Program-made: the position numbers and the translations under genes
DNA from: an archaeon
GTDB taxonomy: Archaea; Nanobdellota; Nanobdellia; Pacearchaeales; GW2011-AR1
DNA: 64,000 nucleotides
NCBI GenBank assembly: GCA_018651605.1
Contig: JABIDS010000009.1
Location: 19,966-83,965 of the forward strand
Direction: 5' to 3'
Notes under the pieces: model-generated
Told to the model about the DNA's origin: nothing
What the model saw: only the letters and a program-made list of their open reading frames with translations
The model's database searches: none
Part shown: positions 1-64,000 of the stretch, piece by piece
Layout of the letters: the number at the start of each line of letters is the position of its first letter
Position numbering within the stretch: the first letter of the stretch is position 1

Positions 1-99
1 ATTTAAGAATTTATATGAAAATCCTTTGCCTGTTTGGGATAAAGGTCCTGTTTGGGCTTGATGTGAGTTATTTTTGTAGGGGTAATTTGTTTGTTATTA

Positions 100-142
100 T
101 ATACAATATGTTTTTATATGTGTTTTTTCTAATATTGTAAAG
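100..142 (+). promoter_or_regulatory. putative archaeal promoter (TATA-like tttttatat ~30 bp upstream of the giant ORF start)
   Basis: AT-rich TTTATA-like box at ~104-112, about 30 nt upstream of ATG at 143. No SD, consistent with leaderless/short-leader archaeal transcripts. Confidence 0.3.
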
Positions 143-3100
143 ATGGTGTTGGAAAAAAAAGATGTGATTGGACATATAGAATTGACTTATATTTTGTTTG
201 TTCTTTTGTTTGTTTTGGTAGGGTTTTTGTTTAGTTTTGATTATGTTGTTGAGGAGTTTGTTAAGGAAGGTGTTGAGAGTGAGGGGGTTGGGGTTTTGGA
301 GGGTGGAGTGGAGGTTGGTGTTGGTTCTGAGGGTAGTGGTTTAGGGAGAGATGGTTTTGATGGTGATGAAAAGAAGAGTGGTTTTTTTAAGAGGATTTTT
401 GAGGGGTTGTTTGGTAAGGAGGAGGTTTTGTTTAGTCCTCCATCTATTGACTCTGTTTCTCCATTGAATGGATTATCAAAAACTGGTGAGGAACAAATAT
501 TTACTATAGAATATTCTGATCCTGAGGGATGGGAAGATTTAATCTATGGTTATGTTATTTTTGGAGCAGATTCATCTGATAGTAGGATTTTTTTAGAGTA
601 TAGGCATACTACAAAATTCGGATTAGTTAATGATAAAGGGATTATGACTTATCATTGTGATCCAGAATCAGATAATTTTTTATCTAATTCTTATGTAAAA
701 TTAGATTGTTCTAAATCTTTTGTTTCTGGTTCTGGAGATACTATGACTTTAACTTTAGCTTTAACATTTAAAGAGCCTTTTATTGGAAATTGGAAAATAC
801 TTTTAAGGACAAAAGATATTTCAGATAAAGATAAGGGTAAATGGGTGCCAATGGGGGATTGGGATGTTGAGGAAGGGGAGGTAATTATTGTTCCTGTTAA
901 ACCTCTTCCTCAAATGCGGGCACTTTATGGAGGGATTAATGAATTAAGAATTGGAGAGGGTGGGATAGATGCATACACTGATATGTTTAGGAGTTATGGA
1001 ATTAATACATTTATAACTAAACATTCTGGATTAAGAAATAATTTTATTTATGCTGATAGGTATCCAAATTCTCCTGAAAATTTTTATGAATCAATTTTAG
1101 ACCAGGCTGAGTGGGCTGAACAAAAAGGATTTGTTTTCTTTCCAATTATTGATTTTGTTCATAGGGTTAATGATCCTGATGATTTGGATGGGGATGAGAT
1201 TACAGTTTCTTCCATTACAGATAACTATGTTGTTTTTAGTGATGGTAGTGCGGGTTCACAAGTAACTCCTTTTGATGAGACTTATTGGGATTATTTAACT
1301 GATATTGCAGTGAGATTAGCAAGACTTTCAGAAAATTATGGCAAATATCGGGTTGATGGTTTAATGTTTGATTTTGAATTGTATAAAAGTGTAGAATTTG
1401 GAGAACCAAGAAAATTTGATAGGACTTTTGGTTTTGAAGATTCTACTTTTAATAATTATTTGGTTGATAGAGGTTTAGTTGAGTTGAATAGTCCTCCTAA
1501 GGAGTCTAATCAGAGGGCTGAAAGATATGATTGGTTAATAGATAATGGGAGATGGACTGATTATTATTCTTATCTTGAAGATACAATAGAAAAACTTGCA
1601 GAAAATATGAAGAGTGAGGTAAGAAAGGTTAATCCTGATTTCGTGTTAGGATTTTATCCTACGCCAGAGCCGCTTTATTTAATAGATATCCTTGATGGTT
1701 TTGGAAGTGAGGATGATCCTGCGGTTTTATTGGATACTTTTACTTATGCAATATCTTATATGGGATATTCTTATGGGGGAGAAGTAGTTCCAACAGGGAT
1801 TAGTCGTAATAGATTGCCTTCTGGTTATTTTGATGTAACTAAAAGATATCATCCTGAAAGAAATAAACCTGCGTATGCTTATTATCTTGGAGGAACAATA
1901 GCTGCTGCTTATGATCCTTTGGATTATGAAAATAAATTATATAATATTGGAAATGATGGAAATGGTTATTGGATTTATCAGGCTACTTTTTTTCTAAATG
2001 GTTTTAGGCCGGATTTACCGGGATGGGGATTACCTTGTAATAATGGGATTCGTTCTTTTAATTGTCCGAATGCTGATGCACATCAAGGTGCTGTTGACCA
2101 TTATTTGAATGAGATAAAAAATGCTAATTTAAGGTTGGGATGGGAGCCGTGTGTTCTTTCAAATGGAGGTGATGAAATATGTGATAATAAAGATAATGAT
2201 TGTAATGGAAAGGTTGATGATGGTGATTTGTGTGATAATGGAAATTATTGTGATGGTGTTGAAACTTGTTCTTCAGGAAGTTGTGTTGATGGTAGTGCTG
2301 TTGTATGTAATGATGGAATTGATTGTACTGATGATTTTTGTGATGAAGTAAATGATAAATGTGATGTAGATGAGTCTTCTTCTAGTTGTGGATGCCCTAA
2401 TGGTTTGGATTCAGAGTGTAGTAATGATGATGTTTGTGATGGTATTGAGAGTTGTAATACTGAAACTTTGGTTTGTATTGATGATGTGGATTTGGATTGT
2501 GATGGGAGTGATGTTTGTATTGATTATTCTTGTGACGCTGTTTTAGGTTGTCAAGAGAGTTTTAATAGTGCTGATTGTAATGATGGGGTTGATTGTACTT
2601 TGGGAGATAAATGTAATTTGGGTGATTGTTCTGGAACTCCTTATGATAGTGAGTGTGAATTTTTTTGGCAGTCTTGTAATCCTGTTTCTGGTTGTGAGCA
2701 GGCGAGTTGTAAGGATTGTAAGGATTGTGATACCTGGCTTGGTAGTTGTAGTTATAATGAATGTCATAATGAATGTGATTGGGGAGATGGTTGTTATTTT
2801 GAGAAGGATCCTTTGGGTGATGATTGTGTTCCATTAAGTGAAGGTTGTTCTTCTGTTGGTAGTTGTGGAGATTATTCTGTTGAGGAGTGTGTTAGTGATT
2901 TATGTGATAAGGCTCCTGTTGGTGGGAATGGTTGTGAGTTAGGTGAAAATAGGTTTGTAATTATGTCTTTTAGTCAGTATTTAGATGATTTTGCTGATGA
3001 ATGGCATCAATTAGTTCAACAGACATATATTCAAAATGAAAAAGTTATTAATAAGATATATATTGACGGTGTGTTAAGAAATACTGAAAAGTTTGAGGAT

Positions 3101-6100
3101 GCAGGAGGGTTGGTTAATAATTATGCTAATCTTAAGTTAGCTGTTGATTTGAATGGAGAAGTTGATGATGTTAAAATTTGGAATAGGGCTTTGAGTTCTA
3201 GTGAAGTTTTAGATGATAATAATGGTGTTTTGGTTTCTGATTCATTGATTGCACATTATAATTTTAATGAGGGTAGTGGGGTTGGAGTTGTGGATTCTGT
3301 AGGAGATAATGATGGTGTTCTTAATGGGGATGCAGTGAGAATTGATGGAGGAATTATTGATATTGGAACTTCAGGTTATATTGAAATTAAAGAAACTTCG
3401 GTGATGGATATTTCATTAACAGATGAGTATACTATTTCTGGTAGGTTTAAGTTATCTTCAGAAGAAACTGCAGGCAGTAGATATTTTTGGTCTGATTATT
3501 CTTGGATGAACTCAGGATTTATTGCTATAATTTTTCCTCGTGATCAGAAATTTTATTATTATAATACACATAAAGATTTGAGTGTTTGTGTTGATGCTAG
3601 TTATTGTGGGGATGGTGTTTGTGGTTTTGAGTCTGGAGAGAATTGTGGTGGTTGTGAGGAGGATTGTGGTTGTTCTGGTGAGACTCCTCATTGTTCTAGT
3701 GGGAATTGTGTTGAATGTGAGAGGCCTAGTGATTGTGATGATGGATTATATTGTAATGGTGTTGAAAGTTGTGTTGATGGAAGTTGTGTTGATGGAAGTG
3801 TTATTAATTTTGATGATAGAGTTGGTTGTACTATGGATAGTTGTGATGAAGTTAATGATGTGATTGTTAATGTTGTTGATGATGGTTTATGTCAGAATGG
3901 AGATTGGTGTGATGGTGTTGAGAGTTGTGACGCTGTTTTGGATTGTCAAGATGAGGTTGATCCTGATTGTAGTGATGTTTATAGTTGTAGTGTTGATAGT
4001 TGTAGTGAGGGGTCGGTAGTTGGGGATAATTTAGGTGTTTGTGATTATGATACTTCTGGTTGTGGATGTTTAGTTGATGGTGATTGTGATGATTCAAATG
4101 ATTGTACTGATGATTTTTGTAATGCTCAACGTGAATGTGATAAGACGAATAAGATTAATGGTTTTGTCTGTGATGATGGGAATTTATGTACTGAGGATGA
4201 TAAATGTTCTGTTGGGGTTTGTAGTGGTTCTGCTAGGGATTGTTCTTCTTTAAGTGATCAGTGTAATGATGGTGTTTGTGATTTAGATGATGGTTTGTGT
4301 AAGGCAGAGGTTAAGATTAATGGTTTGAGTTGTGATGATGGTTTGTTTTGTAGTGTTAGTGATGTTTGTGGGAATGGTGTTTGTGGTGGTTCTTCTAGAG
4401 ATTGTTCATCCTTTAATGATCAGTGTAATGATGGTGTTTGTGATGATGTTTTGAATTTGTGTAAGGCTGATGCTAAGGTTAATGGTTTGGATTGTGATGA
4501 TGAGGTTGATTGTACTGTTGAAGATAAATGTAGTTTTGGGGATTGTAAGGGTCGTGTTGATGATAATGAATGTGAAGATTGGGAATCTTGTAATCCTGTT
4601 TCTGATTGTGGGCAAGTAACTTGTTCAAGTTGTAAGGAATGTGATAGTTGGCTTAGTGGTTGTGATTATAATGAATGTCATAATGAATGTGATTGGGGGG
4701 ATGGATGTTATTTTGATTCTAAGTTTGGTGAGAATTGTGTTTCATTAGTTGATGGTTGTTCTTCTGTGGATAGTTGTGAGGATTATTCTAGTGAGGAATG
4801 TGTTAGTGATTTGTGTGGTAAGGCACCTTCTTCAAATGGGTGTGAACTTGATGGAGATGATTGTGTTGCTGTTAGTTATTGTGGGGATGGTGTTTGTGAT
4901 GTTGGTTCTGAAGATTGTAGTAGTTGTGTTGAAGATTGTAGTTGTTCTGGGAATGTTGATTTGAAGCAGTGTTCTAGTGGAAGTTGTGTTGAATGTTTGG
5001 AGGTTGATGATTGTGATGATGATAAGAGTTGTACTAATGATTTGTGTACAAATAATGTTTGTGTTTTTCCTGAGATTGATTCAGATGGAGATGGTTATGG
5101 TGCTTGTTTAGGTATAGGGTTTGATTGTGATGATGGGGACCGGGATGTTAATCCTGGGGTTGAAGAGAGTTGTAATAATGTTGATGATGATTGTGATGGT
5201 TTGACTGATGAGAGTTTGAGTCAGGCTACTAGTTGTGGTGTTGGTTTGTGTTTAGGTAATGTTGGTGTTGAAACTTGTTCTTTAGGTAGTTGGATTGGTG
5301 ATACATGTGATGAAGATGATGGTGCTGTTGATGAAGTTTGTAATAATGCCGACGATGATTGTGATGGTTCTACTGATGAGGGTTGTGCTTGTTCATTAGG
5401 TGATACTCAACCTTGTGGTAGTGATGTTGGAGAATGTGTTGCTGGTTCTCAAGTTTGTGATATTAATGGTATTTGGGGGGATTGTGTTGGTGGGCAAGGA
5501 CCTGTTGTTGAAATTTGTGATAATAAGGATAATGATTGTTCTAATGGGATTGATGATGGCTTGAGTAGGGGAACAAGTTGTGGGGTTGGGGCGTGTTCTG
5601 GGAATAGTGGGGTTGAAACTTGTTCTGCGGGTGTTTGGGGAAGTGATACATGTGATGATAAAGCTGGTGCTGTGAGTGATGCGAATTGTAATGGTGTTGA
5701 TGATGATTGTGATGGTTCTAAGGATGAAGATTATGTTTCGGTTGATACAAGTTGTGGGGTTGGGGAGTGTTTGGGGAATAGTGGTAGTTGGAGTTGTGTG
5801 AGTGGGAATGAGGTTGATAGTTGTGATGAATATGCTGGGAAGGTTGAAGAGAGTTGTGATGATGAAACTGGTTTTGATGGTTTGGATAATAATTGTGACG
5901 GTAATGTTGATTTAGATTGCGAATCTATTTGTGATAAAGATGGAGATGGTTATACAAATAATTTAATTTGTTTACCTGCTTGTTTAATTTATGGTTGGAA
6001 TTGTTTGAGTTTGGATTGTGATGATTCTAATGTAAATATAAATCCTAGAGAGGATGAATTATGTAATGGTATTGATGATGATTGTGATGGTGGAACAAGT

Positions 6101-7975
6101 GATGGAGTTGATGAGGATTGGTTTGGAGATGAGACAGGGTGTGGGGTTGGGGAGTGTGCTGCGGTTGGGGAACAATTATGTATAAATTCTCAAAAAACAA
6201 ATACATGTCAAGAAGGTGTTGCAGAGTTAGATGATAAGAGTTGTGATGGGAAGGATAATGATTGTAGTGGTGATGCTGATGAAGATTATATTTCTTTAGT
6301 TACTGATTGTGGTATTAATGAATGTTTGAGAATCGGGATAACATCATGTTCTAATGGAGAGGTTTTGGATTCTTGTGTTGTTGGAACTTCTGAACTAGAG
6401 ATTTGTGATGGTAAGGATAATGATTGTGATGGGAAATTTGATGAGGGTTGTGATTGTTTATTAGGTGATAGTCAACCTTGTGGGAGTGATGTTGGTGAAT
6501 GTGTTGTAGGTTTGCAGACTTGTAATATTAATGGTAATTGGGGAGATTGTGTTGGTGGTCAGGGTCCTGTAGAGGAGATTTGTGATGGTTTGGATAATAA
6601 TTGTGTTGGAGGGGTTGATGAAGGTGGAAATAGTTTATGTGATGATTCTATTGATTGTACTGATGATGTATGTAATGGTGTGAGTGAATGTTCTTATACT
6701 GAGAATCATGGTCTTTGTGAGAATAATTTATTTTGTGATGGAGAGGAAAGATGTAGTATTGATGAAGAGAAATGTATTTCTATAAAGACTCCTAATTGTG
6801 AGGATGTTTTTTCATGTACTGATGATTCTTGTGATGAGGGTTTGGATAAGTGTGTTAGTGATGAAAATTCTGGGAATTGTTTGACTGGGCAGATTTGCGA
6901 TGTTCTTAATTTTGTTGCTCCAACTGGTTGCGGTTATGTTGAGAATTGTGTTGATAAAGATGGTGATGGGTTGTATGATTATGATGAGAATTTTTGTTCG
7001 GAGGGTGTTGATGAGTGTTCTGGAACAAATAAGGGTTATTTTGTTAGGAATCCTTTTAAGTTGAATGATTATTTGCCTAAGGTTGGAAAGTTTAATATTC
7101 CTTCGGTGAATGCAGGAAATATTTTGAATTTTGAGAATTTTAGTGTTGAGTATAATGGGACTAAAATTAATTTTGTTGATAATGTTAGTTTGGTTAAAGT
7201 GAATGCTAGCGGTTGTTTTGAGGTTATTAATTTAAGTGAGATTGTTTTGTTTGAGGATGGTAAGTTGAGTGTGAATACGAGTTTGATGGATGGATTTGAT
7301 AAGCCTGCACTGTTGAAGTTTAGTGGAATTAATTTTGAGAACCCTCAGATTTATAGGGATGATGTTAAGTGTGTTGATTGCGAGATTATTAATTATTCTA
7401 AGGGAGAATTTTTAGAGGTCATGATTACTGGTTTTGTTTCTTATGATGTTAAGGAAGGGGCTTATTGTGGGGATGGTGTTTGTAATGGTGGTGATAGTTG
7501 TTCTAATTGCGTTGTTGATTGTGGGGTTTGTTCTGCAGGTGAGGGAGGTATTCTTGGAGGAGGTTCTGGGAGTTCTGGTGGTGGTGGTGGTGGGAGTCCT
7601 AGTGGTCCTAGTGGTCCAAGTGGAGGAAATCCTAGTGGTTTAAATATAAATCAAAGTAGTGTTGTAAATGTTTCTTATCCTAGTAGTTGTGTTGAAACTT
7701 GGTCTTGTAAGGATTGGAGTGAATGTAATGAGAGTGTTCAGAGAAGGGAGTGTTCGGATGTTAATGATTGTGGGAGTGAGGAGTATAAGCCTATTTTGGA
7801 GAAGGAATGTGTTGAGAAGAATAATGTTATAAAACTTGCTGTTGCATTTTTTATATCTTTTTTTGTTTCAGGAATAGTTGCTGTTTTGATTGTTGTTTAT
7901 TTTAAGATTAGGGATAGAAGGAAGAGTGTTATTAGAGATTTGCATAAGAATGGTTATCATGGGTTTAAGTGGTGA
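143..7975 (+). CDS. giant cysteine-rich cell-surface protein (2610 aa) with MopE-like CDxxDNDCDG metal-binding-type repeats, LamG/ConA-like blocks and C-terminal TM anchor
   Basis: Uninterrupted 7.8 kb ORF. N-terminal hydrophobic segment LTYILFVLLFVLVGFLFSF. Hundreds of Cys in repeated CxxxC and CDNKDNDCDG..DE units. Two blocks with a LamG-like signature (IYIDGVL...VDDVKIWNRALSSSEV). Gly/Ser/Pro linker GGGSGSSGGGGGGSPSGPSGPSGG. C-terminal TM LAVAFFISFFVSGIVAVLIVVYF followed by basic KIRDRRK. Confidence 0.85.
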   Translation: MVLEKKDVIGHIELTYILFVLLFVLVGFLFSFDYVVEEFVKEGVESEGVGVLEGGVEVGVGSEGSGLGRDGFDGDEKKSGFFKRIFEGLFGKEEVLFSPPSIDSVSPLNGLSKTGEEQIFTIEYSDPEGWEDLIYGYVIFGADSSDSRIFLEYRHTTKFGLVNDKGIMTYHCDPESDNFLSNSYVKLDCSKSFVSGSGDTMTLTLALTFKEPFIGNWKILLRTKDISDKDKGKWVPMGDWDVEEGEVIIVPVKPLPQMRALYGGINELRIGEGGIDAYTDMFRSYGINTFITKHSGLRNNFIYADRYPNSPENFYESILDQAEWAEQKGFVFFPIIDFVHRVNDPDDLDGDEITVSSITDNYVVFSDGSAGSQVTPFDETYWDYLTDIAVRLARLSENYGKYRVDGLMFDFELYKSVEFGEPRKFDRTFGFEDSTFNNYLVDRGLVELNSPPKESNQRAERYDWLIDNGRWTDYYSYLEDTIEKLAENMKSEVRKVNPDFVLGFYPTPEPLYLIDILDGFGSEDDPAVLLDTFTYAISYMGYSYGGEVVPTGISRNRLPSGYFDVTKRYHPERNKPAYAYYLGGTIAAAYDPLDYENKLYNIGNDGNGYWIYQATFFLNGFRPDLPGWGLPCNNGIRSFNCPNADAHQGAVDHYLNEIKNANLRLGWEPCVLSNGGDEICDNKDNDCNGKVDDGDLCDNGNYCDGVETCSSGSCVDGSAVVCNDGIDCTDDFCDEVNDKCDVDESSSSCGCPNGLDSECSNDDVCDGIESCNTETLVCIDDVDLDCDGSDVCIDYSCDAVLGCQESFNSADCNDGVDCTLGDKCNLGDCSGTPYDSECEFFWQSCNPVSGCEQASCKDCKDCDTWLGSCSYNECHNECDWGDGCYFEKDPLGDDCVPLSEGCSSVGSCGDYSVEECVSDLCDKAPVGGNGCELGENRFVIMSFSQYLDDFADEWHQLVQQTYIQNEKVINKIYIDGVLRNTEKFEDAGGLVNNYANLKLAVDLNGEVDDVKIWNRALSSSEVLDDNNGVLVSDSLIAHYNFNEGSGVGVVDSVGDNDGVLNGDAVRIDGGIIDIGTSGYIEIKETSVMDISLTDEYTISGRFKLSSEETAGSRYFWSDYSWMNSGFIAIIFPRDQKFYYYNTHKDLSVCVDASYCGDGVCGFESGENCGGCEEDCGCSGETPHCSSGNCVECERPSDCDDGLYCNGVESCVDGSCVDGSVINFDDRVGCTMDSCDEVNDVIVNVVDDGLCQNGDWCDGVESCDAVLDCQDEVDPDCSDVYSCSVDSCSEGSVVGDNLGVCDYDTSGCGCLVDGDCDDSNDCTDDFCNAQRECDKTNKINGFVCDDGNLCTEDDKCSVGVCSGSARDCSSLSDQCNDGVCDLDDGLCKAEVKINGLSCDDGLFCSVSDVCGNGVCGGSSRDCSSFNDQCNDGVCDDVLNLCKADAKVNGLDCDDEVDCTVEDKCSFGDCKGRVDDNECEDWESCNPVSDCGQVTCSSCKECDSWLSGCDYNECHNECDWGDGCYFDSKFGENCVSLVDGCSSVDSCEDYSSEECVSDLCGKAPSSNGCELDGDDCVAVSYCGDGVCDVGSEDCSSCVEDCSCSGNVDLKQCSSGSCVECLEVDDCDDDKSCTNDLCTNNVCVFPEIDSDGDGYGACLGIGFDCDDGDRDVNPGVEESCNNVDDDCDGLTDESLSQATSCGVGLCLGNVGVETCSLGSWIGDTCDEDDGAVDEVCNNADDDCDGSTDEGCACSLGDTQPCGSDVGECVAGSQVCDINGIWGDCVGGQGPVVEICDNKDNDCSNGIDDGLSRGTSCGVGACSGNSGVETCSAGVWGSDTCDDKAGAVSDANCNGVDDDCDGSKDEDYVSVDTSCGVGECLGNSGSWSCVSGNEVDSCDEYAGKVEESCDDETGFDGLDNNCDGNVDLDCESICDKDGDGYTNNLICLPACLIYGWNCLSLDCDDSNVNINPREDELCNGIDDDCDGGTSDGVDEDWFGDETGCGVGECAAVGEQLCINSQKTNTCQEGVAELDDKSCDGKDNDCSGDADEDYISLVTDCGINECLRIGITSCSNGEVLDSCVVGTSELEICDGKDNDCDGKFDEGCDCLLGDSQPCGSDVGECVVGLQTCNINGNWGDCVGGQGPVEEICDGLDNNCVGGVDEGGNSLCDDSIDCTDDVCNGVSECSYTENHGLCENNLFCDGEERCSIDEEKCISIKTPNCEDVFSCTDDSCDEGLDKCVSDENSGNCLTGQICDVLNFVAPTGCGYVENCVDKDGDGLYDYDENFCSEGVDECSGTNKGYFVRNPFKLNDYLPKVGKFNIPSVNAGNILNFENFSVEYNGTKINFVDNVSLVKVNASGCFEVINLSEIVLFEDGKLSVNTSLMDGFDKPALLKFSGINFENPQIYRDDVKCVDCEIINYSKGEFLEVMITGFVSYDVKEGAYCGDGVCNGGDSCSNCVVDCGVCSAGEGGILGGGSGSSGGGGGGSPSGPSGPSGGNPSGLNINQSSVVNVSYPSSCVETWSCKDWSECNESVQRRECSDVNDCGSEEYKPILEKECVEKNNVIKLAVAFFISFFVSGIVAVLIVVYFKIRDRRKSVIRDLHKNGYHGFKW

Positions 7976-7989
7976 TTTGGTTGGGTTGG

Positions 7990-8370
7990 ATTTTCCACCA
8001 CCCACGGAAAGCCGGTTTCACCTTTCCCTTTCCGTGCCGTTGCAGTCTTAAAAAGTTGTTAGAGGGTTTATTTATTCAGAGGAGTTTTCTTTGGTTGTTG
8101 TTAAGAGATTGGTTTGGTTATAGATGGGAAAGGTGTTTTGTAGAGAGTTTAAGATTTAGGAGATTCAGAGAATTAAAAATTCTCTGACTTAGAAAAATAA
8201 GCTATAAGCCCTATTATTTTTCTAATTTCAGTATTTAGCGGAGCGCCCTGACTAAGTCGGGTGCGAGAGCGATATAAAATAAGTTATGAGCTGAAGGAGA
8301 ATGAATCATGGATGGAATAAATGAACCGAAAGAGAATGAATCTATGCGAGCGATAGTGAATGAATCTAAT
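7990..8370 (+). repeat. interspersed repeat family A, copy 1 (structured intergenic element, ~380 bp, contains 9-bp-arm palindrome and an inverted GAC-loop hairpin)
   Basis: Shares blocks (cGGAAAgccg; caCTTTCCCTTTCC; ttgttagaGGGTTTATTTATTCAGAGgag; ATAAGCCC; aaaTAAGTTATGAGC; GAATGAATCTAtGCGAGCG) with copies at 11735-11885 and 56345-56630. Palindrome cagagaatt/aattctctg at 8166-8188. Segment gcggagcgccctgactaagtcgggtgcgagagcg resembles the reverse complement of the hairpins at 45560 and 46799. Confidence 0.7.
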
Positions 8371-8377
8371 CTTTTAA

Positions 8378-10426
8378 TCACTCAATCCTACTAATCCCGT
8401 TATCTTTTTGTATTCTTATTATGTTATCTACAAAACCTTCAATTTTTTGTTCATGAGATACTAGGATGAGTTGTTCTGTGTTTAGTTGATGAAGGACATC
8501 TCGCATTTTATCTAATTGTTGGTCTGAGAATCCATCTGTTGGTTCGTCTAGGATGACTAGGTTTGATGTTTTAATGTTGCTTAATAGGGAATTGATGACT
8601 TGGTTTAAAGAGAGACGGTATGCAAGGGCTATTGCTGTTCTTTCTCCTCCGCTTAAGAATGAATAATCTAATTCGTAATCTTGTTGAGTGATTACTGGTG
8701 AAAAGTCGTCATCTAGCGAGGCTGTTAAGGAATCCGAGACAAGTGTTGAGAACCAATCTGAGAATAATGTTGAGAATTCTTGTTTTAAACTTAACATTAC
8801 TTGTTTTTCTGTGAAAAGGATGAGGTCTAGGAATTTGTTTGAAATCCAAGATTCAATGTGTTTGATTTTTTCTGCCTTGGTTTTTATTTCTTGTTTCTTT
8901 TGTATTTTTTCCTTGACTTCATTAATCTGTATTCCTAATAGTTGAATTTCTTTATTTGTTTCTGCTTTTTTTATTGCTAATTTTTCTTGATTTGTTTTTG
9001 TTTGATTTAGTTCTTCTTTTTTTGTTTTGTAAATTGTTTCATATTTGTCGTATTCTTTTATTGATTTTTCTATTGTTTCTATGTGTTTTTTTAATGTCTC
9101 TGTATCTTCATTTGTTGCTTGCATTTGTTTTTCTAAGTCTTGTATTCTTTGTTGTTTTTCTTTGATTGTTTCTAATTTTACTTTTCTAATTTCTAAGTCT
9201 GATTTTCTTTTTTTGTATTCTTCTATTGAATTTTTTATTGATTCTAATTGTTTTTCTAAATATGTTCTTTGTTTTGTTAATTGATTTATTGATTCTTGTA
9301 ATTGTTTTATTTCTTGGCTTGTTTTTTGAGATATATTTTGTTTGTAATTTTCTGAAACTTCTTGAAGGCAGGTTGGACAATTTTCTAAGTGAGATATTTT
9401 GTTTTGTAGGCTTTCTGTTTCTTGTTTTTTTGAATCTTGTGAATTTATTTTACTAACTATTTGTATGAATTCTTTTTCTAATTCTTGATGTTTGGATTCT
9501 TGGAATTTTACTCTTTGGTCTAATGCTGTGTATTCTCCTTCGTCGAATTTTAATTCTTGAGTTTCTTTTAATTGATATTGAATATTGCTAATGTTATTTT
9601 TTGTTGAAGTTATTTGTTGAGATTTTTCTCTTATTAAAAGTTCTGATTTTGATTTTTCGTTTTCTAATGTTTGTTTTTGGTTTATTTTTTCTTGAACTTC
9701 TTCAAGTGCTTTTTCTTTTTCTTTTGATTTTTCTAATGCTTGTTCGTGTTGCTGTGTTAATTGTGTTTTTAATTTTTTTAAGTCTTCTAAGTTTTGTTTT
9801 TTGTTTTCTAGGTTTTGTTTTTCTTCATCAATGTCTTGAGTAATTAATTCAAAAAGTCTTGCTTTTTCTCTTAATTTTGAAGTTAATATTGATAAATTTT
9901 CTTCTATTCTCTTATATTTGTCGATTCCAAAAACATGTCTTAATGTGTTTAGTCTTATGTCTCCTGGTTCTAGGATTATTTGTTTCATTTCTTCCTGGGG
10001 AGTGTAGACTGTGAATTTGTATAGAAGGTTTGTTTTTTTTGCGAATTCTGGAGGGTAGTTTAGTAATTTTAGAATTTTTGATTTTATTTCTGTTACAGAG
10101 CCTTCGAATTTTTCTTGGTTTATTGTTATTGATGAATAATCTTGTGTTACTGATTTTTTTGTTTTTTTAAGGGACCTTTCTATTATTATCTCTTTATTGT
10201 CTATTTCTAAATGTAGTTCTACTTTTGCTTGTTCTTGATTGGTTTTGAGAAGTGATGTTCCTTTTTGTGAGGGCTGTAGGCCGAAGAGTGCGAATTCTAT
10301 TGCAAGGAGTATTGTTGTTTTTCCTGCTCCTATGTCTCCTGATAAAAGTGTTGAACCTTGTGGGAATGTTATTGTTTGGTCTTCGTAGCTTCTTATGTTT
10401 TGGATTTGGAGGGATTTTAGTTGCAT
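8378..10426 (-). CDS. rad50: DNA double-strand break repair ATPase Rad50 (compact, 682 aa)
   Basis: Walker A GDIGAGKTTILLAIEFALFG. Long coiled coil with zinc hook CPTC. ABC signature SGGERTAIALAYRLSL. Walker B LVILDEPTDGFSD. Start overlaps the mre11 stop. Confidence 0.9.
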   Translation of the reverse strand: MQLKSLQIQNIRSYEDQTITFPQGSTLLSGDIGAGKTTILLAIEFALFGLQPSQKGTSLLKTNQEQAKVELHLEIDNKEIIIERSLKKTKKSVTQDYSSITINQEKFEGSVTEIKSKILKLLNYPPEFAKKTNLLYKFTVYTPQEEMKQIILEPGDIRLNTLRHVFGIDKYKRIEENLSILTSKLREKARLFELITQDIDEEKQNLENKKQNLEDLKKLKTQLTQQHEQALEKSKEKEKALEEVQEKINQKQTLENEKSKSELLIREKSQQITSTKNNISNIQYQLKETQELKFDEGEYTALDQRVKFQESKHQELEKEFIQIVSKINSQDSKKQETESLQNKISHLENCPTCLQEVSENYKQNISQKTSQEIKQLQESINQLTKQRTYLEKQLESIKNSIEEYKKRKSDLEIRKVKLETIKEKQQRIQDLEKQMQATNEDTETLKKHIETIEKSIKEYDKYETIYKTKKEELNQTKTNQEKLAIKKAETNKEIQLLGIQINEVKEKIQKKQEIKTKAEKIKHIESWISNKFLDLILFTEKQVMLSLKQEFSTLFSDWFSTLVSDSLTASLDDDFSPVITQQDYELDYSFLSGGERTAIALAYRLSLNQVINSLLSNIKTSNLVILDEPTDGFSDQQLDKMRDVLHQLNTEQLILVSHEQKIEGFVDNIIRIQKDNGISRIE

Positions 10427-11631
10427 TATATTTCCTCACTAAAATTTATATCCAATACCTTACCTAATCCTAAAAGCAATCTTGATTCAAAAGTTGCTGA
10501 TTTTTCGTCTTCTTGTTTTTCTAGGGTGAGGGCTTCCATGAGGGGGGAGATAAGTTTGTTGTTGTTTGAGGGGTTTTCTTTTTCATAGGTTTTAATTAAG
10601 GTTTCTTCTATTTTTTCTTTGTTGTGGTTTGGGTCGCTGAATTCTATTTGTAGGTCTTGTCTTTCTACTTCAAGTTTTGAGGTGTTTTTTAGAAATGAAT
10701 ATGCATTTTGTTTTTCTATGAAGTCTTGTATTTCTTGAAATTTTATGTCTGTGTATTTTCCTTGTTTTAATATTCCGAAAAGTTTTAAGAGGATTATTTT
10801 ATCTTTGAGTTCTCTTTTTTCTAGTTCTTTGATTATTTTTTCTGTTGCTTTAATTGCATTGTCAATTTCTATTTTGATTAGTTCTACTGGTTTTATTTTT
10901 ATTTCTTTTTTTGTTACTTTTGTGTAACCTGCGACTTCTATTATGTAAAATGCTCCTTGTTTTAGTTCTTCTAGTTCTTTGAAGTTGTTTGGGAATGTTG
11001 GTCCTCCGTAAACTGCAGGTTTGTTGTTTACTTCTTGGTTGAAGTCTATGTGGATGTGTCCTAAAGCGTAGTAGTCTGCTTGAGGGAGTTGGTCTAAGGG
11101 AATTGAGTCAATTGGTAGATTTTGTGCAGCTTCTTTGACTGTTGTGTGGAGCATCAGTATTCTGAAGTTTTCTGAATATGGCTGATTTATTTTTATTTTT
11201 CTTAATGATTCTACTTCGAGTCCTGATTTTTTTCCAGGGTATCCATAGATGTAACATTCCTTGTCTCTTATTGGTTCTAGTGTTATTTCTTGAGTTTCTT
11301 GGTTTTCTTGATATTTGCAGATTTGACAGAATCCTGCTTTTTCTAGGACGTCTAGGAATGTTTTTCCTGAGACAGAATAATCATGTGAGCCTGCGATGAT
11401 GTAGGATTTTATGTTTGCGTCTTTTAGTTTTTTGAATTCGCTGAAAGCGAATTTTAGGGTTTCTATTGATGGGAATGCTGAATCAAATAAGTCTCCTGCG
11501 AATAATATGAAATCTACTTGTTCTTCTATTGATGTATTAATTGCATAGGTGAATGATTGTCTGTTTAGTTCTTGTAGTTCTGGTTGGCGCCATCCTCCTA
11601 AGTGTGAGTCTGCTATGTGTGAGAATTTCAT
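10426..11631 (-). CDS. mre11: DNA repair nuclease Mre11 (calcineurin-like phosphoesterase)
   Basis: Motifs MKFSHIADSHLG, GDLFD and AGSHDY are typical of Mre11/SbcD. Operonic with rad50. Confidence 0.9.
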   Translation of the reverse strand: MKFSHIADSHLGGWRQPELQELNRQSFTYAINTSIEEQVDFILFAGDLFDSAFPSIETLKFAFSEFKKLKDANIKSYIIAGSHDYSVSGKTFLDVLEKAGFCQICKYQENQETQEITLEPIRDKECYIYGYPGKKSGLEVESLRKIKINQPYSENFRILMLHTTVKEAAQNLPIDSIPLDQLPQADYYALGHIHIDFNQEVNNKPAVYGGPTFPNNFKELEELKQGAFYIIEVAGYTKVTKKEIKIKPVELIKIEIDNAIKATEKIIKELEKRELKDKIILLKLFGILKQGKYTDIKFQEIQDFIEKQNAYSFLKNTSKLEVERQDLQIEFSDPNHNKEKIEETLIKTYEKENPSNNNKLISPLMEALTLEKQEDEKSATFESRLLLGLGKVLDINFSEEI

Positions 11632-11734
11632 TTTAAGGTATTTAATCGCTTTGCGATTAAGGTGTTATTTACTTTAATCATTTGGATTAAAGTTATTTTA
11701 AATTTTTAAGGATTGTTGTTGTGTGGTTTGTTTT

Positions 11735-11885
11735 GGGATCAATTCCCCTGGCGGAAAGCCGTGCTTCGCACTTTCCCTTTCCTCCCTTTTGTCTTGGTAA
11801 ATTGTTAAAGGGTTATTTTATTCAGAGAATCTATAGATTCTCTGACTCGTAAAAACGAGCCATAAGCCCCATCGTTTTTCCGATG
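11735..11885 (+). repeat. interspersed repeat family A, copy 2 (short version, with perfect 10-bp-arm palindrome)
   Basis: Blocks gcGGAAAGCCG, CACTTTCCCTTTCC, ttggtaaattgttaaaGGGTTATTTTATTCAGAG, palindrome cagagaatct/agattctctg (11823-11844), then gactcgtaaaaacgagccATAAGCCCC. Same order as in copy 1. Confidence 0.7.
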
Positions 11886-12069
11886 AAGATGAGTTTTCCT
11901 TGGTTTTTAAGGATTAATAGGTATTAGAAGGTTTATTTCATATCGATTTACCCTTTGAAAGGTGATTTAGTATATAAGTGTTGCGTTACTATTTTATAAT
12001 TAGTATATATTTGTGTTTGTGGAAGATTTGATATGTTTGGATAATCTTTTTATAATAGGTTTTCTTTAG

Positions 12070-12399
12070 ATGTTAATGGAAAAAGAAGTGAAACATTTCT
12101 TAATGATAATTGTGATTGTAATTTTGTTAGGAGTTTTTGTTTTTAATTATTTTAGTATTGGTTTTTTTAAAAGTGCTGAATATTTTTTGAATGAATGTGC
12201 TGTGGATTCGGATTGTGTGATTAGTGAGACTCGTTGTTGTCCTTGTAGTTCTAGTGGGAAGGATGTTTGTGTTTCTTTGGAAGAAGGTGAGATGTATGCT
12301 GAGGAATTGAAGGATTGTTCTAAGAATTTGCTTTGTGCTGAGGTTTTTTCCTGTGTTGTTGAAAGTTGCGGTTGTGTAAATGGGAGGTGTGTGGGATGA
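12070..12399 (+). CDS. small secreted/membrane-anchored cysteine-rich protein (109 aa), translationally coupled to downstream subtilase
   Basis: N-terminal hydrophobic stretch MIIVIVILLGVFVFNYF. 13 Cys in the C-terminal 70 aa. Its stop TGA overlaps an ATG of the subtilase ORF (ATGA at 12396-12399). Confidence 0.5.
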   Translation: MLMEKEVKHFLMIIVIVILLGVFVFNYFSIGFFKSAEYFLNECAVDSDCVISETRCCPCSSSGKDVCVSLEEGEMYAEELKDCSKNLLCAEVFSCVVESCGCVNGRCVG

Positions 12400-15140
12400 G
12401 ATTTGGTGAGAAATGTTTTGTTGTTGTTTTTATTTTTGTTAGTTTGATTTTTATTATACCTTTTTTGGTTTCAGAATCTGTGGATGAAAAAATAAGTATT
12501 GAGGTTTTGAAAGAATTTTCTGAGTTGGGTGAGAAGAATTATGGTAATGTGGGTGAGGATGATGAAAAGGTTAAAGTTGTTATCAAATTGAAAGATGTTT
12601 CTGAAGATGAATTGGAGGAGATTCTTGAGGAAGAGGTTTTAGAAGATGTTGAGGAAGATGAAGTGTATAAGAATTATATTTCTACTGAAGTTTCTTTTGA
12701 AGAGTTGGAGGTTTTGGAGGAGAATAAAGATGTGGAAATGGTTTCTGAGAATCATGTTCTGAGTGCTTTTTTGCAGGATGTTGGAGGTATTGTTAATTTT
12801 ACCATTGTTAATCCTTTGAAAGTTTCTGGTTTGAATCTAACAGGGGTTTCTAAAACTGTTTGTGTTATTGATAGTGGTGTTGATTTTACTCATCCTGATT
12901 TGGCTGGTAAGAATGATAGTTGTGTTATAGATTGTTTTAATAATAAGGCATGTGTTGAGAATTGTTCTGCGGGTGATGAGAATGGGCATGGGACGCATGT
13001 TGCAGGGATTGTTGGGGCTTCTGGGGGGATTTTTGGTGTTGCGAGCAATGTTAGTTTAATTGGTGTGAAAATATTGGATGAAAATGGTGATGGTAGTGGT
13101 TGGGATGTTGATTTAACTAGGGCTATTGATTATTGTGTTGCTCAAAATGTTGAGGTGATTACAATGAGTTTGGGAACTGCTACGTTGTATGATTCTGATT
13201 GTGCTGGTTCTATGGGTGGTTGGACAGATTCTGTTGATGCTGCTTTTGCAAATAATATTTCAATTATTGCTTCTAGTGGTAATGCTGGAAACTGGACACA
13301 TATTGCAAGTCCTGCTTGTATTGGGAATGTGACTCCTGTTGGAGGGACTAATAAAAATGATGCTATTTTTTATAATAGGAACAGCTTAGTGGATTTGGTT
13401 GCTCCAGGAGTAAGTATAAATTCTACTTATAATAATGGGGCTTATCTTGTTCAGGGTGGAACTTCTATGGCTACGCCTGTTGTTGCAGGAGCGTATGCAA
13501 TTATTTATCAGTTGTTGGATTTAACTGGAAGAATTATGAATAATTTTGAAATTGAAGAAGTGTTGAATAATACTGGGAAGACGATTAATGATGCTTCTTC
13601 TGGTTTGAGTTTTACTAGGATTGATATTTATGAGGCTGTTTTGTCGTTGGATAATATTTCTCCAAATGTTACATTAAATAGTCCTGTTGATGGGAATGTT
13701 AGTTTAATTGGTGATTTTAATTTTAGTTGTAATTATAGTGACTGGCAGTTATCTAATGTTAGTTTTTATTTATGGAATTCTAGTGGGTTGTTTTATAATG
13801 AGAGTAAGGATGTTTCTGGAATTAGTAATTCTTCTGTTTTTAATTATAGTTTTTCTGTTGAGGATGATTATTCTTGGAATTGTTTTGTGTATGATGATAA
13901 ATCTAATTTGGGTTTTGCTGATTCTAATTTTTCTTTTAGTATTGCTAATGTTGTGACGATTCTTGATTCTCCTGAGAATAATAGTTATGTTAATCAGGCT
14001 GTAAATTTTTCTTGTAATTTGACTTCTGCAGGAAGTTATATTTTGTCCAATGCTAGTTTTTATTTATGGAATTCTAGTGGGTTGTATTATAATGAGAGTA
14101 AGGATGTTTCTGGAATTAGTAATTCTTCTGTTTTTAATTATAGTTTTTCTGTGGAGGATGATTACTCTTGGAATTGTTTAGGTTTTAATAATAATTCTGA
14201 ATCTGATTGGGGAAATAATAATTTTAGTGTTGGTTATGATGTTAGTGATGTTAATGTTAGTTTGAATGGTCCTAGCGATGGTGTTTCTTATAGTTCAAAT
14301 AGTCAGAGTGTTGTTTTTTATTATAATGTTTCTGATAATAATGAAGTTGCTAATTGTAGTTTGGTTGTTGGAGGAGTTGTTAGTTCTAGTAATTTGACTA
14401 TTGATAAAAGTTCTAGTAATTTGACGTTTGTTCAGAGCTTTGTTCCTGGAACTTATAATTGGAATATTAATTGCTCTGATGATGCAGGGAATGTTGGGAA
14501 TTCTAGTTCTAGAAGTTTTACAGTTATTGCGGTTGCTTCTCCAAGTGTTTCTTCAAGTGGTGGTGGAGGGGGAGGAGGAGGAAGTTCTACTAAAACCTAT
14601 GTTCTTACTTCTGTTGAATCTTCTGAAGTTAATATTAAAAAATTAAATAAAAATGATAAGATAAAGTTTGCATTTTTTGATGAGGTTGCTGGAGAACATA
14701 TTTTAACTGTTACTAAAATTAATTCTGATTCTGTTGAGTTGGTAGTTCGTAGTGATGTGATAAATTTGAAATTAGGAATTGGACAGAGTATAAAATTAAA
14801 TTTAACTTCTCCTGATTATTATGATTTGTATTTGAAACTGAATTCTATTGTTGATGGAAAAGTGGAGTTAGTTATTCAGACAATTAATGAGAAGATTCTT
14901 AGTCATGATATTAGTATTGGTGGTAAAAGTGTGGATGATAGTGTATTAGAGGAGGATGTTAGTGATGGTGCTGATTCATTAGTTTATGAAATAGGTAAGT
15001 TAAGGTATGTTATTTTTATTTTGATTGTTATTATTGTTGTCTTTATTGTTTCTTTATTGTTTCCTAAAAAAGAAGTTACTAAACATAAATTTGGATCTAA
15101 TAAACGAGAAAGTTTTTTGAAACACTTATTAGAAATTTAA
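12396..15140 (+). CDS. subtilisin-like serine protease (peptidase S8) with repeated glycosylation-rich domains, poly-Gly linker and C-terminal TM anchor
   Basis: Catalytic triad contexts VIDSGVDFTHPD (Asp), GHGTHVAGIV (His), GGTSMATPVVAG (Ser). Signal peptide MRFGEKCFVVVFIFVSLIFIIPFL from the ATG at 12396 (the ORF track starts 30 nt earlier). Duplicated ~95-aa module (…FYLWNSSGL(F/Y)YNESKDVSGISNSSVFNYSFSVEDDYSWNC…) rich in N-x-S/T sequons. Poly-Gly tract SSGGGGGGGGSS. C-terminal TM YVIFILIVIIVVFIVSLLF. Confidence 0.85.
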   Translation: MRFGEKCFVVVFIFVSLIFIIPFLVSESVDEKISIEVLKEFSELGEKNYGNVGEDDEKVKVVIKLKDVSEDELEEILEEEVLEDVEEDEVYKNYISTEVSFEELEVLEENKDVEMVSENHVLSAFLQDVGGIVNFTIVNPLKVSGLNLTGVSKTVCVIDSGVDFTHPDLAGKNDSCVIDCFNNKACVENCSAGDENGHGTHVAGIVGASGGIFGVASNVSLIGVKILDENGDGSGWDVDLTRAIDYCVAQNVEVITMSLGTATLYDSDCAGSMGGWTDSVDAAFANNISIIASSGNAGNWTHIASPACIGNVTPVGGTNKNDAIFYNRNSLVDLVAPGVSINSTYNNGAYLVQGGTSMATPVVAGAYAIIYQLLDLTGRIMNNFEIEEVLNNTGKTINDASSGLSFTRIDIYEAVLSLDNISPNVTLNSPVDGNVSLIGDFNFSCNYSDWQLSNVSFYLWNSSGLFYNESKDVSGISNSSVFNYSFSVEDDYSWNCFVYDDKSNLGFADSNFSFSIANVVTILDSPENNSYVNQAVNFSCNLTSAGSYILSNASFYLWNSSGLYYNESKDVSGISNSSVFNYSFSVEDDYSWNCLGFNNNSESDWGNNNFSVGYDVSDVNVSLNGPSDGVSYSSNSQSVVFYYNVSDNNEVANCSLVVGGVVSSSNLTIDKSSSNLTFVQSFVPGTYNWNINCSDDAGNVGNSSSRSFTVIAVASPSVSSSGGGGGGGGSSTKTYVLTSVESSEVNIKKLNKNDKIKFAFFDEVAGEHILTVTKINSDSVELVVRSDVINLKLGIGQSIKLNLTSPDYYDLYLKLNSIVDGKVELVIQTINEKILSHDISIGGKSVDDSVLEEDVSDGADSLVYEIGKLRYVIFILIVIIVVFIVSLLFPKKEVTKHKFGSNKRESFLKHLLEI

Positions 15141-15206
15141 TTATTCAATATCTTCGGATTCGGCTTCTTCGGCCTCATTAATTTGTTGAAGTTCTGTTTC
15201 TTCCAT
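15141..15206 (-). CDS. possible micro-ORF (21 aa, acidic: MEETELQQINEAEEAESEDIE) with strong SD
   Basis: ATG at 15206 (minus) preceded by GGAGGTGAT with ~5-nt spacing. Highly acidic product, no homology inferable. Convergent with the subtilase 3' end. Confidence 0.2.
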   Translation of the reverse strand: MEETELQQINEAEEAESEDIE

Positions 15207-15356
15207 TTTATATCACCTCCTAATTTGTGAATATGATAAACTATCTTATACTTTAGGTTTTTAAAGGATTACTAAAACTTTATAAAAGAAATGTTTGAGT
15301 TTTGTTTTATAAAGGTTGCGAATGGTTTAAATAGAAGTTTTTATTGTGTGTAGGAA

Positions 15357-15902
15357 TTAATTTTTTGTTTTAATCTGATATACAAAAAGTTTTTCAAAAA
15401 ATAAAGATTGTTCTGCGAGTTTTGTTAAGGAGTAATTTAGTTCTTTGGCTTTTTGTTTTATTATCTTTGGTTGGCTTAATGAGGAGAATAGGAGGAGGAT
15501 GGTTGCATCTTTGTTAAGATAGGGTTTTGATTGTTTGAGGAATTTTAAGATTATTTCATAGCCTTGTTTTCCAGCAGTAGTGTTTAGTTGAGAGTCTTTT
15601 GGTTCTCTTTTATCTAATGGAAGATAAGGAGGGTTGAAGATTATTAGGTCAAATTTTTGTTTTGGTATTTTTGAGAAAAGGTTTGATTGGATTGTTTTGA
15701 TTTTTTTTAAATTTTTTATTGCATCCGGGTTTATGTCTGCTGCTGTTGTGTTTTTGAATCCTTGTTTGATGCAAGTTTTGGCTTGGATGCCCGAACCAGT
15801 TCCCATATCTAATATTTTTATTGTTTTAGGTTTGTTTTTTAGAAAGGTGATTAATTCTTTTTGAAGAAGGTAAGAATCTTCTGCAGGTTGGTAGATTGAC
15901 AT
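15357..15902 (-). CDS. SAM-dependent methyltransferase, HemK/Mtq2-like (NPPY-motif N5-glutamine/N6-adenine MTase family)
   Basis: Motif I ILDMGTGSGIQA. Motif IV DLIIFNPPY. Size (181 aa) and motifs fit archaeal Mtq2/HemK-like release-factor glutamine methyltransferases. Confidence 0.7.
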   Translation of the reverse strand: MSIYQPAEDSYLLQKELITFLKNKPKTIKILDMGTGSGIQAKTCIKQGFKNTTAADINPDAIKNLKKIKTIQSNLFSKIPKQKFDLIIFNPPYLPLDKREPKDSQLNTTAGKQGYEIILKFLKQSKPYLNKDATILLLFSSLSQPKIIKQKAKELNYSLTKLAEQSLFFEKLFVYQIKTKN

Positions 15903-15915
15903 GTTATGAATTGTT

Positions 15916-16152
15916 TTAATAATTATTGGAATTTTTTGAGGCCATATGTGTGTATCCTATAGCTGTAAGTGCAGATATTCCAAAGATTGCTGTTCCTGCA
16001 GGACCTCCATTTTCTTGTGCAATCATTCCCCCTCCTAGAACTCCTGCTGAAATTATTAAAATTGGTAAGGACTTATCTATTATTGATTTTAATTTAGATG
16101 TTTCTTGGGTTCTTGAATTCATAGAAGTTTCTAAATTGTTATATGATTTCAT
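15916..16152 (-). CDS. hypothetical small membrane protein (78 aa)
   Basis: ORF with a Gly/Ala-rich hydrophobic segment (LPILIISAGVLGGGMIAQ…). Weak support. Confidence 0.25.
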   Translation of the reverse strand: MKSYNNLETSMNSRTQETSKLKSIIDKSLPILIISAGVLGGGMIAQENGGPAGTAIFGISALTAIGYTHMASKNSNNY

Positions 16153-16204
16153 TGTTTTAAGAAGGATATAAAGTATTTAAATTTTGTTGAAATTTTTTAG
16201 AAGC

Positions 16205-16681
16205 TTAACCAAATATGCCTATTAGTTTATCCTTAAATAAAATACTTGCACCTAGAACTCCTAAGAGAGTTACTAAAATTATCATGAGGAGAATTTCTTT
16301 TATCCAATAACTTTTTTTTGTTTTCTTTTTTGGATGAATTATCGGAGGTAGTTGACGAATTTCTGGTTTCTGTATGGGTTCTGGTTTTTGTGCTATTTCG
16401 TTTTTAATACTTTGTATTTCTTGTTTAGTTTGTGCTATTGAATTTGTTTGAGGTGTTGTTGGTGGGGCTTGGGTATTGAATATTCTTTTTTTCTCAGGCA
16501 TGAGTAAGTGTTCTCCTGGTTTTGTTTCTAATGATGAGATAACTCCTGAGCTTACGTATCTTGATGCATCTTTGACTTCCCTAGGATTATAACCTGAATT
16601 TATTAATACTTGGATAGAAGTTTCTAAATGCTCTCCTCTATTTATTCCATTTCTTAACGCAGTTATTATGTCTTCGTTCAT
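16205..16681 (-). CDS. hypothetical protein with C-terminal TM anchor and Pro/Gln-rich linker
   Basis: 158-aa ORF. C-terminal hydrophobic helix ILLMIILVTLLGVLGASILF. No recognisable catalytic motif. Confidence 0.45.
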   Translation of the reverse strand: MNEDIITALRNGINRGEHLETSIQVLINSGYNPREVKDASRYVSSGVISSLETKPGEHLLMPEKKRIFNTQAPPTTPQTNSIAQTKQEIQSIKNEIAQKPEPIQKPEIRQLPPIIHPKKKTKKSYWIKEILLMIILVTLLGVLGASILFKDKLIGIFG

Positions 16682-16689
16682 GTTTGTGT

Positions 16690-18021
16690 TTAAAAATTTA
16701 ATTTTTGTTGATTGTCTATTAGGTGTATATTTTTTGGCTTGTATCCTAATTCTTTTGCTAAATCTACCATTGGGCCTATTTTATCGTGGCTGCCGTGAGA
16801 TGGAATTATATTTTCTGGGTTTAGTAAATTTAGGAAGTCTCTTAAGTCTTCTCTACCTGCATGTCCTGAAACATGGATGTTATTGAATAATCTTGTTCCT
16901 CTTTTTCTTAATCTCATGTCGAGTTTTTCACGATTTTCAATGTTTGATGGTGCTGGAATAACTGATGAGGAAAAGATAATATGATCTGCTTTATTAAATT
17001 GAAAAGGTAATTTATTTCTTGAGAGTCTGTCTAAAATACTTCCTGGTTCGCCTTGATGTCCTGTGCAAACAACTAAGTATTCTTCTCTTTTTTTATTTAT
17101 TTGTTTTAGTTTGCTTTCTAATTGTTTTCTGTATGTTGCTATTTCTATATCTTTCCTGAATGGACACATATCTACCCTTGTTGCAGCTCCTACATATTTA
17201 TTTAAACTTCTTCCTAAGAAGACTATTTTTCTGTTTAGTTTTTTACCGAATTCAACAATTGATTTTAATCTTGCAATATGTGAGGAGAAAGTTGTGATTA
17301 TTAGTCCTGCATTTTCATTGTTGGTTGTTAATAAGACTTCTTCAAGTAATGTTTTTGCTATTTTTTCGCTTGCTGTTTTTCTTTGATCTCCTGAATAAAG
17401 TGAATCTACAATTAAAACTTTTACTCCTTCTTTTCCTATTTCTTTTAATTTTTCATAGTTTGGTTTTTTTCCCATTGTTGGATTATTGTCTAGTTTGAAA
17501 TCGTTTGCATAAAGAATTATTCCTTCAGGTGTATGTAATGCAATTAATGAGCAATGTATTGTTGAGTGGGTTATGTTTATGAAATCAACTTTGTATCTTT
17601 TATTTTTTCCTTGAACATAGCAGAATGAGTTTGGTTGGACTACTCTTAGTTTATTTTTTAGGTGGATGTTTTCGTCTTTTAGTAGGGTTTTAAGAACTTC
17701 AATTGTGAATGGTGTTCCAATTACTTCTGCGTTGTATCTGTGTCCTAAAAATGGTATTGCTCCGATGTGGTCTAGATGTGCATGACTTGGAATTATTGCC
17801 CTTACTTTTTCTCTTAGGTTTAATTTATCTAGTAGCATATCTGAAGGTACTGCACCTATTGCTCTTAATTTCTTTTCAGTATAAGCTCTTTCAGAATTTT
17901 CTAATTCTACAATTGGTGGTAGGAAGAAACCACAGTCGAACAGGATTACGTCTTCTCCTAGATCAATTGCAGTCATGTTCTTACCAACTTCGTTATAACC
18001 GCCTATTGAATATATTTTCAT
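16690..18021 (-). CDS. rnj: RNase J-like beta-CASP/metallo-beta-lactamase ribonuclease
   Basis: N-terminal MKIYSIGGYNEVGKNMTAIDLGEDVILFDCG plus HAHLDHIGAIP (HxHxDH) motif. ~443 aa, typical of archaeal RNase J. Confidence 0.8.
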   Translation of the reverse strand: MKIYSIGGYNEVGKNMTAIDLGEDVILFDCGFFLPPIVELENSERAYTEKKLRAIGAVPSDMLLDKLNLREKVRAIIPSHAHLDHIGAIPFLGHRYNAEVIGTPFTIEVLKTLLKDENIHLKNKLRVVQPNSFCYVQGKNKRYKVDFINITHSTIHCSLIALHTPEGIILYANDFKLDNNPTMGKKPNYEKLKEIGKEGVKVLIVDSLYSGDQRKTASEKIAKTLLEEVLLTTNNENAGLIITTFSSHIARLKSIVEFGKKLNRKIVFLGRSLNKYVGAATRVDMCPFRKDIEIATYRKQLESKLKQINKKREEYLVVCTGHQGEPGSILDRLSRNKLPFQFNKADHIIFSSSVIPAPSNIENREKLDMRLRKRGTRLFNNIHVSGHAGREDLRDFLNLLNPENIIPSHGSHDKIGPMVDLAKELGYKPKNIHLIDNQQKLNF

Positions 18022-18234
18022 TTTTAGTTTCTCTTTTTTATTATTAGTAAGAATGGGTTTATATAAGTTTGGTGTGGGTTGGATTTGTGAGGATTGTTTC
18101 TTCTGGTTTTTTTGGTTTTTTGTGTTTTTTGTAACTTTTTTGTAGAAAAGGTTTTAATTAGGGGATTGCAGGGAGTTTTTACAAAAAATTAAAACACATT
18201 TCTTTAATAGTATTTTTACCTTGTTAAATTAGTT

Positions 18235-18783
18235 TTGGAATGTACTGTTGTTATTCTAGAATTAAAAAAGAAGTTGGTGAAGATTCATTTAGGCGAATTA
18301 AATTTAAAAAAGAAAATGATAGTTAAATATGGAGATGAAAGTGAAATGATAGAAAAAGCTAAACCTAGTGCAGTTTATCTGAATAATGATTTTGATAGTG
18401 AAGACTATGGAAAAGTTGCAATTGATTTGCGTGATCCTAGTGCATTGTTTTTTTCTTCTAAATATGCTAATGGAATTAATATTCTTTTTTATGTTCCTGA
18501 GGGCGATTTGAACCCTGAAAATCCTCTTGTAAGGTTGGCTGGTGAACTTTCACGTTACTCGGATATTAATGTTGGTATTTCAGAATCTGAAGATTATGAT
18601 CATGCTCATGAGGCGAATGTAATTGTAAATTATAATCCTGATTTTAATGGCCTTAGGAAAGAACTTGGAGAGTATGATGAAGGAAAGAGGGTTATTTTAG
18701 ATGGAAATCAATTTGGTGGTAAAAGATTAGATAATATTGTTAAGAGTTTGTATTCTCAACTTGTTGAAAAGAATGCTGCTTAA
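18235..18783 (+). CDS. hypothetical acidic protein
   Basis: 182-aa ORF with coding-strand composition typical of native genes. True start probably an internal Met (MIVKYGDE…). Confidence 0.45.
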   Translation: MECTVVILELKKKLVKIHLGELNLKKKMIVKYGDESEMIEKAKPSAVYLNNDFDSEDYGKVAIDLRDPSALFFSSKYANGINILFYVPEGDLNPENPLVRLAGELSRYSDINVGISESEDYDHAHEANVIVNYNPDFNGLRKELGEYDEGKRVILDGNQFGGKRLDNIVKSLYSQLVEKNAA

Positions 18784-18821
18784 TTCGAAATGTATTTATA
18801 ATTCTTTAATTTTAGTTTTCT

Positions 18822-19025
18822 ATGAATAAAGTTATGGAAACTGCAACGAGTATGATTGCGTTTAGTACTTTTTTAGTTGGATTAATTGCTACTATTTATT
18901 ATGCTAATCAAATGAAGAAATTGGAGATTATGGAAATTTTATTGGTTTCAGTAATATATATAAATGCTAATCTGTTGTTTTTGTATATTATAAAGAGGAG
19001 GGTAAATGAAAATTTTAAAAGATAA
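18822..19025 (+). CDS. hypothetical small membrane protein (67 aa)
   Basis: Two hydrophobic segments. No other support. Confidence 0.3.
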   Translation: MNKVMETATSMIAFSTFLVGLIATIYYANQMKKLEIMEILLVSVIYINANLLFLYIIKRRVNENFKR

Positions 19026-19082
19026 TTGGGCGATTGTATTATTGGTTATATTGATATTTTTATTTATTTATTTATTAATAAG

Positions 19083-19361
19083 ATGAAAGCTTTGAAGCCG
19101 TCGCATAGAGAAAGGAAGAGATATTTGTTGATTAAAGGTAATGATGCTAGTTGGTCTAAGATTGAGAAGGTGATTTTGGAGTTTGTTGGTGTTTTGGGTT
19201 TTGCTGAGGCAAGTCCTAGTGTTGTTAAGTCTTTGAAGGGGAGAGTTGTTTTGGCTATTAATCGTGGGGCGTTAGATAAAGTTCGTGCTGCGTTTTTAAT
19301 GAGTGGGAAGAATTTGGAGATTGTTAAGGTTAGTGGTAGTTTGAAGGGGTTGGGGAAGTGA
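19083..19361 (+). CDS. rnp2: RNase P protein subunit Pop5 (Rnp2)
   Basis: MKALKPSHRERKRYLLIKG… matches the archaeal Pop5 N-terminal LPP(S/T)LR(E/D)KKRY(I/L) signature and C-terminal …LxIVKVSGSLKGL. Start taken at the ATG at 19083 inside the longer track ORF. Confidence 0.7.
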   Translation: MKALKPSHRERKRYLLIKGNDASWSKIEKVILEFVGVLGFAEASPSVVKSLKGRVVLAINRGALDKVRAAFLMSGKNLEIVKVSGSLKGLGK

Positions 19362-19470
19362 GGGGTGTTGGGAAGGTTAAGTAACTTGGTTCGCTTTTGC
19401 TCACAACTTATTTTATGGTTCAACTGCCGGCTTTCGCCTGGCAGTTTCTCTAATTTTTCTTAATATTGTG
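19362..19470 (+). ncRNA. candidate structured ncRNA / repeat (family B, copy 1): GGGGTGTT…TTGGTTCGC…hairpin aactgcc[GGCTTTCGCC]tggcagtt + T-tract
   Basis: ~85% similar to 27330-27470. Hairpin 19422-19446 has fully compensatory stem changes relative to the second copy, with a conserved loop GGCTTyCGCC. Followed by taattttt. Confidence 0.5.
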
Positions 19471-19563
19471 TAAATTTTAGAAATTAGGAGGATGAGTTTT
19501 ATCCTTAAGTTAAGATTCTATTTTAGCAATCAGATTTAAAAACCTCTTTATCTAATTAATAGT

Positions 19564-20301
19564 ATGGATATTAATGATATAGAGAATTTTGAAAAAGAAA
19601 AATCAAAATACTCTAAGAAGGACTTTAATGAAATAAAGTCCTCCATTAAAAAAGCATGGAAATGGATTTGGAATTCTGATTCTATTTTGAGTTGGATTGT
19701 GGCTCTTGGTTTTATATTTGTTGTTGTAAAGTTTGTTTTCTTTCCTGGGCTTTCTTTAATTATGGGGACATCGTTGCCTTTGGCTGGTGTGGAGTCGTCT
19801 TCAATGGATCATCAAATTGTTAAGGATGATTTGGGGCGTTTGAATTTATGTGGGAATAGTTATTCTAGTTCTGAAAAAGAGTGGATTAATTTTAATGAGT
19901 ATTGGGATGCTTGTGGTGATTGGTATGATGATGTTGATATTAGTAAGAATGAGTTTTCAGATTTTTCATTGAAGAATGGATTTAGAAAAGGAGATATTAT
20001 AATTGTCTGGGGACGTTTTAGTCCGAAGGTTGGAGATGTTGTTATTTTTCAACCTAATTCTGGTTCTTTGGCTCCTCGTCCTATAATTCATAGGATTGTT
20101 TCTATTGATGGTGATGGAGTTATTGCTACGAAAGGTGATCATAATGCTGGGCAGTTAAATGGAAATAATAATTATTATAAAACTGATGAGACAAATATTG
20201 GGGAGTCGCAGTTGATTGGTAAGGCTGTTTTGAAGGTTCCTTATTTGGGGTGGGTTAAGATTTGGTTTGTAGATTTGGTGAAGATGGTTATGGGAAGATA
20301 G
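19564..20301 (+). CDS. signal peptidase I (S26/Sec11-type)
   Basis: N-terminal TM. Catalytic-Ser box GVESSSMDH. GDIIIV and IHRIV boxes typical of archaeal type I signal peptidase. Confidence 0.75.
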   Translation: MDINDIENFEKEKSKYSKKDFNEIKSSIKKAWKWIWNSDSILSWIVALGFIFVVVKFVFFPGLSLIMGTSLPLAGVESSSMDHQIVKDDLGRLNLCGNSYSSSEKEWINFNEYWDACGDWYDDVDISKNEFSDFSLKNGFRKGDIIIVWGRFSPKVGDVVIFQPNSGSLAPRPIIHRIVSIDGDGVIATKGDHNAGQLNGNNNYYKTDETNIGESQLIGKAVLKVPYLGWVKIWFVDLVKMVMGR

Positions 20302-20434
20302 TTGGGTTCCTTGAGAATAGAGTTAGGGGGTGGTTTGTTATGACTGTGGAATTGTAAAGTTTTATAGAAACCTTTTTAAAGAATTTTTATTAAGATAAGG
20401 AGTTATAAAAAGTTAAATTAACATTAAAAATAAA

Positions 20435-20746
20435 ATGGAATTTTGTCCGAAATGTGGTTGTGTATTGGTTGAGAAAAAGAATAAGACTTTTGGTTGTCCT
20501 AGGTGTAGTTATAAGTCTAAGGATAAGGTGAAGTTGGAGACTTCTGAGAATATTGAAACAAAGAAAGAGATAACTGTTATAACTGATAATAGTGTTGATG
20601 TTTTTCCTGTGATAAATGCGACGTGTCCTAAGTGTGATAATAAAGAGGCTTATTTTTGGACGAGTCAGACTCGGGCTGGAGATGAAGCTGAGACGCGGTT
20701 TTTTAGGTGTACTAAGTGTCGGCATACATGGCGAGAGTATCACTAA
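20435..20746 (+). CDS. tfs: transcription factor S / RNA polymerase subunit M (TFS, zinc ribbon)
   Basis: N-terminal CPKC…CPRC and C-terminal CPKCDNKEAYFWTSQTRAGDEAETRFFRCTKCRHTW (TFIIS-type Zn ribbon with acidic hairpin). Confidence 0.85.
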   Translation: MEFCPKCGCVLVEKKNKTFGCPRCSYKSKDKVKLETSENIETKKEITVITDNSVDVFPVINATCPKCDNKEAYFWTSQTRAGDEAETRFFRCTKCRHTWREYH

Positions 20747-20784
20747 GGTGATAGTTTTATAAAATATGTTGAATAATAATTCTT

Positions 20785-21471
20785 ATGAATAAGTTTAAAA
20801 CCAAAAATTATGAAATAATAAGTAAAGGAAAAATTACTGAAAAAATTATAAAAATATGTAAGGATTATTATAAAACAAATAAATTATTTTTTAATAAAGA
20901 TGGACCTTATTTAAAAATTATAATAACAAATACTGAGGAGGAATTTAAGAGATTGACTAAAAAATTTTACTCTCCTTGGGTAAAAGGAGTAAGTTTGAAA
21001 GGAAATAGGGTAATTTTAAGGGGTCCTGAATTGTATAAAAAAACTTATAAAAAATTTAAGGGTACTCAAAATCCTCAATTGTTGTTGACCCATGAAATTA
21101 ATCATATCTTTGCTTATCAAATTAATTTATATCGTGGACCTTATTGGTTTACTGAAGGATTAGCAACATATGTTGCAAAACAAATTCCTGGAAAGAGTTA
21201 TAAGAAAAGTTCAAAAATAACTAAGGAAGAAGCAAAAAGATTGATGTTTTATAGATTTATGCATAAAAATTTGAAACAAGATATGTATGTGGTTCATTAT
21301 AAGGCAATTGATTATCTTATAAAAAAATTTGGTAAAAAGAAATTATTAAAGTTAGTTAATTCTTATTCTAGAAATCTAAATAAAAAAAAGTATTTGAATT
21401 TGTTTAATAAGATATATGGAATTTCCTATGGGGATTTTATTAATGAATTTATAAAAGATACTAATTTTTAG
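20785..21471 (+). CDS. hypothetical Lys-rich protein with HExxH (HEINH) motif, possible metallopeptidase
   Basis: 228 aa, A-rich coding strand unlike native genes. LLLTHEINHIFAY. Confidence 0.45.
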   Translation: MNKFKTKNYEIISKGKITEKIIKICKDYYKTNKLFFNKDGPYLKIIITNTEEEFKRLTKKFYSPWVKGVSLKGNRVILRGPELYKKTYKKFKGTQNPQLLLTHEINHIFAYQINLYRGPYWFTEGLATYVAKQIPGKSYKKSSKITKEEAKRLMFYRFMHKNLKQDMYVVHYKAIDYLIKKFGKKKLLKLVNSYSRNLNKKKYLNLFNKIYGISYGDFINEFIKDTNF

Positions 21472-21656
21472 TTGTAGTATTTGGTGGGGGTATCACTTCG
21501 CCAATAACTTTAACAACTCTTTATCTTGAAGCATTACTATGGCTATTGCTAGTTTTCTTTGTTCATCTTTTTGTTTTTCGATTTTTGAATCGTTTCTTGC
21601 TCTGGTTTTTAATACTTTTTGGTATTTTATTTTTTTCATTTTATTTTTTGTTGTTT

Positions 21657-22205
21657 TTATTTATTTAATATTATATCAATAATGTAATCTTTAAGATTTT
21701 TTGAGTTTTTATTAATATATTTTTTTATCCATGTTTTTGCGCTTTTGAATGATATTTTGCTATTGTGGGATACTAGTTCTCTGATAAATATATCTGTAGG
21801 GTTTATCTTGGGGATTTCTAATTTATATCCTTTTGTTAGTAAGTGCGCCTTTGCTGTAATAAATGCGGCTCTTTTATTTCCATCTATAAAAAAATGTCCT
21901 TTTTTTGCAATTTCGTTAATGATAATTATTGTTATCCCTGATATGTCATTTGGAAAGTTTGATTCATAACTAATTATGTTATATGAGGCATTGTAGATTC
22001 CTCCTTCATCTCTTATTCCTTTATCTTCTTTTATCTCCATTGCGCCCTCATGACTTTGTTTTATTAATCTAATCATACTTTCTATTTCCTGTTTTGAAGG
22101 CTTTTTTCTTTCTTTATTCCAATAAGGGCTATTACAATTAGGACAAAATCTAGGACTTTCTTTTCTTGTTTTCCATTCATGATTGCATCTTAGACATTTA
22201 CTCAT
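21657..22205 (-). CDS. Fic/Doc-family protein (Doc-type toxin) fused to N-terminal zinc ribbon
   Basis: N-terminal CLRCNHEW…CPNCNSPYW. Doc-type motif GHFFIDGNKRAAF (HxFxDGNKR). No Phd-like partner ORF upstream. Confidence 0.65.
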   Translation of the reverse strand: MSKCLRCNHEWKTRKESPRFCPNCNSPYWNKERKKPSKQEIESMIRLIKQSHEGAMEIKEDKGIRDEGGIYNASYNIISYESNFPNDISGITIIIINEIAKKGHFFIDGNKRAAFITAKAHLLTKGYKLEIPKINPTDIFIRELVSHNSKISFKSAKTWIKKYINKNSKNLKDYIIDIILNK

Positions 22206-22359
22206 TTTATTCTATATAGTTTAATTAAGCTATATAGGTATATCTAACTATATAAATGTATTGATTGTTGATCTAGGGGTTATTAGTTTTATATTAACTA
22301 CTCTATTACAATAAAAATTTTCCTACTAAATTTAAATAATATTAATTCTTGTATATTGT

Positions 22360-22800
22360 ATGGGAATTTTGGGTAGGATTCGGGAATTGGAAAAAGGTTT
22401 GGGTGCAATTGTTGTTGTTCAGGAAGTGGAGTATCATAAGGAAAAAGTAGGTGTGTTGAATTTTGAAGATGAATGGTGTTCGGATTTTAGGAGAGTTGTT
22501 GATAAGCCAAGGATTACTCTGCCGGATGTTTTGAGAAGAAAAGTGGCAAAAGATGAATTAAGGAAAATCTATAATGATTCTAAATGTTATCAACTTATTA
22601 GAAAGTATTTGTGTGAAAAGGTTGTGTGGCGAGTTGGGTTAAGGGATGTGGAAAGGAGGAGAGAAGAGTTAGATATGAAGAAGCAGGCAGATGAATATTC
22701 TGGGTTGTTGGAAGAGGAAAGAAGGTTGAAGAAGATTCCTAAAAAGATAGTTGTTAATCTTGAGGGTAGGTCTTATGAATTTAATGATTTTGATTTTTAG
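22360..22800 (+). CDS. hypothetical protein
   Basis: 146-aa charged ORF with native-like composition. Confidence 0.4.
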   Translation: MGILGRIRELEKGLGAIVVVQEVEYHKEKVGVLNFEDEWCSDFRRVVDKPRITLPDVLRRKVAKDELRKIYNDSKCYQLIRKYLCEKVVWRVGLRDVERRREELDMKKQADEYSGLLEEERRLKKIPKKIVVNLEGRSYEFNDFDF

Positions 22801-22847
22801 AGTTGTTACTAGTTGAATATATTGTATAAATTAAAAATTAATTAATA

Positions 22848-23027
22848 TTATCTTTTCTTAGAAGTTTTCTTAGCTTTCTTTTTCTTGACAGGTTTTTTCT
22901 TTGATTCAGTTATAGCTGATTCAAGTTTTTCCTGTTGTTCTGCTAATCTTAGAATTTGATCTTTTATCTCTAAAATATCTTTTCTAACTTCGCTGAATGA
23001 TTTTTTTAGGTTTGTTTCGATACTCAT
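22848..23027 (-). CDS. possible small basic coiled-coil protein (~59 aa; below ORF-track cutoff)
   Basis: Manual translation MSIETNLKKSFSEVRKDILEIKDQILRLAEQQEKLESAITESKKKPVKKKKAKKTSKKR. Coordinates approximate. Confidence 0.2.
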   Translation of the reverse strand: MSIETNLKKSFSEVRKDILEIKDQILRLAEQQEKLESAITESKKKPVKKKKAKKTSKKR

Positions 23028-23146
23028 TTTATTATGTTGTTTTTAGTTATTGGTAGTATATAAAGGTTTTGATTAGTGTCATTTTAAAGTGGTATGTTTG
23101 AATGAAATATAGAAACCTTTAAAAATAACTATTATGGAGTTAAATT

Positions 23147-23773
23147 ATGAATAATGATACAAACTATTGGATAGAAATGAGTAATTTCCCTGAATCATAT
23201 TCTCTTTTGTTCAGAGAAGAAGAAAGATTATTAGATAAATATATCGGAGATCATGCAAATGTATTAGATCTGGGGTGCGGAGATGGTAGATCCTTAAAAC
23301 AATTATCACAAAAAACAAAAAATTTAGTTGGAGTTGATCATGATAAAAAAATAGTAAAAAAAGCTAATAGGGATTTACCTAATATAAAGATAATTTATAG
23401 CGAAGGGACAAGCCTTCCATTTGATGATGGATATTTTGATAATGTTTTATGTTTAGGAACTTTTACTAATTTGGGTGATGAAAGGATTAAAGTTTTGAGT
23501 GAAATGAAAAGAGTTTTAGATAGAAATGGTTCAATAATTATAACTGCTTATTCTGAGGATGCATTAGAAGACAGGTTAAAATTGTATGGAAGTAGCAATG
23601 TTGAAATAGAAGAAATAAAACCAAATGGAACTGTTTTGTTTAGAGATTCTGTAGATTCAATTTCAGAACAGTTTTCAAGAAGTGAATTAGAAACTATAAT
23701 TAGTAAGGCAGGTCTTAAGATAATGGAACTTAATAAAGCTGGAATTGTATATTCTGGTGTTCTTGGAAAATAA
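23147..23773 (+). CDS. class I SAM-dependent methyltransferase
   Basis: Motif I VLDLGCGDGRS, post-I acidic residue, motif II/III region. A-rich, foreign-like composition. Confidence 0.7.
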   Translation: MNNDTNYWIEMSNFPESYSLLFREEERLLDKYIGDHANVLDLGCGDGRSLKQLSQKTKNLVGVDHDKKIVKKANRDLPNIKIIYSEGTSLPFDDGYFDNVLCLGTFTNLGDERIKVLSEMKRVLDRNGSIIITAYSEDALEDRLKLYGSSNVEIEEIKPNGTVLFRDSVDSISEQFSRSELETIISKAGLKIMELNKAGIVYSGVLGK

Positions 23774-23829
23774 AGATTAATTTATTTGAAACCAAAGATT
23801 AAAAAAGGCTTTTTTTCTTATTAATTTAT

Positions 23830-23904
23830 GGCTTGTTAGCTCAGTCTGGTTAGAGCACTAGACTCTTAATCTAGGTGTCGGGAGTTCAAATCTCCCACAG
23901 GCCA
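23830..23904 (+). tRNA. tRNA-Lys (anticodon CTT), 75 nt, no encoded CCA
   Basis: Manual cloverleaf: acceptor GGCTTGT/ACAGGCC; D arm GCTC-AGTCTGGTTA-GAGC; anticodon arm CTAGA-CTCTTAA-TCTAG; T arm GGGAG-TTCAAAT-CTCCC; discriminator A. Confidence 0.85.
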
Positions 23905-23975
23905 TTTATATCTTAACACTAAATCTAAGATGTAGAAAATTATGAAGGATTAAATACATTTAGATATTTTGTAGC

Positions 23976-24719
23976 CTACTTGATCTTCTCACCTGACTCC
24001 CAAAGCATATAAAAATATTTTTTTAAACTATCAGCTAAAGAATCATTTTTAATCCATAGTGATAAATATTTATCTCCTTCAACAATCCTTATAGTAACAT
24101 CACTATCATCAATAATAGTAAATTTTGTAGTAATAAGAGGAATTTTTCTAATTTCAGCATTAATTTTCTTCCAGACTTTTAATTTATCGCTAGTTGCCTC
24201 CTCATCACTTGTTAAAATCTTAATCTTGACATTATCTTTAGCATTTTTTTCATAAGAATCGATATGAGGTTTATATGTTGAAAGTTCAGAAATTGTCAAC
24301 CATTCCCTTCTAACATTCTTATGAAGACTCACAGAAAGATTAAGATAATTCTTATAACCTTCAACAATTTTTATTTTATCAATCACTTCATCCTTGTTAA
24401 TCATAGCAAGTTCCCCTAATTCATTCATAATCCTGTCAGAATTATTAATAAAATTATCTAGTTCTTTTTCTTTTTTTTCTTTTAAGTAATTAAAGATTAT
24501 CTTAGGTGCAACTGAAACGAACTTTTTCGGACTACCGTCATACTTTTTTACAAATCCTTTGGCAGTTAAAGACTCTAATACTGAATATATCTTACTATTT
24601 GGAATTAAAGATTCCTTTGATATCTTATATGCAGTTGATATCCCATTTTTTATTAAATATATGTATGCCTTTGATTCATTAGTTGTCAAACCAAATTGCT
24701 TTAATTTCTCCATAATCAT
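23976..24719 (-). CDS. TrmB-family transcriptional regulator
   Basis: N-terminal wHTH LKQFGLTTNESKAYIYLIKNGISTAYKISKESLIPNSKIYSVLESLTAKGFV matches the TrmB signature. 247 aa. Confidence 0.7.
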   Translation of the reverse strand: MIMEKLKQFGLTTNESKAYIYLIKNGISTAYKISKESLIPNSKIYSVLESLTAKGFVKKYDGSPKKFVSVAPKIIFNYLKEKKEKELDNFINNSDRIMNELGELAMINKDEVIDKIKIVEGYKNYLNLSVSLHKNVRREWLTISELSTYKPHIDSYEKNAKDNVKIKILTSDEEATSDKLKVWKKINAEIRKIPLITTKFTIIDDSDVTIRIVEGDKYLSLWIKNDSLADSLKKYFYMLWESGEKIK

Positions 24720-24772
24720 AACTACCCAAGGGGGTTACTATTATATAAATATTTCTATTTATTATTTTTTTC

Positions 24773-25462
24773 ATGTCAAAAAAACTTATAAACCAACATG
24801 AAGAATTAAAAGAACAAAATATACGTAAACCACTTTATCCTTGGGCTCCAGAAATATATAATAATATGATGAACCCAATTTCACTTGAACCAATTAAAGA
24901 AAGAGCATGGAATCACTTTCTTTGGAACCTTGGTTTAACAATTACCTGGCCTATTACTGCACCCGGTTCATTTATTTGGGCCATGCAAAGAAATCTAAGA
25001 GGTAAGGGGCATTTTTCTGATGGATATATTGTTCTAGGATGTTTAACAGCACCCTACATCTTAGCTACAGAATCTAAAAGTTTCTTAACCAAAAGAACTG
25101 TAGCATTAAAATTTTCAAATATTGATGAATTATTAGAAGAAGAAACTATTTTAACAAAACCTGATGGAATAAATCCGGGGATTCGTTTTAGTACAAGAGA
25201 TAGAGGTAAAGACAGCCCTTATAGATTTGGAGACTCTTCTTCGAATACTGATAGATATGGATTTCTAGATTTAATTTTCCCAGATAACTTAGCTTTAGAT
25301 GATTTTTCAGCAATGTATTATGCAACTGCTAATAGAGAAAATCCTGGAAATCTGTATTTAGATTGTGAATATTTTCTAAAAGTAAATCCAGATGATACAA
25401 GAAGACTTTATGAAGAATTTGAAAAAGTGAGAAAACCTGGAGCAAATGATTTAAGAAAATAA
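24773..25462 (+). CDS. hypothetical protein
   Basis: 229-aa ORF between the two tRNA-Lys copies. No recognisable motif. Confidence 0.45.
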   Translation: MSKKLINQHEELKEQNIRKPLYPWAPEIYNNMMNPISLEPIKERAWNHFLWNLGLTITWPITAPGSFIWAMQRNLRGKGHFSDGYIVLGCLTAPYILATESKSFLTKRTVALKFSNIDELLEEETILTKPDGINPGIRFSTRDRGKDSPYRFGDSSSNTDRYGFLDLIFPDNLALDDFSAMYYATANRENPGNLYLDCEYFLKVNPDDTRRLYEEFEKVRKPGANDLRK

Positions 25463-25603
25463 GTAAAGTTAGTACTATCAACTGTTTAAGATAATTTTTT
25501 CTAAAATAGACACTGTGTCATATATAATCCAAAACTCTTAATCCAACACATATATCAATAAGAAAATTAAAAAACCATAAATACCTCATAAATTCATACT
25601 CAT

Positions 25604-25678
25604 GGCTTGTTAGCTCAGTCTGGTTAGAGCACTAGACTCTTAATCTAGGTGTCGGGAGTTCAAATCTCCCACAGGCCA
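25604..25678 (+). tRNA. tRNA-Lys (anticodon CTT), second identical copy
   Basis: 75/75 identical to 23830-23904. Confidence 0.85.
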
Positions 25679-25782
25679 TTTATGGCAGAGATTTTCACTC
25701 CAAGGAGTTTCCATAAAGGATGACTCAAAGGTTATTTGAGCCGCAAATCTCATCAGGCCATTTAAATTAATGTTAATAATTA

Positions 25783-26229
25783 TTAATCTCTTGAAATTAT
25801 TGAATTGAAGTCTAAATCATATGTTTTTCTTTGAATAACCTCAGAAGTAGTATCCGGATGTTTCTCCCTTGCATCTGAATAAATTACAGATAATTGATTC
25901 ACAAATTCATCATAATTTAATACTATTTCAGAACCTATTATATTTGGTACTCCAGATACAAAAGATAAGAATTGAAAATGATTTCTATAATTATCATTTC
26001 CTCTCATAGCTTCTTCAAACTCATTAGGAGAATTTCCGATAGTATCAACTGATTGAAGGACTTTATGAGCAAATTGTCCCACTACGGTTTCAATAGATTC
26101 ATTAATCCTTCTAATCTCTGATTCTTGTTTTTGAGTTACCATACGGATAATCTTCAGATATTTACTATATAAATCCTTCGATTTTAACAAATATACTAAA
26201 AAATAATCACTGTGCCATATATAATCCAA
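25783..26229 (-). CDS. hypothetical protein
   Basis: 148-aa ORF immediately followed by a tRNA-Lys 3' fragment. Confidence 0.4.
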   Translation of the reverse strand: MDYIWHSDYFLVYLLKSKDLYSKYLKIIRMVTQKQESEIRRINESIETVVGQFAHKVLQSVDTIGNSPNEFEEAMRGNDNYRNHFQFLSFVSGVPNIIGSEIVLNYDEFVNQLSVIYSDAREKHPDTTSEVIQRKTYDLDFNSIISRD

Positions 26230-26231
26230 TA

Positions 26232-26273
26232 CTCTTAATCTAAGTGTCGGGAGTTCAAATCTCCCACGGGCTA
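26232..26273 (+). other. tRNA-Lys 3'-half fragment (anticodon loop to acceptor 3' strand; att-like remnant)
   Basis: ctcttaatctaagtgtcgggagttcaaatctcccacgggcta vs tRNA ctcttaatctaggtgtcgggagttcaaatctcccacaggcca. Preceded by a ~40-bp direct repeat (cactgtgYcatatataatccaaWactcttaatc) also present at 25507-25548. Confidence 0.75.
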
Positions 26274-26294
26274 TTTTTATTTTTAGAAATATTA

Positions 26295-26483
26295 TTAACC
26301 TAAATCTTCTAAGGACTTCATAGCTTCATCAAATCTTTTTTCTGCCCTTACTGCAAAGAAATTTAAATCATGAATCCATTCTTGAGTTCTTGAATTATAA
26401 ATTGGAACTGCTAATCTTACTTCTTCACCAGCTCTTAATCTTCTTAATACCGGTTCTATGTAACAACAATCATAATCTGTCAT
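26295..26483 (-). CDS. hypothetical small protein (62 aa)
   Basis: ORF in a compositionally distinct (more C on plus strand) stretch after the tRNA fragment. Confidence 0.3.
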   Translation of the reverse strand: MTDYDCCYIEPVLRRLRAGEEVRLAVPIYNSRTQEWIHDLNFFAVRAEKRFDEAMKSLEDLG

Positions 26484-26522
26484 GAAATATTAGGGGGTTT
26501 GTAATTTATTAATATTTGGATA

Positions 26523-26819
26523 CTAAGATAGTCTATCTCCTTTTGCCCAATAATAAACTCTTCGAACATATTCATGCCAAGGAGTTCTTAATGAGTATTT
26601 ATTACATTCTTTATGGGAAGGACCTATAGACATTTGAGAACATGTCGTGGGTCTTCCGTAAGCTATTTCTCTATTCCTACGTAGTTCACATTCAGGAGTA
26701 GCTAATAATTCTTCGCCACTTTCTGGCAAGTTCTTAGGTGTATGTGCAGGAGCATCCCTTATAATAGTTTTTCTAATCCTCTTGGCAGATATATCTTCAA
26801 GACTTTCCTCTTTTGTCAT
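26523..26819 (-). CDS. hypothetical protein (98 aa)
   Basis: ORF with composition distinct from native genes. Confidence 0.35.
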   Translation of the reverse strand: MTKEESLEDISAKRIRKTIIRDAPAHTPKNLPESGEELLATPECELRRNREIAYGRPTTCSQMSIGPSHKECNKYSLRTPWHEYVRRVYYWAKGDRLS

Positions 26820-26928
26820 ATTGAATAATAGAAATAATATTATTTAAACATTTGTTATATAAAATAAGTAGTGAAAGCTAGAAATATTAATGAGATTAAA
26901 CTAAAAGAACAAAAAATAAAAATAAAAA

Positions 26929-27234
26929 TTAATGTACTGTTCTTTTTATAGCGTCGATATGTTCTGCGATTTCTTCGCCTTTTTTTGTCAACTCTATTAA
27001 TTTTATTCTACCTTTTTTTTCAAATTTCACTAGTCCTAATTCTTCTAGTGTTTGTAGTATCTTTACTGCATGTGAATACGTACAGTCTACTTCTTTCGCT
27101 AATACAGAACCGTATCTTGCCTTAGATAGTTTTCTTAAAGCTACCAACATTAGTGCTGGTTTCCTTCTGAAAAAAATGTCAAAATTATCTTTCATTTTAT
27201 TGTGTTTCAATGAGTGCTTTTTTATGGTACTCAT
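26929..27234 (-). CDS. small winged-helix DNA-binding protein (putative transcriptional regulator)
   Basis: LAKEVDCTYSHAVKILQTLEELGLVKFEKKGRIKLIELTKKGEE resembles the wHTH recognition helix plus wing of MarR/ArsR-like small regulators. Confidence 0.5.
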   Translation of the reverse strand: MSTIKKHSLKHNKMKDNFDIFFRRKPALMLVALRKLSKARYGSVLAKEVDCTYSHAVKILQTLEELGLVKFEKKGRIKLIELTKKGEEIAEHIDAIKRTVH

Positions 27235-27329
27235 TTGAATCTATATATTTAAGTCATATATTAGCTTATAAAGCTTTCGTAGTAAAAATTTAACCAAGCA
27301 GTAACAAATTATTTTTACTTAATTTTTGA

Positions 27330-27470
27330 GTAGCGGGGTGTTACTACTTGTTTTTTGTTGGATTTTGGGAGATTGGTTCGCCTTCGGCTCACGGCTTATT
27401 TTATGTCAGATTGGATGGCTTCGCCAACCCAATCTTCTAATTTTTTTGATAGTGTGAATATTTTATCTAG
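27330..27470 (+). ncRNA. candidate structured ncRNA / repeat (family B, copy 2): hairpin agattgg[ATGGCTTCGCCAAC]ccaatct + T-tract
   Basis: Collinear with 19362-19470: GGGGTGTT; TTGGTTCGCCTTCGGCTCAC; CTTATTTTATG; hairpin 27408-27435 with covarying stem; ctaattttttt. Confidence 0.5.
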
Positions 27471-27559
27471 ATATGAAAGGATGAGTAGATTGATTGTTAT
27501 AAGAATTTAGTTTTTTGTTGTTATGAGTGTTTGGTTTTTGAAATTTTATTAATAATAGT

Positions 27560-28174
27560 TTATTCATCAACACTTATTTCTTCGCCTGTGATTTCTTTAT
27601 ACATTGCTAGATAACCTTTGCTTGCGAGTTCGACTTTGTTTGCTACCATCTCAATTTCGGTGTTGTGGTTTGTTACAGATGTTTTCATGAATGTTTCAAT
27701 GTCTGGAGAAAGCAGGGCTTCGATAGCTTCTTGTTTTGAGATTGAGATTGTGAGGTCTTTATCTGTTGATGCTGCTTTTGTTGTTTGTAGATTGTTGTTT
27801 GTTATTTCAGAAGACCAGATTTCATTTTCTATTGCGAATTCAACGACAGGGTTTCCATAACCTATTAGAGATTTGTGTAAGTTGTTTACTCCTAATGCTA
27901 TTAAAAGATAATTTATGTATTCTTGATTGAATTCTATTGTTGCTTGTTCTATTACTTTTTGTTTGTCTACGAGTCCTTCTGCATTTGTGTTTGCAAAGAC
28001 AATATCTTTTAGAGGGTTTTCTATTGTTATTTGGTTTGTTGATTTTTTTGAGAAGAAACCGATTAGAAAGATTGCTATAATTATTATAGTTATTATTGTT
28101 AGTGTTAGTAGGACTTTTGAGATTTTTTTATGTTTTCTGAATTTATCTCTTATTAGAACTTTTTGATTCACCAT
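27560..28174 (-). CDS. hypothetical membrane-anchored protein
   Basis: N-terminal TM LLTLTIITIIIIAIFLIGFF after a basic stretch. 204 aa. Confidence 0.5.
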   Translation of the reverse strand: MVNQKVLIRDKFRKHKKISKVLLTLTIITIIIIAIFLIGFFSKKSTNQITIENPLKDIVFANTNAEGLVDKQKVIEQATIEFNQEYINYLLIALGVNNLHKSLIGYGNPVVEFAIENEIWSSEITNNNLQTTKAASTDKDLTISISKQEAIEALLSPDIETFMKTSVTNHNTEIEMVANKVELASKGYLAMYKEITGEEISVDE

Positions 28175-28239
28175 TTTATGGGTTAAAAAAAGAGAGGGGA
28201 ATATTTAAATGTTATCACAATAATGTTTAAAAGTATTGA

Positions 28240-29208
28240 TTGATTGATTTTTTTATGCAAACTGCTGAAGAAACAAGGGTTGTGAAATTATCAAATCATG
28301 CTCGTAATGGTGAGATTGGATTGATTGCAGAATTAAATAATTCACAGTTTGGTAGGCTTGAAAGAACTCGAATAGATAATGGTTTTGGTGGAAATTTTGA
28401 TAGTCGTGATTCTTACGACCCGTTTTTATCTGGTTATATTGACCCCAATAATGTAAGAGGTTATTATTTAGATGGTGAAAAAACTATTTTAGGAAGCCCT
28501 GAATTAAAAGTTTGGATTGGAATAAAAGAAAGGTGGGATGATGGGGTTTATCAAAGAAAGGCAGGATATTATGAGTTTAGTGTTGATGAGGGAGACTCTG
28601 AAAAAATTATTTTATATGGAGATGTTGGAAAAAAAGATGTTTTAGAGAAAAGAATTAGTGTTGAATATGTTGTGGAGGATTATTCTGGAATTATTCTCCC
28701 AATTACTAGAGACAAGGTTGTTGATAATTTTAATGATGCTAGAGCTAGATATGATGATGGGAGTAATGTTGATTTTAAACAGCTTGAAGGTTTAGTAAGA
28801 GCTAGTGGATTTGATTTTGATAGTGAGCTTGCAAATTTAAAAGTATATGGTGAACAAAAAGCAATAGAAAGATATTCTTGTGTTGAAAATCTTGAAAAAG
28901 TTTTATATAGGTTAGAAGAGAGGGGATTTTATTTTGAAGATGGGCAGATTGATGATGAGACTTATGGGAAATTTATTGATATGGTTGGAAAAATAAATTT
29001 TCCTAATGATTGTTTGAAGGATCGGGCGATTAAACTATTAAATAAATTTTCTGAGTGTTATGCTTTGCATGCCTATGTTAAGGAGAAAGATCTTGAAGAG
29101 GATATTGAAAACCGTAGGAAGGAAATTGATAAAATGAGTAATGAAGCTACTCTGCTTAGTTGGAGAAGAAGAAAGTTGCAAGGAGAAGATATTCCTTTTG
29201 ATTTGTGA
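28240..29208 (+). CDS. hypothetical protein
   Basis: 322-aa ORF with native composition. Likely start at the internal MQTAEE. Confidence 0.5.
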   Translation: MIDFFMQTAEETRVVKLSNHARNGEIGLIAELNNSQFGRLERTRIDNGFGGNFDSRDSYDPFLSGYIDPNNVRGYYLDGEKTILGSPELKVWIGIKERWDDGVYQRKAGYYEFSVDEGDSEKIILYGDVGKKDVLEKRISVEYVVEDYSGIILPITRDKVVDNFNDARARYDDGSNVDFKQLEGLVRASGFDFDSELANLKVYGEQKAIERYSCVENLEKVLYRLEERGFYFEDGQIDDETYGKFIDMVGKINFPNDCLKDRAIKLLNKFSECYALHAYVKEKDLEEDIENRRKEIDKMSNEATLLSWRRRKLQGEDIPFDL

Positions 29209-29257
29209 TAAAATAAATTTACAAAACCCTTAAATAATCTTAATTTCTAAGTTAGTT

Positions 29258-30544
29258 ATGATAGATATAAAATTAATTAGAGAAAATCCTGAAGTTGTTA
29301 AAGAGAATATTAAGAAGAAGTCTCAGGATGATAAGTTGGGGTTTGTTGATGATGTTGTTAAGTTGGATGCTGATTGGCGGAAGTTGAAGTATCGGGTTGA
29401 TGGTTTGAGGAGTGAGAGAAATAAGATTTCTATTGAGGTTGGTAAGGCTAAAAAGGTTAAGGATGAGAAGTTGGCTAAGGAGTTGATTAAGCAAGCGGGG
29501 AAAATTCCTGAGGAGATTAAAAAGATTGAGATTAAGGCAGATAAGTTGGCTGTTAAGGTTAAAGAGATTATGATGCAGATTCCGAATATTATTCATTCTT
29601 CTGTTCCTATTGGAAAGAATGATAAGGAAAATGTTGAGGTTAAGAAGTATGGGCGGATTCCGAAATTTAGTTTTGATGTTAAGAGCCATGTTGAGATTGG
29701 AGAGAGTTTGGGTTTGTTGGATTTTGATACGTCTGCAGATGTTTCTGGTAATGGTTTTTATTTTATGAAAGGTAAGTTGGCTTTGTTGAATATGGCTTTG
29801 ATTAATTTTGCGCGGGATTTTATGATTAAGAAAAAGTTTGAATATGTTGAGCCACCTTTGATGATTAAGAAAGAAGTTTTGGATGGAGTTTATTCTAGTG
29901 CTGAGATTGATGCGATGGCGTATAAGGTTGATGGTGAGGATTTGTATTTGATTGCGACTTCTGAGCATCCTTTGATTGGGCAATTTATTAGTAAGACTTT
30001 GCAGAAAAAGGATTTGCCTGTTTTGCAGACTGGTTATTCAATGTGTTTTAGAAAGGAAATTGGAAGTCATGGGATTGATGAGAAGGGAATTTATCGGACG
30101 CATCAATTTAATAAACAGGAGATGATTGTGATTTGTGAACCTGAGGATTCTTATAAATGGTATGATGAGATGTTAGGTTTTAGTGTTGATTTGTTTAAAG
30201 AGTTGGAGATTCCTTTTCGAATTTTGGAATGTTGTTCTGGTGATTTAGCTGATTTGAAAGCTAAAAGTTGTGATTTGGAAGCTTGGTCTCCGAGAAGGGG
30301 AGAGTATTTTGAAATTACATCTCTGACGAATATGGAAGCTGCTCAGGCTAGAAGGTTGGGAATTCGTGTGAGTGATGGTAAGAAGAATTATTTTGCTCAT
30401 ACCTTGAATAATACTGTTATTGCAACTTCTAGGGTTTTGGTTGCTATTTTGGAAAATAATCAGCAGAAAGATGGGTCGGTTAAGGTGCCGAAGGTTTTGT
30501 GGAAGTATTGTGGGTTTAAGGTTATTGGTGGGGAGAAGGGTTAA
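29258..30544 (+). CDS. serS: seryl-tRNA synthetase
   Basis: N-terminal coiled-coil arm (MIDIKLIRENPEVVKENIKKK…). Class II core with GNGFYFMKG and TSEHPL motifs. 428 aa. Confidence 0.9.
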   Translation: MIDIKLIRENPEVVKENIKKKSQDDKLGFVDDVVKLDADWRKLKYRVDGLRSERNKISIEVGKAKKVKDEKLAKELIKQAGKIPEEIKKIEIKADKLAVKVKEIMMQIPNIIHSSVPIGKNDKENVEVKKYGRIPKFSFDVKSHVEIGESLGLLDFDTSADVSGNGFYFMKGKLALLNMALINFARDFMIKKKFEYVEPPLMIKKEVLDGVYSSAEIDAMAYKVDGEDLYLIATSEHPLIGQFISKTLQKKDLPVLQTGYSMCFRKEIGSHGIDEKGIYRTHQFNKQEMIVICEPEDSYKWYDEMLGFSVDLFKELEIPFRILECCSGDLADLKAKSCDLEAWSPRRGEYFEITSLTNMEAAQARRLGIRVSDGKKNYFAHTLNNTVIATSRVLVAILENNQQKDGSVKVPKVLWKYCGFKVIGGEKG

Positions 30545-30591
30545 TGTTTGGGTTTTTATTGAATAGAAAGTTTTTTAAATGGAGTTTTTAA

Positions 30592-30966
30592 TTGATTATG
30601 ATGGAATTATCAGTATATACACCTGAAATTGATTTGGAAGATACTATTTGTGAATTTGATGCTGCGACATCTGAATTAAATTCAGATAGGAGTATTGAAA
30701 ATGTTCATAATGTTGTTGTCCTTAATCGTAGATGGTTGGAAGCTCTTGAAGATAAATATAGGCAACATGATTGGATTGATAGAAATTTGATTAGTAGAGA
30801 TTTGATTAATAGATATCAAGAGGATTCTGGTCGGTGTATTAAAATTTTGAATGAGATGCATAAAAATGATAATGGGGTAGACTATTCTATGTGGTTAAGT
30901 ATTATGGAGTTAAGTGTTGATAAAAGTCGTGATTTGATTCAGAAAATGGATGGCTATGATGCGTAG
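30592..30966 (+). CDS. hypothetical protein
   Basis: 124-aa ORF. Confidence 0.4.
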   Translation: MIMMELSVYTPEIDLEDTICEFDAATSELNSDRSIENVHNVVVLNRRWLEALEDKYRQHDWIDRNLISRDLINRYQEDSGRCIKILNEMHKNDNGVDYSMWLSIMELSVDKSRDLIQKMDGYDA

Positions 30967-31012
30967 TTGTCATTCTTTAGTAGTTATAAAAACAAAGGTT
31001 TAAATAGTAGTT

Positions 31013-31309
31013 ATGCCTCTGTATAATATGAAAAAAGAACAACTTGAGGCGAGATTAAAAGAGAAAGTTTTGATTGCTAATGGCGAACAAATAAGATTAG
31101 ATGATTCTTTAGTTTATGCTAAACCTTCTCCAGTTTTAAATAGGGTGGATGAAATTGAGATAGAATTAGGATATCAAAGAAATGATGATGATTTTATAGA
31201 GGGTGAAGCATTGAAAATACATGAATTTTTAGAACATGTAGGATTATATGATGATGTTCAAGCTAACCCTCATCAAAAGGAGGAATATTCAGCTATTACT
31301 TTAGTTTGA
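31013..31309 (+). CDS. hypothetical protein
   Basis: 98-aa ORF. Confidence 0.4.
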   Translation: MPLYNMKKEQLEARLKEKVLIANGEQIRLDDSLVYAKPSPVLNRVDEIEIELGYQRNDDDFIEGEALKIHEFLEHVGLYDDVQANPHQKEEYSAITLV

Positions 31310-31322
31310 AATTATAATTAAA

Positions 31323-31664
31323 ATGGGACGAGCTTATGCGTTTTTTGATTGTGGAGCTTCGAAAGAAGAAATAAATGAAGAATTGCCTTTTATTCGAAAA
31401 GCTGTTAAAACTCCTGAGAAGTTAGAGCTTTCTTTGAGTGAAGGTATTGATGAATTGGGTTTGGATGGTAAATTGAAAGATATTGCAGAAAATGAAGATA
31501 GACAATATACTTTGTGTGCAAATTATCTTTCAACAAATGAAAAAACTGCAGATGAATTAGCAGGTATTTTGAATCAAGTGTATCAATCTCCTTTAAATGA
31601 GGATGGACAATTTAAAGGAGCAATTGTTCAGGGAGATTGGGGAATGTATCATTCTAGATTTTAA
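31323..31664 (+). CDS. hypothetical protein
   Basis: 113-aa ORF. Confidence 0.4.
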   Translation: MGRAYAFFDCGASKEEINEELPFIRKAVKTPEKLELSLSEGIDELGLDGKLKDIAENEDRQYTLCANYLSTNEKTADELAGILNQVYQSPLNEDGQFKGAIVQGDWGMYHSRF

Positions 31665-31711
31665 ATTTTTTAATACTTAAACCTTAAAAAGGATTTTCTT
31701 TTTATTTTGTT

Positions 31712-32398
31712 ATGTTAGAAAAAAGTATGGTTCCTCGACATGTTGCTATAATTTTGGATGGTAATAGGAGGTTTGCTAAGAAGTTGGTTTTAGAGCCTTG
31801 GAAGGGGCATAGTTATGGTAAGAAAAGGGTTGAGGAATTGTTGGATTATGCTAAGGAATTTGGAGTGAGGGAGATAACATTTTATTGTTTGTCTTCTGAG
31901 AATTTGAATAGGCCTGTTAAGGAGTTGGATTATCTGTATGATTTATTTAGAGAGACTTTTAGAGGTATGGATAGAAGTCGTTTGAATGAAGAAGGAGTTT
32001 GTTTGAAGTTTATTGGAGATTTGGATTTGTTGCCTAGTGATTTGAAAGATATTTGTGTTGAATTAGAGAACTGCAGTTCTGAAGGTAATAGGTTTATTGT
32101 TAATTTTTGTATTGCTTATGGTGGTCGTGCTGAGATTGTTAGGGCTGTTCGTAGAATTGTTGAGTCTGGTGTTAGGGATGTTGATTCTGAAGTTGTTGAG
32201 AAGAATTTGTTGTTGAGTAGTGAACCTGATTTGATTATTAGGACTGGAGGGCAGAAAAGGATTTCTAATTTTTTGCTTTGGCAAGGGGCTTATTCTGAAT
32301 GGATTTTTTTAGATAAAATGTGGCCAGAGGTTTGTAGGGATGATTTTGTTGAATGTGTTGAGGAGTTTGGAAAGAGGAAGAGGAATTTTGGGAAGTGA
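31712..32398 (+). CDS. uppS: cis-prenyltransferase (undecaprenyl/dehydrodolichyl diphosphate synthase)
   Basis: PRHVAIILDGNRRFAKK and RTGGQKRISNFLLWQ are hallmark UppS motifs. Confidence 0.85.
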   Translation: MLEKSMVPRHVAIILDGNRRFAKKLVLEPWKGHSYGKKRVEELLDYAKEFGVREITFYCLSSENLNRPVKELDYLYDLFRETFRGMDRSRLNEEGVCLKFIGDLDLLPSDLKDICVELENCSSEGNRFIVNFCIAYGGRAEIVRAVRRIVESGVRDVDSEVVEKNLLLSSEPDLIIRTGGQKRISNFLLWQGAYSEWIFLDKMWPEVCRDDFVECVEEFGKRKRNFGK

Positions 32399-32430
32399 AA
32401 GTTTAAATATCCTTTTTAATTCTTGAGATT

Positions 32431-33036
32431 ATGGGTAAAAAGAAATTTAAAATTCTAGCTGCATCTGATTTTCATGGTGATAGTGCTGTTACTCGGAGGT
32501 TGGCTAAGAAGGCTGAGAAAGAGGGAGTTGATTTGGTTGTTTTGGCCGGGGATTTGACAGGAGTTGTTGAGAGTGATGATATTATTAAACCGTTTGTTGA
32601 TAGGGGAAAGAAGGTTGTCTTTGTTCCTGGGAATTGGGAGTCTTCTGAAACTGCAGCTTTTTTGTCGAAGTTGTATGGTGTGAAGAATGTTGGAGAGCAT
32701 TATGTTAAGTATGGTGATGTAGGGGTTTTTGGAATTGGTAGTCCTAATTGGACTTTTGATATTGATGATAAAAAGACTTTTAAGAAATTGAAAAAGGATT
32801 TTGAAATGATAAAGGATTTGGAGAAGAAAATTATGGTTAGTCATATTAATGCTGCTGGGACAAAGTCTGAGTTTTCAGGTGTTGCTGGGAGTGAGGAAGT
32901 TCGTAAGGCGATTGATGAGTTTCAGCCGGATTTGTTTATTTCTGGGCATATTCACGAGGCTGAGGGGTTGCAGGAGAAGATTGGAAAGACAAAGGTGGTG
33001 AGTGTGGGTAAGAAGGGGAAGATTATAGAGTTGTAA
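32431..33036 (+). CDS. calcineurin-like metallophosphoesterase
   Basis: Metal-binding motifs ASDFHGD, LAGDLTG, GNWE, SGHIHE. Confidence 0.7.
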   Translation: MGKKKFKILAASDFHGDSAVTRRLAKKAEKEGVDLVVLAGDLTGVVESDDIIKPFVDRGKKVVFVPGNWESSETAAFLSKLYGVKNVGEHYVKYGDVGVFGIGSPNWTFDIDDKKTFKKLKKDFEMIKDLEKKIMVSHINAAGTKSEFSGVAGSEEVRKAIDEFQPDLFISGHIHEAEGLQEKIGKTKVVSVGKKGKIIEL

Positions 33037-33049
33037 TGTTTTTAAGAAA

Positions 33050-33382
33050 TTAAATGGTTCTTCTATGTATAAAATAGTAATCTTGACTAGGCAATTCTGT
33101 TGTTCCCATTAGGTCTGTGCCTTTAATTTCTCCTATTGGTCCCTGATATTGCATTGTTTCTTTATTTGCCTTTTCTGCAATATTAACTGGTGAATATCCT
33201 GCATCTAAAATATCTGTTAAAACTAATGCTTTTCTAAATTCTGCTATTCTGCAAGATGTTCCTCTTTGCAGGGTTTTATTAAGAGGATTTTTTCTGAGCA
33301 TTTCTTCTGTCATTGGTTTCATTGTAACTTGCATTTTTTTAAGAGCTAATCTTAAATTATCATTGTGTAATCCTAAATTCAT
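33050..33382 (-). CDS. hypothetical protein
   Basis: 110-aa ORF downstream of and co-directional with the radical SAM gene. Confidence 0.4.
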   Translation of the reverse strand: MNLGLHNDNLRLALKKMQVTMKPMTEEMLRKNPLNKTLQRGTSCRIAEFRKALVLTDILDAGYSPVNIAEKANKETMQYQGPIGEIKGTDLMGTTELPSQDYYFIHRRTI

Positions 33383-33482
33383 GTTGAGAAATATCTAATT
33401 GTGTTTAAAAGTATTTATGTGATTTGTTGATTAATTGCACCAAGAACTAGAGAGAGTTCCTTCTGGGAATAATACTAATTTT

Positions 33483-34349
33483 TTACTTCATACATAATGC
33501 TCCTTCTCTTATCCATGAATAAGCTACTGTGTTGTCTTGGAAGACAACTAGTTGTCTTACGAAATCTTTTTTTGGATTGTGTTTTGTGACATAGTCTGTG
33601 ATTCTTAGAATGTTTCCCTTGTAATCATAGACTCCTCCTCCCCAAGAATGTCCATGACAAAATTTTGCGTTTTTTTGTAACCATCTTTTAATTTTTAGAA
33701 TGCCTAATCTTGATGGGGTGAATTCATTTCTTGTGCTGTCTGGATTTCCTACTGGCCAACTTGTTAAATTATCATAACCTTTTTCTATAAGTGTATGGAC
33801 TGCTTGTTGGTAGGTTTTTGCATTATCTACTCCTCCTTTTCTTAATAATAATGTCCCTCTAACTCCTACTCCTTGTTCTTCGATGTTGTTGGCTATTTGT
33901 TCTAGGTTTGGGTAAGTCTTTAGGTTGTAGGTTTTTGCTTGTTCTTTTTCGTCTGGATGGTGAATTGATATTGCTATATTTGTTAATCCTAATTCTTTCC
34001 ATTGTGGAAGATGGGTCTTAGTGAATTCTTTATCTCCAAATAAAATTCCATTTGTAAATAAGTTTACATTTGGAAAATATGCTCCTTGGTTTGCACATTT
34101 TTGGTAAATTTCTAGTGCTCTTGTTAAGGAATCTGGGTCGCAAGTTGGTTCTCCGCTACTTGTTAATGATAATGACCAACCTCCGTAACGGGCTGAGAGT
34201 TTTATTGCTGATTCTAAGTTTTTTTCATAAAGCAAGTTTGGTTTTGCTTCAGGTCTTAAATATTTTCCTGCACAGAATTCGCAGTTTGCATTGCAGTTTC
34301 CATCTCCTATTAATGCTGATACGCTGTAGATTTTTTCAATGCATGTCAT
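33483..34349 (-). CDS. radical SAM domain protein
   Basis: CNANCEFC (CxxxCxxC) cluster near the N-terminus. SSGEPT glycine-rich SAM motif. 288 aa. No C-terminal SPASM Cys cluster evident. Confidence 0.7.
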   Translation of the reverse strand: MTCIEKIYSVSALIGDGNCNANCEFCAGKYLRPEAKPNLLYEKNLESAIKLSARYGGWSLSLTSSGEPTCDPDSLTRALEIYQKCANQGAYFPNVNLFTNGILFGDKEFTKTHLPQWKELGLTNIAISIHHPDEKEQAKTYNLKTYPNLEQIANNIEEQGVGVRGTLLLRKGGVDNAKTYQQAVHTLIEKGYDNLTSWPVGNPDSTRNEFTPSRLGILKIKRWLQKNAKFCHGHSWGGGVYDYKGNILRITDYVTKHNPKKDFVRQLVVFQDNTVAYSWIREGALCMK

Positions 34350-34612
34350 CTTTTTCTCCTTCTTGTTTCATTAAGTTCAATTACTCCTATTTGTATTAAG
34401 TTTTCAAGAAAAACTTTGAAAATTTTATTGCAGCCTTCCATTTGAGAGTCATCAATCCCACACCTTGAACCATCGTAAATATTTGCTAATTGGTGGTAAT
34501 AATGTTTGACTCTTGGGTTAGCAGATAAAATTCCTTTTAAATCGCTTTCTTCAGTGATTTTTCCTTTTTTTAGGTGAAAATAATTTTCTTTGATTCTGTA
34601 TTTTGTTTCCAT
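34346..34612 (-). CDS. hypothetical small protein, translationally coupled to radical SAM gene
   Basis: 88-aa ORF whose stop overlaps the radical SAM start by 4 nt. Confidence 0.4.
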   Translation of the reverse strand: METKYRIKENYFHLKKGKITEESDLKGILSANPRVKHYYHQLANIYDGSRCGIDDSQMEGCNKIFKVFLENLIQIGVIELNETRRRKR

Positions 34613-34715
34613 ACTATAACATAGAGTTGTAAAATAGATAGTGTTTACTTACAATTTTTTTGTAGTAGTGTTGTAGTGAGATAATTTTTAAATAATCTTT
34701 ATTGTTTGTCTTAGT

Positions 34716-35558
34716 ATGAATAGTAAAGAGATTGTTCGGAAAATTGAGGATTTTGTTTGTTTGAAGCCTCGTTCGATTCAGGAAATTTCAGAGCATATTG
34801 GGAAAAATTGGAGGACTGCAGATAGATATGTTAATGAGATTAGTGAGAATTATGGGACGATTTCTATGAGGGTTTTTAGGGGAGGGACGCGGGGTGCTTT
34901 GAAGATTGTTTATTGGTGTGGAATTGATAGGGCGAAGGGAGGAGTTTTTCAAGAGCAGTTGGAAAGAGAGATTATGAATGGTAGAACTAAATATGATTTT
35001 TCTGTGTTTGATATTTTTCAGCATGTTGATTCTTCTTCTAAGGAGGCGTGGATTAAGGAAGGTGCTGATGAAAGTGATGCGGGGCGTTTGGTAGAATTTA
35101 AGGATTTGTTGCTTCAGGCAGAGAAACAGGTTTTATTTTTTTCTGGTAATTTGTCGTTTATTAATTTAGATGATGATGTTACAAATGTTTTTTCTGTTTT
35201 AGAGGATTTGGTTCGGGAAGGTGTGAGTATTAAGGTTGTTTGTAGAGTTGATATTGCAGGTAAGAGAAATGTTGAAAAGTTGTTAAGTTTGAATCATAAA
35301 TATGGTAAAGAATTGATTGAGATTCATCATCGGGAGCAACCTTTGAGAGTTATGATTGTTGATGATAAGTTTTTTAATATGAAAGAGATTAAAGAACCTA
35401 CTTTGCGTTTAGGAGAGTTGGATATTAAGACGTTTATTTTTTATACTATTTGTGAAAGAGATTGGGTTGAATGGATTAGTCGGATTTTTTGGAAAATGTT
35501 TAATGGGAGTGTTGATGTGGGGGTGAGGGTGAGGGAGATGGAGAGGATACGGGTTTGA
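34716..35558 (+). CDS. hypothetical protein with possible N-terminal HTH
   Basis: 280-aa ORF. N-terminal segment (RSIQEISEHIGKNWRTADRYVNEI) resembles an HTH. Confidence 0.45.
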   Translation: MNSKEIVRKIEDFVCLKPRSIQEISEHIGKNWRTADRYVNEISENYGTISMRVFRGGTRGALKIVYWCGIDRAKGGVFQEQLEREIMNGRTKYDFSVFDIFQHVDSSSKEAWIKEGADESDAGRLVEFKDLLLQAEKQVLFFSGNLSFINLDDDVTNVFSVLEDLVREGVSIKVVCRVDIAGKRNVEKLLSLNHKYGKELIEIHHREQPLRVMIVDDKFFNMKEIKEPTLRLGELDIKTFIFYTICERDWVEWISRIFWKMFNGSVDVGVRVREMERIRV

Positions 35559-35601
35559 ATCTTCCTAAAACTTTTTATACCTTTAATTCCCAGAGATTAT
35601 T

Positions 35602-38112
35602 ATGCCTCCTAAGAAAAAAGTAAACCCTGAAGCTGTTGAGCAGAAAGAATTTCGGGTTTTTGATCCTGCGAATGTGAAGAAGAGTGTTGAAGTTGCTGCT
35701 AAGCCTAAGCCATCTGTTGAGGATTTGCAAACTGTTGAAAAAGTTGGAGATGCTGAAAAGATAGAGAAGGAATTGAAGAAACGATCATCTACTGGAAAGA
35801 AGAAGGTTAGTAAAAGAAAGAAAAAACCTGCTACGAAGAAGGCTGTGAAGAAACCTGCGGTGTTTAAGGAAAAGGCTTTGAAGAAAGATGGTTATGTTTT
35901 TGTTGTGACTGAAAAGCCTCAGGCGGCTGATAAGATTGCTGCGGCGCTTTCTGAAGGTAAGGCGCGGAAGGTTGCGAATCGGGCAAAGGTTTCATATTAT
36001 GAATTTGAGAGGGGGGGTAAGAGGGTTGTTGTTGGATGTGCTGTTGGACATTTGTTTACTATTTCACAGAATGTTAAGGGGGCAGATTATCCTATTTTTG
36101 ATATTGGGTGGTATCCTAATTCTGCTGTTAAGAGGGGTGTTGATTTTACTCGGAAGTATTTTGATGTTATTAAGAAATTAGTTACTGGGGCGAGTGAGAT
36201 TGTTATTGCTACGGATTTTGATGTTGAGGGAGAGGTTATTGGTTATACTGTTATGAAATATATTGCGAATCAGAAGGATGCTTCGCGGATGAAGTTTAGT
36301 TCTTTGACTGCTGGTGAGTTGCAGGATTCTTTTGATAATCGGGCGAATCATATTGAATGGGGGCAGGCGATTGCTGGGGAGACTCGGCATTTTTTGGATT
36401 GGTTGTATGGTATTAATTTGAGTCGGGCTTTGATGAATTCTATTAAGACTACTGGTAAATTTGCTGTGATGAGTATTGGGCGTGTTCAAGGTCCTGCGTT
36501 GCATATGATTGTTGAGAAGGAGAAACAGATTCAAGCGTTTAAGCCAACTCCTTATTGGCAAATTTTTTTAGAAGTGAATGATGGTAAGAATAAATTAGAA
36601 GTTAAACATAATCGAGATATTACTAAGAAGGAAGAGTTGGGGAAGTTTGAGAAATTGAAGGGTGGGAAAGGTGTTGCGAAGACTACGAAGAAGAGTCAAG
36701 TGATTACTCCGCCTGCTCCGTTTGATTTGACTTCGTTGCAGACTGAGGCGTATAAGTTTCATGGGATTACTCCTGTTAATGCTTTGTCTGTTGCGCAAAA
36801 ATTGTATTTAGCTGGTTTGATTTCTTATCCTAGAACTTCTTCACAGAAAATTGGAGATTTGAAAAGTGCTGAAAAAGTTTTGAAGCTTCTTGAGAAAAAT
36901 CATAGTTCTCTTGTGAAGGAAGTTAGCCGTAAAGTTCCTGTTGAGGGAAATAAGTCTGACCCTGCGCATCCTGCGATTATTCCGACTGGGACTCATAGTA
37001 ATAGGTTGAGTGATTATGATGAGAAGATTTATAATTTGATTGTTAAGAGATTTATTTCTTGTTATTGTGCAGATGCTGAGTTGGAGAATAAGAGAGTTAA
37101 TGTTGATGTTTCAAGTGGTTTGAAGTTTGCTGCTCGTGGAATGGAGGTTAAGAAAAGTGGTTGGATGAAGGTTTATCCTACTAAGATGGAGGCAAAGGAG
37201 TTGAAGGATATGGATGGAGAGGTTAATATTGATGAAGTTAAGATTGAGGAGAAGGAGACTAAGCCTCCGAATCGGTTTTCTCCTGCGTCTATTGTGACTG
37301 CTCTTGAGAAAAAGAATTTAGGGACAAAGGCTACTCGTGCGAATATTATTGAGACACTTTATGATAGGAATTATGTTAAGGGGAAATCTATTACTGCTAC
37401 TGAGTTGGGGATTCGATTGATTGATTCTTTGAAAAAATATTCTCCTGTGATTATTGAAGAGGAATTGACTCGTGAGATTGAAAAAGATATGGATAATATT
37501 CGGAGTTCTAAGCATGATTTGGATGTTAAAAAGGGGAAGGTTATTGGTAAGGCTGAAGATGCTTTGACTAAAATTTCTAAGGATTTTAAAAAGAATGAGG
37601 TTGTGATTGGGAAGGAGTTGCGAGGGGCGAATGAGGCGGCGTGGGCGCAGGAAAAAGAAGATAATAAATTATTGAAGTGTACTGGTTGTGGTAAAGGTTT
37701 TTTGTCTCTTAGATATACGCCAAGATTTAAGAGTTATTTTGTTGGATGTGAAACTTATCCTGATTGTACTCAGACTTATCCTTTGCCTTCTGGATGTGTT
37801 GTTAAAAAAGTTGAAGGTAAGATGTGTGAGGAATGTGGTTGGCCAATGTTAATTAGGTATAAGCCAAGTAAGAGGCCATGGGTTTTTTGTTTTAATCCTA
37901 AATGTCCAACGAGGTTGGAGTTGGATTTGAGTGGGAAGGCGAAGAAGAAGGGGGCGAGGTATGTTGGTGGGAAAACGAAAACTGCGGAGAGTAAGGGTGT
38001 GGCTGATATAGGTGTTAAAGAAAAAGGGGAGGATGTTGGGGTTGAGAAGGGTGATGGTGTTGGGGTTGGGAGGGGTGGAGATGTTGAGGTTAAAAAGGTT
38101 AAGGAGAAGTGA
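35602..38112 (+). CDS. topA: DNA topoisomerase IA with Lys-rich N-terminal extension and C-terminal zinc ribbons
   Basis: Toprim block VIATDFDVEGEVIGY. Type IA core. C-terminal CTGCGKG…CETYPDC…CEECGW…CFNPKCP zinc ribbons. Gly/Val-rich tail. Confidence 0.85.
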   Translation: MPPKKKVNPEAVEQKEFRVFDPANVKKSVEVAAKPKPSVEDLQTVEKVGDAEKIEKELKKRSSTGKKKVSKRKKKPATKKAVKKPAVFKEKALKKDGYVFVVTEKPQAADKIAAALSEGKARKVANRAKVSYYEFERGGKRVVVGCAVGHLFTISQNVKGADYPIFDIGWYPNSAVKRGVDFTRKYFDVIKKLVTGASEIVIATDFDVEGEVIGYTVMKYIANQKDASRMKFSSLTAGELQDSFDNRANHIEWGQAIAGETRHFLDWLYGINLSRALMNSIKTTGKFAVMSIGRVQGPALHMIVEKEKQIQAFKPTPYWQIFLEVNDGKNKLEVKHNRDITKKEELGKFEKLKGGKGVAKTTKKSQVITPPAPFDLTSLQTEAYKFHGITPVNALSVAQKLYLAGLISYPRTSSQKIGDLKSAEKVLKLLEKNHSSLVKEVSRKVPVEGNKSDPAHPAIIPTGTHSNRLSDYDEKIYNLIVKRFISCYCADAELENKRVNVDVSSGLKFAARGMEVKKSGWMKVYPTKMEAKELKDMDGEVNIDEVKIEEKETKPPNRFSPASIVTALEKKNLGTKATRANIIETLYDRNYVKGKSITATELGIRLIDSLKKYSPVIIEEELTREIEKDMDNIRSSKHDLDVKKGKVIGKAEDALTKISKDFKKNEVVIGKELRGANEAAWAQEKEDNKLLKCTGCGKGFLSLRYTPRFKSYFVGCETYPDCTQTYPLPSGCVVKKVEGKMCEECGWPMLIRYKPSKRPWVFCFNPKCPTRLELDLSGKAKKKGARYVGGKTKTAESKGVADIGVKEKGEDVGVEKGDGVGVGRGGDVEVKKVKEK

Positions 38113-38120
38113 ACGGTTGT

Positions 38121-38228
38121 TGCGGTGAAGATTTAATTGGTTGCGGTCTCCCAAGCCTGACTTTGTCAAGGCTCTCCGACTTGCAGTTTTGATAATGTTG
38201 AATATTTTATCATGAGGTTATGAGTGGT
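38121..38228 (+). repeat. hairpin repeat family C, copy (stem agcc-TGAC-UUU-GUCA-aggct) followed by conserved aatattttatcatgaggttatgagtggtt box
   Basis: ~80% similar over ~90 bp to 41040-41140, with compensatory stem substitutions. The TTTTATC box could be a TATA element. Confidence 0.65.
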
Positions 38229-38272
38229 TTAGTAAATAAATATTTATATATGTAATTAGGATGATTATTTAA

Positions 38273-38773
38273 ATGGAATCTAATCTTGCAACCATTTATG
38301 TATGGGAAAAAAGAAATTTGGATGTAGATAATTTATTATTTGTTCTTGGAGGTAAAAAGGCTCCAACATATACTGAACTTAAATCACAATTTGATCGTAA
38401 TCATAGAAAACCTATTTCACTTAGGCATTATTCAAATGAATTTGAAATTTATCAAAGTATAGCAGGAACCGAACCTCTTGTTAAAGATCCTCATTATACT
38501 GGAGATGTCTCTCCTTTTTTAACTTTTGATTTAGAAAAAAGATTGAAAAAATTAGAGTTGTCATTACCTGAACATGAACTTCAATTTAATCCTCGTGAAA
38601 GCAATGATTATAAAAGTGTAGATTTAGCTAGGGTTGGAGGATTAGCATTATATTTGGTTGAAAGTTTGAGTGCTAAGGATGTTTTAGCAGTTAATGGGAC
38701 AGATATTGAAAATGGGGTAATCTATGCTTCTCCTGGAATTGAAAGAAAAGTTTCTGATTCTATTCTTATTTGA
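38273..38773 (+). CDS. hypothetical protein (166 aa)
   Basis: A-rich coding strand (foreign-like). Flanked on both sides by copies of the attttatcRtgagRttatgagtggtt box. Confidence 0.45.
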   Translation: MESNLATIYVWEKRNLDVDNLLFVLGGKKAPTYTELKSQFDRNHRKPISLRHYSNEFEIYQSIAGTEPLVKDPHYTGDVSPFLTFDLEKRLKKLELSLPEHELQFNPRESNDYKSVDLARVGGLALYLVESLSAKDVLAVNGTDIENGVIYASPGIERKVSDSILI

Positions 38774-38803
38774 TTGAAATTTTATCGTGAGATTATGAGT
38801 GGT
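38766..38803 (+). repeat. partial copy of family C promoter-like box (gaaattttatcgtgagattatgagtggtt)
   Basis: 27/30 identical to 38198-38227 and 41118-41145. Confidence 0.6.
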
Positions 38804-38849
38804 TCTTTAATATAATTAAATTTATAAGCCTAGAAAATGCACATAGGTT

Positions 38850-39350
38850 ATGTATAATAATGAAGAACTAGGGATTATTGGAAGAGCTAGAGTGCATGGA
38901 TTTGCATCTTATCTATGTAATGAATATGGTTCTAAGGGTATGTTGGATAGGTCTTTTAATTCTGAACAATTGCCTGACAAAGATTTTTTTGAGAAAAGGT
39001 ATAATCATATGAAGAATAAAAAAAGTGATTTTGATATTACTTATTTAATAGAACTTCCTGAAGAATCTGTAAATCCTCTTAAGGATGAACAAGAGAAGTG
39101 GAAAAATTTGTCTCCTAGGGTTGGTTGTTTTTTAGATACATTAGATTATTTGATTGAAGAATATGATTCTGTAAAAGAGGATTGTGAAGGTGATAGGAAA
39201 ATGGTTAGTAGGGTTATGAATGAATGGTGGGAATTGTTGCAAGAATGGAATGCTCTTTCAAATTCTTATAAGGTTAAAGTAGAGATGGTTTATGATGCTT
39301 TAAATGAGCGAGGGATTCATAATCTTAATTTTGAAGTGTTTGATAAATAA
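38850..39350 (+). CDS. hypothetical protein (166 aa)
   Basis: ORF with A-rich composition. Confidence 0.45.
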   Translation: MYNNEELGIIGRARVHGFASYLCNEYGSKGMLDRSFNSEQLPDKDFFEKRYNHMKNKKSDFDITYLIELPEESVNPLKDEQEKWKNLSPRVGCFLDTLDYLIEEYDSVKEDCEGDRKMVSRVMNEWWELLQEWNALSNSYKVKVEMVYDALNERGIHNLNFEVFDK

Positions 39351-39395
39351 CCCAAACTTTATAATCTTCTTTTCCTTGTTATTTTTAGGTGATTC

Positions 39396-40217
39396 ATGAC
39401 ATATGTAATAAAATCTACAGGTGAGAAAGAGAGGTTTGATAGGAATAAAGTTCGGAAGAGTATTCTTCATGCTGGGGCATCTCCGGAGTTGGTTGATAAG
39501 GTTTTGGGTGTGATTGATAAGAAGAGATATGATGAGATTCCGACTGAAAAGATTTTGGATATTGTTTTGAAGTCTTTGGCACGGAATAAGGGGATTGCAG
39601 ATAGATATGATTTGAAGAGGGCGATTATGCAGTTGGGGCCTTCAGGTTTTCCGTTTGAGAGATTTTTTGCAATGGTTTTAAAGAATTATGGATATGATGT
39701 GAAGGTTGGGAGTGTGTTGAAGGGGAAAAATATAACTCATGAGATTGATGTTTTTGCTAAAGGTAAGAATGGTTCTTTTATGGTTGAATGTAAATATCAT
39801 AATAAATGGGGGATTCATACTAAGGTTAAGATTCCGCTTTATGTTTATGCTCGGTTTCTTGATTTGAAGAAATATTTTGATGAGCCTTGGATTGTTACTA
39901 ATACTAAATGTACCCCTGATGCTTTGAATTATGCTAGAGGTGTTAAGATGAAAGTTACTTCTTGGAATTATCCTAAGGGAAGTAGTTTGAGGGATTTAAT
40001 TGAAGGTAAGAAACTTTATCCTATTAGTGTTCTTCGTGGGGTTAGTGTTAGGACTAAAGAAAAGTTATTTGAGTCTGATATTTTTTTAGTTAAGACTTTG
40101 GTTGATTTAGATATTTATGAGTTGAAGAAGAAGACTAAATTTAGTAAGAGATATTTGAGAAGGATTATTGGGGAGGCTAAGGATGTGTTGGGTGTTGGGG
40201 TTGTGAAGGTTGGTTAG
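39396..40217 (+). CDS. ATP-cone domain protein fused to Mrr-like (PD-(D/E)xK) restriction-endonuclease domain
   Basis: N-terminal ATP-cone (MTYVIKSTGEKERFDRNKVRKSI…). Central FERFFAMVLKNYGYDV…EIDVFAKGKNGSFMVECKY resembles the Mrr catalytic core (FE…Y.V…D.GIDV…QCK). Confidence 0.55.
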   Translation: MTYVIKSTGEKERFDRNKVRKSILHAGASPELVDKVLGVIDKKRYDEIPTEKILDIVLKSLARNKGIADRYDLKRAIMQLGPSGFPFERFFAMVLKNYGYDVKVGSVLKGKNITHEIDVFAKGKNGSFMVECKYHNKWGIHTKVKIPLYVYARFLDLKKYFDEPWIVTNTKCTPDALNYARGVKMKVTSWNYPKGSSLRDLIEGKKLYPISVLRGVSVRTKEKLFESDIFLVKTLVDLDIYELKKKTKFSKRYLRRIIGEAKDVLGVGVVKVG

Positions 40218-40273
40218 TAGTGTAGTTATATCATTACAATAATCCTTAAAACCTATTATAACTTTTTTAAAGT

Positions 40274-41032
40274 ATGGATAATATAGAATCTCAAACTAAG
40301 GCTGTTACAAATAAAATTACAACTGGAAGTCAGGATTTAAACATTTTTCTTCAAGGAGGTTATGAGAAAGGAATAATAACTTTACTTTATGGTCCTGCGG
40401 CCTCTGGAAAATCAAACATTGTAACATTGGCTGCATGTAATCAAGCTAAAAAAGATAAAAAGATAATCTTCATAGACACAGAAGGAAGTTTTTCAGTTGA
40501 TAGAGTTAATCAGATGTCAAATAATTTGCCAGAACAAATTTTAAAAAATATTATAATTCTTAAGCCAACTAATTTTAAGGAGCAACAAAATTCTTTTATA
40601 ACTTTAGCAAATGAATTAAAAAAATCAGAAAATATTGGGTTGATAATTGTGGATAGTATAACTATGCTTTATAGATTGGAATTTGCAGAAGCAAGAAAAA
40701 AGGGTTTGGAAGAAATACAAAATATAAATAGTGATTTGGCTAGGCAGATGAAGGCACTTTATGAAGTTGCGAGAAAACGAGATATTGCAGTTTTAGTAAC
40801 CTCTCAGATATATTCAGGATATCTTAGTGAAGAAGATTGGCCTGCAGGAAAGCAGGCTAAAACAAATGTTGTTGGCGGGGATATATTGAAGTATTGGAGT
40901 AAATGTATAATTGAATTGGAAAATAAAAATGGGCGGAAAAAAGCGATTATTCAGAAACATCGTTCATTGCCTGAGAAAACTTTGAACTTTGAGATTGTTA
41001 ATGAGGGTGTGCAGAAAAGGGGTTGGTTGTGA
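40274..41032 (+). CDS. RadB/KaiC-like RecA-superfamily ATPase
   Basis: Walker A LLYGPAASGKSNIVTLAA. Walker B LIIVDSITMLY. ~250 aa with RadB-like organisation. A-rich (foreign-like) composition. Confidence 0.65.
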   Translation: MDNIESQTKAVTNKITTGSQDLNIFLQGGYEKGIITLLYGPAASGKSNIVTLAACNQAKKDKKIIFIDTEGSFSVDRVNQMSNNLPEQILKNIIILKPTNFKEQQNSFITLANELKKSENIGLIIVDSITMLYRLEFAEARKKGLEEIQNINSDLARQMKALYEVARKRDIAVLVTSQIYSGYLSEEDWPAGKQAKTNVVGGDILKYWSKCIIELENKNGRKKAIIQKHRSLPEKTLNFEIVNEGVQKRGWL

Positions 41033-41039
41033 ATTGTTA

Positions 41040-41140
41040 CATGGGCTGGAGGGTTATTGCTGGCTCCCGAGTCCGACTTCGTCAGGACTCTCCACCTTGC
41101 ATATTGAAATTGTGAATATTTTATCGTGAGGTTATGATAG
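41040..41140 (+). repeat. hairpin repeat family C, copy (stem gagtcc-GAC-UUC-GUCA-ggactc) + gaatattttatcgtgaggttatga box
   Basis: Pairs with 38121-38228 to bracket the four-gene cassette. Hairpin 41069-41090. Confidence 0.65.
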
Positions 41141-41351
41141 ATTGATTTTTTAGAAAGAACTTTTAGGAAATGATTTATTTAGACTATTCACTATTTTTTC
41201 TGCACTTTGCTGTGAAAGATTTGTTTTTAGAATTTTAATATGATTCATAAGATCTCTAGAACCATCATAAAAACTCTTCTTAGCATATCCATATTCTCCT
41301 TTTTCATCGGCATAGATTAAGTAATCATTAGTTGTAATTTTATTTTTAGAA

Positions 41352-41753
41352 TTATTTTTTATCTAATGTATTTTCTAAAACATCATTTAATGGAGCTGTT
41401 TGAATTTCAGTTATTTTTTCTAAATAAGAATCAAATTTTAGTTGTGCTTTTTCTAAAATTTCTTTGCAAACTGGATTTGAAGAATCTGCACTGTATCTTG
41501 TTGTATTTTCTTCAACAGTTATTTCTATATACTCTAACGTTAAATCTTTTCCAGAACGATAGGAAATTATATTTCCATCTTCTTTAGTAGTTTTTAAGAA
41601 AGTATATCCAGAATCGGTACTAGAACAATTAATCTCTTCTCCTTCAATTTCTCCCTTAAAATGATATTCTAGATGATTTGAACTACATCCTGTTATACCT
41701 AAAACTAATGCTCCTGTTAATGCGAGTTTTCTTAAATTTCTTTTAAATTTCAT
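41352..41753 (-). CDS. putative secreted lipoprotein (lipobox-like LGITGCSS)
   Basis: N-terminal MKFKRNLRKLALTGALVLGITGC signal with a lipobox-like Cys. 133 aa. Confidence 0.5.
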   Translation of the reverse strand: MKFKRNLRKLALTGALVLGITGCSSNHLEYHFKGEIEGEEINCSSTDSGYTFLKTTKEDGNIISYRSGKDLTLEYIEITVEENTTRYSADSSNPVCKEILEKAQLKFDSYLEKITEIQTAPLNDVLENTLDKK

Positions 41754-41816
41754 ATAATTAGTTATTGAGATTGGCTTTATAAGTTTTTATATAATTATTT
41801 ATCTATTAGAATTTTA

Positions 41817-42080
41817 TTATTTAGCTTTCTTAAATTCGTCTGAATATTTCTTTAAGTCTTTTTGTGCCTTAGCAATCGCGTCTTGTAGGGCTTTTTTTGC
41901 AGATTTTCCATCTGTTGTTATCTTTAGTGTTAGTGGTTTACTATAGTGTTCTTTTTTCCAGACACCTAATTTTACTGCGCTGTCTTGATTTAAGTAAACT
42001 CTAACTATCTCTGCGATTGTTTGATTATCTATCAAAACTTCTAATTCATTTTTTGTGTCTTTTGTTATTGTTACTTCCAT
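41817..42080 (-). CDS. rpo11: DNA-directed RNA polymerase subunit Rpo11 (RpoL)
   Basis: 87 aa. …ELEVLIDNQTIAEIVRVYLNQDSAVKLGVWKKEHYSKPLTLKITTDG…ALQDAI matches the RpoL/Rpb11 fold signature (…EDHTLGN…AGY..PHPL…I.I.T…P..AL.DA). Confidence 0.65.
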   Translation of the reverse strand: MEVTITKDTKNELEVLIDNQTIAEIVRVYLNQDSAVKLGVWKKEHYSKPLTLKITTDGKSAKKALQDAIAKAQKDLKKYSDEFKKAK

Positions 42081-42142
42081 TTGTTGTTCCTAGAATTTAG
42101 AGAAAATGAGGGTTTAAAAGAGTTTGGGTTTGAGAAATAGGA

Positions 42143-43408
42143 TTATATCAACTCTCTATCAAACTCATCGATTGATTCTGAATCTTCTATTCTTTTATTG
42201 TTATTTTTGCCTAGAAGTTCGCTTCCGCCTAAAAATTGATCTATGTCTTGAGATTCTTTCTTTTTTCTTGATTCAAGTTCTTGTTTTCTTTGTTGGGCTA
42301 ATTGTTGGTTTTGTTGTTCTTGTCTTTGTTTTTCTTGAAGTTCTTGTTGTTGCTGTTGTTCTTGTTTTATTCTGTCTTGTTCTCTTAATGCTTCCATGAT
42401 TCTTTGTCGCTCTTCTATCTTTTGTTGTTCTTCTATTCTTTCTTGTCTTGTGACTTCGACTTTTTTTCTGTGCATGTCTTTTAATTGGTTTATTGTTACC
42501 TTGTCTCTGTTAATTTTTCGTAAGTCTAGGTCTTGTGTTTGTTGTTGTGGTTGTGGGGTTTGTTGTTGATTTTGGATATCTGTTTGAGGTTCAACTTTAC
42601 ATTCTACAACTGCTTGATTATCTATTAGCGGTGTTTCTGAATTTTCTTTGAGTTCTACTTTGCAATGAACTTCGGGTTTTTTAACAATTGGATAATATTT
42701 TTGTTGGAATGGATCATTTGTTTCATCATGGTGTTCAGGGTAATTTTGTTTTATTCTTTCTAGTTCTTTGCTTTCTGAGAATGAATTTATTTGGTTGGTT
42801 GGTTGTGACTCTTCATTTTCTTCTGGTTCTATGAAAACTTGTTCTGGTTCTGGTATTGTTTCTATTGGTTGTCCATTTTCGTTTAGAAGTAGGGGTTGTT
42901 TTTGTTTTTCTTGCATGTATTTTTCCATTTCAGTTATCTTTCTTAATTTCATTTGGAAAAATTGTTCTAATTTTTTTATTAATCTTTCGGTGTTCTCTGG
43001 GGGTTTATTTTTTTCAATCATTTGGATTGCGATTTCTGATTCTCCTAATGCTTTTGCTAGTTGTTGTTGAGTTAATCCTTTTCTTCTTCTGTTTTTCATT
43101 ATCATCCAATGGTAATGTTCGATTAGATTTAATTGTTCTTCTTCTGGTTGTTCTCTTTCGGGATTTTGTTCTAATTCTTCTAACTCGTTATTTATGAAGA
43201 AGGTGTTTTCTTGATCTGTTGGAGTGGTTTTTCTTATTGTAGGGTTGTTTTCTGATTCTTTTAGTTGACTTGTGTTGGGTTTTTTGATTATTGGGATATT
43301 TTCTATAATTGCGCAACGCTCACATAATGAATCCATTCTTCCTTCATAAATAGCGTCGAAAAGTCTTATCTCGTTTTCATTTACATCACATCTTACACAT
43401 CTTTCCAT
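42143..43408 (-). CDS. archaeal MBF1-like protein (N-terminal Zn ribbon + Cro/C1 HTH) with long Gln/Glu-rich C-terminal extension
   Basis: CVRCDVNE…CERC zinc ribbon. HTH NRRRKGLTQQQLAKALGESEIAIQMIEK. Then ~250 aa of QQQ/EEQ low complexity. Confidence 0.6.
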   Translation of the reverse strand: MERCVRCDVNENEIRLFDAIYEGRMDSLCERCAIIENIPIIKKPNTSQLKESENNPTIRKTTPTDQENTFFINNELEELEQNPEREQPEEEQLNLIEHYHWMIMKNRRRKGLTQQQLAKALGESEIAIQMIEKNKPPENTERLIKKLEQFFQMKLRKITEMEKYMQEKQKQPLLLNENGQPIETIPEPEQVFIEPEENEESQPTNQINSFSESKELERIKQNYPEHHDETNDPFQQKYYPIVKKPEVHCKVELKENSETPLIDNQAVVECKVEPQTDIQNQQQTPQPQQQTQDLDLRKINRDKVTINQLKDMHRKKVEVTRQERIEEQQKIEERQRIMEALREQDRIKQEQQQQQELQEKQRQEQQNQQLAQQRKQELESRKKKESQDIDQFLGGSELLGKNNNKRIEDSESIDEFDRELI

Positions 43409-43475
43409 TGTTATGGGTGGTAGGGGTGGTTTTTATTGTTAGTGGTTGTTGGATGTATATAAAAAAATTGATGGA

Positions 43476-44186
43476 TTACAACCTAATAACATTATCATCA
43501 TAATCTTTGTTAGATTCCTTGTTTTCTAAATATTTTTCAATTTGGTTGATGTTTTCTGGGTTTTCTAGTTTATCTTTATTATTTATGATTATTGTTGGTG
43601 AGGTTTTTATGTTGTATTTATCTGTTAGTTGTTGGATTATGTTTGTATCTAAGTTTATATCAAATGAATATATGATAAGGTTTTTGTTTCTTTGGCTTAG
43701 GGTTCCTAATAATCTTCCCGTATCTTCGCTTTTTCCTAAATCTGTTTTTTTGTTTGAATAAAAGAAAAGGATTGTTTGTATGTTGTTGTTTTGGTTATTG
43801 TTGCATTCTTTGTTTATCTGATTGATGAATTCAAAATGTTCTAATTCTACAAGATTATAGAAGTCTTTTCTGAATAGGACATCTTTGTTGTCTTTGCCGA
43901 ATTTTCTTTCTAAGTCATCGATGATTCTTCCTTGAAATCCTAGATCTTCTGAGATTTCTCTGAATGTGCTTTGTGCGCAGATGTCTTTATTGAAGAGGGT
44001 GTGTTCAAGTTTGTCATAGAAAATGCTGTAACTTGTTATATCTTGGAAGTTTGAGATTCTCTGGAATTCTATGTAGGAGATAGAATAGGTTATGCTGAAT
44101 CCGAGGATGAATATTAATGTGCCTATTATGAATGCGAAGAGGTATCTTTTTTTGCTTTGAATCGGTCTTTTAGTTTCTTTTTTCAT
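43476..44186 (-). CDS. hypothetical membrane-anchored protein
   Basis: N-terminal TM YLFAFIIGTLIFILGFSITYSISYI. 236 aa. Confidence 0.45.
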   Translation of the reverse strand: MKKETKRPIQSKKRYLFAFIIGTLIFILGFSITYSISYIEFQRISNFQDITSYSIFYDKLEHTLFNKDICAQSTFREISEDLGFQGRIIDDLERKFGKDNKDVLFRKDFYNLVELEHFEFINQINKECNNNQNNNIQTILFFYSNKKTDLGKSEDTGRLLGTLSQRNKNLIIYSFDINLDTNIIQQLTDKYNIKTSPTIIINNKDKLENPENINQIEKYLENKESNKDYDDNVIRL

Positions 44187-44241
44187 TTGTTATCTTTGTT
44201 GTTTTTCTTTATATAAATTATTGTGCTGTGGTTGAGTTGGG

Positions 44242-45501
44242 TTATTTCCAGCTAACTTTTCCTCCATTGAAAATCATATAAAATAGTGAGACTATCCACC
44301 AGAATCCGAATAATACTGCGAAGAATATAAAGAATAATGGAAGGTTGATTGCTAATCCTGAGACTTTTCCTAATTTTTTTGATGCATAGAAAAGATAGGC
44401 TAGAATTATTAAAATGAAGATTATGATGAATATGAAAATTGTGTTTGTGAATAGTAGGAATGCGAGTCTTTCCCAGAAGTAGTAATTTATGTTCAGAAGG
44501 TTTCCTAAGTCGAAGTTAATGCTCTTTAGGAAGTTTATTTCTTTTCCAATGTCTAGGATTGTTTTTATGAAGAAAAATAATGTGATGAATACTGCGAAGA
44601 ATATGCTTATCCATGCGATTGGTAGAACGAAGATTCCCATGTCTCCGTAATCTTTGCTGAATAGTTTTTTGTATTTCCGCATGTTTTTCATTAGTCCGAT
44701 GTACCATCTTCTCCTTTGTTTTAGTAGGTGGGAGAATTTGTTGGGGGCTATTGTGTAGGCAGGGGATTCTGGAGAGTTTTCAATTTTGTATTGATAATAT
44801 TGGATTCTCATTGCTAATTCTAAATCTTCTGTTATGTTTTCTGTTTCATATCCTCCATGTTCTTTAAAGAAACTTGCTCGATATGCTGAAAATGCTCCAG
44901 GAGTTATGTGAATTGCGTTTAGGATTGCAAAAGTTTTTCTTAAGAACAAACCTATTACATATTCAATGTATTGAACTCTTTGAAGGATGTTTTTTGGTTT
45001 GTGTATAACAATTGCTGGAGAGACGCTCATTATTTGAGGGTCTTTGAAATATTTTACCATGTTTTTTAAACTGTATGGTTCAACAAAAGTATCTGCATCC
45101 ATGCTTACTATTATTTCACCTTTGGCTTGAGAGATTCCTAGATTTAGTGCGTATCCTTTTCCTTGTTGTTTTTCTGTGAAAATTTTTATTTTATTTTTTC
45201 CTTTAAAATCTTTTTTGAATTCTTTTGCTAACTTTAATGTTTGGTCTGTGCTTGAATTATCTATTACAATTATTTCTAGTTTTTCTTCTGGGTAATCTGA
45301 TTCTAGAATTGATTGCATGGTTGCCTTTATGCTTTTTTCTTCGTTGTATGCAGGGATTAGTATGGTTACTGTTGGGGATTGTTTGTTTGTGTATGGTTTT
45401 TGTTTTAGATTTATTGCTGAAATGTAAGTGAGGACATAGAATGAGGTTGCTATGAGTCCTAGGTAAATCGAGGTGTATATTATTAGGGTTATGAATGTCA
45501 T
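44242..45501 (-). CDS. family 2 glycosyltransferase, membrane-integrated processive type (cellulose/chitin-synthase-like)
   Basis: N-terminal TM. DxD-type VIDNSSTD and MDADT. Q(R/Q)xRW motif LKQRRRWYIG. C-terminal multi-TM region. Confidence 0.8.
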   Translation of the reverse strand: MTFITLIIYTSIYLGLIATSFYVLTYISAINLKQKPYTNKQSPTVTILIPAYNEEKSIKATMQSILESDYPEEKLEIIVIDNSSTDQTLKLAKEFKKDFKGKNKIKIFTEKQQGKGYALNLGISQAKGEIIVSMDADTFVEPYSLKNMVKYFKDPQIMSVSPAIVIHKPKNILQRVQYIEYVIGLFLRKTFAILNAIHITPGAFSAYRASFFKEHGGYETENITEDLELAMRIQYYQYKIENSPESPAYTIAPNKFSHLLKQRRRWYIGLMKNMRKYKKLFSKDYGDMGIFVLPIAWISIFFAVFITLFFFIKTILDIGKEINFLKSINFDLGNLLNINYYFWERLAFLLFTNTIFIFIIIFILIILAYLFYASKKLGKVSGLAINLPLFFIFFAVLFGFWWIVSLFYMIFNGGKVSWK

Positions 45502-45534
45502 TATTTAATCTAGGTGGTTGTGTTTTAAAGGATT

Positions 45535-45640
45535 GTGGGGGTGGGGTTGTGTCGCTCTCGCGCCTGGACAAGTCCAAGGCGCTCCGCTATTGTATACTGA
45601 AATCTTGTTAAAGTGTATCTTTATGGAGATGAGTTTTCTT
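45535..45640 (+). repeat. hairpin repeat family C-related element (gtggggttgtGTCGCTCTCGCgcctggacaagtccaaggcgCTCCGCTattg)
   Basis: Prefix and suffix shared with 46780-46830. Imperfect GC-rich hairpin 45560-45582. Sits in the intergenic region downstream of the GT2 gene. Confidence 0.55.
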
Positions 45641-45705
45641 TTGTTGATTATATGTTTGTTATACAAATATTTTTAAAGTGATTGTATTAGGGAATTACAT
45701 ATACT

Positions 45706-46098
45706 ATGGAAAATTTATCTCCTGAACAAATTCAATATATTAGAAGTAAGGGTTTTATGATGAAAAAATGTTCTTCTGTTAAAAATCGTTTGTCCTATTT
45801 AGCTTTGGGTGGGAAATTGGAGGAAGTTGGTGAAATGGGAATTGTTTATCAGCCTTTTGGAAGTTTTGTATGTTATGGTACAATGTATATTCATGGGGAG
45901 AAACCAATGACTTCTATAGATGAACTTGTAAACTTAATTGAAACTACTGTAACTAATCCTGTTGCTGTTCAGAGTGAATTCCTTCGTGCAGTTCAGTTTG
46001 AATCAGTGAAAAAAGCTATGGAGAGTCCTATTAAAATAAATGTAAATCATGGGTCTTGGAGAGAAGTTGCAGAAGCACTTATGGATAAATATAGTTAA
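45706..46098 (+). CDS. hypothetical protein
   Basis: 130-aa ORF. Confidence 0.45.
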   Translation: MENLSPEQIQYIRSKGFMMKKCSSVKNRLSYLALGGKLEEVGEMGIVYQPFGSFVCYGTMYIHGEKPMTSIDELVNLIETTVTNPVAVQSEFLRAVQFESVKKAMESPIKINVNHGSWREVAEALMDKYS

Positions 46099-46114
46099 TT
46101 ATTGGTTTTGGTTT

Positions 46115-46933
46115 TTATTCATCTTCGTTTTCATCATCATCCTCAGGAACTATTTCGCTTGTTCCATCTGCTTTTTTTTGTAAGTGGAAATAGTCGAAGA
46201 AGTTGTCGCTTAATTTTAGTTCTTTGGTGTGTCCGATTCTTTTTGCTATTACTAATCCTGTTTCTATGAAATGTTTGATGTGTTCGTATGCTTTGTTTCC
46301 TCTGATGTTTATTATTACTGATTGTTTTACTGGTTGTTTGTATGCAAGGACTGCGAGTGTTTCTTGTTCGGCTTTTGTGAATTCTACGTTTCCTGTTGCG
46401 AGTTTGTTGATTAGTCCGATATATTCTTCTTTGACATCCATTTTGTATTTGTTTTTTTTGTTTACAATTTGGATTGAAGAGGTGTTTTGTGAGTATTGGT
46501 TTGTGAGTTTTTCTAGAAGTTCTCTTAGCATTAATGGATTAATGTCTGTTAGCATGATTAGTTCTTGTATTGTAAGGTAACGAGCTGAGAGAAAAAGTGC
46601 GGCTTCTATTTTCTTTAGGTTTTCTGTTTGGTCGAGTTGGTCGAGTTCTTGAGCTGTGGTGGAGGTGAGATGTTCTGAAGTTGTTGGTGAAGGGGTTATG
46701 GGGGTTGATGGTAAAGGGGTTATGTGGGTTTTTGAGGTTGATGGTGAAGGGGTTATGGGGGTTGATGGTAAAGGGGTTATGTGGGTTGCGTCGCTCTCGC
46801 CGATGACTTCGTCAATCGGCTCCGCTGTTGCAGTCTTAGTATCTGTTAGATTTTTATCGTTTTGTTGGTGGGTTTCTTTTGTTTGTTGATTTAGGGGATT
46901 TTCTTTTGGGGGGTTATTCTCTTCTTTTTCCAT
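46115..46933 (-). CDS. scpB: ScpB-like segregation/condensation protein (tandem wHTH); N-terminal ~100 codons overlap a GC-rich repeat element and may not be coding
   Basis: IEAALFLSARYLTIQELIMLT…EQETLAVLAYKQPVKQSVIINIRG fits the ScpB double wHTH. The N-terminal region is Thr/Pro/Ser low complexity, encoded by a 2x57-bp tandem repeat plus the hairpin at 46799-46820. Confidence 0.6.
   Translation of the reverse strand: MEKEENNPPKENPLNQQTKETHQQNDKNLTDTKTATAEPIDEVIGESDATHITPLPSTPITPSPSTSKTHITPLPSTPITPSPTTSEHLTSTTAQELDQLDQTENLKKIEAALFLSARYLTIQELIMLTDINPLMLRELLEKLTNQYSQNTSSIQIVNKKNKYKMDVKEEYIGLINKLATGNVEFTKAEQETLAVLAYKQPVKQSVIINIRGNKAYEHIKHFIETGLVIAKRIGHTKELKLSDNFFDYFHLQKKADGTSEIVPEDDDENEDE
46650..46850. 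repeat. GC-rich tandem repeat (2 x ~57 bp: ggtgaaggggttatgggggttgatggtaaaggggttatgtgggtt) followed by family C hairpin gccgat-GAC-UUC-GUCA-atcggc
   Basis: Direct visual repeat. GC content well above local background. Hairpin prefix gtgggttgcGTCGCTCTCGC shared with 45540-45560. Confidence 0.65.
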
Positions 46934-47012
46934 GATAGAATTAGTGAGATGGAAGTTTTAAAGGTTTTGTAATTCAGAGAAAAAGTAAACTTCTGCTTTC
47001 TAATCAAAGGAC

Positions 47013-47198
47013 TCATTTTGCTCGCCGTTTTTCTGATATTGCTCTGTCTGTCAATACTTGATAGTGTGGACATTTTTGGCCATTTTTATGACAGATATTT
47101 TCTAAATATGCTGGGGTTAATGCTTGTTGTTGTTTGTATCTTTCTAAATTGTAGTATAGTCCGCATGTTTTATCTCTAATGTAAGGGCATTTAGTCAT
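47013..47198 (-). CDS. hypothetical small Cys-containing protein (61 aa)
   Basis: 4 Cys, 2 His. Overlaps an alternative 60-aa ORF (46891..47073). Weak. Confidence 0.25.
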   Translation of the reverse strand: MTKCPYIRDKTCGLYYNLERYKQQQALTPAYLENICHKNGQKCPHYQVLTDRAISEKRRAK

Positions 47199-47381
47199 TG
47201 ATTTGTTTTGAGAATTAGTTATTTAAAGATTTGTGTGATTATTTTATTTTAGAGTCTAAAGTTATCTATCAAATTACTTCCTAAATTGGATAGCAAAATG
47301 TGTCATATAGTTTATATCAAATTTTGATACAACATTAATAATTAATTAATATAGATAATAGATAACAATAATATTTTTAAA

Positions 47382-47990
47382 TTGTATATATTAAAAAAAA
47401 TGATGGGCCTTCAAGATATATTTGATACAGGAAGGGATGCAAAATTACAAGCTTATTCTAGAGTTCCAATTGAAATTGACAATAGTTGGTATTTGGGAGA
47501 TCATGTAATAATTAATGGGGATGATAGAGGATTTAGAATTGCACTATATCCTAAAGGAGAATTAAGGACTGATGAAAGACCTCTTTTTTTAGGAAGAGAA
47601 CATAATGTAAGCAATCCAGAATTTTTTCTTCTAACAACATTTTCGACTGCTGATCCTGATGATGGATATACTCACAAGGAATATAATGTTTATACTGGAA
47701 GTGCCCCAATTTTAAAAAGAGGTAGTCATGTTAATTCAGGATTTGTTGAAGAAGAAATTCCTGAATTGAAAAATTTAAATACTATGGGCAAGGTAATTCC
47801 AGGTTATCAAACAGGAGTGGCAAAGATGTTTAAAATTAGTTTTTTCCCTTTTGAAAATGATGTGAGAAATTACGAAAAACAATCGGATATTTATATTCTG
47901 GGGTCAGAAGAAGAGCCATCTAGAGTTCTTGATGGAGATCCTAGTAGGTTCACAAAAATTCTAGATAATTTATTTTTTGAATTGGATTAA
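47382..47990 (+). CDS. hypothetical protein
   Basis: 202-aa ORF with A-rich composition. Confidence 0.45.
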   Translation: MYILKKMMGLQDIFDTGRDAKLQAYSRVPIEIDNSWYLGDHVIINGDDRGFRIALYPKGELRTDERPLFLGREHNVSNPEFFLLTTFSTADPDDGYTHKEYNVYTGSAPILKRGSHVNSGFVEEEIPELKNLNTMGKVIPGYQTGVAKMFKISFFPFENDVRNYEKQSDIYILGSEEEPSRVLDGDPSRFTKILDNLFFELD

Positions 47991-48035
47991 TGCCAGCATT
48001 TTATTAACTATTAAGTATAATTATATCTAGAATGA

Positions 48036-49133
48036 TTATCCAACCTTAAATCTTAATATTGCGCCTATCCCACTTAAATTCCAGAATTGTTCACCTTCTT
48101 CGGTTTCTATGGAAACCATTTCAATCTCTACTCCTGTTTCACTTGCTTTTTTTTCAAATGCTTTTATTTCTGATTTTTTTAGTTTTTTACTTAAGAAGAG
48201 TTTGTCAACTGCCCCTAAGGTTAGGGCTTTTTCTACTGGTTCTTTGCCGTAGGCTGTTTTATCTTTTTCTTTTCCTAGCATGTTGAAGAATTTTTCCATT
48301 AGTTTTTTTTCTCTTATTATTTCTTGTTCTGCTAATAGGTCTCCTGATGTTTCTACTAGGAGTTCTAGTCCGTGTTCGTCTGCATATCCTATATCTTTTA
48401 CCCCTAAGACTAAATCTTGTAGGGCAGTTATCATGTTTCCTTGTTTTAGGAAATCTTCTTTTGTTGGACCTGGGCCTCCGACTAATATTCCTTTTAGGTT
48501 TTTTAAACCATAGAATTCTAATTTTACAGCTTCTGCGACTTTTCTGAAGAATTCTTTTGCTAGTCCTTCCCTTATTCTTCCATAACGTGCTGAGGACTGT
48601 CCACCTTTTGTTGTTTTTCCTGGAACGAATGAGTCGAAGTGTTGTAGCATTTTTATTTTTTTACCTATTAATAATCCAAATGCTGCTTCTTTTCTGTCAA
48701 TTACAATTAATCCGTAGATTTCTTTTACTTCTAGCATTTCTTCTAATGGTTCAATTACAAAAGTTTGATCACATCGGTATAAACGTGCATTTAATTCTTC
48801 TGGGGGTTCGAATACTTCTACTATGAATTCATCTTCTCCTTTTTCTTGTGGGACTTTTCCTGCAAATAATCCTAGTCCGTTTGGTGGTGCTTGTCTCATT
48901 TGTTTACAGATTCTTACTAATGATTCTAATGCGTCTTGAACGTTTTTTCTTGTTGCTGTTGATTTAATGTTTGATGCTGTTGAACGTTCTGCTTCTAATT
49001 GTTTTGTTATGAGATTTATATCAAATCCTGCTGGAACTAAGACTGTGATTAGTTCTGTATGTCTTGCTTTTAGAGGTTTCATTTTTTCAATGAATTCTTC
49101 TAAATTGTCTCGTTGTTTTGCGTCCATTGCCAT
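48036..49133 (-). CDS. prf1: peptide chain release factor aRF1
   Basis: NIKS motif (TASNIKS) and GGQ motif (KGGQSSARYGR). 365 aa. Confidence 0.85.
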   Translation of the reverse strand: MAMDAKQRDNLEEFIEKMKPLKARHTELITVLVPAGFDINLITKQLEAERSTASNIKSTATRKNVQDALESLVRICKQMRQAPPNGLGLFAGKVPQEKGEDEFIVEVFEPPEELNARLYRCDQTFVIEPLEEMLEVKEIYGLIVIDRKEAAFGLLIGKKIKMLQHFDSFVPGKTTKGGQSSARYGRIREGLAKEFFRKVAEAVKLEFYGLKNLKGILVGGPGPTKEDFLKQGNMITALQDLVLGVKDIGYADEHGLELLVETSGDLLAEQEIIREKKLMEKFFNMLGKEKDKTAYGKEPVEKALTLGAVDKLFLSKKLKKSEIKAFEKKASETGVEIEMVSIETEEGEQFWNLSGIGAILRFKVG

Positions 49134-49208
49134 GTTAAGAAGTAGGTTGGTGTGTTTTTAATTGTTTTGATTAATTGAATCCTTTTTGTCTATTAATCAT
49201 AATATATC

Positions 49209-49526
49209 TTACATAAGATTTTCTGCTAATTCTGTGATTTGATCTTGAGTCAGGGTTGCAGTTATATTTCCTATTGTTGAGTTAGGGGAATAATCTTTAC
49301 CTTTTTCTAAGCTATAGAAATCTAAATCTTTAGAAATTTCGAAAAGTAAGTTTTCCATTTCTTGAGAAGTGTTGTTTTGTCTTTTATCAGATATTTTGTC
49401 GTATCTGTTTTGTGTTTTTAATGTTATTAATTTTGGAGGATCTTGGGGCCATATAGATATCCTAAATGGGCCTGGTTCTTTTTGATGAAATTTATCTGTA
49501 AGCTCTCGAGATATTTTCTTAACCAT
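49209..49526 (-). CDS. hypothetical protein
   Basis: 105-aa ORF. Confidence 0.4.
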   Translation of the reverse strand: MVKKISRELTDKFHQKEPGPFRISIWPQDPPKLITLKTQNRYDKISDKRQNNTSQEMENLLFEISKDLDFYSLEKGKDYSPNSTIGNITATLTQDQITELAENLM

Positions 49527-49574
49527 AATTATTATGAGAATAAGGTATTATAAGGTTTATTGAGGTGAGATATA

Positions 49575-49650
49575 TTGTTTGTTGAAGAGGTTTTGTAGCT
49601 GACTTCATCAGGCTACTTCATAAAATTCTGATAATACTAATTTTCTGATA
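49575..49650 (+). repeat. hairpin repeat family C variant (gtagc-TGAC-UUCA-UCAggctac)
   Basis: Same GAC-UUC-(G/A)UC core as the hairpins at 38144, 41069 and 46799. Intergenic between convergent/tandem minus-strand genes. Confidence 0.45.
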
Positions 49651-49675
49651 TTCTAGAAATAGTTAAAAATTAATT

Positions 49676-49996
49676 TCATTGTATTGCATCTAATTTAAAA
49701 TCCTCTATAACCTCATAAGATTTTTCTCTTAATTCTTCTGCTTGTTGGAGAGTTAAGGTAGCAGTAATCATTCCTAGATTTTTTAAAACACTATATTGTT
49801 GTTTGCTTACTCCTAATTCTTCTAAATCTTTAATAACAGGTTCTAAGGATTTTCCTATTCTATCCGATATCGAAACTCTTTCTTCAGGACTTTTTCTAAA
49901 ATAACCTTTGGGAGAATCAGTATTACCTTGGAGAGGTTCATGTTTCATCCAAATGGCATAATTCCTCTTTACATTTTGATCTAATGATTCTGGCAT
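49676..49996 (-). CDS. hypothetical protein
   Basis: 106-aa ORF. Confidence 0.4.
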   Translation of the reverse strand: MPESLDQNVKRNYAIWMKHEPLQGNTDSPKGYFRKSPEERVSISDRIGKSLEPVIKDLEELGVSKQQYSVLKNLGMITATLTLQQAEELREKSYEVIEDFKLDAIQ

Positions 49997-50027
49997 CTAA
50001 ATATTAGTTTTGAATATTATATAAAGA

Positions 50028-52385
50028 TTATTCTTCTACAAATTCTACTTTGAAATTTCCTTTTTTAATTTCTTTTGCGTTTGTAACGTCTTGTATGTCT
50101 TGTAAGAGGTCTTTGATTTTTTCGTATTGTTTTTCAGGCATTGTTAGAATAATTTCTGATTTCATTGATTTTTGTTTTTTTGTTTTAGCTTGTCTAACTT
50201 TACTTAAAACATCTATGAATGCATCTAGTGTTGTGTCATATTTTTCATTTTCTAAGTTTTCTGATTCTGGCCATTCGCTAATGTGGATTGAATCTTGTTT
50301 TTCTGTTTTTTTGAAATAAGTTTGATAGATTTCTTCTGTTATGAAAGGCATGATTGGTGCGATTAATTTTAAGATTGTTAAAAGTGATTTGTATAAGGTG
50401 TATTGGGCTGAGATTTTTTTAGGGCCTGTTTGGTTGTAAATTCTTTTTTTTACAATTTCCATGTAATTATCTGCAAACATGTTCCAAAAGAATTTTTCTG
50501 TTTCTGCTTTTGCTTTTGAGTATTCGTAGGTTTCAAATCTATAGGTTGCGCTTTTTACTAAGATATCTAATTTTTGTAAAAAGAGTTTATCTATTTTTTC
50601 TAGTTGTTTTGGTTTTTGGTTTTTGTAATCTTCTAAATTCATGAATACGAATTTTGAAGCGTTTGATAGTTTGTTTAGGAATTTTTTTCCTGTGATTAAA
50701 TCTTTTTCTTGATAGTCTAAGTCGTTACCTAGTTTTGAACCTGCTGCCCAAAATCTTAAGGCGTCTGCTCCGTAATCTTCTAAGAGTTTTTTTGGTTGGA
50801 TTCCTGTTCCTTTACTTTTGCTCATTTTTTCTCCACTTAGTGTAACATATCCTGAAATCATTATATCTTCCCAAGGAATTTCTTTTTCATGCATAAATGA
50901 TTTAGCAATTGTGTAAAACGCCCATGTCCGGATTATGTCGTGTGCTTGGGGCCTTAATGAAAATGGAATTTTTATTTTGAGATTTTTGTCTTTTGATAAA
51001 CTTATTGCTGATGCTATTTGAGGAGTCATTGATGAAGTTGCCCAAGTGTCTAAGACTTTTTCTTCCCCTTTAGCTTCTTTATTACATTTTGGACATTGTT
51101 TTTTTGTTTGTAATGGATCTACTGGAAGTTCCTCATTGTTTGGTAAAATTATTTCATTGCATTCTTTGCATTCCCATACAGGTATTGGAACTCCGAAATG
51201 TCTTTCTCTTGAAATTGACCAATCCCATTCTAAGCCATTGACCCAATTTTCATATCTCTTAAACATGTATTTTGGATACCAGTTTACTTTCTTACCTTGT
51301 TTGATTAGTTTAGATTTTTTGTCTAAAAGTTTGATGAACCATTGTTCTGTTGTTATGAATTCTATGGGGGTTCCACATTTGTCGTGGGTATTTATTGCAT
51401 GAGTTATTTGTTTTTGTTCTTCTATTAGATTGTTTTCTTTTAAATCTTCTAGGATTTTTTTTCTTGCTTGTTTGACTCTTAGTCCCTTATATTCTGTTTG
51501 TTTTAATGTTCCATCTGGATTTAAAATTAATTTTGGTTCTAGTTTATGTCTATTTATAGATTTCACATCGTATTTATCTCCATAAGAGCAAATCATTAAG
51601 ACTCCTGTTCCTTTATCTATCTCTGCTGATTCATCTTCTAAAATTGGAACTTCAAAATTGAAAAGAGGGACTGTTGCTTTTTTGTTAATTAAATTTTTGT
51701 ATCTTTTGTCTTTGGGATTTACGAAAACTGCAACGCATGCTGGAAGTAATTCTGGCCTTGTTGTTGCAATTAATAAATCTTTATTATCTGCTTTGAATCT
51801 TAATGTGGTGAATAAACTTTCTTCTTCTTTGTCTTCTAGTTCTGCCTGTGCTATTGTTGTTTGACATTCTGGGCACCAAAGTGTTGGGAATTCTTTTTTG
51901 TATATTTCCTTTTTTTTGTATAAATCTATAAAAGATTGTTGTGAAACTCTTTGTGAATTTTTGTCTATTGTTGAATAGTAGATATTGTAATCGCAACTTA
52001 TTCCTAAATCTTTGTAATCTTGGATAAAGTCAGGAGTCATTTTTTTGAGAGTTTTTAGGCAGAGGTTTATGAAATCTGCTCTTGACATGCTCTTGCTTCT
52101 TATCTTGTTTTCTTTTTCGACATATCTTTCTGTTGGGAGTCCGTTATCATCTGTTCCAAAAGGATAGAAAACATTATTTTTCATTCTTTGGAATCTTGCA
52201 ATGAAATCTTGTTGTGAATAAGAGAATGCGTGTCCTATATGCATTTTTCCAGAAAGGTATGGTGGAGGTGTGTCTATGCTGAATGTTTGTTTTTTAGATT
52301 TTGAGTTGAATTTATAGGTTTTGTTTTTTTCCCAGAACTTTCTGATTTTGTCTTCTGTTTCTTGTGCATTGTATTGTTTTCCCAT
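50028..52385 (-). CDS. valS: class I aminoacyl-tRNA synthetase, most likely valyl-tRNA synthetase (compact, 785 aa)
   Basis: TPPPYLSGKMHIGHAFSYSQQDFIARFQRM…FGTDDNGLPTE resembles the archaeal ValRS HIGH region (G.D.NGLP rather than LeuRS TG.PI). KMSKS present (EKMSKSKGTG). Confidence 0.65.
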   Translation of the reverse strand: MGKQYNAQETEDKIRKFWEKNKTYKFNSKSKKQTFSIDTPPPYLSGKMHIGHAFSYSQQDFIARFQRMKNNVFYPFGTDDNGLPTERYVEKENKIRSKSMSRADFINLCLKTLKKMTPDFIQDYKDLGISCDYNIYYSTIDKNSQRVSQQSFIDLYKKKEIYKKEFPTLWCPECQTTIAQAELEDKEEESLFTTLRFKADNKDLLIATTRPELLPACVAVFVNPKDKRYKNLINKKATVPLFNFEVPILEDESAEIDKGTGVLMICSYGDKYDVKSINRHKLEPKLILNPDGTLKQTEYKGLRVKQARKKILEDLKENNLIEEQKQITHAINTHDKCGTPIEFITTEQWFIKLLDKKSKLIKQGKKVNWYPKYMFKRYENWVNGLEWDWSISRERHFGVPIPVWECKECNEIILPNNEELPVDPLQTKKQCPKCNKEAKGEEKVLDTWATSSMTPQIASAISLSKDKNLKIKIPFSLRPQAHDIIRTWAFYTIAKSFMHEKEIPWEDIMISGYVTLSGEKMSKSKGTGIQPKKLLEDYGADALRFWAAGSKLGNDLDYQEKDLITGKKFLNKLSNASKFVFMNLEDYKNQKPKQLEKIDKLFLQKLDILVKSATYRFETYEYSKAKAETEKFFWNMFADNYMEIVKKRIYNQTGPKKISAQYTLYKSLLTILKLIAPIMPFITEEIYQTYFKKTEKQDSIHISEWPESENLENEKYDTTLDAFIDVLSKVRQAKTKKQKSMKSEIILTMPEKQYEKIKDLLQDIQDVTNAKEIKKGNFKVEFVEE

Positions 52386-52521
52386 ATCTTTTTGAGGTTA
52401 TTTGAGGTTTTAAAAGTTATGTTTAAGGGAAAGTCTTAAAAAGTGATTATTTCTATTTATATTAAGATGGCACATCAAGAATTAAAAATTCTTGTGGTAC
52501 CATTTTTACAAACGAATAAAA

Positions 52522-52686
52522 ATGGCAGAACAAGGAATGCAGATGCCTGGCGCTTTTGGCGGGTTGATGCGATACAATGAAGAATATAAAAGTAAATTTA
52601 TGCTTAAACCTTCGCATATAGTTGGGTTTATAATTTTTATTTTGGTTTTTGTTGCAGTGCTGAAAATATTTTTTCCGATAGCTTAA
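52522..52686 (+). CDS. secG: preprotein translocase subunit Sec61beta (SecG)
   Basis: MAEQGMQMPGAFGGLMRYNEEY… then a single C-terminal TM: archaeal Sec-beta pattern (…GL.RY.EE…TM). Start taken at the internal ATG. Confidence 0.55.
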   Translation: MAEQGMQMPGAFGGLMRYNEEYKSKFMLKPSHIVGFIIFILVFVAVLKIFFPIA

Positions 52687-52687
52687 A

Positions 52688-53092
52688 ATGATACCTGGAA
52701 TAAATCCTAAAAAAATGCAAGCAATGATGAAGCAGATGGGAATGTCGCAGGATGAAATTGATGCTGTTCGTGTTGTTATTGAGTGTGAGGATAGGAAGAT
52801 AATTATTGATGAGCCGAGTGTTGTTAAGATTAATATGCAGGGGCAGGAGAATTTTCAGATTTCAGGAGATGTTAGTGAAGTTTCTAATGGAGAGGGAGAT
52901 ATTTCTGGGGCTGTTGCACCTGAAGGCGTACCCTCTGAGGGCAGGGCTGTTGAAGAAGAGGAAGAAGAAGATAAAAGTGAGGAAGATGTTGCAGTTATTG
53001 TTGAGAGAACTGGAGTGAGTGAGGAAGAGGCTAAGAAGGCTCTTGAAGAGGCTGAGGGTGATTTAACTGAGGCTTTAATGGCTTTGGGTTAA
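52688..53092 (+). CDS. nac: nascent polypeptide-associated complex alpha subunit (NAC domain + UBA)
   Basis: MIPGINPKKMQAMMKQMGM… NAC domain. C-terminal VSEEEAKKALEEAEGDLTEALMAL UBA-like tail. Confidence 0.8.
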   Translation: MIPGINPKKMQAMMKQMGMSQDEIDAVRVVIECEDRKIIIDEPSVVKINMQGQENFQISGDVSEVSNGEGDISGAVAPEGVPSEGRAVEEEEEEDKSEEDVAVIVERTGVSEEEAKKALEEAEGDLTEALMALG

Positions 53093-53131
53093 AACCTAAA
53101 TTTTTATTAAATCTGATTACTTAGTTATTTT

Positions 53132-53569
53132 ATGGTTGAATCTAGGGAATATCTGGACCTTGCTATCAGAAGTTTGCAGATTGCAGACCATCTGACTTAT
53201 GTGACATATCCGTTGATTAAGGATAATAAATTGTTGTTAAAGGTTCTTCTTGAGATGAATAAATGTATTGTTAATTATATTAGTTTTGTTATTGAAGGAG
53301 GGGATTGGAATGAGAAGTTTAGGGGTTTTTTGAAGAATAATGATGTGGATGGTTTTTTGAATAATGAAGAGATTAAGAAAGTGAAGGAGATTTTGGATTT
53401 GGGTAAGGGGTATGGAAGGAGTGCTATTGAGTTTTCTAGGGGTGATAAGGTTGTTATGATGTCTGATGATTTGAATGTGCAGGTTTTGGATGTTGAGAGG
53501 ATTAAGGATTATTTGAGAGTTGTTAAGAAGTTGATTCAGGAAAAAATGGAACTTTCTTATAAAAAGTAG
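53132..53569 (+). CDS. hypothetical protein (paralog of downstream ORF)
   Basis: 145 aa. Shares the ADHLxYV…LI N-terminal pattern and overall layout with 53703-54167. Confidence 0.45.
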   Translation: MVESREYLDLAIRSLQIADHLTYVTYPLIKDNKLLLKVLLEMNKCIVNYISFVIEGGDWNEKFRGFLKNNDVDGFLNNEEIKKVKEILDLGKGYGRSAIEFSRGDKVVMMSDDLNVQVLDVERIKDYLRVVKKLIQEKMELSYKK

Positions 53570-53702
53570 GAAGAAGTAAGAGGATTTGGAATTCTTATTA
53601 TTTGTTAATTTTCAACAAAACCTTTATATAGAAGTGACACCTCTATAATTTTACCTCTTTTGTAATCTTTTAGGATTTAAAATAGAGAGGGAACTATCAA
53701 AT

Positions 53703-54167
53703 ATGTCGGAAGCTTTGGAAAAAATAATTAAGGAAAAGATTAGTGCGGACCACTTACTCTATGTTAGTATGAAATATACTAAAACATGTGATGTTATGAT
53801 TAATTTGATTCAGAGATGGAAGATTATGATGGATTATTCTTTTGATGGATTGCTTGAGAAAGCTAAGAAAAATAAGACTATTAAGAAGATTCCGACTGCT
53901 CCTAAGTTAAAGGTTGATTTGATAAAGGAGATTTTTGCTGATGAGCCTGATGTTATGGATGCTGTTGATGAGTATTTGATGTTTAAGTTGATAAAAATTC
54001 TTAAAAACACTAAGGAAGGAGAGTTTAGGAAGGGTGTTTGTTTGAGAGTTACATTTAAAGGAAAAGAAGTGGCTGTAAACTTGGATAAGTTGAAGGAATA
54101 TTCTGAAATTCTAGAAAGGTTTATAAATTACACGAAGCTTTTTCTTTCAACACCTAAGAAAAAATAA
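53703..54167 (+). CDS. hypothetical protein (paralog of upstream ORF)
   Basis: 154 aa. See the ORF at 53132-53569. Confidence 0.45.
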   Translation: MSEALEKIIKEKISADHLLYVSMKYTKTCDVMINLIQRWKIMMDYSFDGLLEKAKKNKTIKKIPTAPKLKVDLIKEIFADEPDVMDAVDEYLMFKLIKILKNTKEGEFRKGVCLRVTFKGKEVAVNLDKLKEYSEILERFINYTKLFLSTPKKK

Positions 54168-54174
54168 TTTTAGG

Positions 54175-54310
54175 TTTTTTAACATGGCAAAAAATTTAAG
54201 AAAAAACAAATTTTTTGAAATCTTAAAATTTCAAAAAGAAAAATTTTAACATGGAAAAAATTAAAATTTTTAGTATATTAAAATTCCAAGAGGAAGAATT
54301 TTAACATGGC
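54175..54310 (+). repeat. tandem triplication (~60-bp period) of the minD start region ttttaacATGGCAAAAA, creating two micro-ORFs (MAKNLRKNKFFEILKFQKEKF; MEKIKIFSILKFQEEEF)
   Basis: aattttaacatggcaaaaa at 54178, aattttaacatggaaaaaa at ~54243 and aattttaacatggcaaaaa at ~54297. Each micro-ORF stop TAA overlaps the next ATG context (ttTAAcATGg). Confidence 0.6.
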
Positions 54311-55082
54311 AAAAACATATGCAATTATATCTGGAAAAGGAGGAGTCGGAAAGACGACGACAACTGTGAACTTAGGTCATGCTTTGAATGAGCTTGGTGA
54401 AGATGTTGTTATTGTGGATGCTAATTTGACTACTCCTAATGTTGGGATTCATCTTGGGGCGCCGATTGTTCCTATAAATTTGAATCATGTTTTGGATGGA
54501 CAGGCAAAATTAGAGGATGCGATTTATGAGCATGAGTCTGGGACTAAAATAATTCCTGCGTCGCTTTCTTTGAATGAAACTGAAAAAATTGATTATCAAA
54601 GATTAATAGATATTTCTAAGGGATTAAAGAAGATTACTAATCATGTTTTGATTGATTCTGCTGCAGGTCTTGGTGAGGAAGCTAAGGCTTCTATTTATGC
54701 TTGTGATGAAATTATTCTTGTTACTAATCCTGAGATGTCTGCTGTTACTGATGCTTTGAAGACGATTAAATTAGCAGAGGAGATTGATAAGCCTGTTCTG
54801 GGAGTTATAATCACGAGGTATAGAGGTAATAGAGTTGATATGTCTATTCCTAATATTAAAGAGATGTTAGAGGTTCCTATTTTGGGGATTATTCCTGAAA
54901 CTGATGATGTTAAGGAGTCTCATGTTATGAAGAATGCTGTGATTCATACGCATCCTAGAAGTGAAGCTGCTCGAACTTATGTTAATAGTGCTAGAAAGAT
55001 TTTGGGTGAGGATATTAGGGTTGAGACTCCTTTGAAGTTGGGTGTTTTTGGAAAGATGATGAGAGGAATGGGGTTGAGATGA
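54306..55082 (+). CDS. minD: MinD/ParA-family P-loop ATPase
   Basis: Deviant Walker A IISGKGGVGKTTTTVNLG. 258 aa. Confidence 0.85.
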   Translation: MAKTYAIISGKGGVGKTTTTVNLGHALNELGEDVVIVDANLTTPNVGIHLGAPIVPINLNHVLDGQAKLEDAIYEHESGTKIIPASLSLNETEKIDYQRLIDISKGLKKITNHVLIDSAAGLGEEAKASIYACDEIILVTNPEMSAVTDALKTIKLAEEIDKPVLGVIITRYRGNRVDMSIPNIKEMLEVPILGIIPETDDVKESHVMKNAVIHTHPRSEAARTYVNSARKILGEDIRVETPLKLGVFGKMMRGMGLR

Positions 55083-55108
55083 GGGGATGGGGGTTGGGTT
55101 GAGATAAA

Positions 55109-55363
55109 ATGTTGAGAAAGTATAGGGCACAAATAGATAAGATTGATTCTAAAATTGTTAAATTATTGAGTCAGCGTGTGAAAGTTAGTTTAGAGGTTGG
55201 TAAATTGAAGAAGGATAAAGGTGTTAAGGTTGTTGATATGGCTCGTGAGAGAGAGGTTTTTGATAAAGTTGTTAAAGAAGGGATTAAGATGGGGTTGGGG
55301 GAAAATTATATAAAGAAAGTTTTTAAGATGATAATAAGAGATTCTCGGAGGAATCAGAAATAA
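55109..55363 (+). CDS. chorismate mutase (AroQ-type), 84 aa
   Basis: LRKYRAQIDKIDSKIVKLLSQRVKVSLEVGKLKKDKG…DMAREREVF matches the AroQ pattern (LR..ID.ID..I..LL..R…..IG..K…….D..RE..V). Confidence 0.55.
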   Translation: MLRKYRAQIDKIDSKIVKLLSQRVKVSLEVGKLKKDKGVKVVDMAREREVFDKVVKEGIKMGLGENYIKKVFKMIIRDSRRNQK

Positions 55364-55695
55364 TGGATAATGTAAAATTTGAAGATTGGATGAAGCTTGA
55401 TTTGAGGGTAGCGGAGATTTTGGAGGCTGATGAAGTTGAGGGTGCTGATAAGTTGGTTAAATTAAAAGTTGATATGGGGACTGAAAGTCGTGTTTTGATG
55501 GCTGGTTTGAAGAAACATTATAGTAAAGATGATTTGATTGGAAAGAGAGTTATTGTTTTTGCTAATTTGGAGCCGAGGGTGATTAGAGGTGTTGAGTCGA
55601 AAGGAATGGTTTTGGCTGCTGTTAATGATGATGGTAGTGAGGTTAAGTTGTTGAGTCCTAGTGGGGCGGTGGATTTGGGAAGTAGAGTTAGTTAG
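55363..55695 (+). CDS. standalone tRNA-binding protein (Trbp111/CsaA/EMAPII-like OB fold)
   Basis: DLRVAEILEADEVEGADKLVKLKVDMGTESRVLMAGL…GKRVIVFANLEPRVIRGVESKGMVLAA matches the MetRS C-terminal / Trbp111 domain. Confidence 0.75.
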   Translation: MDNVKFEDWMKLDLRVAEILEADEVEGADKLVKLKVDMGTESRVLMAGLKKHYSKDDLIGKRVIVFANLEPRVIRGVESKGMVLAAVNDDGSEVKLLSPSGAVDLGSRVS

Positions 55696-55714
55696 AAAGA
55701 TTTAATAATGCTTT

Positions 55715-56332
55715 TTGTTTGTATTTGTTAAGATGAATATTAAAAAAGGTGAGTGGTTATTGATTTTATTTAATTTTATTTATGTAATTAGTTTTTTGAT
55801 TTATTATATTAAGATTGAGAATTATGAGTTTCTCTCCTATATTTTTATTATGTTGGTTTTGTTTTCTGTTATTGCTTTGACATTAAAAAAGACTGGTTTT
55901 AATTATTTTGTTTTGTGGGGTCTGTCTATTTGGGGTTTGTTGCATATGGCAGGAGGAAGTTTAAAAGTAGGTAATGAGGTTTTGTATGCATTTAGAATTA
56001 TTCCTATTTGGGTTACTGAGAATTTTTATGTTTTAAGATTTGATCAGTTTGTGCATTTTTATTTGTATTTTGTGATGGTTTTTGTAATTTGGGGATTGTT
56101 GAAGAAAGAGTTGAAAGTTGAAGGGTGGAATAAGTTTGTTGTTTATGCTTTGATTTGTTTAGGTAGTATTGGTATTGGTGGTTTGAATGAAGTTATAGAA
56201 TTTATTATGGTTTTGGTTTTGGCTGAGACAGGTGTTGGAGGATATTATAATACTGCGTGGGATATTGTGTTTAATACTTTGGGGGCTTTATTGGGTGTTT
56301 TGGTTTTGATGTTTGTGAATAGGAAGCGATGA
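55715..56332 (+). CDS. hypothetical polytopic membrane protein
   Basis: 205 aa with ≥5 hydrophobic helices. Confidence 0.5.
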   Translation: MFVFVKMNIKKGEWLLILFNFIYVISFLIYYIKIENYEFLSYIFIMLVLFSVIALTLKKTGFNYFVLWGLSIWGLLHMAGGSLKVGNEVLYAFRIIPIWVTENFYVLRFDQFVHFYLYFVMVFVIWGLLKKELKVEGWNKFVVYALICLGSIGIGGLNEVIEFIMVLVLAETGVGGYYNTAWDIVFNTLGALLGVLVLMFVNRKR

Positions 56333-56344
56333 TTTTCTGTATTT

Positions 56345-56630
56345 CCCTCCCCACGAAAATCCGTTCCTTGCGTCACTTTCCCATTTTCTTCCTTTTGTTT
56401 TGGTAAGTTGTTAGAAGGTTTATTTTTTCAGAGGAGTTTTTCTTTTTGGTTTCGTTTGAGTGCTAAGTTGGTTTTGTGTAGATTTTAAAAGTTGGGAGAT
56501 TTTAAGAAAATTGGGTTAACGAAGTTTCCTAATTTGACATAAAATAAGTTATGAGCGGAGCGAATGAAACTATGGGAGAAGGATAAGTGAGTGAAGCGAA
56601 TGAATCTAAGCGAGCGGAGCGAGCGTTGAA
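56345..56630 (+). repeat. interspersed repeat family A, copy 3
   Basis: Shares cacGAAAAtccg; CACTTTCCCaTTttcttCC; ttggtaagTTGTTAGAAGGTTTATTTTTTCAGAGGAGTTTTTC; gttttgtgtagatttt…gggagatt; ATAAAATAAGTTATGAGCGGAGCG; GAATGAATCTAAGCGAGCG with copy 1, in the same order. Confidence 0.7.
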
Positions 56631-56644
56631 CTATTAATTTTTAT

Positions 56645-56690
56645 TGATTCCCCCTCATCCCCCCAATCTAAATCGGGGTTTGTTAATATT
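56645..56690 (+). repeat. diverged duplicate of the dGTPase gene 3' end (direct repeat with 57346-57395)
   Basis: ttgattccccctcatccccccaatctaaatcggggtttgt vs ttgattccctttcatcagcccaatctaaatcaggatttgt. On the minus strand it encodes …NPDLDWGDEGES vs genuine …NPDLDWADERES. Confidence 0.65.
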
Positions 56691-56749
56691 ATCATTACTA
56701 AGTAGTAACTTATAGATAAATTTATAAAGCCTATAATTGTCATAATTTT

Positions 56750-57298
56750 ATGACAAAGAATTATTTTGATAGGTCTCAAGAAGTAAGAAGAGAGATAGAA
56801 TCTTCTCCAAGGATAATGGAAATTTTGAAAAATCATCTTACAGGTATAAAAAAATCTAAATTTATTAGTGGGGGTATGCATCATAGGATTTATCGTATAG
56901 GATGTTTAGAGAGTGGTTTAGGAATAGCAATGAGACATAATCTTTCTGCAGGAAGTAGAGGGATAATTACTAAAGGTATTTTAAGTGGATATGAATCTTA
57001 TGCGATAGATGCAGAAAATTATGAGTTTGAAGGTAAAAGAGTCTCACAATTTTGTGTTGGTGTTGCAAATATTAAAAATGAAATAAGAAATCCTAGTGGA
57101 TTTCAGGGATATATTGGAAATGCAGGCTTATTAGTAGAAGATTTTACAAATGGTGGAACAAGAGAATTAGAAATTAGTACTGCTGATGAATTATGGGCAA
57201 GTAATCCTAGGGAATTAATTCATGTAGACTTAGGTAGTGATTTTGCAGACTTGGATGATTTTCAATATATGGCAGATTCTAATATGATTTTATTATAA
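56750..57298 (+). CDS. hypothetical protein (182 aa) on a putative small insertion flanked by dGTPase 3'-end direct repeats
   Basis: ORF with composition unlike native genes. Bracketed by the ~45-bp direct repeats at 56645 and 57346. Confidence 0.45.
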   Translation: MTKNYFDRSQEVRREIESSPRIMEILKNHLTGIKKSKFISGGMHHRIYRIGCLESGLGIAMRHNLSAGSRGIITKGILSGYESYAIDAENYEFEGKRVSQFCVGVANIKNEIRNPSGFQGYIGNAGLLVEDFTNGGTRELEISTADELWASNPRELIHVDLGSDFADLDDFQYMADSNMILL

Positions 57299-57332
57299 TT
57301 GTGAATGAAAGATATTTAATAATTCATTTAAC

Positions 57333-58373
57333 TTATTTTATCTCTTTTGATTCCCTTTCATCAGCCCAATCTAAATCAGGATTTGTGATATCTATATTTT
57401 TGTTTTTTAGAATGGCTATTGAATCTGAGAAACCAAATCCTTTTATGTCCTGCATTGTGCATTTTCCTTTTTCGTTTATTGCTCTTCCTAATATGTCGAC
57501 TTGTTTGTCGGTTAGCATGAGGAATGCGGCTTCAGGTGTGGCGTGTTTGAATTTTGGTTCTGTTGAAAGGAATTCGTAAGCTTTTTCTAGGATTACTTTT
57601 TTTATGCTGTGGTCAATTGCTTTGTAGACTTTTTTGTAGAGGAATGTTCTTGTTTTTTTGAAATTTTGATATATTGGACTATCTTTGAATTCTACTCTTT
57701 GTTTTAATTTGCTTTCTTGGATTAAGGCTTGTAGAACTTTGTAGGTTCTTTGGTCTTGGTTTTGTCCTAGTGATGTTATGAAGTCTGGGAGGTCTTGAGG
57801 GTTAAGAAATTTGTATCTCATTGCATCGTTGAGGTCTGAAAATGTGTATGCTATTTTGTCTGCAAACATTACTGCAGAGTATTCGTTTGGTAAGTTTGGG
57901 TCTGTATGTAAGTCTATTGAGTTTGTTCTTGAATGGTGGAGAATTCCTTGAAGTGTTTCAAAAGTTAAGTTTAATCCTTTTCCATGGTCTTTTTCTAAAT
58001 GTTGTGCAACTACTACGCTTCCTATTGGGTGATTGAAAGGTTTGTTTAGGATTTTTGTTAGCATTTCTTCTCCTAAGTGTCCGTAAGGTGTGTGTCCTAT
58101 GTCATGGGCTGCTGATATTGCTTGGCATAGAGAGGTGTTGAGGTTTAAGTGTTCTGAGATAGTTGTTGCAATTGCCAGTACTTCTCCTGTGTGGGTTAAT
58201 CTTGTTCTTGTGTAGACGTTTCTTGGGAGGCTGATGACTTGTGTTTTATCTGCTAAACGTCGGTATGATTTACAATGTAAGATTCTTGTGAAGTCTTCTA
58301 AGAAGGGGTCTTTGATTTTTATTGGGTAGGATTCGGGGTGGCGTCGGCCTTTTGTGTGAGTGAGTTTTTTCAT
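57333..58373 (-). CDS. HD-domain dGTP triphosphohydrolase-like protein
   Basis: HD motif AAHDIGHTPYGHLGEE typical of the dGTPase (Dgt) family. 346 aa. Confidence 0.75.
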   Translation of the reverse strand: MKKLTHTKGRRHPESYPIKIKDPFLEDFTRILHCKSYRRLADKTQVISLPRNVYTRTRLTHTGEVLAIATTISEHLNLNTSLCQAISAAHDIGHTPYGHLGEEMLTKILNKPFNHPIGSVVVAQHLEKDHGKGLNLTFETLQGILHHSRTNSIDLHTDPNLPNEYSAVMFADKIAYTFSDLNDAMRYKFLNPQDLPDFITSLGQNQDQRTYKVLQALIQESKLKQRVEFKDSPIYQNFKKTRTFLYKKVYKAIDHSIKKVILEKAYEFLSTEPKFKHATPEAAFLMLTDKQVDILGRAINEKGKCTMQDIKGFGFSDSIAILKNKNIDITNPDLDWADERESKEIK

Positions 58374-58439
58374 GAAGGTTAGAAGTTGGATTATTTTTTA
58401 AAGAAATGTGTGATGAGGTTATAACTTATGTTTAAGATT

Positions 58440-59852
58440 TTATATTTTCTTAAACAAAATCTCGGATTTCTTAATTGATTTTATTTTAATTGGTTTTTCT
58501 ATTTGGTCTAAGCTTAGTTTAAAGTTTAGTTGTTTTGCTATTTTTTCTGACGTTTCTGGAATGAATGGGTAAAGTATGATTGTTATTGCTTTTATTGAGT
58601 CTATTAGTTCATAGAGAATTTTTTGGTCTTTTGTTTCCCATGGTTTCTTTTTTTGGATGTATTCATTGCAGATGTCTATGAAAGTGAAGATTTCATTTAG
58701 GGCTTTGTCTAATTCGTAGTTATCTATTAGTTTTATTATATTTTTTAGTTTTAGTTTTTTTAGGAGTGTGTTTTCAGTTTGTGTTGGTTTGTATTTTTCT
58801 GCTAATGCTGTTGTTCTGCTTATTAGGTTTCCTAATTTGTTTGCAAGTTCGTTGTTATGTCTGTCTATTAAGATCTCTTCTGAATAGTCTGAGTCTTCGA
58901 ATATTGAACATCTTAATAATGAGTATCGAACTGTGTCTGAGGAGTATTTCTCTGCGAGTTCTATTGGGTCAATTATATTTCCTAATGATTTAGACATTTT
59001 TTTTCCTTTGATGTTTAAGTATCCGTGGACTAAGAGTTTTTTTGGTAGAGGGTAGTTTAGGGAGAGTAGCATTCCAGGCCAGATTACTGAATGGAACCAG
59101 TTTATTCCTTTCCCGATTACATGAATGTCTGCAGGCCAGTTGCTTTCTGCTCCAGAGATATAATTAATTAGTGCGTCGAACCAAACATATATTTTGAATT
59201 CTTTGTCTATTGGATTGTCTATTCCCCAAGTGAGGTTTGTTCGTGAGACACATAAGTCTCTTAATTCTTCGTTTTCTAATCTTGATAGGATTTCGTTTTT
59301 TCTTTTTTCTGGGACTATGTATGTTTTTATGAATTTTATTATCTGTTTTTGGTATTTGCTTAGTTTGAAGAAATATGCGTCTTCTGAAATGTGTTCTGGA
59401 GCTTTATTGTGTTCTGGGCATTTTCCATCTACTAGTTCTTTTTCTGTTATGAAAGATTCGCAACCTAAGCAGTAGTTTCCTTCGTATTTTCCTTTATAGA
59501 TTTCTCCTTTGTCGTAAACTGCTTTAAAGATTTCTTGCGATTTGTTTTTGTGTTCTTTTTCTGTTGTTCTTATGAATCTTGAGTAATTTATGTTTAGTTT
59601 TTTGCAAAGTTCTATGAAAACTTTTGAGTTTTTGTCTACGAATTTTTGTGTTTCTATGTTTGCTTCTTTTGCAGCTTCTGCGTTTTTTTGTGCGTTTTCG
59701 TCTGTTCCTGTTAAGAAAAATGATGGGTTTGAGTTTAGTTGTTGGTATCTGTTTAGGGCGTCTGCTATAACTTTTTCAAAGGCGTGTCCGATATGTGGTT
59801 TGCCGTTGACATAATCTATTGCAGTTGTAATGTAAAATTTTTTGGGTTTCAT
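58440..59852 (-). CDS. metG: methionyl-tRNA synthetase (core only, no C-terminal tRNA-binding domain)
   Basis: FYITTAIDYVNGKPHIGHA. Zinc knuckle CLGCE…CPEHN. KMSKS as GKKMSKSLGN. 470 aa. Confidence 0.9.
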   Translation of the reverse strand: MKPKKFYITTAIDYVNGKPHIGHAFEKVIADALNRYQQLNSNPSFFLTGTDENAQKNAEAAKEANIETQKFVDKNSKVFIELCKKLNINYSRFIRTTEKEHKNKSQEIFKAVYDKGEIYKGKYEGNYCLGCESFITEKELVDGKCPEHNKAPEHISEDAYFFKLSKYQKQIIKFIKTYIVPEKRKNEILSRLENEELRDLCVSRTNLTWGIDNPIDKEFKIYVWFDALINYISGAESNWPADIHVIGKGINWFHSVIWPGMLLSLNYPLPKKLLVHGYLNIKGKKMSKSLGNIIDPIELAEKYSSDTVRYSLLRCSIFEDSDYSEEILIDRHNNELANKLGNLISRTTALAEKYKPTQTENTLLKKLKLKNIIKLIDNYELDKALNEIFTFIDICNEYIQKKKPWETKDQKILYELIDSIKAITIILYPFIPETSEKIAKQLNFKLSLDQIEKPIKIKSIKKSEILFKKI

Positions 59853-59899
59853 GTATGGGGGAGAAGTTAGAAGTATAAAAATTTAATTGTTTGTGGAAG

Positions 59900-60271
59900 T
59901 TATTTATTTTCTTCATACATTCTTGCAACGTAATCTTCAATATATCCTCTTTCTCTTTCATAAAGTTTTTTATCTCTAATAATTAGTTTTCCTAATTTTT
60001 CTAATTCTAACATGCTTGGTTTTATTTGAGTTTCATATGTTTCAAATAAATATCTAAATTTTGTTCCTTGGACTGTTCCTTTTTGGGTTCTAGTCTGAGT
60101 TAATGGTCCAAATTCTCCTAAGGGTTCTAAAATCCTGTCTATGATTCCTCTTCTGCATCTATCATCAACTGCAATAATATGATACTTTAACTTGGGGTTA
60201 TCACTCATATCTTCTGTTTCTGGAGATTTTTCCCAATTCCAACGAACATGTCTTTGGTCTCTATAACCCAT
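59900..60271 (-). CDS. hypothetical protein
   Basis: 123-aa ORF with native composition. Confidence 0.45.
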   Translation of the reverse strand: MGYRDQRHVRWNWEKSPETEDMSDNPKLKYHIIAVDDRCRRGIIDRILEPLGEFGPLTQTRTQKGTVQGTKFRYLFETYETQIKPSMLELEKLGKLIIRDKKLYERERGYIEDYVARMYEENK

Positions 60272-60317
60272 AGGGATTTTAGAATTATTGGGTATATAAG
60301 GTTAACTCTTTTAGGTT

Positions 60318-60905
60318 TTATTTCTTATTTATCGCTTTAATCCCAAATAGAAAATAAATAAAGGAGCCGATCATACCTAAAGTTAAATCTATCATTGTGT
60401 CGTCAATTGGTGAGAGTAAAACCTGTCCTCCGAGTTTTCCTCCGGTTCCTCTTACATAATTTCCTTGAAGTCCCCATTTGAATATTAGATCTCCAAAATA
60501 TTCTATTATTTCAAATATTGCGAATGATGCTAAGACTATAAAGAATGTTAGGTACAGGGCATGTAGTTTTTTTATTTTTAATTTTGATACTATAAAGAAA
60601 ACTATAGAAGATAGAAGAATTGGGTGGAAGAAGTGAAGGATTTTGTCGTAGTGCATTGCCGCACTTATTATTGGAACTACTATTGTTGGGCCTGTTAATA
60701 CAATTGTTATCATAATTATGTATTGTTTTTTCTTGAATTTTATATTGAAGAGATTGTCGAAGACGTAGAAACCGTAGAGGAGGATTACAGAGTAATAGAG
60801 GCTTAGGGCGAATGGAGATGGGTTGATTATTTTTGAAAGAAGTCCTGCTAGAATTAAAATTGTTATTAGTGTTAGGTGGAGGTATTTGTTGAATTGTTGT
60901 TTCAT
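60318..60905 (-). CDS. hypothetical polytopic membrane protein
   Basis: 195 aa, ≥5 hydrophobic helices. Confidence 0.5.
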   Translation of the reverse strand: MKQQFNKYLHLTLITILILAGLLSKIINPSPFALSLYYSVILLYGFYVFDNLFNIKFKKKQYIIMITIVLTGPTIVVPIISAAMHYDKILHFFHPILLSSIVFFIVSKLKIKKLHALYLTFFIVLASFAIFEIIEYFGDLIFKWGLQGNYVRGTGGKLGGQVLLSPIDDTMIDLTLGMIGSFIYFLFGIKAINKK

Positions 60906-60963
60906 GGTTGTTATAAGTTGAGTGAGTTAATAAATTTAACTTTTAAGAAATATTTATATAATA

Positions 60964-61425
60964 TTGTTTGTTGATTATTTTATGGTGAATAAAAAGATTA
61001 TTGGAGGGATTTTTATTTTTGTAGGGTTGTTGGTGATTATTTTGCAACCACTGGTTGGAATAACTGGAGCAGTTGTTGGTTCGGCTGTTAGTATTGAGAT
61101 AAATTTTATGATTGGTTTGGTTGTATTGGTTTTAGGAATTGTTTTGTATGCTACGGGATTGCAAGAGTTAATTAAATCGGATTCTGATATTAAGGATTTT
61201 GGAGTGACAAGAGAATTTAAGAGGGCTACAAAGGGAATGGATAAGAAAATTATTAGAAGAGCTGTTAAAAAAATAGGGACTGGGTTGGGACATGAAAAAC
61301 ATCGAATGTATGGAGATGAAAATTTTTCTGTAAGGGTGGATAAGGGTGGAAGAATTTTTTATCAAATTATGCCAAATGGTTCTATTCTTTTAAATGAGTA
61401 TGTTCCTCCTTCAAGGCATCACTAA
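60964..61425 (+). CDS. hypothetical membrane protein (2 N-terminal TM helices)
   Basis: 153-aa ORF. Confidence 0.45.
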   Translation: MFVDYFMVNKKIIGGIFIFVGLLVIILQPLVGITGAVVGSAVSIEINFMIGLVVLVLGIVLYATGLQELIKSDSDIKDFGVTREFKRATKGMDKKIIRRAVKKIGTGLGHEKHRMYGDENFSVRVDKGGRIFYQIMPNGSILLNEYVPPSRHH

Positions 61426-61465
61426 TAGATTAAAAATAAAAAAATAAAAAAATAAAAATTGGGGA

Positions 61466-61606
61466 TTACATTAACCAAAAGTAAAGTCCTGCTAATACTG
61501 CGATAACTACTATTGCAATAATTATCCATTTCATTTTAGAACTTTTTTGTGGAACTTCTTTACCTTTTCCAACTGCTGGTTTATTCATTTCTGCTTGTTG
61601 TGCCAT
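61466..61606 (-). CDS. possible small single-TM protein (46 aa; MAQQAEMNKPAVGKGKEVPQKSSKMKWIIIAIVVIAVLAGLYFWLM)
   Basis: ATG preceded by GGAGGT with a 5-nt spacer. C-terminal TM helix. Below the ORF-track cutoff. Confidence 0.35.
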   Translation of the reverse strand: MAQQAEMNKPAVGKGKEVPQKSSKMKWIIIAIVVIAVLAGLYFWLM

Positions 61607-61636
61607 TTTAACCTCCTTTTTTTGTTTATTGTTAAT

Positions 61637-62296
61637 TTAATTTATTGCAAGTTCTTTTTTAACTTTCTTAGCATATTTAGATGCGAGGTGGATTGGTTCT
61701 GGGCGTTTGTGAGGTAACTTAATAGTTTCCTTGGATAATTTATATGCATTTGATATGCTGATTAAATTTCCTGGGCTGACAAACATTGGATTGCTTTCTT
61801 TTTTACTTTTTAAAATTTTTCCTACTTTTTTATTTTCTTTAATTATATCTTTTCCTTTTATTTCTGTGTCAAATATAGAATTACTTACCCCTATTGTTGG
61901 GATTCCAGTAGATAAACCAAAGTGGCTTGCTAATCCTAATCTTGGATGTGCGATTCCGTGTCCTTGTATGAAAACAACATCTGGTTTTTCATTTAATTTG
62001 TTAAATGCAGTTATCATAGGTTCTAATTCTCTGTAATTTCTGAAACCTGCGAGGTAGGGGAATCTTATTTTTTCTAAAACATAGGCTCTATCAATTATTT
62101 CAAATTCTTTGTCACAAACAATTGCACAAGAAAGTATTTTTTTCCCTATGAAAATGTTGTCTATTGCTCCGTAAGACTCAACTAATGAGAAATCTATTTT
62201 ATTTTTTAGTTCTATACCTTTTGCTAGTTTTAGTTGTTCGGATTTTAGGACTTCTAAATCTATGCCGTACCGATTTAATAATTCTTCTTGCTCCAT
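61637..62296 (-). CDS. nfi: endonuclease V (deoxyinosine 3'-endonuclease)
   Basis: FPYLAGFRNYRE…PDVVFIQGHGIAHPRLGLASHFGLSTGIPTIGVSNS matches the EndoV catalytic core. Confidence 0.8.
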   Translation of the reverse strand: MEQEELLNRYGIDLEVLKSEQLKLAKGIELKNKIDFSLVESYGAIDNIFIGKKILSCAIVCDKEFEIIDRAYVLEKIRFPYLAGFRNYRELEPMITAFNKLNEKPDVVFIQGHGIAHPRLGLASHFGLSTGIPTIGVSNSIFDTEIKGKDIIKENKKVGKILKSKKESNPMFVSPGNLISISNAYKLSKETIKLPHKRPEPIHLASKYAKKVKKELAIN

Positions 62297-62371
62297 TCTC
62301 TTTTTATTTAATAAGAATTTGTTTATTAAAAAGGTTTTGTTTTAAATACAAACATTTAAATCCCTAAAAAA

Positions 62372-63031
62372 TTGTTTATAATTATGTTTGATAAGAAATG
62401 TTCTAAATGTGATAGTAAGATTAAGGGCGATTATGATTTTTGTCCTTTTTGTGGTTGTAATTTGAAATCTGAGTTTCATAAGGATGATTATGGGTTGTTG
62501 GGGCGGAGTGATGTTGTTGAGCCAAAACCGGAGGATTTGTTGAGTGGTTTGGGTAATTTGTCTATTGGGAAGATTTTGAAGGGTGCGATGAAAGAGTTGC
62601 CTTCTATGATGAAAATGCTTGAAAAGCAGATGGGTGATATGAATAATAATTCTAAGGGTAAGGGGAATGGTTTGAATGTTCAGTTTTTTGTTGATGGTAA
62701 GAAAGTTAATCCTATGAAGAATCAGAAACTTAAGAGTGTGAAGAGATTGCCTCAGGAGTTGTCGAAGGAAAAATTGAAGATGTTGTCTGAATTTCCAAAG
62801 GTTGAGCCAAAGTCTGAGGTTCGGAGATTGTCTGGGAGAATTATTTATAATATTTCTGTTCCAGGAGTTAGGGATATTAATGATATTTTTATAAACCAAT
62901 TGGAGAATTCTGTTGAGGTGAAAGCTCTTGGAGAGGATAAGGTTTATTCGAAGATTTTGAAATTGAATTTGCCTGTTAAGGGATATGATTTGATTAATGG
63001 GAATTTGGTTTTGGAATTTGGAGAGAGGTAA
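62372..63031 (+). CDS. zinc-ribbon protein with possible C-terminal Hsp20/alpha-crystallin-like domain
   Basis: N-terminal CSKCDSK…CPFCGC. C-terminal region (…IIYNISVPGVRDINDIFINQLENSVEVKAL…KLNLPVKGYDLINGNLVLEF) resembles an ACD beta-sandwich. Weak. Confidence 0.45.
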   Translation: MFIIMFDKKCSKCDSKIKGDYDFCPFCGCNLKSEFHKDDYGLLGRSDVVEPKPEDLLSGLGNLSIGKILKGAMKELPSMMKMLEKQMGDMNNNSKGKGNGLNVQFFVDGKKVNPMKNQKLKSVKRLPQELSKEKLKMLSEFPKVEPKSEVRRLSGRIIYNISVPGVRDINDIFINQLENSVEVKALGEDKVYSKILKLNLPVKGYDLINGNLVLEFGER

Positions 63032-63071
63032 AATACAAAGACTTATAAATTGAATTAGATAATAATTTTTA

Positions 63072-63146
63072 TGAGCCTGTAGCTCAGCCAGGTTAGAGCA
63101 CTACTCTGATAAGGTAGGGGTCCCAAGTTCAAATCTTGGCAGGCTC
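63072..63146 (+). tRNA. tRNA-Ile (anticodon GAT), 75 nt
   Basis: Acceptor GAGCCTG/CAGGCTC; D arm GCTC-AGCCAGGTTA-GAGC; anticodon arm CTACT-CTGATAA-GGTAG; T arm CCAAG-TTCAAAT-CTTGG; discriminator A. Confidence 0.85.
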
Positions 63147-63305
63147 ATAAACTAAACCAAGATTTGAAAATCCAGAAAATTTTTAATTTTCTGGTCCATT
63201 CAAAAACCTATGGGTTTTTTGAAGGTCTTGACAGGATCATAAACTAAACCAAGATTTGAAAATCCAGAAAATTTTTTGAAGGTCTTGACAGGATCATAAA
63301 ATGCT
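63135..63305 (+). repeat. direct repeats of the tRNA-Ile 3' end plus downstream ~40 bp (cttgRcaggMtcataaactaaaccaagatttgaaaatccagaaaatttt x2, third truncated copy)
   Basis: aatcttggcaggctcataaactaaaccaagatttgaaaatccagaaaatttt (63132-63183) vs ggtcttgacaggatcataaactaaaccaagatttgaaaatccagaaaatttt (63225-63276), and again ggtcttgacaggatcataaa (63283-63302). Confidence 0.7.
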
Positions 63306-63338
63306 AAGGTTTTTAAACGAACTTTAGCACAATAAAAT

Positions 63339-63911
63339 ATGGTAAAAGGATTATATCACGCAATTCGGAAGGCTTGGAAAAAGCCAGACGTTGATACTCT
63401 TAGAGCTCGAATGGTTGAATGGAGAAAGGAGAATGTTGTTACTAAAATTGAGAGGCCGACTCGTTTAGATAGGGCTCGTGCTTTGGGTTATAAGGCGAAG
63501 AAAGGTGTTGTTGTTGCTAGGGTGCGTGTTCTTCGTGGTGGAAGAAAAAGGGCAAGGACAAATAAAGGTAGGAAGAGTAAAAGGCATACTATTAAGAAAA
63601 CTGTTAAGATGAATTATAAATGGATTGCTGAGCAGAGAGCTGGAAAGAAGTTTCCTAATTTGGAAGTTTTGAATAGTTATAATTTAGGAAAAGATGGTAA
63701 ACATTATTTTTATGAAGTTATTTTAGTTGATGCTTCGAAGCCTGAGATTAAGAATGATAGAGTTTTGGGTTGGGTTGCCGATAAGAGTCATAGAAAAAGA
63801 GTTAGTCGTGGATTGACAAGTGCTGGTTTGAAGTCTAGAGGGATGCGTTCTAAGAGTCCGATGAATAAGAATAGGCCGAGTGTTAGGGCTGGTTTGAGGC
63901 GTGGGAAATAA
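63339..63911 (+). CDS. rpl15e: 50S ribosomal protein L15e
   Basis: MVKGLYHAIRKAWKKP…WRKE…RPTRLDRARALGYKAKKGVVVARVRVLRGGRKR… is the canonical L15e sequence pattern. Confidence 0.9.
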   Translation: MVKGLYHAIRKAWKKPDVDTLRARMVEWRKENVVTKIERPTRLDRARALGYKAKKGVVVARVRVLRGGRKRARTNKGRKSKRHTIKKTVKMNYKWIAEQRAGKKFPNLEVLNSYNLGKDGKHYFYEVILVDASKPEIKNDRVLGWVADKSHRKRVSRGLTSAGLKSRGMRSKSPMNKNRPSVRAGLRRGK

Positions 63912-64000
63912 GGGCTGGGTTGAGAAGAGGGAAGTAGTTGGTTCTGAATTAGCTGAGTTTTATAGAAAAAATTATTATTATATTCTACCAATAGCTTCTG

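Follow-up and report, generated by a model that had tools for sequence, protein, structure and literature searches.

Our analysis indicates that the giant protein (2610 residues) encoded on the + strand at positions 143-7975 of the window, the 64,000-nt stretch of archaeal DNA under study, combines a predicted glycosidase-like domain near its N-terminus with a long cysteine-rich stalk and a C-terminal membrane anchor. With a probability that we put at about 0.55, it is a fast-evolving, anchored surface protein that both binds and cleaves glycans. The glycosidase-like domain, designated D2, is the most informative part of the protein. It was overlooked in a preliminary description of this DNA made from the sequence alone: most elements of the anatomy given there hold, but the glycoside-hydrolase-like TIM barrel in the N-terminal region had been missed. 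With its 2610 residues, TM anchors, one LamG domain and one true ortholog, the protein belongs to a known class, the giant surface proteins of small archaea. Such proteins are the main candidates for partner recognition or exploitation by small-genome archaea, and almost none has an assigned activity. D2, unannotated and glycosidase-like by prediction, with an invariant D-x-E motif, offers a testable handle and could become a new CAZy family.

The gene, its ortholog and its neighbourhood

The open reading frame is a single uninterrupted one from ATG to stop (2610 codons plus stop, 12.2% of the window), in agreement with the single ORF of about 7.8 kb and 12% of the window reported earlier. Its product is identical to NCBI entry MBT4165679.1, 'hypothetical protein HOE04_01425 [archaeon]'. 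The archaeal nature of the DNA, also stated in the preliminary description, is borne out by aRF1, Mre11/Rad50 and RNase J in the window. A TATA-box-like element upstream (Table 1) is a possible archaeal promoter of a leaderless or short-leader mRNA; a sigma-70 scan gave no match, and Rfam yielded only a chance-level match in the intergenic region 7950-8420. Neither NCBIfam nor PHROGs matched the whole protein or its domains.

Among 5.8 billion clusters, we found only one true ortholog, P0002, which is collinear with the giant protein over aa 1364-2596. Identity to it is 37% in D2, 53% in the stalk and 69% in the membrane-proximal domain D3, whereas MetRS and RNase J of the same two genomes are 90% and 95% identical. 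The two proteins also differ by domain swaps: D1 is missing from the ortholog, and its counterpart of Cys block 1 plus LamG is a NosD beta-helix. Divergence of this speed fits a role in interaction or adhesion.

An ORF of such composition could be an artefact of the extremely G+T-rich strand, of a misassembled repeat or of pseudogene decay. The + strand is almost devoid of C at synonymous sites, GAT, GGT, GTT and TGT codons are favoured, and Asp, Gly, Val and Cys together make up 41% of the protein. However, the frame stays open for 7.8 kb although G/T/A-rich sequence holds many potential stop codons, and Cys accounts for 8.3% of residues (216) versus 1.1% in the other + strand proteins, with a spacing governed by defined motifs. 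The confidently predicted fold of D2 and the domain-wise conservation in a syntenic ortholog speak against an artefact as well. The statistics of the Cys motifs, together with the ortholog and the D2 fold, led us to reject a spurious, composition-driven ORF. Repeat collapse, raised earlier as something that might interrupt the frame, is not suggested either, since DNA repeats within the ORF are at most 84% identical and the ortholog is collinear; misassembly was rejected on the same repeat identities. Altogether, we regard an artefact as extremely improbable.

The preliminary description had also proposed a host-interaction locus comprising the giant gene and a downstream S8 subtilase. This proposal is not supported: Rad50 and Mre11 lie between the two genes on the opposite strand, so that the giant gene and the subtilase do not form one transcription unit, and a functional operon was rejected. 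Synteny of the region was seen only in the sister genome, where it carries little information because housekeeping proteins of the two genomes are 90-95% identical.

Table 1. Features of the giant gene and its product, with the nearby subtilase (positions in the window)
Feature	Nucleotides	Residues	Strand	Remarks
TATA-box-like TTTATAT	113..119		+	24-30 nt upstream of ATG, read from sequence
N-terminal hydrophobic segment TYILFVLLFVLVGFLFSF	185..238	15-32	+	Kyte-Doolittle maximum 2.67
Acidic Gly/Glu/Val-rich low-complexity linker	239..427	33-95	+	largely missing from ortholog
D1, all-beta domain	428..892	96-250	+	strands in low-confidence model
D2, glycoside-hydrolase-like (beta/alpha)8 barrel (predicted)	893..2146	251-668	+	unannotated family
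Candidate catalytic motif DGLMFDFELY	1355..1384	405-414	+	through strand beta4, just past its C-terminal end (model)
Cys block 1	2147..2947	669-935	+	41 Cys
LamG/ConA-like domain, circularly permuted (probable)	2948..3586	936-1148	+	Laminin_G_3
Cys block 2a	3587..5062	1149-1640	+	YCGDGVC modules (aa 1155, 1580), CxDGxxCNGxExC and CTxDxC units
Cys block 2b	5063..6622	1641-2160	+	nine ~57-aa units
Cys block 2c	6623..7012	2161-2290	+	CTxDxC-type units and DKDGDGLYDYDE loop
D3, membrane-proximal domain	7013..7462	2291-2440	+	69% identity to ortholog
Third YCGDGVC module and Gly/Ser/Pro linker	7463..7642	2441-2466 and 2467-2500	+	
Small 6-Cys module	7685..7810	2515-2556	+	CxxxWSCxDWSxC...QxRxC...C...C; 57% identical to ortholog
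C-terminal transmembrane helix	7829..7900	2563-2586	+	Kyte-Doolittle maximum 2.91
Basic cytoplasmic tail KIRDRRKSVIRDLHKNGYHGFKW	7901..7972	2587-2610	+	sequence
S8 subtilase	12396-15140		+	

A glycosidase-like barrel in the N-terminal head

The head consists of two domains. For D1, the beta-strands come from an AlphaFold2 (AF2) model of aa 96-700 built with a 5-sequence alignment (pLDDT 47). This domain has no Pfam match and shares the motif NSYVKLDCSKSFVSGSGDT with P0009. For D2, modelled alone with 46 sequences, AF2 predicted a (beta/alpha)8 fold with confidence, and the best structural matches of the model are all glycosidases, which places it at the level of the glycoside-hydrolase barrels (GHL10/Cwp19, GH153, GH42, GH14, GH5, GH18). 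At the sequence level, D2 matches no Pfam or NCBIfam model and no named GH or GHL family; profiles of 4 and of 46 sequences found nothing among PDB sequences, and none of the 45 family members scanned has a Pfam model over the shared D2 region. With about 600 representative sequences, the family extends over both archaea and bacteria (e.g., Anaerohalosphaeraceae, 'Ca. Zipacnadia', Diapherotrites), and a few of its members also possess CBM9, CBM_4_9 or dockerin modules, in keeping with action on glycans. A scan of GTDB genomes returned two D2 loci only, and a metagenome scan returned only distant partial relatives (L003 to L009).

Conservation across the 46 family members points to a candidate catalytic site. 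D410, E412 and Y414 are invariant, D410 and E412 being the only invariant acids, and the motif that contains them is placed on strand beta4 by the D2 model. In enzymes of the retaining clan GH-A, the nucleophile is on strand 7. The D2 family has no conserved acid on that strand, and a glycine near its end, Gly584, is 98% conserved. In Cwp19, a conserved glycine (Gly328) likewise occupies the position of the strand-7 nucleophile (PMC5765458). Both Cwp19 of Clostridioides difficile (GHL10 TIM barrel, PDB 5OQ2/5OQ3) and the C-terminal GH153 domain of PgaB/BpsB (PDB 6AU1) are surface (beta/alpha)8 glycosidases that act on envelope polymers containing N-acetyl-hexosamine and have a key acid at the end of strand 4; in the D2 model, D410/E412 lie at or just after strand 4. 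The likeness has limits. D2 is 10-14% identical to these enzymes, has no Pfam GHL10 or GH153 match and no PDB sequence match even with the 46-sequence profile, and carries D-x-E-x-Y where Cwp19 has D-D-Y. Moreover, the partner of D2 in the fusion is a giant Cys-rich stalk and not a set of cell-wall-binding repeats. If D2 is catalytic, its mechanism would probably dispense with an enzyme nucleophile; like enzymes whose substrates are polymers of N-acetyl-hexosamine, it would then work by substrate assistance or as a lytic enzyme.

A stalk of Asp/Cys-rich modules

All 216 Cys residues lie between the two hydrophobic segments of the protein, and they are concentrated in the two Cys-dense blocks recognised earlier, aa 669-935 (41 Cys) and aa 1149-2290 (155 Cys). 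Cys block 1 opens with a motif of the PF11617 type (aa 680), and the stand-alone homologs P0007 and P0008 have kept this motif behind D2 as well. The block closes with module X (aa 808-935), which shares 60-68% identity with aa 1447-1573. In addition to the units listed in Table 1, Cys block 2a contains a 54-aa tandem unit in 2.5 copies (nt 4150-4547) and module X'. In Cys block 2b, each unit joins the PF11617 Asp/Cys motif to a CG-vGeC-...-C-...-C segment; most units have six Cys, enough for three possible disulfides each, and DxDxDG loops are frequent.

The preliminary description called these repeats MopE-like and metal-binding, and the Pfam family concerned, PF11617, is indeed named Cu-binding_MopE. 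Its score exceeds the gathering cut-off of 27 bits both for the whole protein (43.6 bits) and for aa 1636-2300 (77.2 bits in 9 stretches). The motif C-x2-4-D[DN][DN]C..G..[DE] occurs 9 times against 0.03 expected, and DxDxDG loops 9 times against 0.66. Taken literally, the Pfam name would make the giant protein a copper-binding or copper-scavenging surface protein of the MopE/CorA kind, in line with 9-10 motif copies and a score above threshold. The HMM, however, covers a stretch of 30 aa and is said to lack specificity (PMC6189053). The Cu(I) ligands of MopE are His132, His203 and a kynurenine derived from Trp130, and coordination of copper by Cys is not supported there (PMC3423442); the nine motif stretches inspected contain no His, and the whole of aa 1149-2290 (1142 residues) has 3 His, 11 Trp and 1 Met. 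Furthermore, phmmer searches of all PDB chains, among which MopE* (PDB 2VOV; PMC3423442) would be expected, gave no MopE/CorA match at E <= 10 with either aa 1636-2300 or aa 1146-1640 as the query. With MopE/CorA, which are secreted proteins of methanotrophs, the giant protein has in common only the short Asp-rich motif that gave PF11617 its name: it is not homologous to them overall, lacks a His/His/kynurenine site and does not come from a context of methanotrophy or copper regulation. We therefore consider the copper reading very improbable. The motif itself stands, above its cut-off, but similarity to MopE and its ligands do not, and 'MopE-like' is a motif name only, denoting a 30-aa Asp/Cys motif without the MopE copper ligands. 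A 'Cu-binding_MopE' annotation should accordingly be treated with caution and not as evidence for copper binding.

The loops resemble Ca2+-binding sites instead. As in thrombospondin (TSP) type-3, LDL-A and teneurin C-rich modules, an acidic loop of the DxDxDG type lies between Cys residues that would form disulfides, and the pattern C-x-[DN]-x-x-D-[ND]-D-x-D-G-x-x-D between disulfides is common to all of them. The teneurin C-rich core, to which PF11617 has been aligned (PMC3278476), holds three Ca2+ ions and contains three disulfides (PMC9058538), and the Asp/Asn/Gly loops of the motif, set between disulfides, correspond in their chemistry to Ca2+ sites of teneurin C-rich, TSP3 and LDL-A modules. 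All three are extracellular structural modules of adhesion proteins. They differ from the present unit, which has ~57 aa, six Cys and the extra CG-vGeC segment, and the TSP_3, Ldl_recept_a and EGF HMMs have no match in the Cys modules, where PF11617 alone appears at E <= 10. On motif resemblance alone, the stalk modules probably bind Ca2+.

A probable LamG domain in circularly permuted order

Two LamG-like domains had been described, of which one is supported. Against the whole protein, Laminin_G_3 (PF13385) scores 24.7 bits, below its cut-off of 27.6; for the sub-sequence aa 930-1150 the score is 33.0 bits, covering profile positions 79-150 only (aa 952-1022). The missing half appears to follow the matched one, in that the C-terminal half of Laminin_G_3 occupies aa ~952-1022 and the N-terminal half aa ~1030-1145 (LIAHYNFNEGSG...). 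An artificially re-permuted sequence reaches 37.4 bits over profile positions 2-150, so the circular permutation is supported by a gain of only 4.4 bits; the re-permuted domain had no match among PDB sequences. The domain sits between modules X and Y, and the paralogous copies of X and Y are contiguous at aa 1573/1574. The second candidate (aa 2285-2445, corresponding to D3) gave no LamG/ConA signal in Pfam (E <= 10), the PDB profile search or PHROGs, and a VCBS domain, whose presence the preliminary description had suggested checking, was not matched either.

Large LamG-bearing surface proteins of nanohaloarchaea have been proposed as host-attachment systems (PMC7443923). Like the giant protein, the LamG/ConA 'lectin-like' proteins of Nanohaloarchaeota and other DPANN (PMC7443923) and the SPEARE proteins of Ca. 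Nanohaloarchaeum antarcticus are very large, organism-specific, membrane-associated and extracellular; they also evolve fast, contain modules of the LamG type and are believed to bring about contact between cells. The giant protein differs from them in its 8.3% Cys, its PF11617-type modules and its GH-like TIM-barrel head, and no SPEARE-type protease or nuclease domain was detected in it.

Membrane anchoring and N-glycosylation sequons

Kyte-Doolittle analysis gives two hydrophobic segments only, aa ~15-32 and aa 2563-2586, and both had been noticed earlier. The second is directly followed by KIRDRRK, the basic stop-transfer of the preliminary description. No NCBIfam family for PGF-CTERM or a related archaeosortase sorting signal matches the protein, and a PGF-CTERM anchor was rejected for a plain TM helix with a basic tail. 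Between the stalk and this helix lie D3, a further YCGDGVC module, the Gly/Ser/Pro linker (another element correctly recognised earlier) and a 6-Cys module whose motif presumably resembles a thrombospondin type-1 repeat. D3 is the best conserved part of the protein; it has no Pfam, PDB or PHROGs match, and a metagenome scan with an alignment from D3 to the tail found nothing. A homology search with aa 2285-2610 likewise came back empty, presumably through a word-filter miss, since P0002 is 57% identical there.

The distribution of N-x-S/T sequons is most uneven. All 10 fall within aa 2291-2562, with 7 in D3 against 1.6 expected (P = 0.0003), whereas the 2258 residues from aa 33 to aa 2290 have none, against 18.1 +/- 3.9 expected and a minimum of 7 in 2000 shuffles. 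The ortholog follows the same pattern, its non-homologous NosD insert included (0 vs 6.7 expected). In the cytoplasmic proteins of the window, sequon counts are as expected, and the secreted S8 protease nearby has 39 sequons where 14.9 would be expected. Since the sequons appear to have been purged, the region is likely to be exposed to the glycosylation machinery, i.e. extracellular, and its disulfides would form there. DPANN LamG proteins are reported to have many N-glycosylation sites (PMC7443923), whereas here they are confined to the base. The protein thus offers a clean natural case of an archaeal ectodomain with total avoidance of N-glycosylation sites in one part and enrichment in another, a pattern kept even across swapped domains.

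The N-terminal segment could be either a signal peptide, which would be cleaved, or an uncleaved signal anchor. Because the segment and its flank are conserved (54% identity by BLAST, aa 5-45 vs 2-45 of P0002) and show no evident site for cleavage, both ends of the protein may serve as anchors, and the enzyme head would in that case lie beside its own membrane. The protein would then form a giant extracellular loop and act in cis, as an envelope enzyme or scaffold: its head would trim or remodel a self-made polysaccharide or wall polymer, and the Cys-rich loop would serve as a structural coat. In the ortholog, D2 begins only about 35 residues after the N-terminal segment, and the closest structural matches of D2, Cwp19 (an autolysin) and PgaB, have envelope polymers of the producing cell itself as their substrates (PMC5765458). 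A processive GT2 is also encoded in the window; among NCBIfam models it is closest to the PNAG synthase PgaC/IcaA, though its 152.6 bits fall far short of the cut-off of 422.3. This GT2, however, is 36 kb away and unlinked, a cis-acting enzyme would need neither a LamG domain nor a 1400-residue rod, and 37% identity together with domain swaps, between genomes with 90-95% identical MetRS and RNase J, would be surprising for a housekeeping enzyme of the envelope. On balance, we find cis action rather unlikely.

Proposed function

We favour an anchored protein that binds and cleaves glycans on another surface. From the membrane outward, a C-terminal TM helix with a basic cytoplasmic tail would hold the protein; the 6-Cys module, the Gly/Ser/Pro linker and D3 would form a glycosylated base; and ~1400 residues of small Asp/Cys-rich modules would follow as a long, largely glycan-free stalk, stabilised by disulfides and probably also by Ca2+, with the permuted LamG lectin-type domain set within it. 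The distal N-terminal end would carry the beta-sandwich and the glycoside-hydrolase-like TIM barrel with its D-x-E motif. LamG and the head would bind a polysaccharide or glycoprotein, and the D2 barrel would then cleave or remodel the bound glycan. The surface contacted would most plausibly be that of a partner or host cell, and host attachment would be a plausible role.

A more specific version is speculative and, taken as a whole, unlikely. It holds that a new glycosidase family, marked by D-x-E on strand 4 and by Gly on strand 7, is projected tens of nanometres on a glycan-free rod stiffened by Ca2+ and disulfides, an 'enzyme on naked stalk'; that the permuted LamG binds while the wall or glycan coat of the host is locally opened; and that the head and mid-stalk binding modules are rapidly exchanged as host-specificity cassettes from one near-identical genome to another. 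If true, a sequon-free distal ectodomain beside a hyper-sequoned base would reveal a novel design principle for interaction proteins of archaea.

The target need not be a cell, however. A free-living or particle-attached archaeon might display the glycosidase and lectin to environmental polysaccharide for nutrient acquisition, much as a cellulosome does. The D2 family occurs in both bacteria and archaea, the CBM9, CBM_4_9 or dockerin modules mentioned above were seen in single members of the 45 scanned, and the nearby S8 protease is likewise surface-anchored. Against this reading, the very long and costly stalk bears a single catalytic domain, and the extreme divergence between near-identical genomes suggests an arms race or a partner-specific target rather than a generic polymer. 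We therefore judge nutrient display to be quite unlikely and retain contact with a partner or host cell as the preferred reading.

Arrays of the Asp/Cys unit also occur in other large proteins. The homology search returned four further surface proteins with PF11617 repeats (P0003 to P0006), all of which lack the D2 head as well as the permuted LamG and D3. They are 35-38% identical to the giant protein over aa ~1650-2200, their partner domains are RCC1 and Ig instead, and P0003 has as many as 31 motif stretches.

Architecture and proposed function of the giant protein

The giant protein, the 2610-aa product of a single gene, is almost certainly a surface protein. We propose, with a probability of roughly 0.55, that it is anchored by its C-terminus and offers another surface a lectin cassette together with a glycosidase-type head. 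The C-terminal anchor would sit in the membrane, the membrane-proximal domain D3 would form a glycosylated base, and a long stalk, free of glycans and made stiff by disulfides and Ca2+, would hold the cassette and the head out to that surface. The odds that the protein acts in host contact are about even. A role in displaying a nutrient-acquisition apparatus seems quite unlikely.

The gene is a single + strand ORF of 2610 codons from ATG to stop, as the preliminary description had it, with a TATA-like TTTATAT located 24-30 nt 5' of the ATG. NCBI lists an identical protein, MBT4165679.1 ('hypothetical protein HOE04_01425 [archaeon]'), encoded on a 187-kb contig. DNA repeats inside the gene are at most 84% identical, and the protein is collinear across 1250 residues with P0002, its ortholog from a sister genome; neither comparison gave any sign of repeat collapse. 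We give almost no credence to an artefactual ORF. The replicon is archaeal, since the window encodes, among others, a three-domain aRF1, Mre11/Rad50, RNase J and class I/II aminoacyl-tRNA synthetases. The tentative label 'DPANN / reduced symbiont' would agree with the 493-kb contig of the sister genome and with a homolog of one domain from Diapherotrites.

Hydropathy revealed exactly two hydrophobic segments, the second followed directly by KIRDRRK. Together with composition, this agrees with the hydrophobic N-terminal segment, two Cys-dense blocks, G/S/P linker and basic stretch after the C-terminal TM noted before. Cys makes up 8.3% of the giant protein vs 1.1% of the window's remaining + strand proteins, so that Cys richness is no by-product of the odd base composition.

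Features of the giant protein, its gene and other loci
Feature	Position	Remarks
Giant gene	143-7975 (+)	
Hydrophobic segments	aa 15-32; aa 2563-2586	
Acidic G/E/V linker	aa 33-95	
D1	aa 96-250	all-beta domain
D2	aa 251-668	GH-like (beta/alpha)8 barrel
Cys block 1	aa 669-935	41 Cys
LamG-type region	aa 936-1148	no Cys
Cys block 2	aa 1149-2290	155 Cys
D3	aa 2291-2440	
YCGDGVC module	aa 2441-2466	
G/S/P linker	aa 2467-2500	
6-Cys module	aa 2515-2556	
Cys-rich membrane protein gene	12070-12399 (+)	109 aa, 12 Cys
S8 subtilase gene	12396-15140 (+)	914 aa from ATG at 12396
tRNA-Lys(CTT) genes	23829-23905; 25603-25679	
GT2 gene	44242-45501 (-)	
P0008 locus	L001 10001-11200	'uncultured archaeon'

A proposed glycan-free distal part on a glycosylated base

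Evidence for this arrangement comes from N-glycosylation sequons. A neutral region that never meets glycosylation would keep its sequons at expectation, as the cytoplasmic Rad50, TopA and ValRS do. In the distal part of the giant protein sequons are completely purged (region-wise expectations add up to 17.9), which argues that this part is exposed to oligosaccharyltransferase and that glycans would be harmful there. The enrichment in D3 argues that the base is meant for glycosylation.

Observed and expected sequons
Region	Sequons	Expected
Giant protein, aa 33-2290	0	18.1 +/- 3.9 (2000 shuffles, minimum 7)
Giant protein, D3	7	1.6 (P = 0.0003)
P0002, distal 1845 residues	0	19.9
P0002, non-homologous NosD insert	0	6.7
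P0002, D3	10	2.5
P0007, stand-alone D2 homolog	0	4.7
Neighbouring S8 protease	39	14.9

Divergence was also compared between the genomes of the giant protein and P0002. Their MetRS and RNase J are 90% and 95% identical, and the local order (giant gene, Rad50, Mre11, small ORF, S8) is kept. Yet the giant protein and P0002 share only 37% identity over D2, about 53% over the stalk and 69% over D3; D1 is missing from P0002, where a NosD beta-helix takes the place of Cys block 1 and LamG. A fast-changing distal part on a conserved base is a hallmark of interaction proteins.

Stalk and lectin cassette

The stalk was previously described as MopE-like metal-binding repeats, and PF11617 is clearly present: aa 1641-2160 consist of nine units of about 57 aa, the majority with six Cys. 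They carry the motif C-x-[DN]-x-x-D-[ND]-D-C-D-G-x-x-D-E, and DxDxDG occurs 9 times vs 0.66 expected. Kinship with MopE and a copper site were not supported. Of MopE, the PF11617 HMM represents no more than a short piece, and it 'lacks specificity' (PMC6189053); the repeat region had no PDB sequence match at E <= 10. In MopE, Cu(I) is bound by His132, His203 and kynurenine-130, Cys coordination being unsupported (PMC3423442), whereas the nine motif stretches listed contain no His and the whole of Cys block 2 only 3. Literal copper binding as the role of the protein is thus highly improbable. A closer likeness is offered by the teneurin Cys-rich core, which shares the Asp/Cys motif and has been aligned to PF11617 (PMC3278476); it holds three Ca2+ in TSP3- and LDL-A-like cages together with three disulfides (PMC9058538). 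By this analogy, we favour the view that the units are structural modules stabilised by Ca2+ and disulfides. Since the TSP_3 and Ldl_recept_a HMMs did not match the giant protein, the stalk would work like TSP3/LDL-A modules rather than be a member of them.

Two LamG modules had also been proposed. One is probable, in permuted order. In the native sequence Laminin_G_3 matched only with its C-terminal half (profile 79-150, aa 952-1022), scoring 24.7 bits in the full-length protein and 33.0 bits in a sub-sequence, and directly after this match comes LIAHYNFNEGSGVGVVDSVGDNDGVLNG, which we take to be a typical start of LamG-type domains. When aa 1025-1148 were placed ahead of aa 936-1024 and rescanned, the match covered profile 2-150 and scored 37.4 bits. 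A single LamG domain in circularly permuted order is thus the best reading of this region, which lies exactly between module X (aa 808-935) and module Y (aa 1149-1200). Because the paralogs of these modules, X' and Y', directly adjoin each other (aa 1573/1574), LamG represents a cassette inserted in the stalk. The second proposed module, D3, matched nothing in Pfam, PDB profile or PHROGs searches.

The glycosidase-like head

Pfam, NCBIfam and PDB sequence searches found no match for aa 96-668. An exhaustive profile search among 1.84 billion representatives returned 591 relatives of D2, archaeal and bacterial, and all those looked up are 'hypothetical'. None of the 45 scanned had a Pfam domain over the D2 region; CBM9, CBM_4_9 or dockerin modules occur in single members. 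Structural matches of the D2 model are of glycosidase type, in agreement with Foldseek, with beta-amylase, GH5 and GH18 enzymes further down the ranking. As identities are 7-14% and TM is about 0.5, D2 is related to glycosidases at the fold level, not as a family member.

D410 and E412, in the strand 4 motif DGLMFDFELY, are the only invariant acids across the D2 family; Y414 and, on strand 8, G608, Y609 and W610 are likewise invariant or almost so. Near the end of strand 7, Gly584 (98% conserved) stands in place of an acid, much as Cwp19 has a conserved Gly at the position of the nucleophile of clan GH-A enzymes (PMC5765458). We infer that D2 is a catalytically competent glycosidase or transglycosylase without an enzyme nucleophile. 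Polymers with 2-acetamido sugars, usual for nucleophile-free enzymes, would be the candidate substrate class.

P0007 (593 aa, ENA) and P0008 (502 aa) are stand-alone secreted D2 barrels with one PF11617-type motif right after the barrel. The giant protein has its own such motif behind D2, at aa 680. Because the motif is kept there in all three, barrel and motif seem to form one evolutionary unit.

Among the surface proteins of small archaea, giant lineage-specific ones that bear LamG are a known kind (PMC7443923), of which the giant protein is a variant. It is nothing categorically new, and its function is assigned by prediction. What is new is the unannotated GH-like head family, the permuted LamG cassette, the PF11617-type stalk and the striking contrast of a distal part devoid of sequons with a base rich in them.

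Neighbouring genes

The S8 subtilase combines an N-terminal signal with repeated beta domains dense in sequons, a poly-Gly linker and, at the C-terminus, a TM with a basic tail. It is a predicted surface protease, rich in sequons and anchored at its C-terminus. By an ATGA overlap of its start with the stop codon of the gene for the Cys-rich membrane protein, it is translationally coupled to that gene; the membrane protein had no family match, and the pair also occurs in the sister genome. The host-interaction locus suggested for giant gene and subtilase is not demonstrated, because Rad50 and Mre11 stand between them on the opposite strand.

The GT2 is of processive type, with PNAG synthase PgaC/IcaA as its best NCBIfam match (152.6 bits, cut-off 422.3). 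A further match is to Pfam Chitin_synth_2. The enzyme may make a beta-linked surface polysaccharide, and its relevance to the giant protein lies in the structural resemblance of D2 to the PNAG hydrolase domain of PgaB. Were the N-terminal segment a second anchor, the head might work in cis on the envelope polymer of its own cell. Such an arrangement would fit both the conservation of this segment, which lacks a clear cleavage site, and the presence of a PgaC/IcaA-like enzyme in the window; however, the GT2 gene lies 36 kb from the giant gene and its score is far under the family cut-off. We consider cis action, the main alternative to our reading, unlikely.

Strand asymmetry

The window (1-64000) has an extreme strand asymmetry: T 39.7, A 27.7, G 21.9 and C 10.7%, with a GC skew of +0.34. 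At third codon positions, C makes up 0-4% and T 40-65% in + strand genes, whereas G makes up 3-6% and A 51-67% in - strand genes; C is thus nearly absent from synonymous sites of the + strand in either gene orientation. Amino-acid use differs between the strands (Gly 7.3 vs 4.4%, Val 8.1 vs 3.6%, Gln 1.8 vs 4.8%), and the cumulative skew has no turning point in 64 kb. A Microgenomates bacterium is reported to have a comparable G/C disparity, but no A/T disparity (PMC7143001); a limited literature search found no archaeal precedent. The intergenic region 3' of the giant gene (7976-8377) contains local C-rich stretches (e.g. 7996-8050 and 8235-8270), odd on this C-poor strand; Rfam gave nothing above chance there.

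Two identical tRNA-Lys(CTT) genes lie 1.8 kb apart in direct orientation, separated by a TrmB-family regulator and an ORF without known function; the sequence beyond the tRNA bodies differs. The only part of the window in which the skew is lost or reversed (GC skew -0.32 to +0.18) is at about 24-27 kb (24000-27000); this stretch may have been integrated or rearranged recently.

Follow-up and report, generated by a model that had tools for sequence, protein, structure and literature searches.

Hairpin-carrying modules dispersed in a DPANN archaeal genome, with two assemblies beside mre11-rad50

DPANN archaea have very small, gene-dense genomes, which makes 400-nt non-coding mosaics conspicuous. 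In a 64-kb stretch of DNA from an archaeon of the Pacearchaeales (hereafter the window), look-alike intergenic elements stand on both sides of the mre11-rad50 operon, and a third lies elsewhere. What kind of sequence are these elements, and does their position beside genes of double-strand break (DSB) repair have a meaning?

The three look-alike copies of the preliminary description are real; they lie where they were placed, all on the + strand, and their similarity is far above chance. The core TTGTTARARGGTTWWTTTWTTCAGAG matches at 8056, 11802, and 56408, with 0 matches expected in shuffles, and a profile search scores the copies at E values of 1e-24 to 1e-26, a circular figure since the profile was built from these same copies. 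No other tRNA-free intergenic gap of the window is as large as the three that contain them (402, 438, and 417 nt). Copy 1 occupies the convergent gap between the gene for a 2610-aa surface protein (stop 7975) and rad50 (stop 8378), copy 2 the divergent gap 5' of mre11 (ATG 11631), and copy 3 is located 3' of a DUF2238 gene (stop 56332).

What had been taken for a single element of 150-400 bp with an ordered set of shared blocks is, in each copy, a mosaic of smaller modules (Table 1). All three copies share just the 26-nt core; the other blocks occur in two copies each, GGAAAGCCG and CTTTCCCTTTCC being exact in copies 1 and 2 only, ATAAGCCC confined to the same pair, and AAATAAGTTATGAGC and GAATGAATCTAWGCGAGCG to copies 1 and 3. 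The modules are a C-rich hairpin (A5), a core of 26-45 nt (A), and a hairpin unit, B or C. The basic unit is an imperfect hairpin of 22-30 nt with a lower stem, a 1-2-nt bulge in the 5' arm, a 3-bp top, a loop of GAA, GAAA, or TAA, and an apex that is frequently GCGAAGC or GCGAAAGC, followed in turn by CTGAC, ATAAAATAAG, and YYRTGAGC. The B unit is collinear with the C unit; it lies inside the A core in copy 2 and 85 nt 3' of it in copy 1, and is missing from copy 3. Units stand alone, in both orientations, or are joined with A5 and the A core into mosaics of 150-400 nt. The C unit of copy 1, whose bulged hairpin is topped by GAC-TAA-GTC, scores 31 bits (E 1e-4); that of copy 3 (56487-56572) scores 91.5 bits, and the C' repeats there span 56555-56625.

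Table 1. Modules and composite elements in the 64-kb window.
Feature	Position	Strand	Composition
Copy 1, composite	7990-8377	+	A5 hairpin, A core, spacer, B unit, H-type C unit, GAATGAATC repeats
A5 hairpin of copy 1	8003-8036	+	CACGGAAAG ... CTTTCCGTG, 9 bp; inner stem GGT-TTC-ACC
A core of copy 1	8053-8097	+	GTTGTTAGAGGGTTTATTTATTCAGAGGAGTTTTCTTTGGTT
B unit of copy 1	8163-8225	+	Palindrome 8166-8186, CTGAC, AAAAATAAGCTATAAGCCC, perfect 12-bp stem 8189-8200/8214-8225
C unit of copy 1, H-type	8221-8309	+	GCGGAGC, bulged hairpin 8243-8264, GCGAGAGC, ATATAAAATAAGTTATGAGC
C' block of copy 1	8300-8370	+	Three degenerate GAATGAATC(T/A) repeats
Copy 2	11738-11908	+	A5 hairpin (11750-11785), A core 11799-11829 and 11887-11908, B unit insert (11820-11886)
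Solo C unit (w19)	19382-19470	-	Other stem, GCGAAAGC top; 60 bits
Solo C unit (w27)	27369-27456	-	98 bits
H-type hairpin unit	45554-45587	-	GCGGAGC-hairpin-GCGAGAGC, without ATAAAATAAG tail
Fourth A core, decayed	45596-45646	+	81% identity to copy 1 over 42 nt
H-type hairpin unit in ScpB	46793-46825	-	Within coding sequence (N-terminal low-complexity extension)
Copy 3, composite	56338-56650	+	A5 (56352-56391), A core (56405-56445), spacer, C unit, C' repeats

The count of three was too low. With the solo and partial pieces of Table 1, the tally is about ten units in the window, and eight bulged hairpins, distributed over both strands, share one architecture. The motif GCGNAGC occurs 9 times against 1.6 expected and GCGNNAGC 5 times against 1.35; 9 of these 14 motifs fall within the elements proper and 2 more in the H-type unit within ScpB. 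Both motif types form unusually stable single-strand DNA mini-hairpins (PMC13037366). The repeats are a larger family of small hairpin-carrying modules dispersed in this genome, beyond the three copies.

The palindromes reported for copies 1 and 2 exist, but not at the same position. That of copy 1 has 9-nt arms and an AAA loop (fold z-score -4.6) and stands 85 nt 3' of the core; that of copy 2 (11822-11845) has 12-nt arms and no loop (z-score -5.9), and its left arm is the CAGAG of the core. The suggestion of a conserved hairpin or dyad is borne out, as palindromes and hairpins are maintained through compensatory changes. In the C-unit stem, 11 of 16 pairs have changed on both sides, and 89% of alignment cells are paired versus 23-43% in slid controls, in an alignment of only six sequences, two of them close relatives. 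B-unit stems also differ by compensatory changes, as does the A5 hairpin of copies 2 and 3, judged from sequence. The shape of the hairpins is conserved and their sequence is not. A long-range pairing of the A core with the C region in copy 1 (8065-8077 with 8315-8327) is not kept in copy 3. An Rfam search of the window returned only tRNAs, the best sub-threshold scores being 12-23 bits (E at least 0.3); in agreement with the earlier remark that the elements match nothing recognised, this is a real, unannotated, hairpin-rich repeat family.

Outside this genome, the C unit recurs at about 85% identity in a related Woesearchaeota MAG, SRP104257_co1_44, whose Mre11 is 78% identical. It lies there at non-syntenic sites, together with a piece of A5, between unrelated genes (loci L012 and L021). 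A C-unit identity of about 85% between genomes with Mre11 at 78% argues for selection on its sequence beyond the need of a purely selfish repeat, and the preservation of blocks like the 18-nt ATAAAATAAGTTATGAGC is better than neutral decay would allow. Searching GTDB genomes with the C-unit pattern gave two true homologues and four chance singleton families, as expected; a bacterial repeat family that also matched is unrelated, its common letters being those forced by the pattern. The A-core pattern gave 0 matches in GTDB genomes, collections that do not hold the host genome, 0 in IMG/VR, and two in JGI metagenomes that are chance. The A5 pattern had 0 matches in IMG/VR, and blastn against phages and plasmids found nothing. 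The family is dispersed, modular, structurally constrained, and common to one related genome at non-orthologous sites.

At orthologous sites, copies 1-3 are absent (loci L001, L005, L008, L031, L035, L038, and L040). They are missing in all five relatives examined, the family-carrying MAG included, and all three lie at points of synteny break, indel, or rearrangement. Such presence/absence polymorphism at orthologous sites is a mark of MITEs. The functional link to the DSB-repair operon that had been suggested is not supported by the same comparison, which for mre11-rad50 covers L001/L002, L005, L008, plus, as gene maps, the contigs that encode P0002 and P0006 (Mre11 identity 75-80%). Direct orientation of the two copies on both sides of the operon speaks for modules, regulatory or recombinational, that are dedicated to it, yet neither flank has a copy in any of the five related operons, where rad50 abuts the next gene or other genes occupy those sites. 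Even the family-carrying MAG has none at its mre11-rad50 locus (L005), though it has units at L012 and L021. Further, a conserved mre11 promoter block (11686-11732) sits between copy 2 and the gene, and the third full copy and the solo units adjoin unrelated genes. A dedicated module is scarcely credible and already mostly refuted; the placement around mre11-rad50 looks accidental and is not to be read as DNA-repair regulation.

The best explanation, to which we give an even chance, is that interspersed palindromic units form a lineage-specific family, akin to REP/BIME elements or MITEs, that has no particular connection with DSB repair. Copies 1-3 would be local assemblies of short palindromic repeat units that have spread or been exchanged between intergenic sites, a mobility suggested by their distribution. 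They may be moved by an enzyme, encoded at another place in the genome, that recognises single-strand hairpins, or by recombination and template switching between short stretches of homology, ATTCAGAG being an example. We propose that they are retained since a stable hairpin does no harm in a gene-poor gap or is of slight benefit there, for instance in 3'-end protection or as a transcription barrier between converging genes. The two mosaics beside mre11-rad50 would then be a by-product of where the variable DNA of this genome lies. Interspersed repeats are supported by the extra solo and partial units on both strands, one of them intragenic; orientation relative to neighbouring genes is not consistent. 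The proposed MITE reading fails on its defining features. Terminal inverted repeats were found neither by local alignment of the ends nor by inverted-repeat scans of copies 1-3 and the L012 element, and direct repeats at the borders do not rise above chance matches of 5-6 nt. A GTAG/CGTC tag is absent from the palindrome ends, which are flanked by TTAGA/CTGAC or GCGGAGC/GCGAGAGC. In some copies CGTC is present, but at the loop. Pfam searches of the window and of the 16 kb covered by L012 and L021 detected neither a transposase nor an integrase or a RAYT-like gene.

The main rival takes the 86-nt C unit, perhaps together with the rest of the A-to-C mosaic, for a family of small structured RNA genes, which we consider possible but on the unlikely side; of the structured ncRNA proposed earlier, this leaves the C unit as a candidate and no other module. 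In such an RNA, a bulged hairpin with a GNA/GNRA loop would be joined by CAUAAAAUAAG as a single strand and by a mini-hairpin in which G.A pairs stand in tandem (GU-GA-GC-GAA-GC-GA-AC). It would account for the strong hairpin covariation, for the identity between genomes at non-syntenic sites, and for the finding that, in most copies, one and the same strand has three G.U pairs and purine-rich loops. An upstream flank, ..AAAATA..CAC..TATCAA..ATTAGA, is kept in four copies, and a weak promoter-like site puts the start at the copy 3 hairpin. The promoter of this genome, AAAnnTTTAWATA, starts 34-35 nt before the ATG, and real promoters have a median of 9 bits on its position weight matrix (PWM). 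Against an RNA, copy 1, w19, L012, and L021 have no motif match of at least 5.5 bits 5' of their C units, and the only match 5' of the w27 unit would start about 40 nt before its hairpin. The count of G.U versus A.C on the model-fitted alignment, 3 versus 2, does not decide the matter. A common terminator and an Rfam match are lacking, one related hairpin lies within a coding region, and the alignment is the small one described above. By the same PWM, neither copy 1, on either strand, nor the L012 element contains a host-type promoter, and the elements as a whole show none consistently. The A core was rejected as a promoter: its + strand score, like that of the ATAAAATAAG block, is under 5.5 bits, and in copy 2 the reverse strand of the core reaches 6.4 bits.

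A reading of the modules as cis-acting elements at the 3' ends of ordinary genes, duplicated from one gene end to another, is quite improbable; they would be hairpins with U-tracts that terminate transcription or stabilise the RNA. The upstream gene on the same strand would have A5 as its element, and the gene on the opposite strand the reverse complement of C (mini-hairpin, CTTATTTTATG, hairpin, T-run). The distances fit: A5 begins 10-25 nt past the stop codon in copy 1, copy 3, and L012, and reverse-complement C lies 9-30 nt past a co-directional stop at 19361, L012 508, and L021 3056, and about 80 nt past rad50. The hairpin 19422-19446, the one unit in which a G+C-rich stem with a T-run lies downstream of a co-directional gene, scores as a classical terminator, and related hairpins at 38145 and 41062 come after the stop codons of a topoisomerase and a RadA-like gene. 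However, terminator-like hairpins are not enriched in the window (7 versus 8.7 expected, 12 versus 10), orientation in tandem gene contexts is split 2 versus 2, and copy 2 and the unit at 45554 sit in divergent promoter gaps where no gene ends. Conserved non-T blocks such as GTGAGCGAAGCGAACC are unnecessary for terminators, and relatives have gaps of 0-50 nt at the same sites. It is very improbable that A5 and the A core are the remnant of a small protein-coding gene. One frame (..FPF..C..KLLEGLFIQR..) is open and similar in all three copies, with one indel of a length divisible by three, but the conserved part has no start codon in copy 3, JGI gene calling places no gene in the gaps adjoining copies 1 and 2, a search with the three-way alignment among 5.8 billion predicted proteins returns nothing up to an E value of 10, and stop codons are naturally scarce on a T- and G-rich strand. 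The elements hold no called or conserved ORF; a small ORF from the ATG of CTTATTTTATG is present in the two closest copies only. Several other candidates were rejected. A replication origin does not fit a cumulative GC skew that climbs without a turn across the window, and no orc1/cdc6 gene adjoins any copy; a DGR template/variable repeat is excluded by non-coding copies, differences that are not adenine-specific, and an absent reverse transcriptase; and box sequences or the 3-nt bulge of C/D-box, H/ACA, and K-turn RNAs are absent. Integron attC sites are imperfect inverted repeats, 57-141 nt long, that carry R''/L''-L'/R' boxes (GTTRRRY) and stand in a cassette array beside intI (PMC9668308). 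The hairpins here are 22-30 nt, their stem base is without GTTRRRY/RYYYAAC, the units form no co-oriented array, and the window has no tyrosine recombinase.

Should the interspersed units prove mobile, they would mark where these genomes vary and rearrange, and would point to a putative hairpin-processing enzyme. If the 86-nt unit is an RNA, it would be among the very few lineage-specific structured RNAs known in DPANN. That hairpin-CTGAC-ATAAAATAAG-GUGAGCGAAGCGAACC is a functional nucleic-acid signal specific to a Pacearchaeota/Woesearchaeota clade, as a new small RNA class or a single-strand DNA signal, is an unlikely reading. As a DNA signal, GCGAAGC-type mini-hairpins could be a putative priming or processing site for a hairpin-recognising enzyme; this would be an archaeal counterpart of REP-RAYT with a putative partner protein. 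In the searchable literature, no description of REP/BIME-like interspersed palindromes was found for archaea or this group.

Among known systems, REPs typically exceed 100 copies per genome. The REP/BIME elements of Enterobacteria and Pseudomonas are bulged, imperfect, extragenic palindromes of 20-40 nt, often between converging genes, found in both orientations, in mosaics with other short conserved motifs, and occasionally within genes (PMC3733652). The present units are likewise short, imperfect, extragenic palindromes in both orientations and in mosaics, with an occasional intragenic unit. They differ in their DPANN host, in having no GTAG/CGTC tag at the hairpin foot and no RAYT gene in the DNA examined, and in a hairpin coupled to a conserved 3' tail, CTGAC-ATAAAATAAG-YYRTGAGC, that is missing from REPs. 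The haloarchaeal PATEs derive from IS200/IS605 and have subterminal hairpins and no terminal inverted repeats (PMC3119063). Like MITEs and PATEs, the elements are non-coding, 150-400 nt long, and present or absent among related genomes; the lack of terminal inverted repeats is shared with PATEs, and together with the lack of target duplication, of TnpA/TnpB nearby, and of a single consensus in the mosaic interior it sets them apart from the MITE/PATE class. Rickettsia palindromic elements are 100-150 bp long and carry a CGTC tag. They share the in-frame intragenic palindrome, here that in ScpB; the unit here is 33 nt, with one intragenic copy seen. Mini-hairpins of the GCGAAGC and GCGAAAGC types occur at single-strand initiation sites, which are single, primase-recognised sites in phage or plasmid origins (PMC13037366). 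The same heptamers and octamers cap the hairpins at 27418, 19430, and in L012, and GCGGAGC and GCGAGAGC border the H-type hairpins; whereas the known examples are single origin sites, those described here belong to a dispersed chromosomal family.

The window host is a Pacearchaeota-like DPANN archaeon, and its nearest Mre11 homologues carry the labels Pacearchaeota, Woesearchaeota, or Nanoarchaeota. Its genome is compact: the 51 intergenic gaps of at least 40 nt account for just 7.2 of the 64 kb. The three repeat elements, denoted copies 1–3, occupy exactly the three largest tRNA-free gaps (402, 438, and 417 nt). GC skew is +0.2 to +0.7 in most 2-kb bins of the window (1–64000) and is positive even at minus-strand genes; the cumulative skew climbs across the window with no sustained reversal, a strand asymmetry far above usual prokaryotic values. 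The left end is dominated by a 2610-aa protein (143–7975) of Cys/Asp-rich repeats with weak MopE-like matches, and the internal DNA repeats of its gene make up the bulk of the window's direct-repeat families.

The plus strand carries three occurrences of a 26-nt core, with none expected by chance. The pairwise-shared blocks and two palindromes of the preliminary description were also found; however, no block other than the core is shared by all three copies, and the palindromes of copies 1 and 2, thought to occupy the same place, do not correspond in position. Comparing all intergenic DNA with itself and aligning the copies by hand resolved them into modules (see table). In the A5 hairpin, two G-C pairs of copy 1 become A-T and T-A in copy 3, and two outer stem pairs are switched in copy 2. 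The B stem changes from TTAGAAAAATAA/TTATTTTTCTAA in copy 1 to TCGTAAAAACGA/TCGTTTTTcCGA in copy 2, with fold z-scores of -4.6 and -5.9, respectively. B and C align collinearly, and B is therefore a variant of the C-type unit. Degenerate GAATGAATC repeats lie 3' of the C unit in copies 1 and 3.

Repeat copies, modules, and further units of the family in the window
Feature	Location	Strand	Bits	Description
Copy 1	7990–8377	+		intergenic
Copy 2	11738–11908	+		intergenic
Copy 3	56338–56650	+		intergenic
A5 stem	copy 1			C-rich hairpin, CACGGAAAG/CTTTCCGTG
A5 stem	copy 2			C-rich hairpin, GGCGGAAAG/CTTTCCtCC
A5 stem	copy 3			C-rich hairpin, GAAAAT/ATTTTC
A core	copies 1–3			TTGTTAGAGGGTTTATTTATTCAGAG GAGTTTTCTTTGGTT
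Fourth A core	45596–45646			decayed
B unit	copies 1, 2			perfect palindrome, CTGAC, A-run, AAGCYATAAGCCC, T-run pairing back with the A-run
C unit	copies 1, 3			bulged hairpin, CTGAC, ATAAAATAAG, YYRTGAGC, mini-hairpin with GA/GA internal loop
C unit	27369–27456	-	98
C unit	56487–56572	+	91.5
C unit	19382–19470	-	60
C unit	8221–8309	+	31
H-type unit	45554–45587	-		copy 1 subtype of C hairpin
H-type unit	46793–46825	-		copy 1 subtype of C hairpin, inside ScpB reading frame

The arrangement of these modules differs between copies. B splits the A core of copy 2 (TTCAGAG, B, GATGAGTTTTCC), lies 85 nt further on in copy 1, and is missing from copy 3, which means that the copies are mosaics and not diverged forms of the single element first proposed. 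If the units insert, any target preference could involve ATTCAGAG, for example. Nor is the family confined to three members, given the further C units, H-type hairpins, and fourth A core. A scan of the window with a C-unit covariance model yielded four significant copies, with no other hit rising above noise. In copy 1, the C hairpin is of the subtype GCGGAGC-hairpin-GCGAGAGC, which recurs in the H-type units. One of these sits in the N-terminal low-complexity extension of ScpB, an extension that a related ScpB (locus L040) is without. This lineage-specific extension (46649–46933) also holds tandem repeats of 24-nt period, with HITPLPSTPITPSP present twice.

The hairpins share a common design, which includes a lower stem of 5–9 bp, a 5' arm with a bulge of one or two bases, and a 3-bp top of GAC/GTC, GGC/GCC, or AGC/GCT closed by a GAA, GAAA, TAA, or AAA loop. 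Several tops are GCGAAGC or GCGAAAGC, known (PMC13037366) as single-strand DNA mini-hairpins of extraordinary stability. The window contains GCGNAGC and GCGNNAGC at about five times the expected frequency; 9 of the 14 occurrences are within the elements proper, and 2 more are in the ScpB H-type unit. Purine-rich loops share one strand in seven of eight hairpins. In the C-unit alignment, 89% of cells are standard pairs, against 23–43% with the partners slid, both sides have changed in 11 of 16 stem pairs, and the covariation score was reached by no shuffle, which is good rather than overwhelming evidence because the alignment has six rows and was fitted to the covariance model. G.U and A.C cells number 3 versus 2 in this model-fitted alignment and 3 versus 0 in the hand alignment.

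Other repeats and duplications are present in the window. A second small family of G+C-rich hairpins (..GAC-TTN-GTC-A..; 38130–38250, 38772–38826, and 41050–41140) has a design that mirrors the C-unit hairpin. These hairpins lie directly 3' of topoisomerase and RadA-like stop codons and are followed by TATTTTATCRTGAGGTTATGAG, which also occurs 5' of two tandem paralogous 166-aa genes. The window has two copies of tRNA-Lys(CTT) that share an identical 82-nt block (23828–23909 and 25602–25683), with a 53-nt 3' tRNA fragment at 26231–26283. This region looks as if tRNA-Lys had been the site of successive integrations; among the genes between the tRNA copies are one for a TrmB-like regulator and ORFs that match no Pfam family, and no integrase was recognised across 23828–26283. 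Directly 3' of tRNA-Ile, at 63134–63300, a 51-nt (96%) and a 29-nt (100%) direct duplication could be att-like. The gap before a ParA-like gene (54168–54315) contains an internal direct repeat (54189–54260 and 54239–54315, 78%) and a 26-nt palindrome at 54212–54237.

Beyond the window, the A-core pattern had no true match in GTDB genomes, JGI metagenome contigs, or IMG/VR. The C-unit pattern found two true homologues, loci L012 and L021 of the Woesearchaeota MAG SRP104257_co1_44, a genome with 78% Mre11 identity to the window. The L012 unit is ~85% identical to the window copy at 27369–27456, and its strand also carries, ~200 nt upstream, GTTTCACCTTTCCCTTTTCGTCCC, a 23/26 match to the A5 of copy 1; the A5...C arrangement is thus common to both genomes. 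L021 is a solo C unit. Proteins flanking both loci are without homologues in the window, so the sites are not orthologous. No unit is present in the other relatives sampled, L005 of the same MAG and L008–L010, L031–L038, and L040, ~100 kb in all. Another highly conserved repeat of ~85 nt, GGYTAACGATAAAATAAGCGGTGAGCGAAGCGAATCCGCTTCATTGATTGGTTAGG.AAAAGATTCACTCCGCCG, occurs in L014–L017, L019, L022–L026, and L028–L030, often at contig ends, in MAGs labelled 'bacterium Yes70-xx', Desantisbacteria, and Tangfeifania. It has no Rfam family, and it was rejected as a homologue of the archaeal unit, the common letters being only those imposed by the search pattern.

Comparison of gene neighborhoods places copies 1–3 at the borders of variable DNA. 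In L005 and L008, the next gene follows rad50 after 2–5 nt, and the gaps upstream of mre11 (113–272 nt) have only the mre11 promoter block in common with the window. In the closest relative (80% Mre11 identity), the copy 1 site and the copy 2 site are each occupied by two additional genes. Relatives have 0–51 nt between the DUF2238 gene and the next gene downstream; at this place the window has copy 3 and two genes absent there in relatives. The functional tie to double-strand break repair, suggested by the bracketing of mre11-rad50, is removed, since this operon is unbracketed even in the MAG that carries the family.

A promoter matrix was learned from 55 upstream regions of the window. At most ATG codons the motif, AAAnnTTTAWATA, starts a constant 34–35 nt upstream, implying that the mRNAs are for the most part leaderless. 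An exception is mre11, with its motif 75 nt upstream of the gene and a perfect palindrome, TTAATCGC-AAA-GCGATTAA, in the leader. No site of at least 5.5 bits is present in copy 1 or the L012 element, neither the A core nor ATAAAATAAG reaches that score on the plus strand, and copy 3 has one weak site before its C hairpin. Classical terminator-like hairpins are not enriched in the window. The reverse complement of the C unit often starts just 3' of the stop codon of a co-directional gene, and in tandem gene contexts two units are sense and two antisense. A predicted-protein search found nothing resembling the product of the open frame that spans A5 and the A core.

The best fit to these observations is a family of interspersed palindromic units built into mosaics. 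Judged by sequence comparison, the C unit is more strongly conserved from one genome to the other than a purely selfish repeat would need, and for this reason a small RNA or single-strand DNA signal is kept as an unlikely but live reading; an Rfam search agreed with the preliminary description in finding no known RNA family. The proposal of a MITE fails, as no terminal inverted repeats or target-site duplications, the features that define MITEs, were found. A Pfam search of the window and the surroundings of the L012 and L021 units found no transposase or integrase. Classical REP elements differ as well, in that the window family is without the GTAG tag and no RAYT was seen in the window or around L012 and L021. 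The family of palindromic mosaics is thus a variant of the interspersed-palindrome kind and not a member of either class. Its pattern is like that of REP/BIME elements and Rickettsia palindromic elements, but here in a DPANN host and with a unit design of its own.

Follow-up and report, generated by a model that had tools for sequence, protein, structure and literature searches.

A modular, structured intergenic repeat family with covarying hairpins in a Pacearchaeota-like DPANN archaeon

The closest described relatives in kind of the element reported here are bacterial intergenic repeats and the 3'-end signals of bacteria and archaea. REP/BIME elements, which are mobilised by RAYT, are short imperfect intergenic palindromes typically placed after genes, with stems that vary and pairing that is kept, and REP elements have been reported as terminators or mRNA 3'-end stabilisers. 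The BOX elements of pneumococci and the Correia elements of Neisseria have variable numbers of subunits and insertable modules, are strongly structured, are co-transcribed with their neighbours and differ in presence between related strains. MITEs show empty and filled orthologous sites. Bacterial intrinsic terminators and 3'-UTR sRNAs bring a GC-containing hairpin together with oligo-U at a gene end and can place a U-rich single strand between two hairpins. Hairpin-dependent termination is, to our knowledge, not known for archaeal RNA polymerase. DPANN genomes are tiny and densely packed, and their non-coding DNA, terminators and small mobile elements have hardly been described; no relevant work on small RNAs or terminators of DPANN archaea came up in a literature search. 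In Methanococcus, at least two U4 tracts form a termination signal that is bound by aCPSF1, and archaeal termination does not need hairpins (PMC8716108).

The stretch of DNA analysed (64,000 nucleotides, hereafter the window) has a G+C content of about 31% and a very strong excess of G over C on the plus strand (GC skew 0.2-0.7). Its RNase J-like gene has homologues of 57-85% identity in MAGs labelled Pacearchaeota, Woesearchaeota or Nanoarchaeota, and the window was therefore assigned to a DPANN archaeon. It carries copies of an element of approximately 70-125 nt that is restricted to this Pacearchaeota-like lineage, being present in this archaeon and a few relatives. The full copies share a common order: (T)AG, a mini-hairpin, two variable bases, the decamer YTTATTTTAT, a two-tier hairpin, TCTAAT and an AT-rich block. 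The mini-hairpin module, GTTCGC-loop(3-5)-GCTCAC, has invariant arms of 6+6 nt with a conserved tandem mismatch and is present as one to three tandem units per site. The decamer is invariant, including its U4. The two-tier (main) hairpin consists of an outer stem of 7-8 bp, a small asymmetric internal loop, an inner stem of 3 bp and a loop of 3-4 nt, and the AT-rich block (TTGATAGTGTGTAAATYTTTA, block 4) holds a further U-tract.

By analogy, we read this family as an archaeal counterpart of the bacterial REP/BOX/Correia-type elements. It shares with REP/BIME the short imperfect palindromes, the position typically after genes and the variation of stems with retained pairing, but differs in its archaeal host, in its composite architecture of two different hairpins and conserved linear blocks, and in being without a GTAG-type 5' tetranucleotide; no partner transposase, RAYT/Y1 included, was seen among the 10 window ORFs scanned. 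Relative to REP/RAYT or IS200/IS605 elements, the two hairpins differ from each other and the orientation is independent of the replication strand, two copies lying on the plus and two on the minus strand in a window of uniform GC skew. The variable number of mini-hairpins and the modules inserted in one copy (L101) are BOX- and Correia-like, as are the strong structure, the probable co-transcription with neighbours and the differing presence among relatives; however, there was no sequence similarity to these families and no clear target-site duplication was found at the copies. Empty and filled orthologous sites, one of the features by which MITEs are recognised, were observed; no terminal inverted repeats flanked the six copies tested. 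As in aCPSF1/FttA U-tract terminators (PMC8716108), at least two U4+ runs lie downstream of stop codons (here 3-5 per copy), yet the known archaeal terminators need no hairpin and are not a homologous sequence family, and in the present element invariant non-U motifs occur and the orientation does not always agree with transcription. Finally, copy 1 resembles a bacterial intrinsic terminator in its hairpin plus oligo-U, and the U-rich strand between two hairpins recalls 3'-UTR sRNAs, but the family as a whole does not conserve oligo-U behind the hairpin. The features of the copies in the window are listed in Table 1.

Table 1. Coordinates of the repeat copies in the window and of their parts
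Feature	Position	Strand	Basis
Pop5 3'-end relic (GG GGT GTT GGG AAG GTT AAG TAA), contains GGGGTGTT, outside the repeat	19362..19384	+	L115 Pop5 comparison
Copy 1 mini-hairpin GTTCGC-TTTT-GCTCAC; pairs 1-12, 2-11, 5-8, 6-7; tandem mismatch 3/10, 4/9	19389..19404	+	
Copy 1 invariant U-rich box CTTATTTTATG (U4 tract)	19407..19417	+	
Copy 1 main hairpin AACTGCC-GGC-TTTC-GCC-T-GGCAGTT	19422..19446	+	
Copy 1 tail TCTCTAATTTTTC (T5)	19447..19459	+	
Copy 1 AT-rich block 4 (CTTAATATTGTGTAAATTTTAG), then AGGATGAG	19460..19496	+	
Copy 2 mini-hairpin GTTCGC-CTTCG-GCTCAC, extra C-G pair	27376..27392	+	
Copy 2 U-rich box CTTATTTTATG	27395..27405	+	
Copy 2 main hairpin AGATTGG-AT-GGC-TTC-GCC-AAC-CCAATCT	27408..27435	+	
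Copy 2 tail TCTAATTTTTTT, block 4 (GATAGTGTGAATATTTTATC), AGGATGAG	27436..27485	+	
Copy 3, diverged	56508..56565	-	nhmmer E 8.7e-4
Copy 3 mini-hairpin ATTCGC-TCC-GCTCAT, pair 1-12 changed from G-C to A-T; then CTTATTTTATG	within 56508..56565	-	
Copy 3 main hairpin AAATTAGG-A-AAC-TTC-GTT-AA-CCCAATTT; one A·C mismatch	within 56508..56565	-	
Tandem pair of additional mini-hairpin units, upstream of copy 3	56587..56624	-	
Unit m1 GCTCGC-TCC-GCTCGC, pair 2-11 changed from T-A to C-G	within 56587..56624	-	
Unit m2 ATTCGC-TTC-ACTCAC	within 56587..56624	-	
Partial copy ATTCTC-CTTCA-GCTCAT-AACTTATTTTAT, after the stop of a Rad50-like gene (ORF end 8378)	8273..8302	-	

Copies 1 and 2 aligned from TTGGTTCGC to ATTTTA with 69 of 96 positions identical (pairwise E 6e-8, roughly 3e-5 when scaled to the window), and weaker similarity ran on beyond ATTTTA to AGGATGAG. 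By this alignment they are genuine homologous copies of a repeated, structured element family, as a sequence-only reading of the window had proposed. The 5' anchor of the earlier alignment, GGGGTGTT, proved to lie outside the repeat, which starts at GGTTCGC, and its occurrence at both loci is coincidental. Copy 1 is located between a 111-aa ORF, which is weakly Pop5-like with an alignment from end to end (PDB 6k0a_A, E 0.019; NCBIfam PRK03717, E 0.021), and a signal-peptidase-like gene (19564-20301). There, GGGGTGTT belongs to what is left of an ancestral 3' end of Pop5: Pop5 of L115 ends in ATTGGGAAAGTTAAGTGA, which matches GTTGGGAAGGTTAAGTAA at window positions 19367-19384 in 15 of 18 positions, and a duplication of approximately 26 nt made the present Pop5 stop (19359-19361). 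Copy 1 begins after this stop and does not overlap the last Pop5 codons as had been stated. Copy 2 is flanked by two minus-strand genes, one for a winged-helix protein (26929-27195; 88 aa, very conserved, 3700 homologues) and one for a 204-aa product (27560-28174), and GGGGTGTT is here part of the winged-helix upstream region, being conserved also in relatives that carry no element (GCAGAGTGTTACTAC).

The earlier count of two copies was too low. Using nhmmer and pattern scans, a third copy and further partial copies were detected in the window, all on the minus strand, and a search beyond the window yielded six more distinct full or partial copies in related metagenome contigs. The m1 and m2 units come after a duplicated fragment of the 3' end of an HD-domain gene, and the partial copy beside the Rad50-like gene is followed by a different hairpin. 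When a metagenome collection was scanned with the pattern GTTCGCN{3,5}GCTCACNNYTTATTTTA, 13 stretches matched, for which about 1-3 chance matches were estimated for a pattern of this size. Family copies among them were L093, L097 (identical to L105), L100 and L101, with a partial copy in L102; another copy, L086, was found at the winged-helix locus of a relative. Matches in eukaryote-like repeats (L094, L095, L099 and L103), in GC-rich sequence (L096) and in bacteria (L098 and L104) shared only a 27-nt motif and were set aside as chance or unexplained occurrences rather than members. No copy was found by regex or nhmmer in 80 loci around RNase J homologues of GTDB relatives (57-85% identity, 1.1 Mb), and the viral contigs scanned gave no match to the element. 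Copies were compared by hand alignment and nhmmer, as MAFFT alignments were not structure-consistent for all copies.

Seven copies were aligned by hand so as to fit the structure. In this alignment, Watson-Crick pairs made up 100 of 101 stem cells, with two-sided changes in 11 of the 15 pairs; none of 2000 shuffles matched that pairing, and slid controls paired 23-43 cells. RNAalifold applied to an untouched MAFFT alignment of four copies gave the same two hairpins with 98% of cells paired, compared with 22-55% in slid controls and a match in 2/500 shuffles, and over approximately 145 nt it found no consensus pairing outside these hairpins. Compensatory changes were also present within the mini-hairpin, where pair 1-12 is changed from G-C to A-T in copy 3 and the Rad50-side copy and pair 2-11 from T-A to C-G in m1; the additional C-G pair of copy 2 is further support. 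The stem covariation of the family is real. The outer stems of copies 1 and 2 are, as had been noted, unlike in sequence and perfectly complementary, and the description of a structured family with covarying stems was upheld as more copies were added. Compensatory hairpins between two paralogous copies alone do not, however, prove an sRNA gene. Two further features of this pair do not extend to the whole family. The loop GGCTT(T)CGCC is conserved in copies 1 and 2, that is, within this genome, and relatives carry GGACAAGTCC, GGACGAATCC or AGCTTTGCT instead; the T5-T7 run directly after the main stem is present in copies 1 and 2 and in L086, and is missing from L093, L097 and L100.

No known RNA family accounted for the element, in agreement with the novelty claimed for it. 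With Rfam 15 at gathering thresholds, the window and 14 loci yielded nothing but tRNAs; relaxing the search to E<=10 on both strands of both copies gave only chance-level matches (best E 0.1), and ARAGORN found no known RNA at the element. The suggested inspection for guide RNA features was negative for both classes. Box C/D sRNAs need a C box (RUGAUGA), a D box (CUGA) and a K-turn; neither RTGATGA nor TGATG was present on either strand of seven copies, and the only CTGA was on the antisense strand of copy 2. Archaeal H/ACA sRNAs need a large pseudouridylation pocket, a K-turn or K-loop in the upper stem and an ACA box; the internal loop here is just 0-2 by 1-3 nt, and the copies do not share an ACA 3' of the hairpin, where the antisense strand reads GAACCAUA, GACAUA or UUCAUA. 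An L7Ae-binding K-turn was rejected because the antisense tandem G·A has Watson-Crick pairs on both sides and no 3-nt bulge, and a canonical stem longer than 2 bp could not be drawn consistently across the copies. For the hammerhead ribozyme (CUGANGA...GAAA), the antisense (N)GUGAGC..GCGAAC is without A6 and A15.1, CUG occurs in L097 only and there was no Rfam match. A T-loop was ruled out on sequence. Integron attC sites, in which outer R''/R' boxes (RYYYAAC/GTTRRRY) pair and one long imperfect palindrome covers the entire site, do not correspond either, since GTTCGC pairs with GCTCAC 3-5 nt away and the element ends are not complementary. Protein coding was excluded by indels between copies that shift the frame, with no conserved reading frame; the small ORFs after block 4 encode 9-16 aa in most copies with no common length or sequence, and the longer one in L093, which extends into a tRNA gene, is spurious.

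Comparison of orthologous sites showed that their content differs between close relatives. In L013, the closest GTDB relative, the gap from Pop5 to the signal peptidase gene is 38 nt and without the element, and beyond the copy 1 insertion the signal-peptidase promoter is conserved. In L115, from the same organism as L086, other hairpin modules occupy the Pop5 site; T8 and a sequence like block 4, which has been kept at this orthologous site as well, come after them. Upstream of the winged-helix gene, the window and L086 carry the element. The corresponding site is empty in L087, L089 and the nine further loci around this gene (L106-L114), none of which contained a copy, and is occupied by an unrelated insert in L088. 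The L086 copy resembles copy 1 and not copy 2, its flanks matching copy 1 at 33/34 and 14/14 positions around an unrelated hairpin (8/25 identical). A recent duplication is marked by L097 and L101, which share 68 identical nt and diverge beyond them because two other hairpins are inserted in L101; in L101, 60 inserted nt separate block 4 from the hairpin. By these comparisons, intergenic hot spots gain and lose copies, and copies there are also interrupted or duplicated in part. From the presence/absence pattern alone, we infer that the element is probably mobile. Such indels and swappable modules are less expected of a conserved sRNA gene than of an intergenic repeat that is mobile or turns over. 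Copy 2 is flanked by a direct repeat of 11 nt, GTTTTTTGTTG (27350-27360 and 27510-27520), that seems to be part of the inserted DNA. An IS element in L093 was considered as a partner and rejected, as its ends are unrelated and it has its own 9-bp target-site duplication.

With respect to genes, most copies lie close behind a stop codon: the mini-hairpin lies 0-27 nt after a co-oriented stop codon at Pop5, PheRS-beta (L097), L100, L102, the HD-gene relic and Rad50. Each copy contains 3-5 runs of at least four T in the sense orientation and 0-2 in the opposite one, which is true also of the minus-strand copy 3. Terminators of the aCPSF1 type have at least two U4 tracts shortly before the transcript 3' end and depend on the factor for cleavage (PMC8716108); by their sequence, the T runs of the sense orientation are candidates for such signals. 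Copy 1 is directly 3' of the Pop5 gene and would therefore be part of the Pop5 3' UTR. Elsewhere the arrangement is different. Copy 2 has no plus-strand gene upstream and is inverted relative to the only gene able to read into it (27560-28174, minus strand); L086 is likewise inverted relative to the gene able to read into it, and L093 lies in a divergent region. It follows that not all copies can act within a 3' UTR. An intrinsic-terminator scan flagged copy 1 (9 pairs, tail TCTCTAATTT), and the region as a whole had 4 such sites versus 4.0 in shuffles.

On balance, we tentatively prefer, at slightly less than even odds in our own judgement, to regard the family as a lineage-specific, modular REP/BOX/MITE-like intergenic repeat that acts, when co-transcribed, as a 3'-end cassette of U-tracts plus hairpin. 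A copy co-oriented with its upstream gene, such as copy 1 behind Pop5, would be transcribed as the 3' UTR of that gene; its U4+ tracts, of which there are at least three, may then serve as archaeal aCPSF1-type termination signals, and the hairpins could set the 3' end or protect it and could also insulate the following gene. Several observations count against this reading. The mini-hairpin barely folds in the sense orientation, a terminator role leaves the invariant GTTCGC/GCTCAC arms unexplained, and neither terminal inverted repeats or target-site duplications nor a recombinase were identified. Structured repeats at gene ends that turn over among close relatives would mean that REP/BOX-like elements exist even in DPANN genomes, and the copies offer concrete sequences for studying transcription ends in this lineage.

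An autonomous archaeal RNA gene would be expected to have a BRE/TATA promoter some 21-26 nt ahead of its RNA 5' end. Promoters were evaluated with a weight matrix trained on 48 upstream regions of the window, using a cut-off of 6.5 bits. In about 19 genes, the end of the genome promoter motif, RAAANNTTTAWAWA, lies exactly 21 nt ahead of the ATG, and the mRNAs therefore appear to be leaderless. The matrix recovered the signal peptidase gene (8.1 bits, predicted start 19564) and the winged-helix gene (10.7 bits). No site of at least 6.5 bits was found upstream of or inside copies 1 and 2 on either strand, nor, in both orientations, in the YTTATTTTAT box and block 4 of copies 1 and 2, L097 and L101. 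An autonomous sRNA gene is thus not supported on either strand by the sequence.

Of the alternatives, one that we consider rather improbable, but a serious rival nonetheless, is that the functional molecule is an opposite-strand RNA of approximately 65-75 nt. It would comprise the two-tier hairpin, a single-stranded AUAAAAUAAG and a mini-hairpin GUGAGC-loop-GCGAAC closed by tandem sheared G·A, and would converge on the 3' end of the upstream gene. Predicted thermodynamics favour this strand over the one chosen in the sequence-only reading. The summed MFE of the mini-hairpin was -20.3 kcal/mol on the opposite strand versus -6.7 kcal/mol on the sense strand, that of the main hairpin -88.9 versus -76.9 kcal/mol, and the folding z-scores were -3.4 and -2.0 versus -2.2 and -0.15. 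On the opposite strand the conserved tandem mismatch reads G·A/A·G, and in sense it reads U·C/C·U; the non-Watson-Crick stem positions (internal loop of copy 2 and L097, stem of copy 3, twice in m2) are all A·C in sense and so G·U in antisense. The opposite-strand loops include GAAA (copy 1), UUCG (L093) and GUAA (L093 mini-hairpin), and this strand is co-oriented with the flanking genes at locus 2 and with the bacterial elements of L104 described below. However, the A·C mismatches are mostly in minus-strand copies, where strand mutation bias (GC skew) would yield them without selection, and the loop argument is post hoc and based on about six tetraloops. The model also has no promoter-matrix site at block 4 of copies 1 and 2, L097 and L101, a U-tract follows the mini-hairpin in only 3/9 copies, and the 60-nt insertion in L101 splits block 4 from the hairpin.

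Given the same low weight is the proposal that the element is a selfish or neutral DNA palindrome with no RNA function, either a single-stranded DNA or cruciform substrate of a recombinase or transposase, or one in which templated quasi-palindrome correction at replication keeps the stems perfect. The strictly Watson-Crick stems (100/101 cells), with no sense-strand G·U, are in line with this proposal, and the near-identical flanks around unrelated hairpins in copy 1 and L086 agree with it, as do the variable presence among relatives, the unrelated inserts at the same hot spots and the occurrence of both orientations relative to transcription. Copies contain the motifs GCGAAGC and GCGAAAGC, which form very stable DNA mini-hairpins, and a bacterial palindromic element with terminal inverted repeats has the same 27-nt core. 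A simple palindrome does not, however, predict the asymmetric tandem mismatch and invariant arms of the mini-hairpin, and the proposal is further weakened by an orientation that is independent of the replication strand, by the absence of terminal inverted repeats and target-site duplications at the copies, and by the failure to find a partner enzyme, the sole transposase seen (L093) being unrelated. The sequence-only model of independent, trans-acting sense sRNAs of about 100 nt that end at the hairpin plus oligo-T is very unlikely: the T5-T7 runs of copies 1, 2 and L086, the lack of a plus-strand gene upstream of copy 2 and a conserved, single-stranded U-rich decamer between the hairpins that would resemble an Sm/Hfq-type binding site speak for it, but its proposed 5' end GGGGTGTT is unrelated flank, copies 1 and 2 are not preceded by a promoter-like site, the oligo-T is not conserved, and the element abuts stop codons, is absent at orthologous sites of close relatives and has swappable modules.

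The 27-nt core has two strands, GTTCGC-loop-GCTCAC + NN + YTTATTTTAT and, on the other, AUAAAAUAAR-NN-GUGAGC-loop-GCGAAC with the tandem G·A. The same core was observed in bacteria, at the centre of a palindromic element of approximately 130 nt with terminal inverted repeats in a flagellar gene cluster; this element occurs twice in L104 and has an orthologue in L098. With one to three chance matches expected, the bacterial match may be a coincidence, or it may reflect true homology. There is, in our estimate, only a slim likelihood that the core is a cross-domain motif, whether a module through which a recombinase or an RNA-binding protein recognises and mobilises small cassettes in DPANN archaea and bacteria, or a new class of antisense sRNA. 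The bacterial cores have the same invariant arms and variable loop as the archaeal mini-hairpin, and one bacterial copy is identical to the archaeal L093 at 27/27 positions, including the unconstrained loop and spacer bases.

A second structured repeat family was present in two copies in the window, and further copies were found inside L101, a related metagenome contig carrying the main-family repeat, and L115, a contig from the same organism as the relative's locus L086. Its layout comprises a hairpin, CAGAGAAT..ATTCTCTG, followed by another with a 12-bp stem. The two sides of this stem showed compensatory differences between copies, reading TTAGAAAAATAA/TTATTTTTCTAA in one and TCGTAAAAACGA/TCGTTTTTCCGA in the other, while the loop GCYATAAGCCC was conserved.

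The core of the main family was also encountered in two bacterial loci, L098 and L104, the latter being a contig with flgH/flgI/flgA. Here the sequence GTTCGC-N4-GCTCAC-NN-TTTATTTT lies at the centre of a palindromic element of ~130 nt, which is bounded by long terminal inverted repeats. The archaeal copy in the metagenome contig L093 was identical to one of the bacterial copies at 27 of 27 positions. About 30 nt upstream of its main-family copy, L093 is interrupted by an IS element whose inverted ends are 15 bp long (GGCTTTGCGTATAAA) and which is flanked by a target duplication of 9 bp (TCGTGGGAG).

Locations of the features described
Feature	Position	Strand	Remarks
Giant ORF, 2610 aa	window 143-7975	+	rich in Cys-rich repeats, CxDxxDxDCDG-like units
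Second structured family, copy	window 8166-8230	+	
Second structured family, copy	window 11823-11890	+	
tRNA-Lys(CTT) gene	window 23829-23905		
tRNA-Lys(CTT) gene	window 25603-25679		
tRNA-Lys 3' half-copy	window about 26228-26272		anticodon arm to 3' end
Inverted repeat	window 27293-27356	+	upstream of winged-helix gene
Tandem repeats, family D13	window 46649-46786		about 24 nt and multiples
AT-rich palindromes	window 54188-54305		overlapping, clustered; stems 7-11 bp
HD-domain gene region	window 56606-57400	-	
HD-domain gene end, second occurrence	window 56643-56700		
Promoter of 182-aa ORF	window 56715-56728		10.7 bits
Palindromic element, two copies	L104 8420-8560 and 10596-10745		also in L098
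IS element	L093 1531-2773		DDE_Tnp_1 transposase (317 aa), DUF2080 protein (69 aa)

The two full tRNA-Lys(CTT) genes are identical, and from the tRNA-Lys copies to the winged-helix gene the content of the window differs from that of L013, the closest GTDB relative. The tRNA-Lys thus looks like a target of serial mobile-element integration. Upstream of the winged-helix gene, the inverted repeat CAAGCAGTAACA ... TGTTACTACTTG (11 of 12 positions complementary) was retained in the relatives L086, L087 and L088, and was degenerate in L089; this conservation suggests a possible role as an operator or as a small structured RNA.

The 3'-terminal ~58 nt of the HD-domain gene, which encode ...NPDLDWADERESKEIK*, recur about 700 nt downstream with an identity of roughly three-quarters, as judged by eye. 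Between the two repeats lies a plus-strand ORF of 182 aa with its own strong promoter. The arrangement looks like an insertion into the 3' end of the gene that brought a replacement end.

Across the window, about 19 of 48 genes had a promoter motif, RAAANNTTTAWAWA, whose end lay exactly 21 nt upstream of the ATG, which argues that the mRNAs are mostly leaderless. The GC skew of the plus strand was extreme: it reached 0.7 in 2-kb windows, stayed positive over nearly the whole length, and was accompanied by an excess of T over A.

Most direct-repeat families of the window fall within the giant ORF. Family D13 consists of GTTGATGGTRAAGGGGTTATGKGGGT repeated at about 24 nt and multiples thereof. 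In the palindrome cluster, which directly follows the end of a plus-strand gene, AACATGG(C/A)AAAAA recurs. At about 36-50 of L005, a single low-coverage (1.3x) contig of the same organism, GGA replaces the expected Pop5 stop TGA, probably through a sequencing error.
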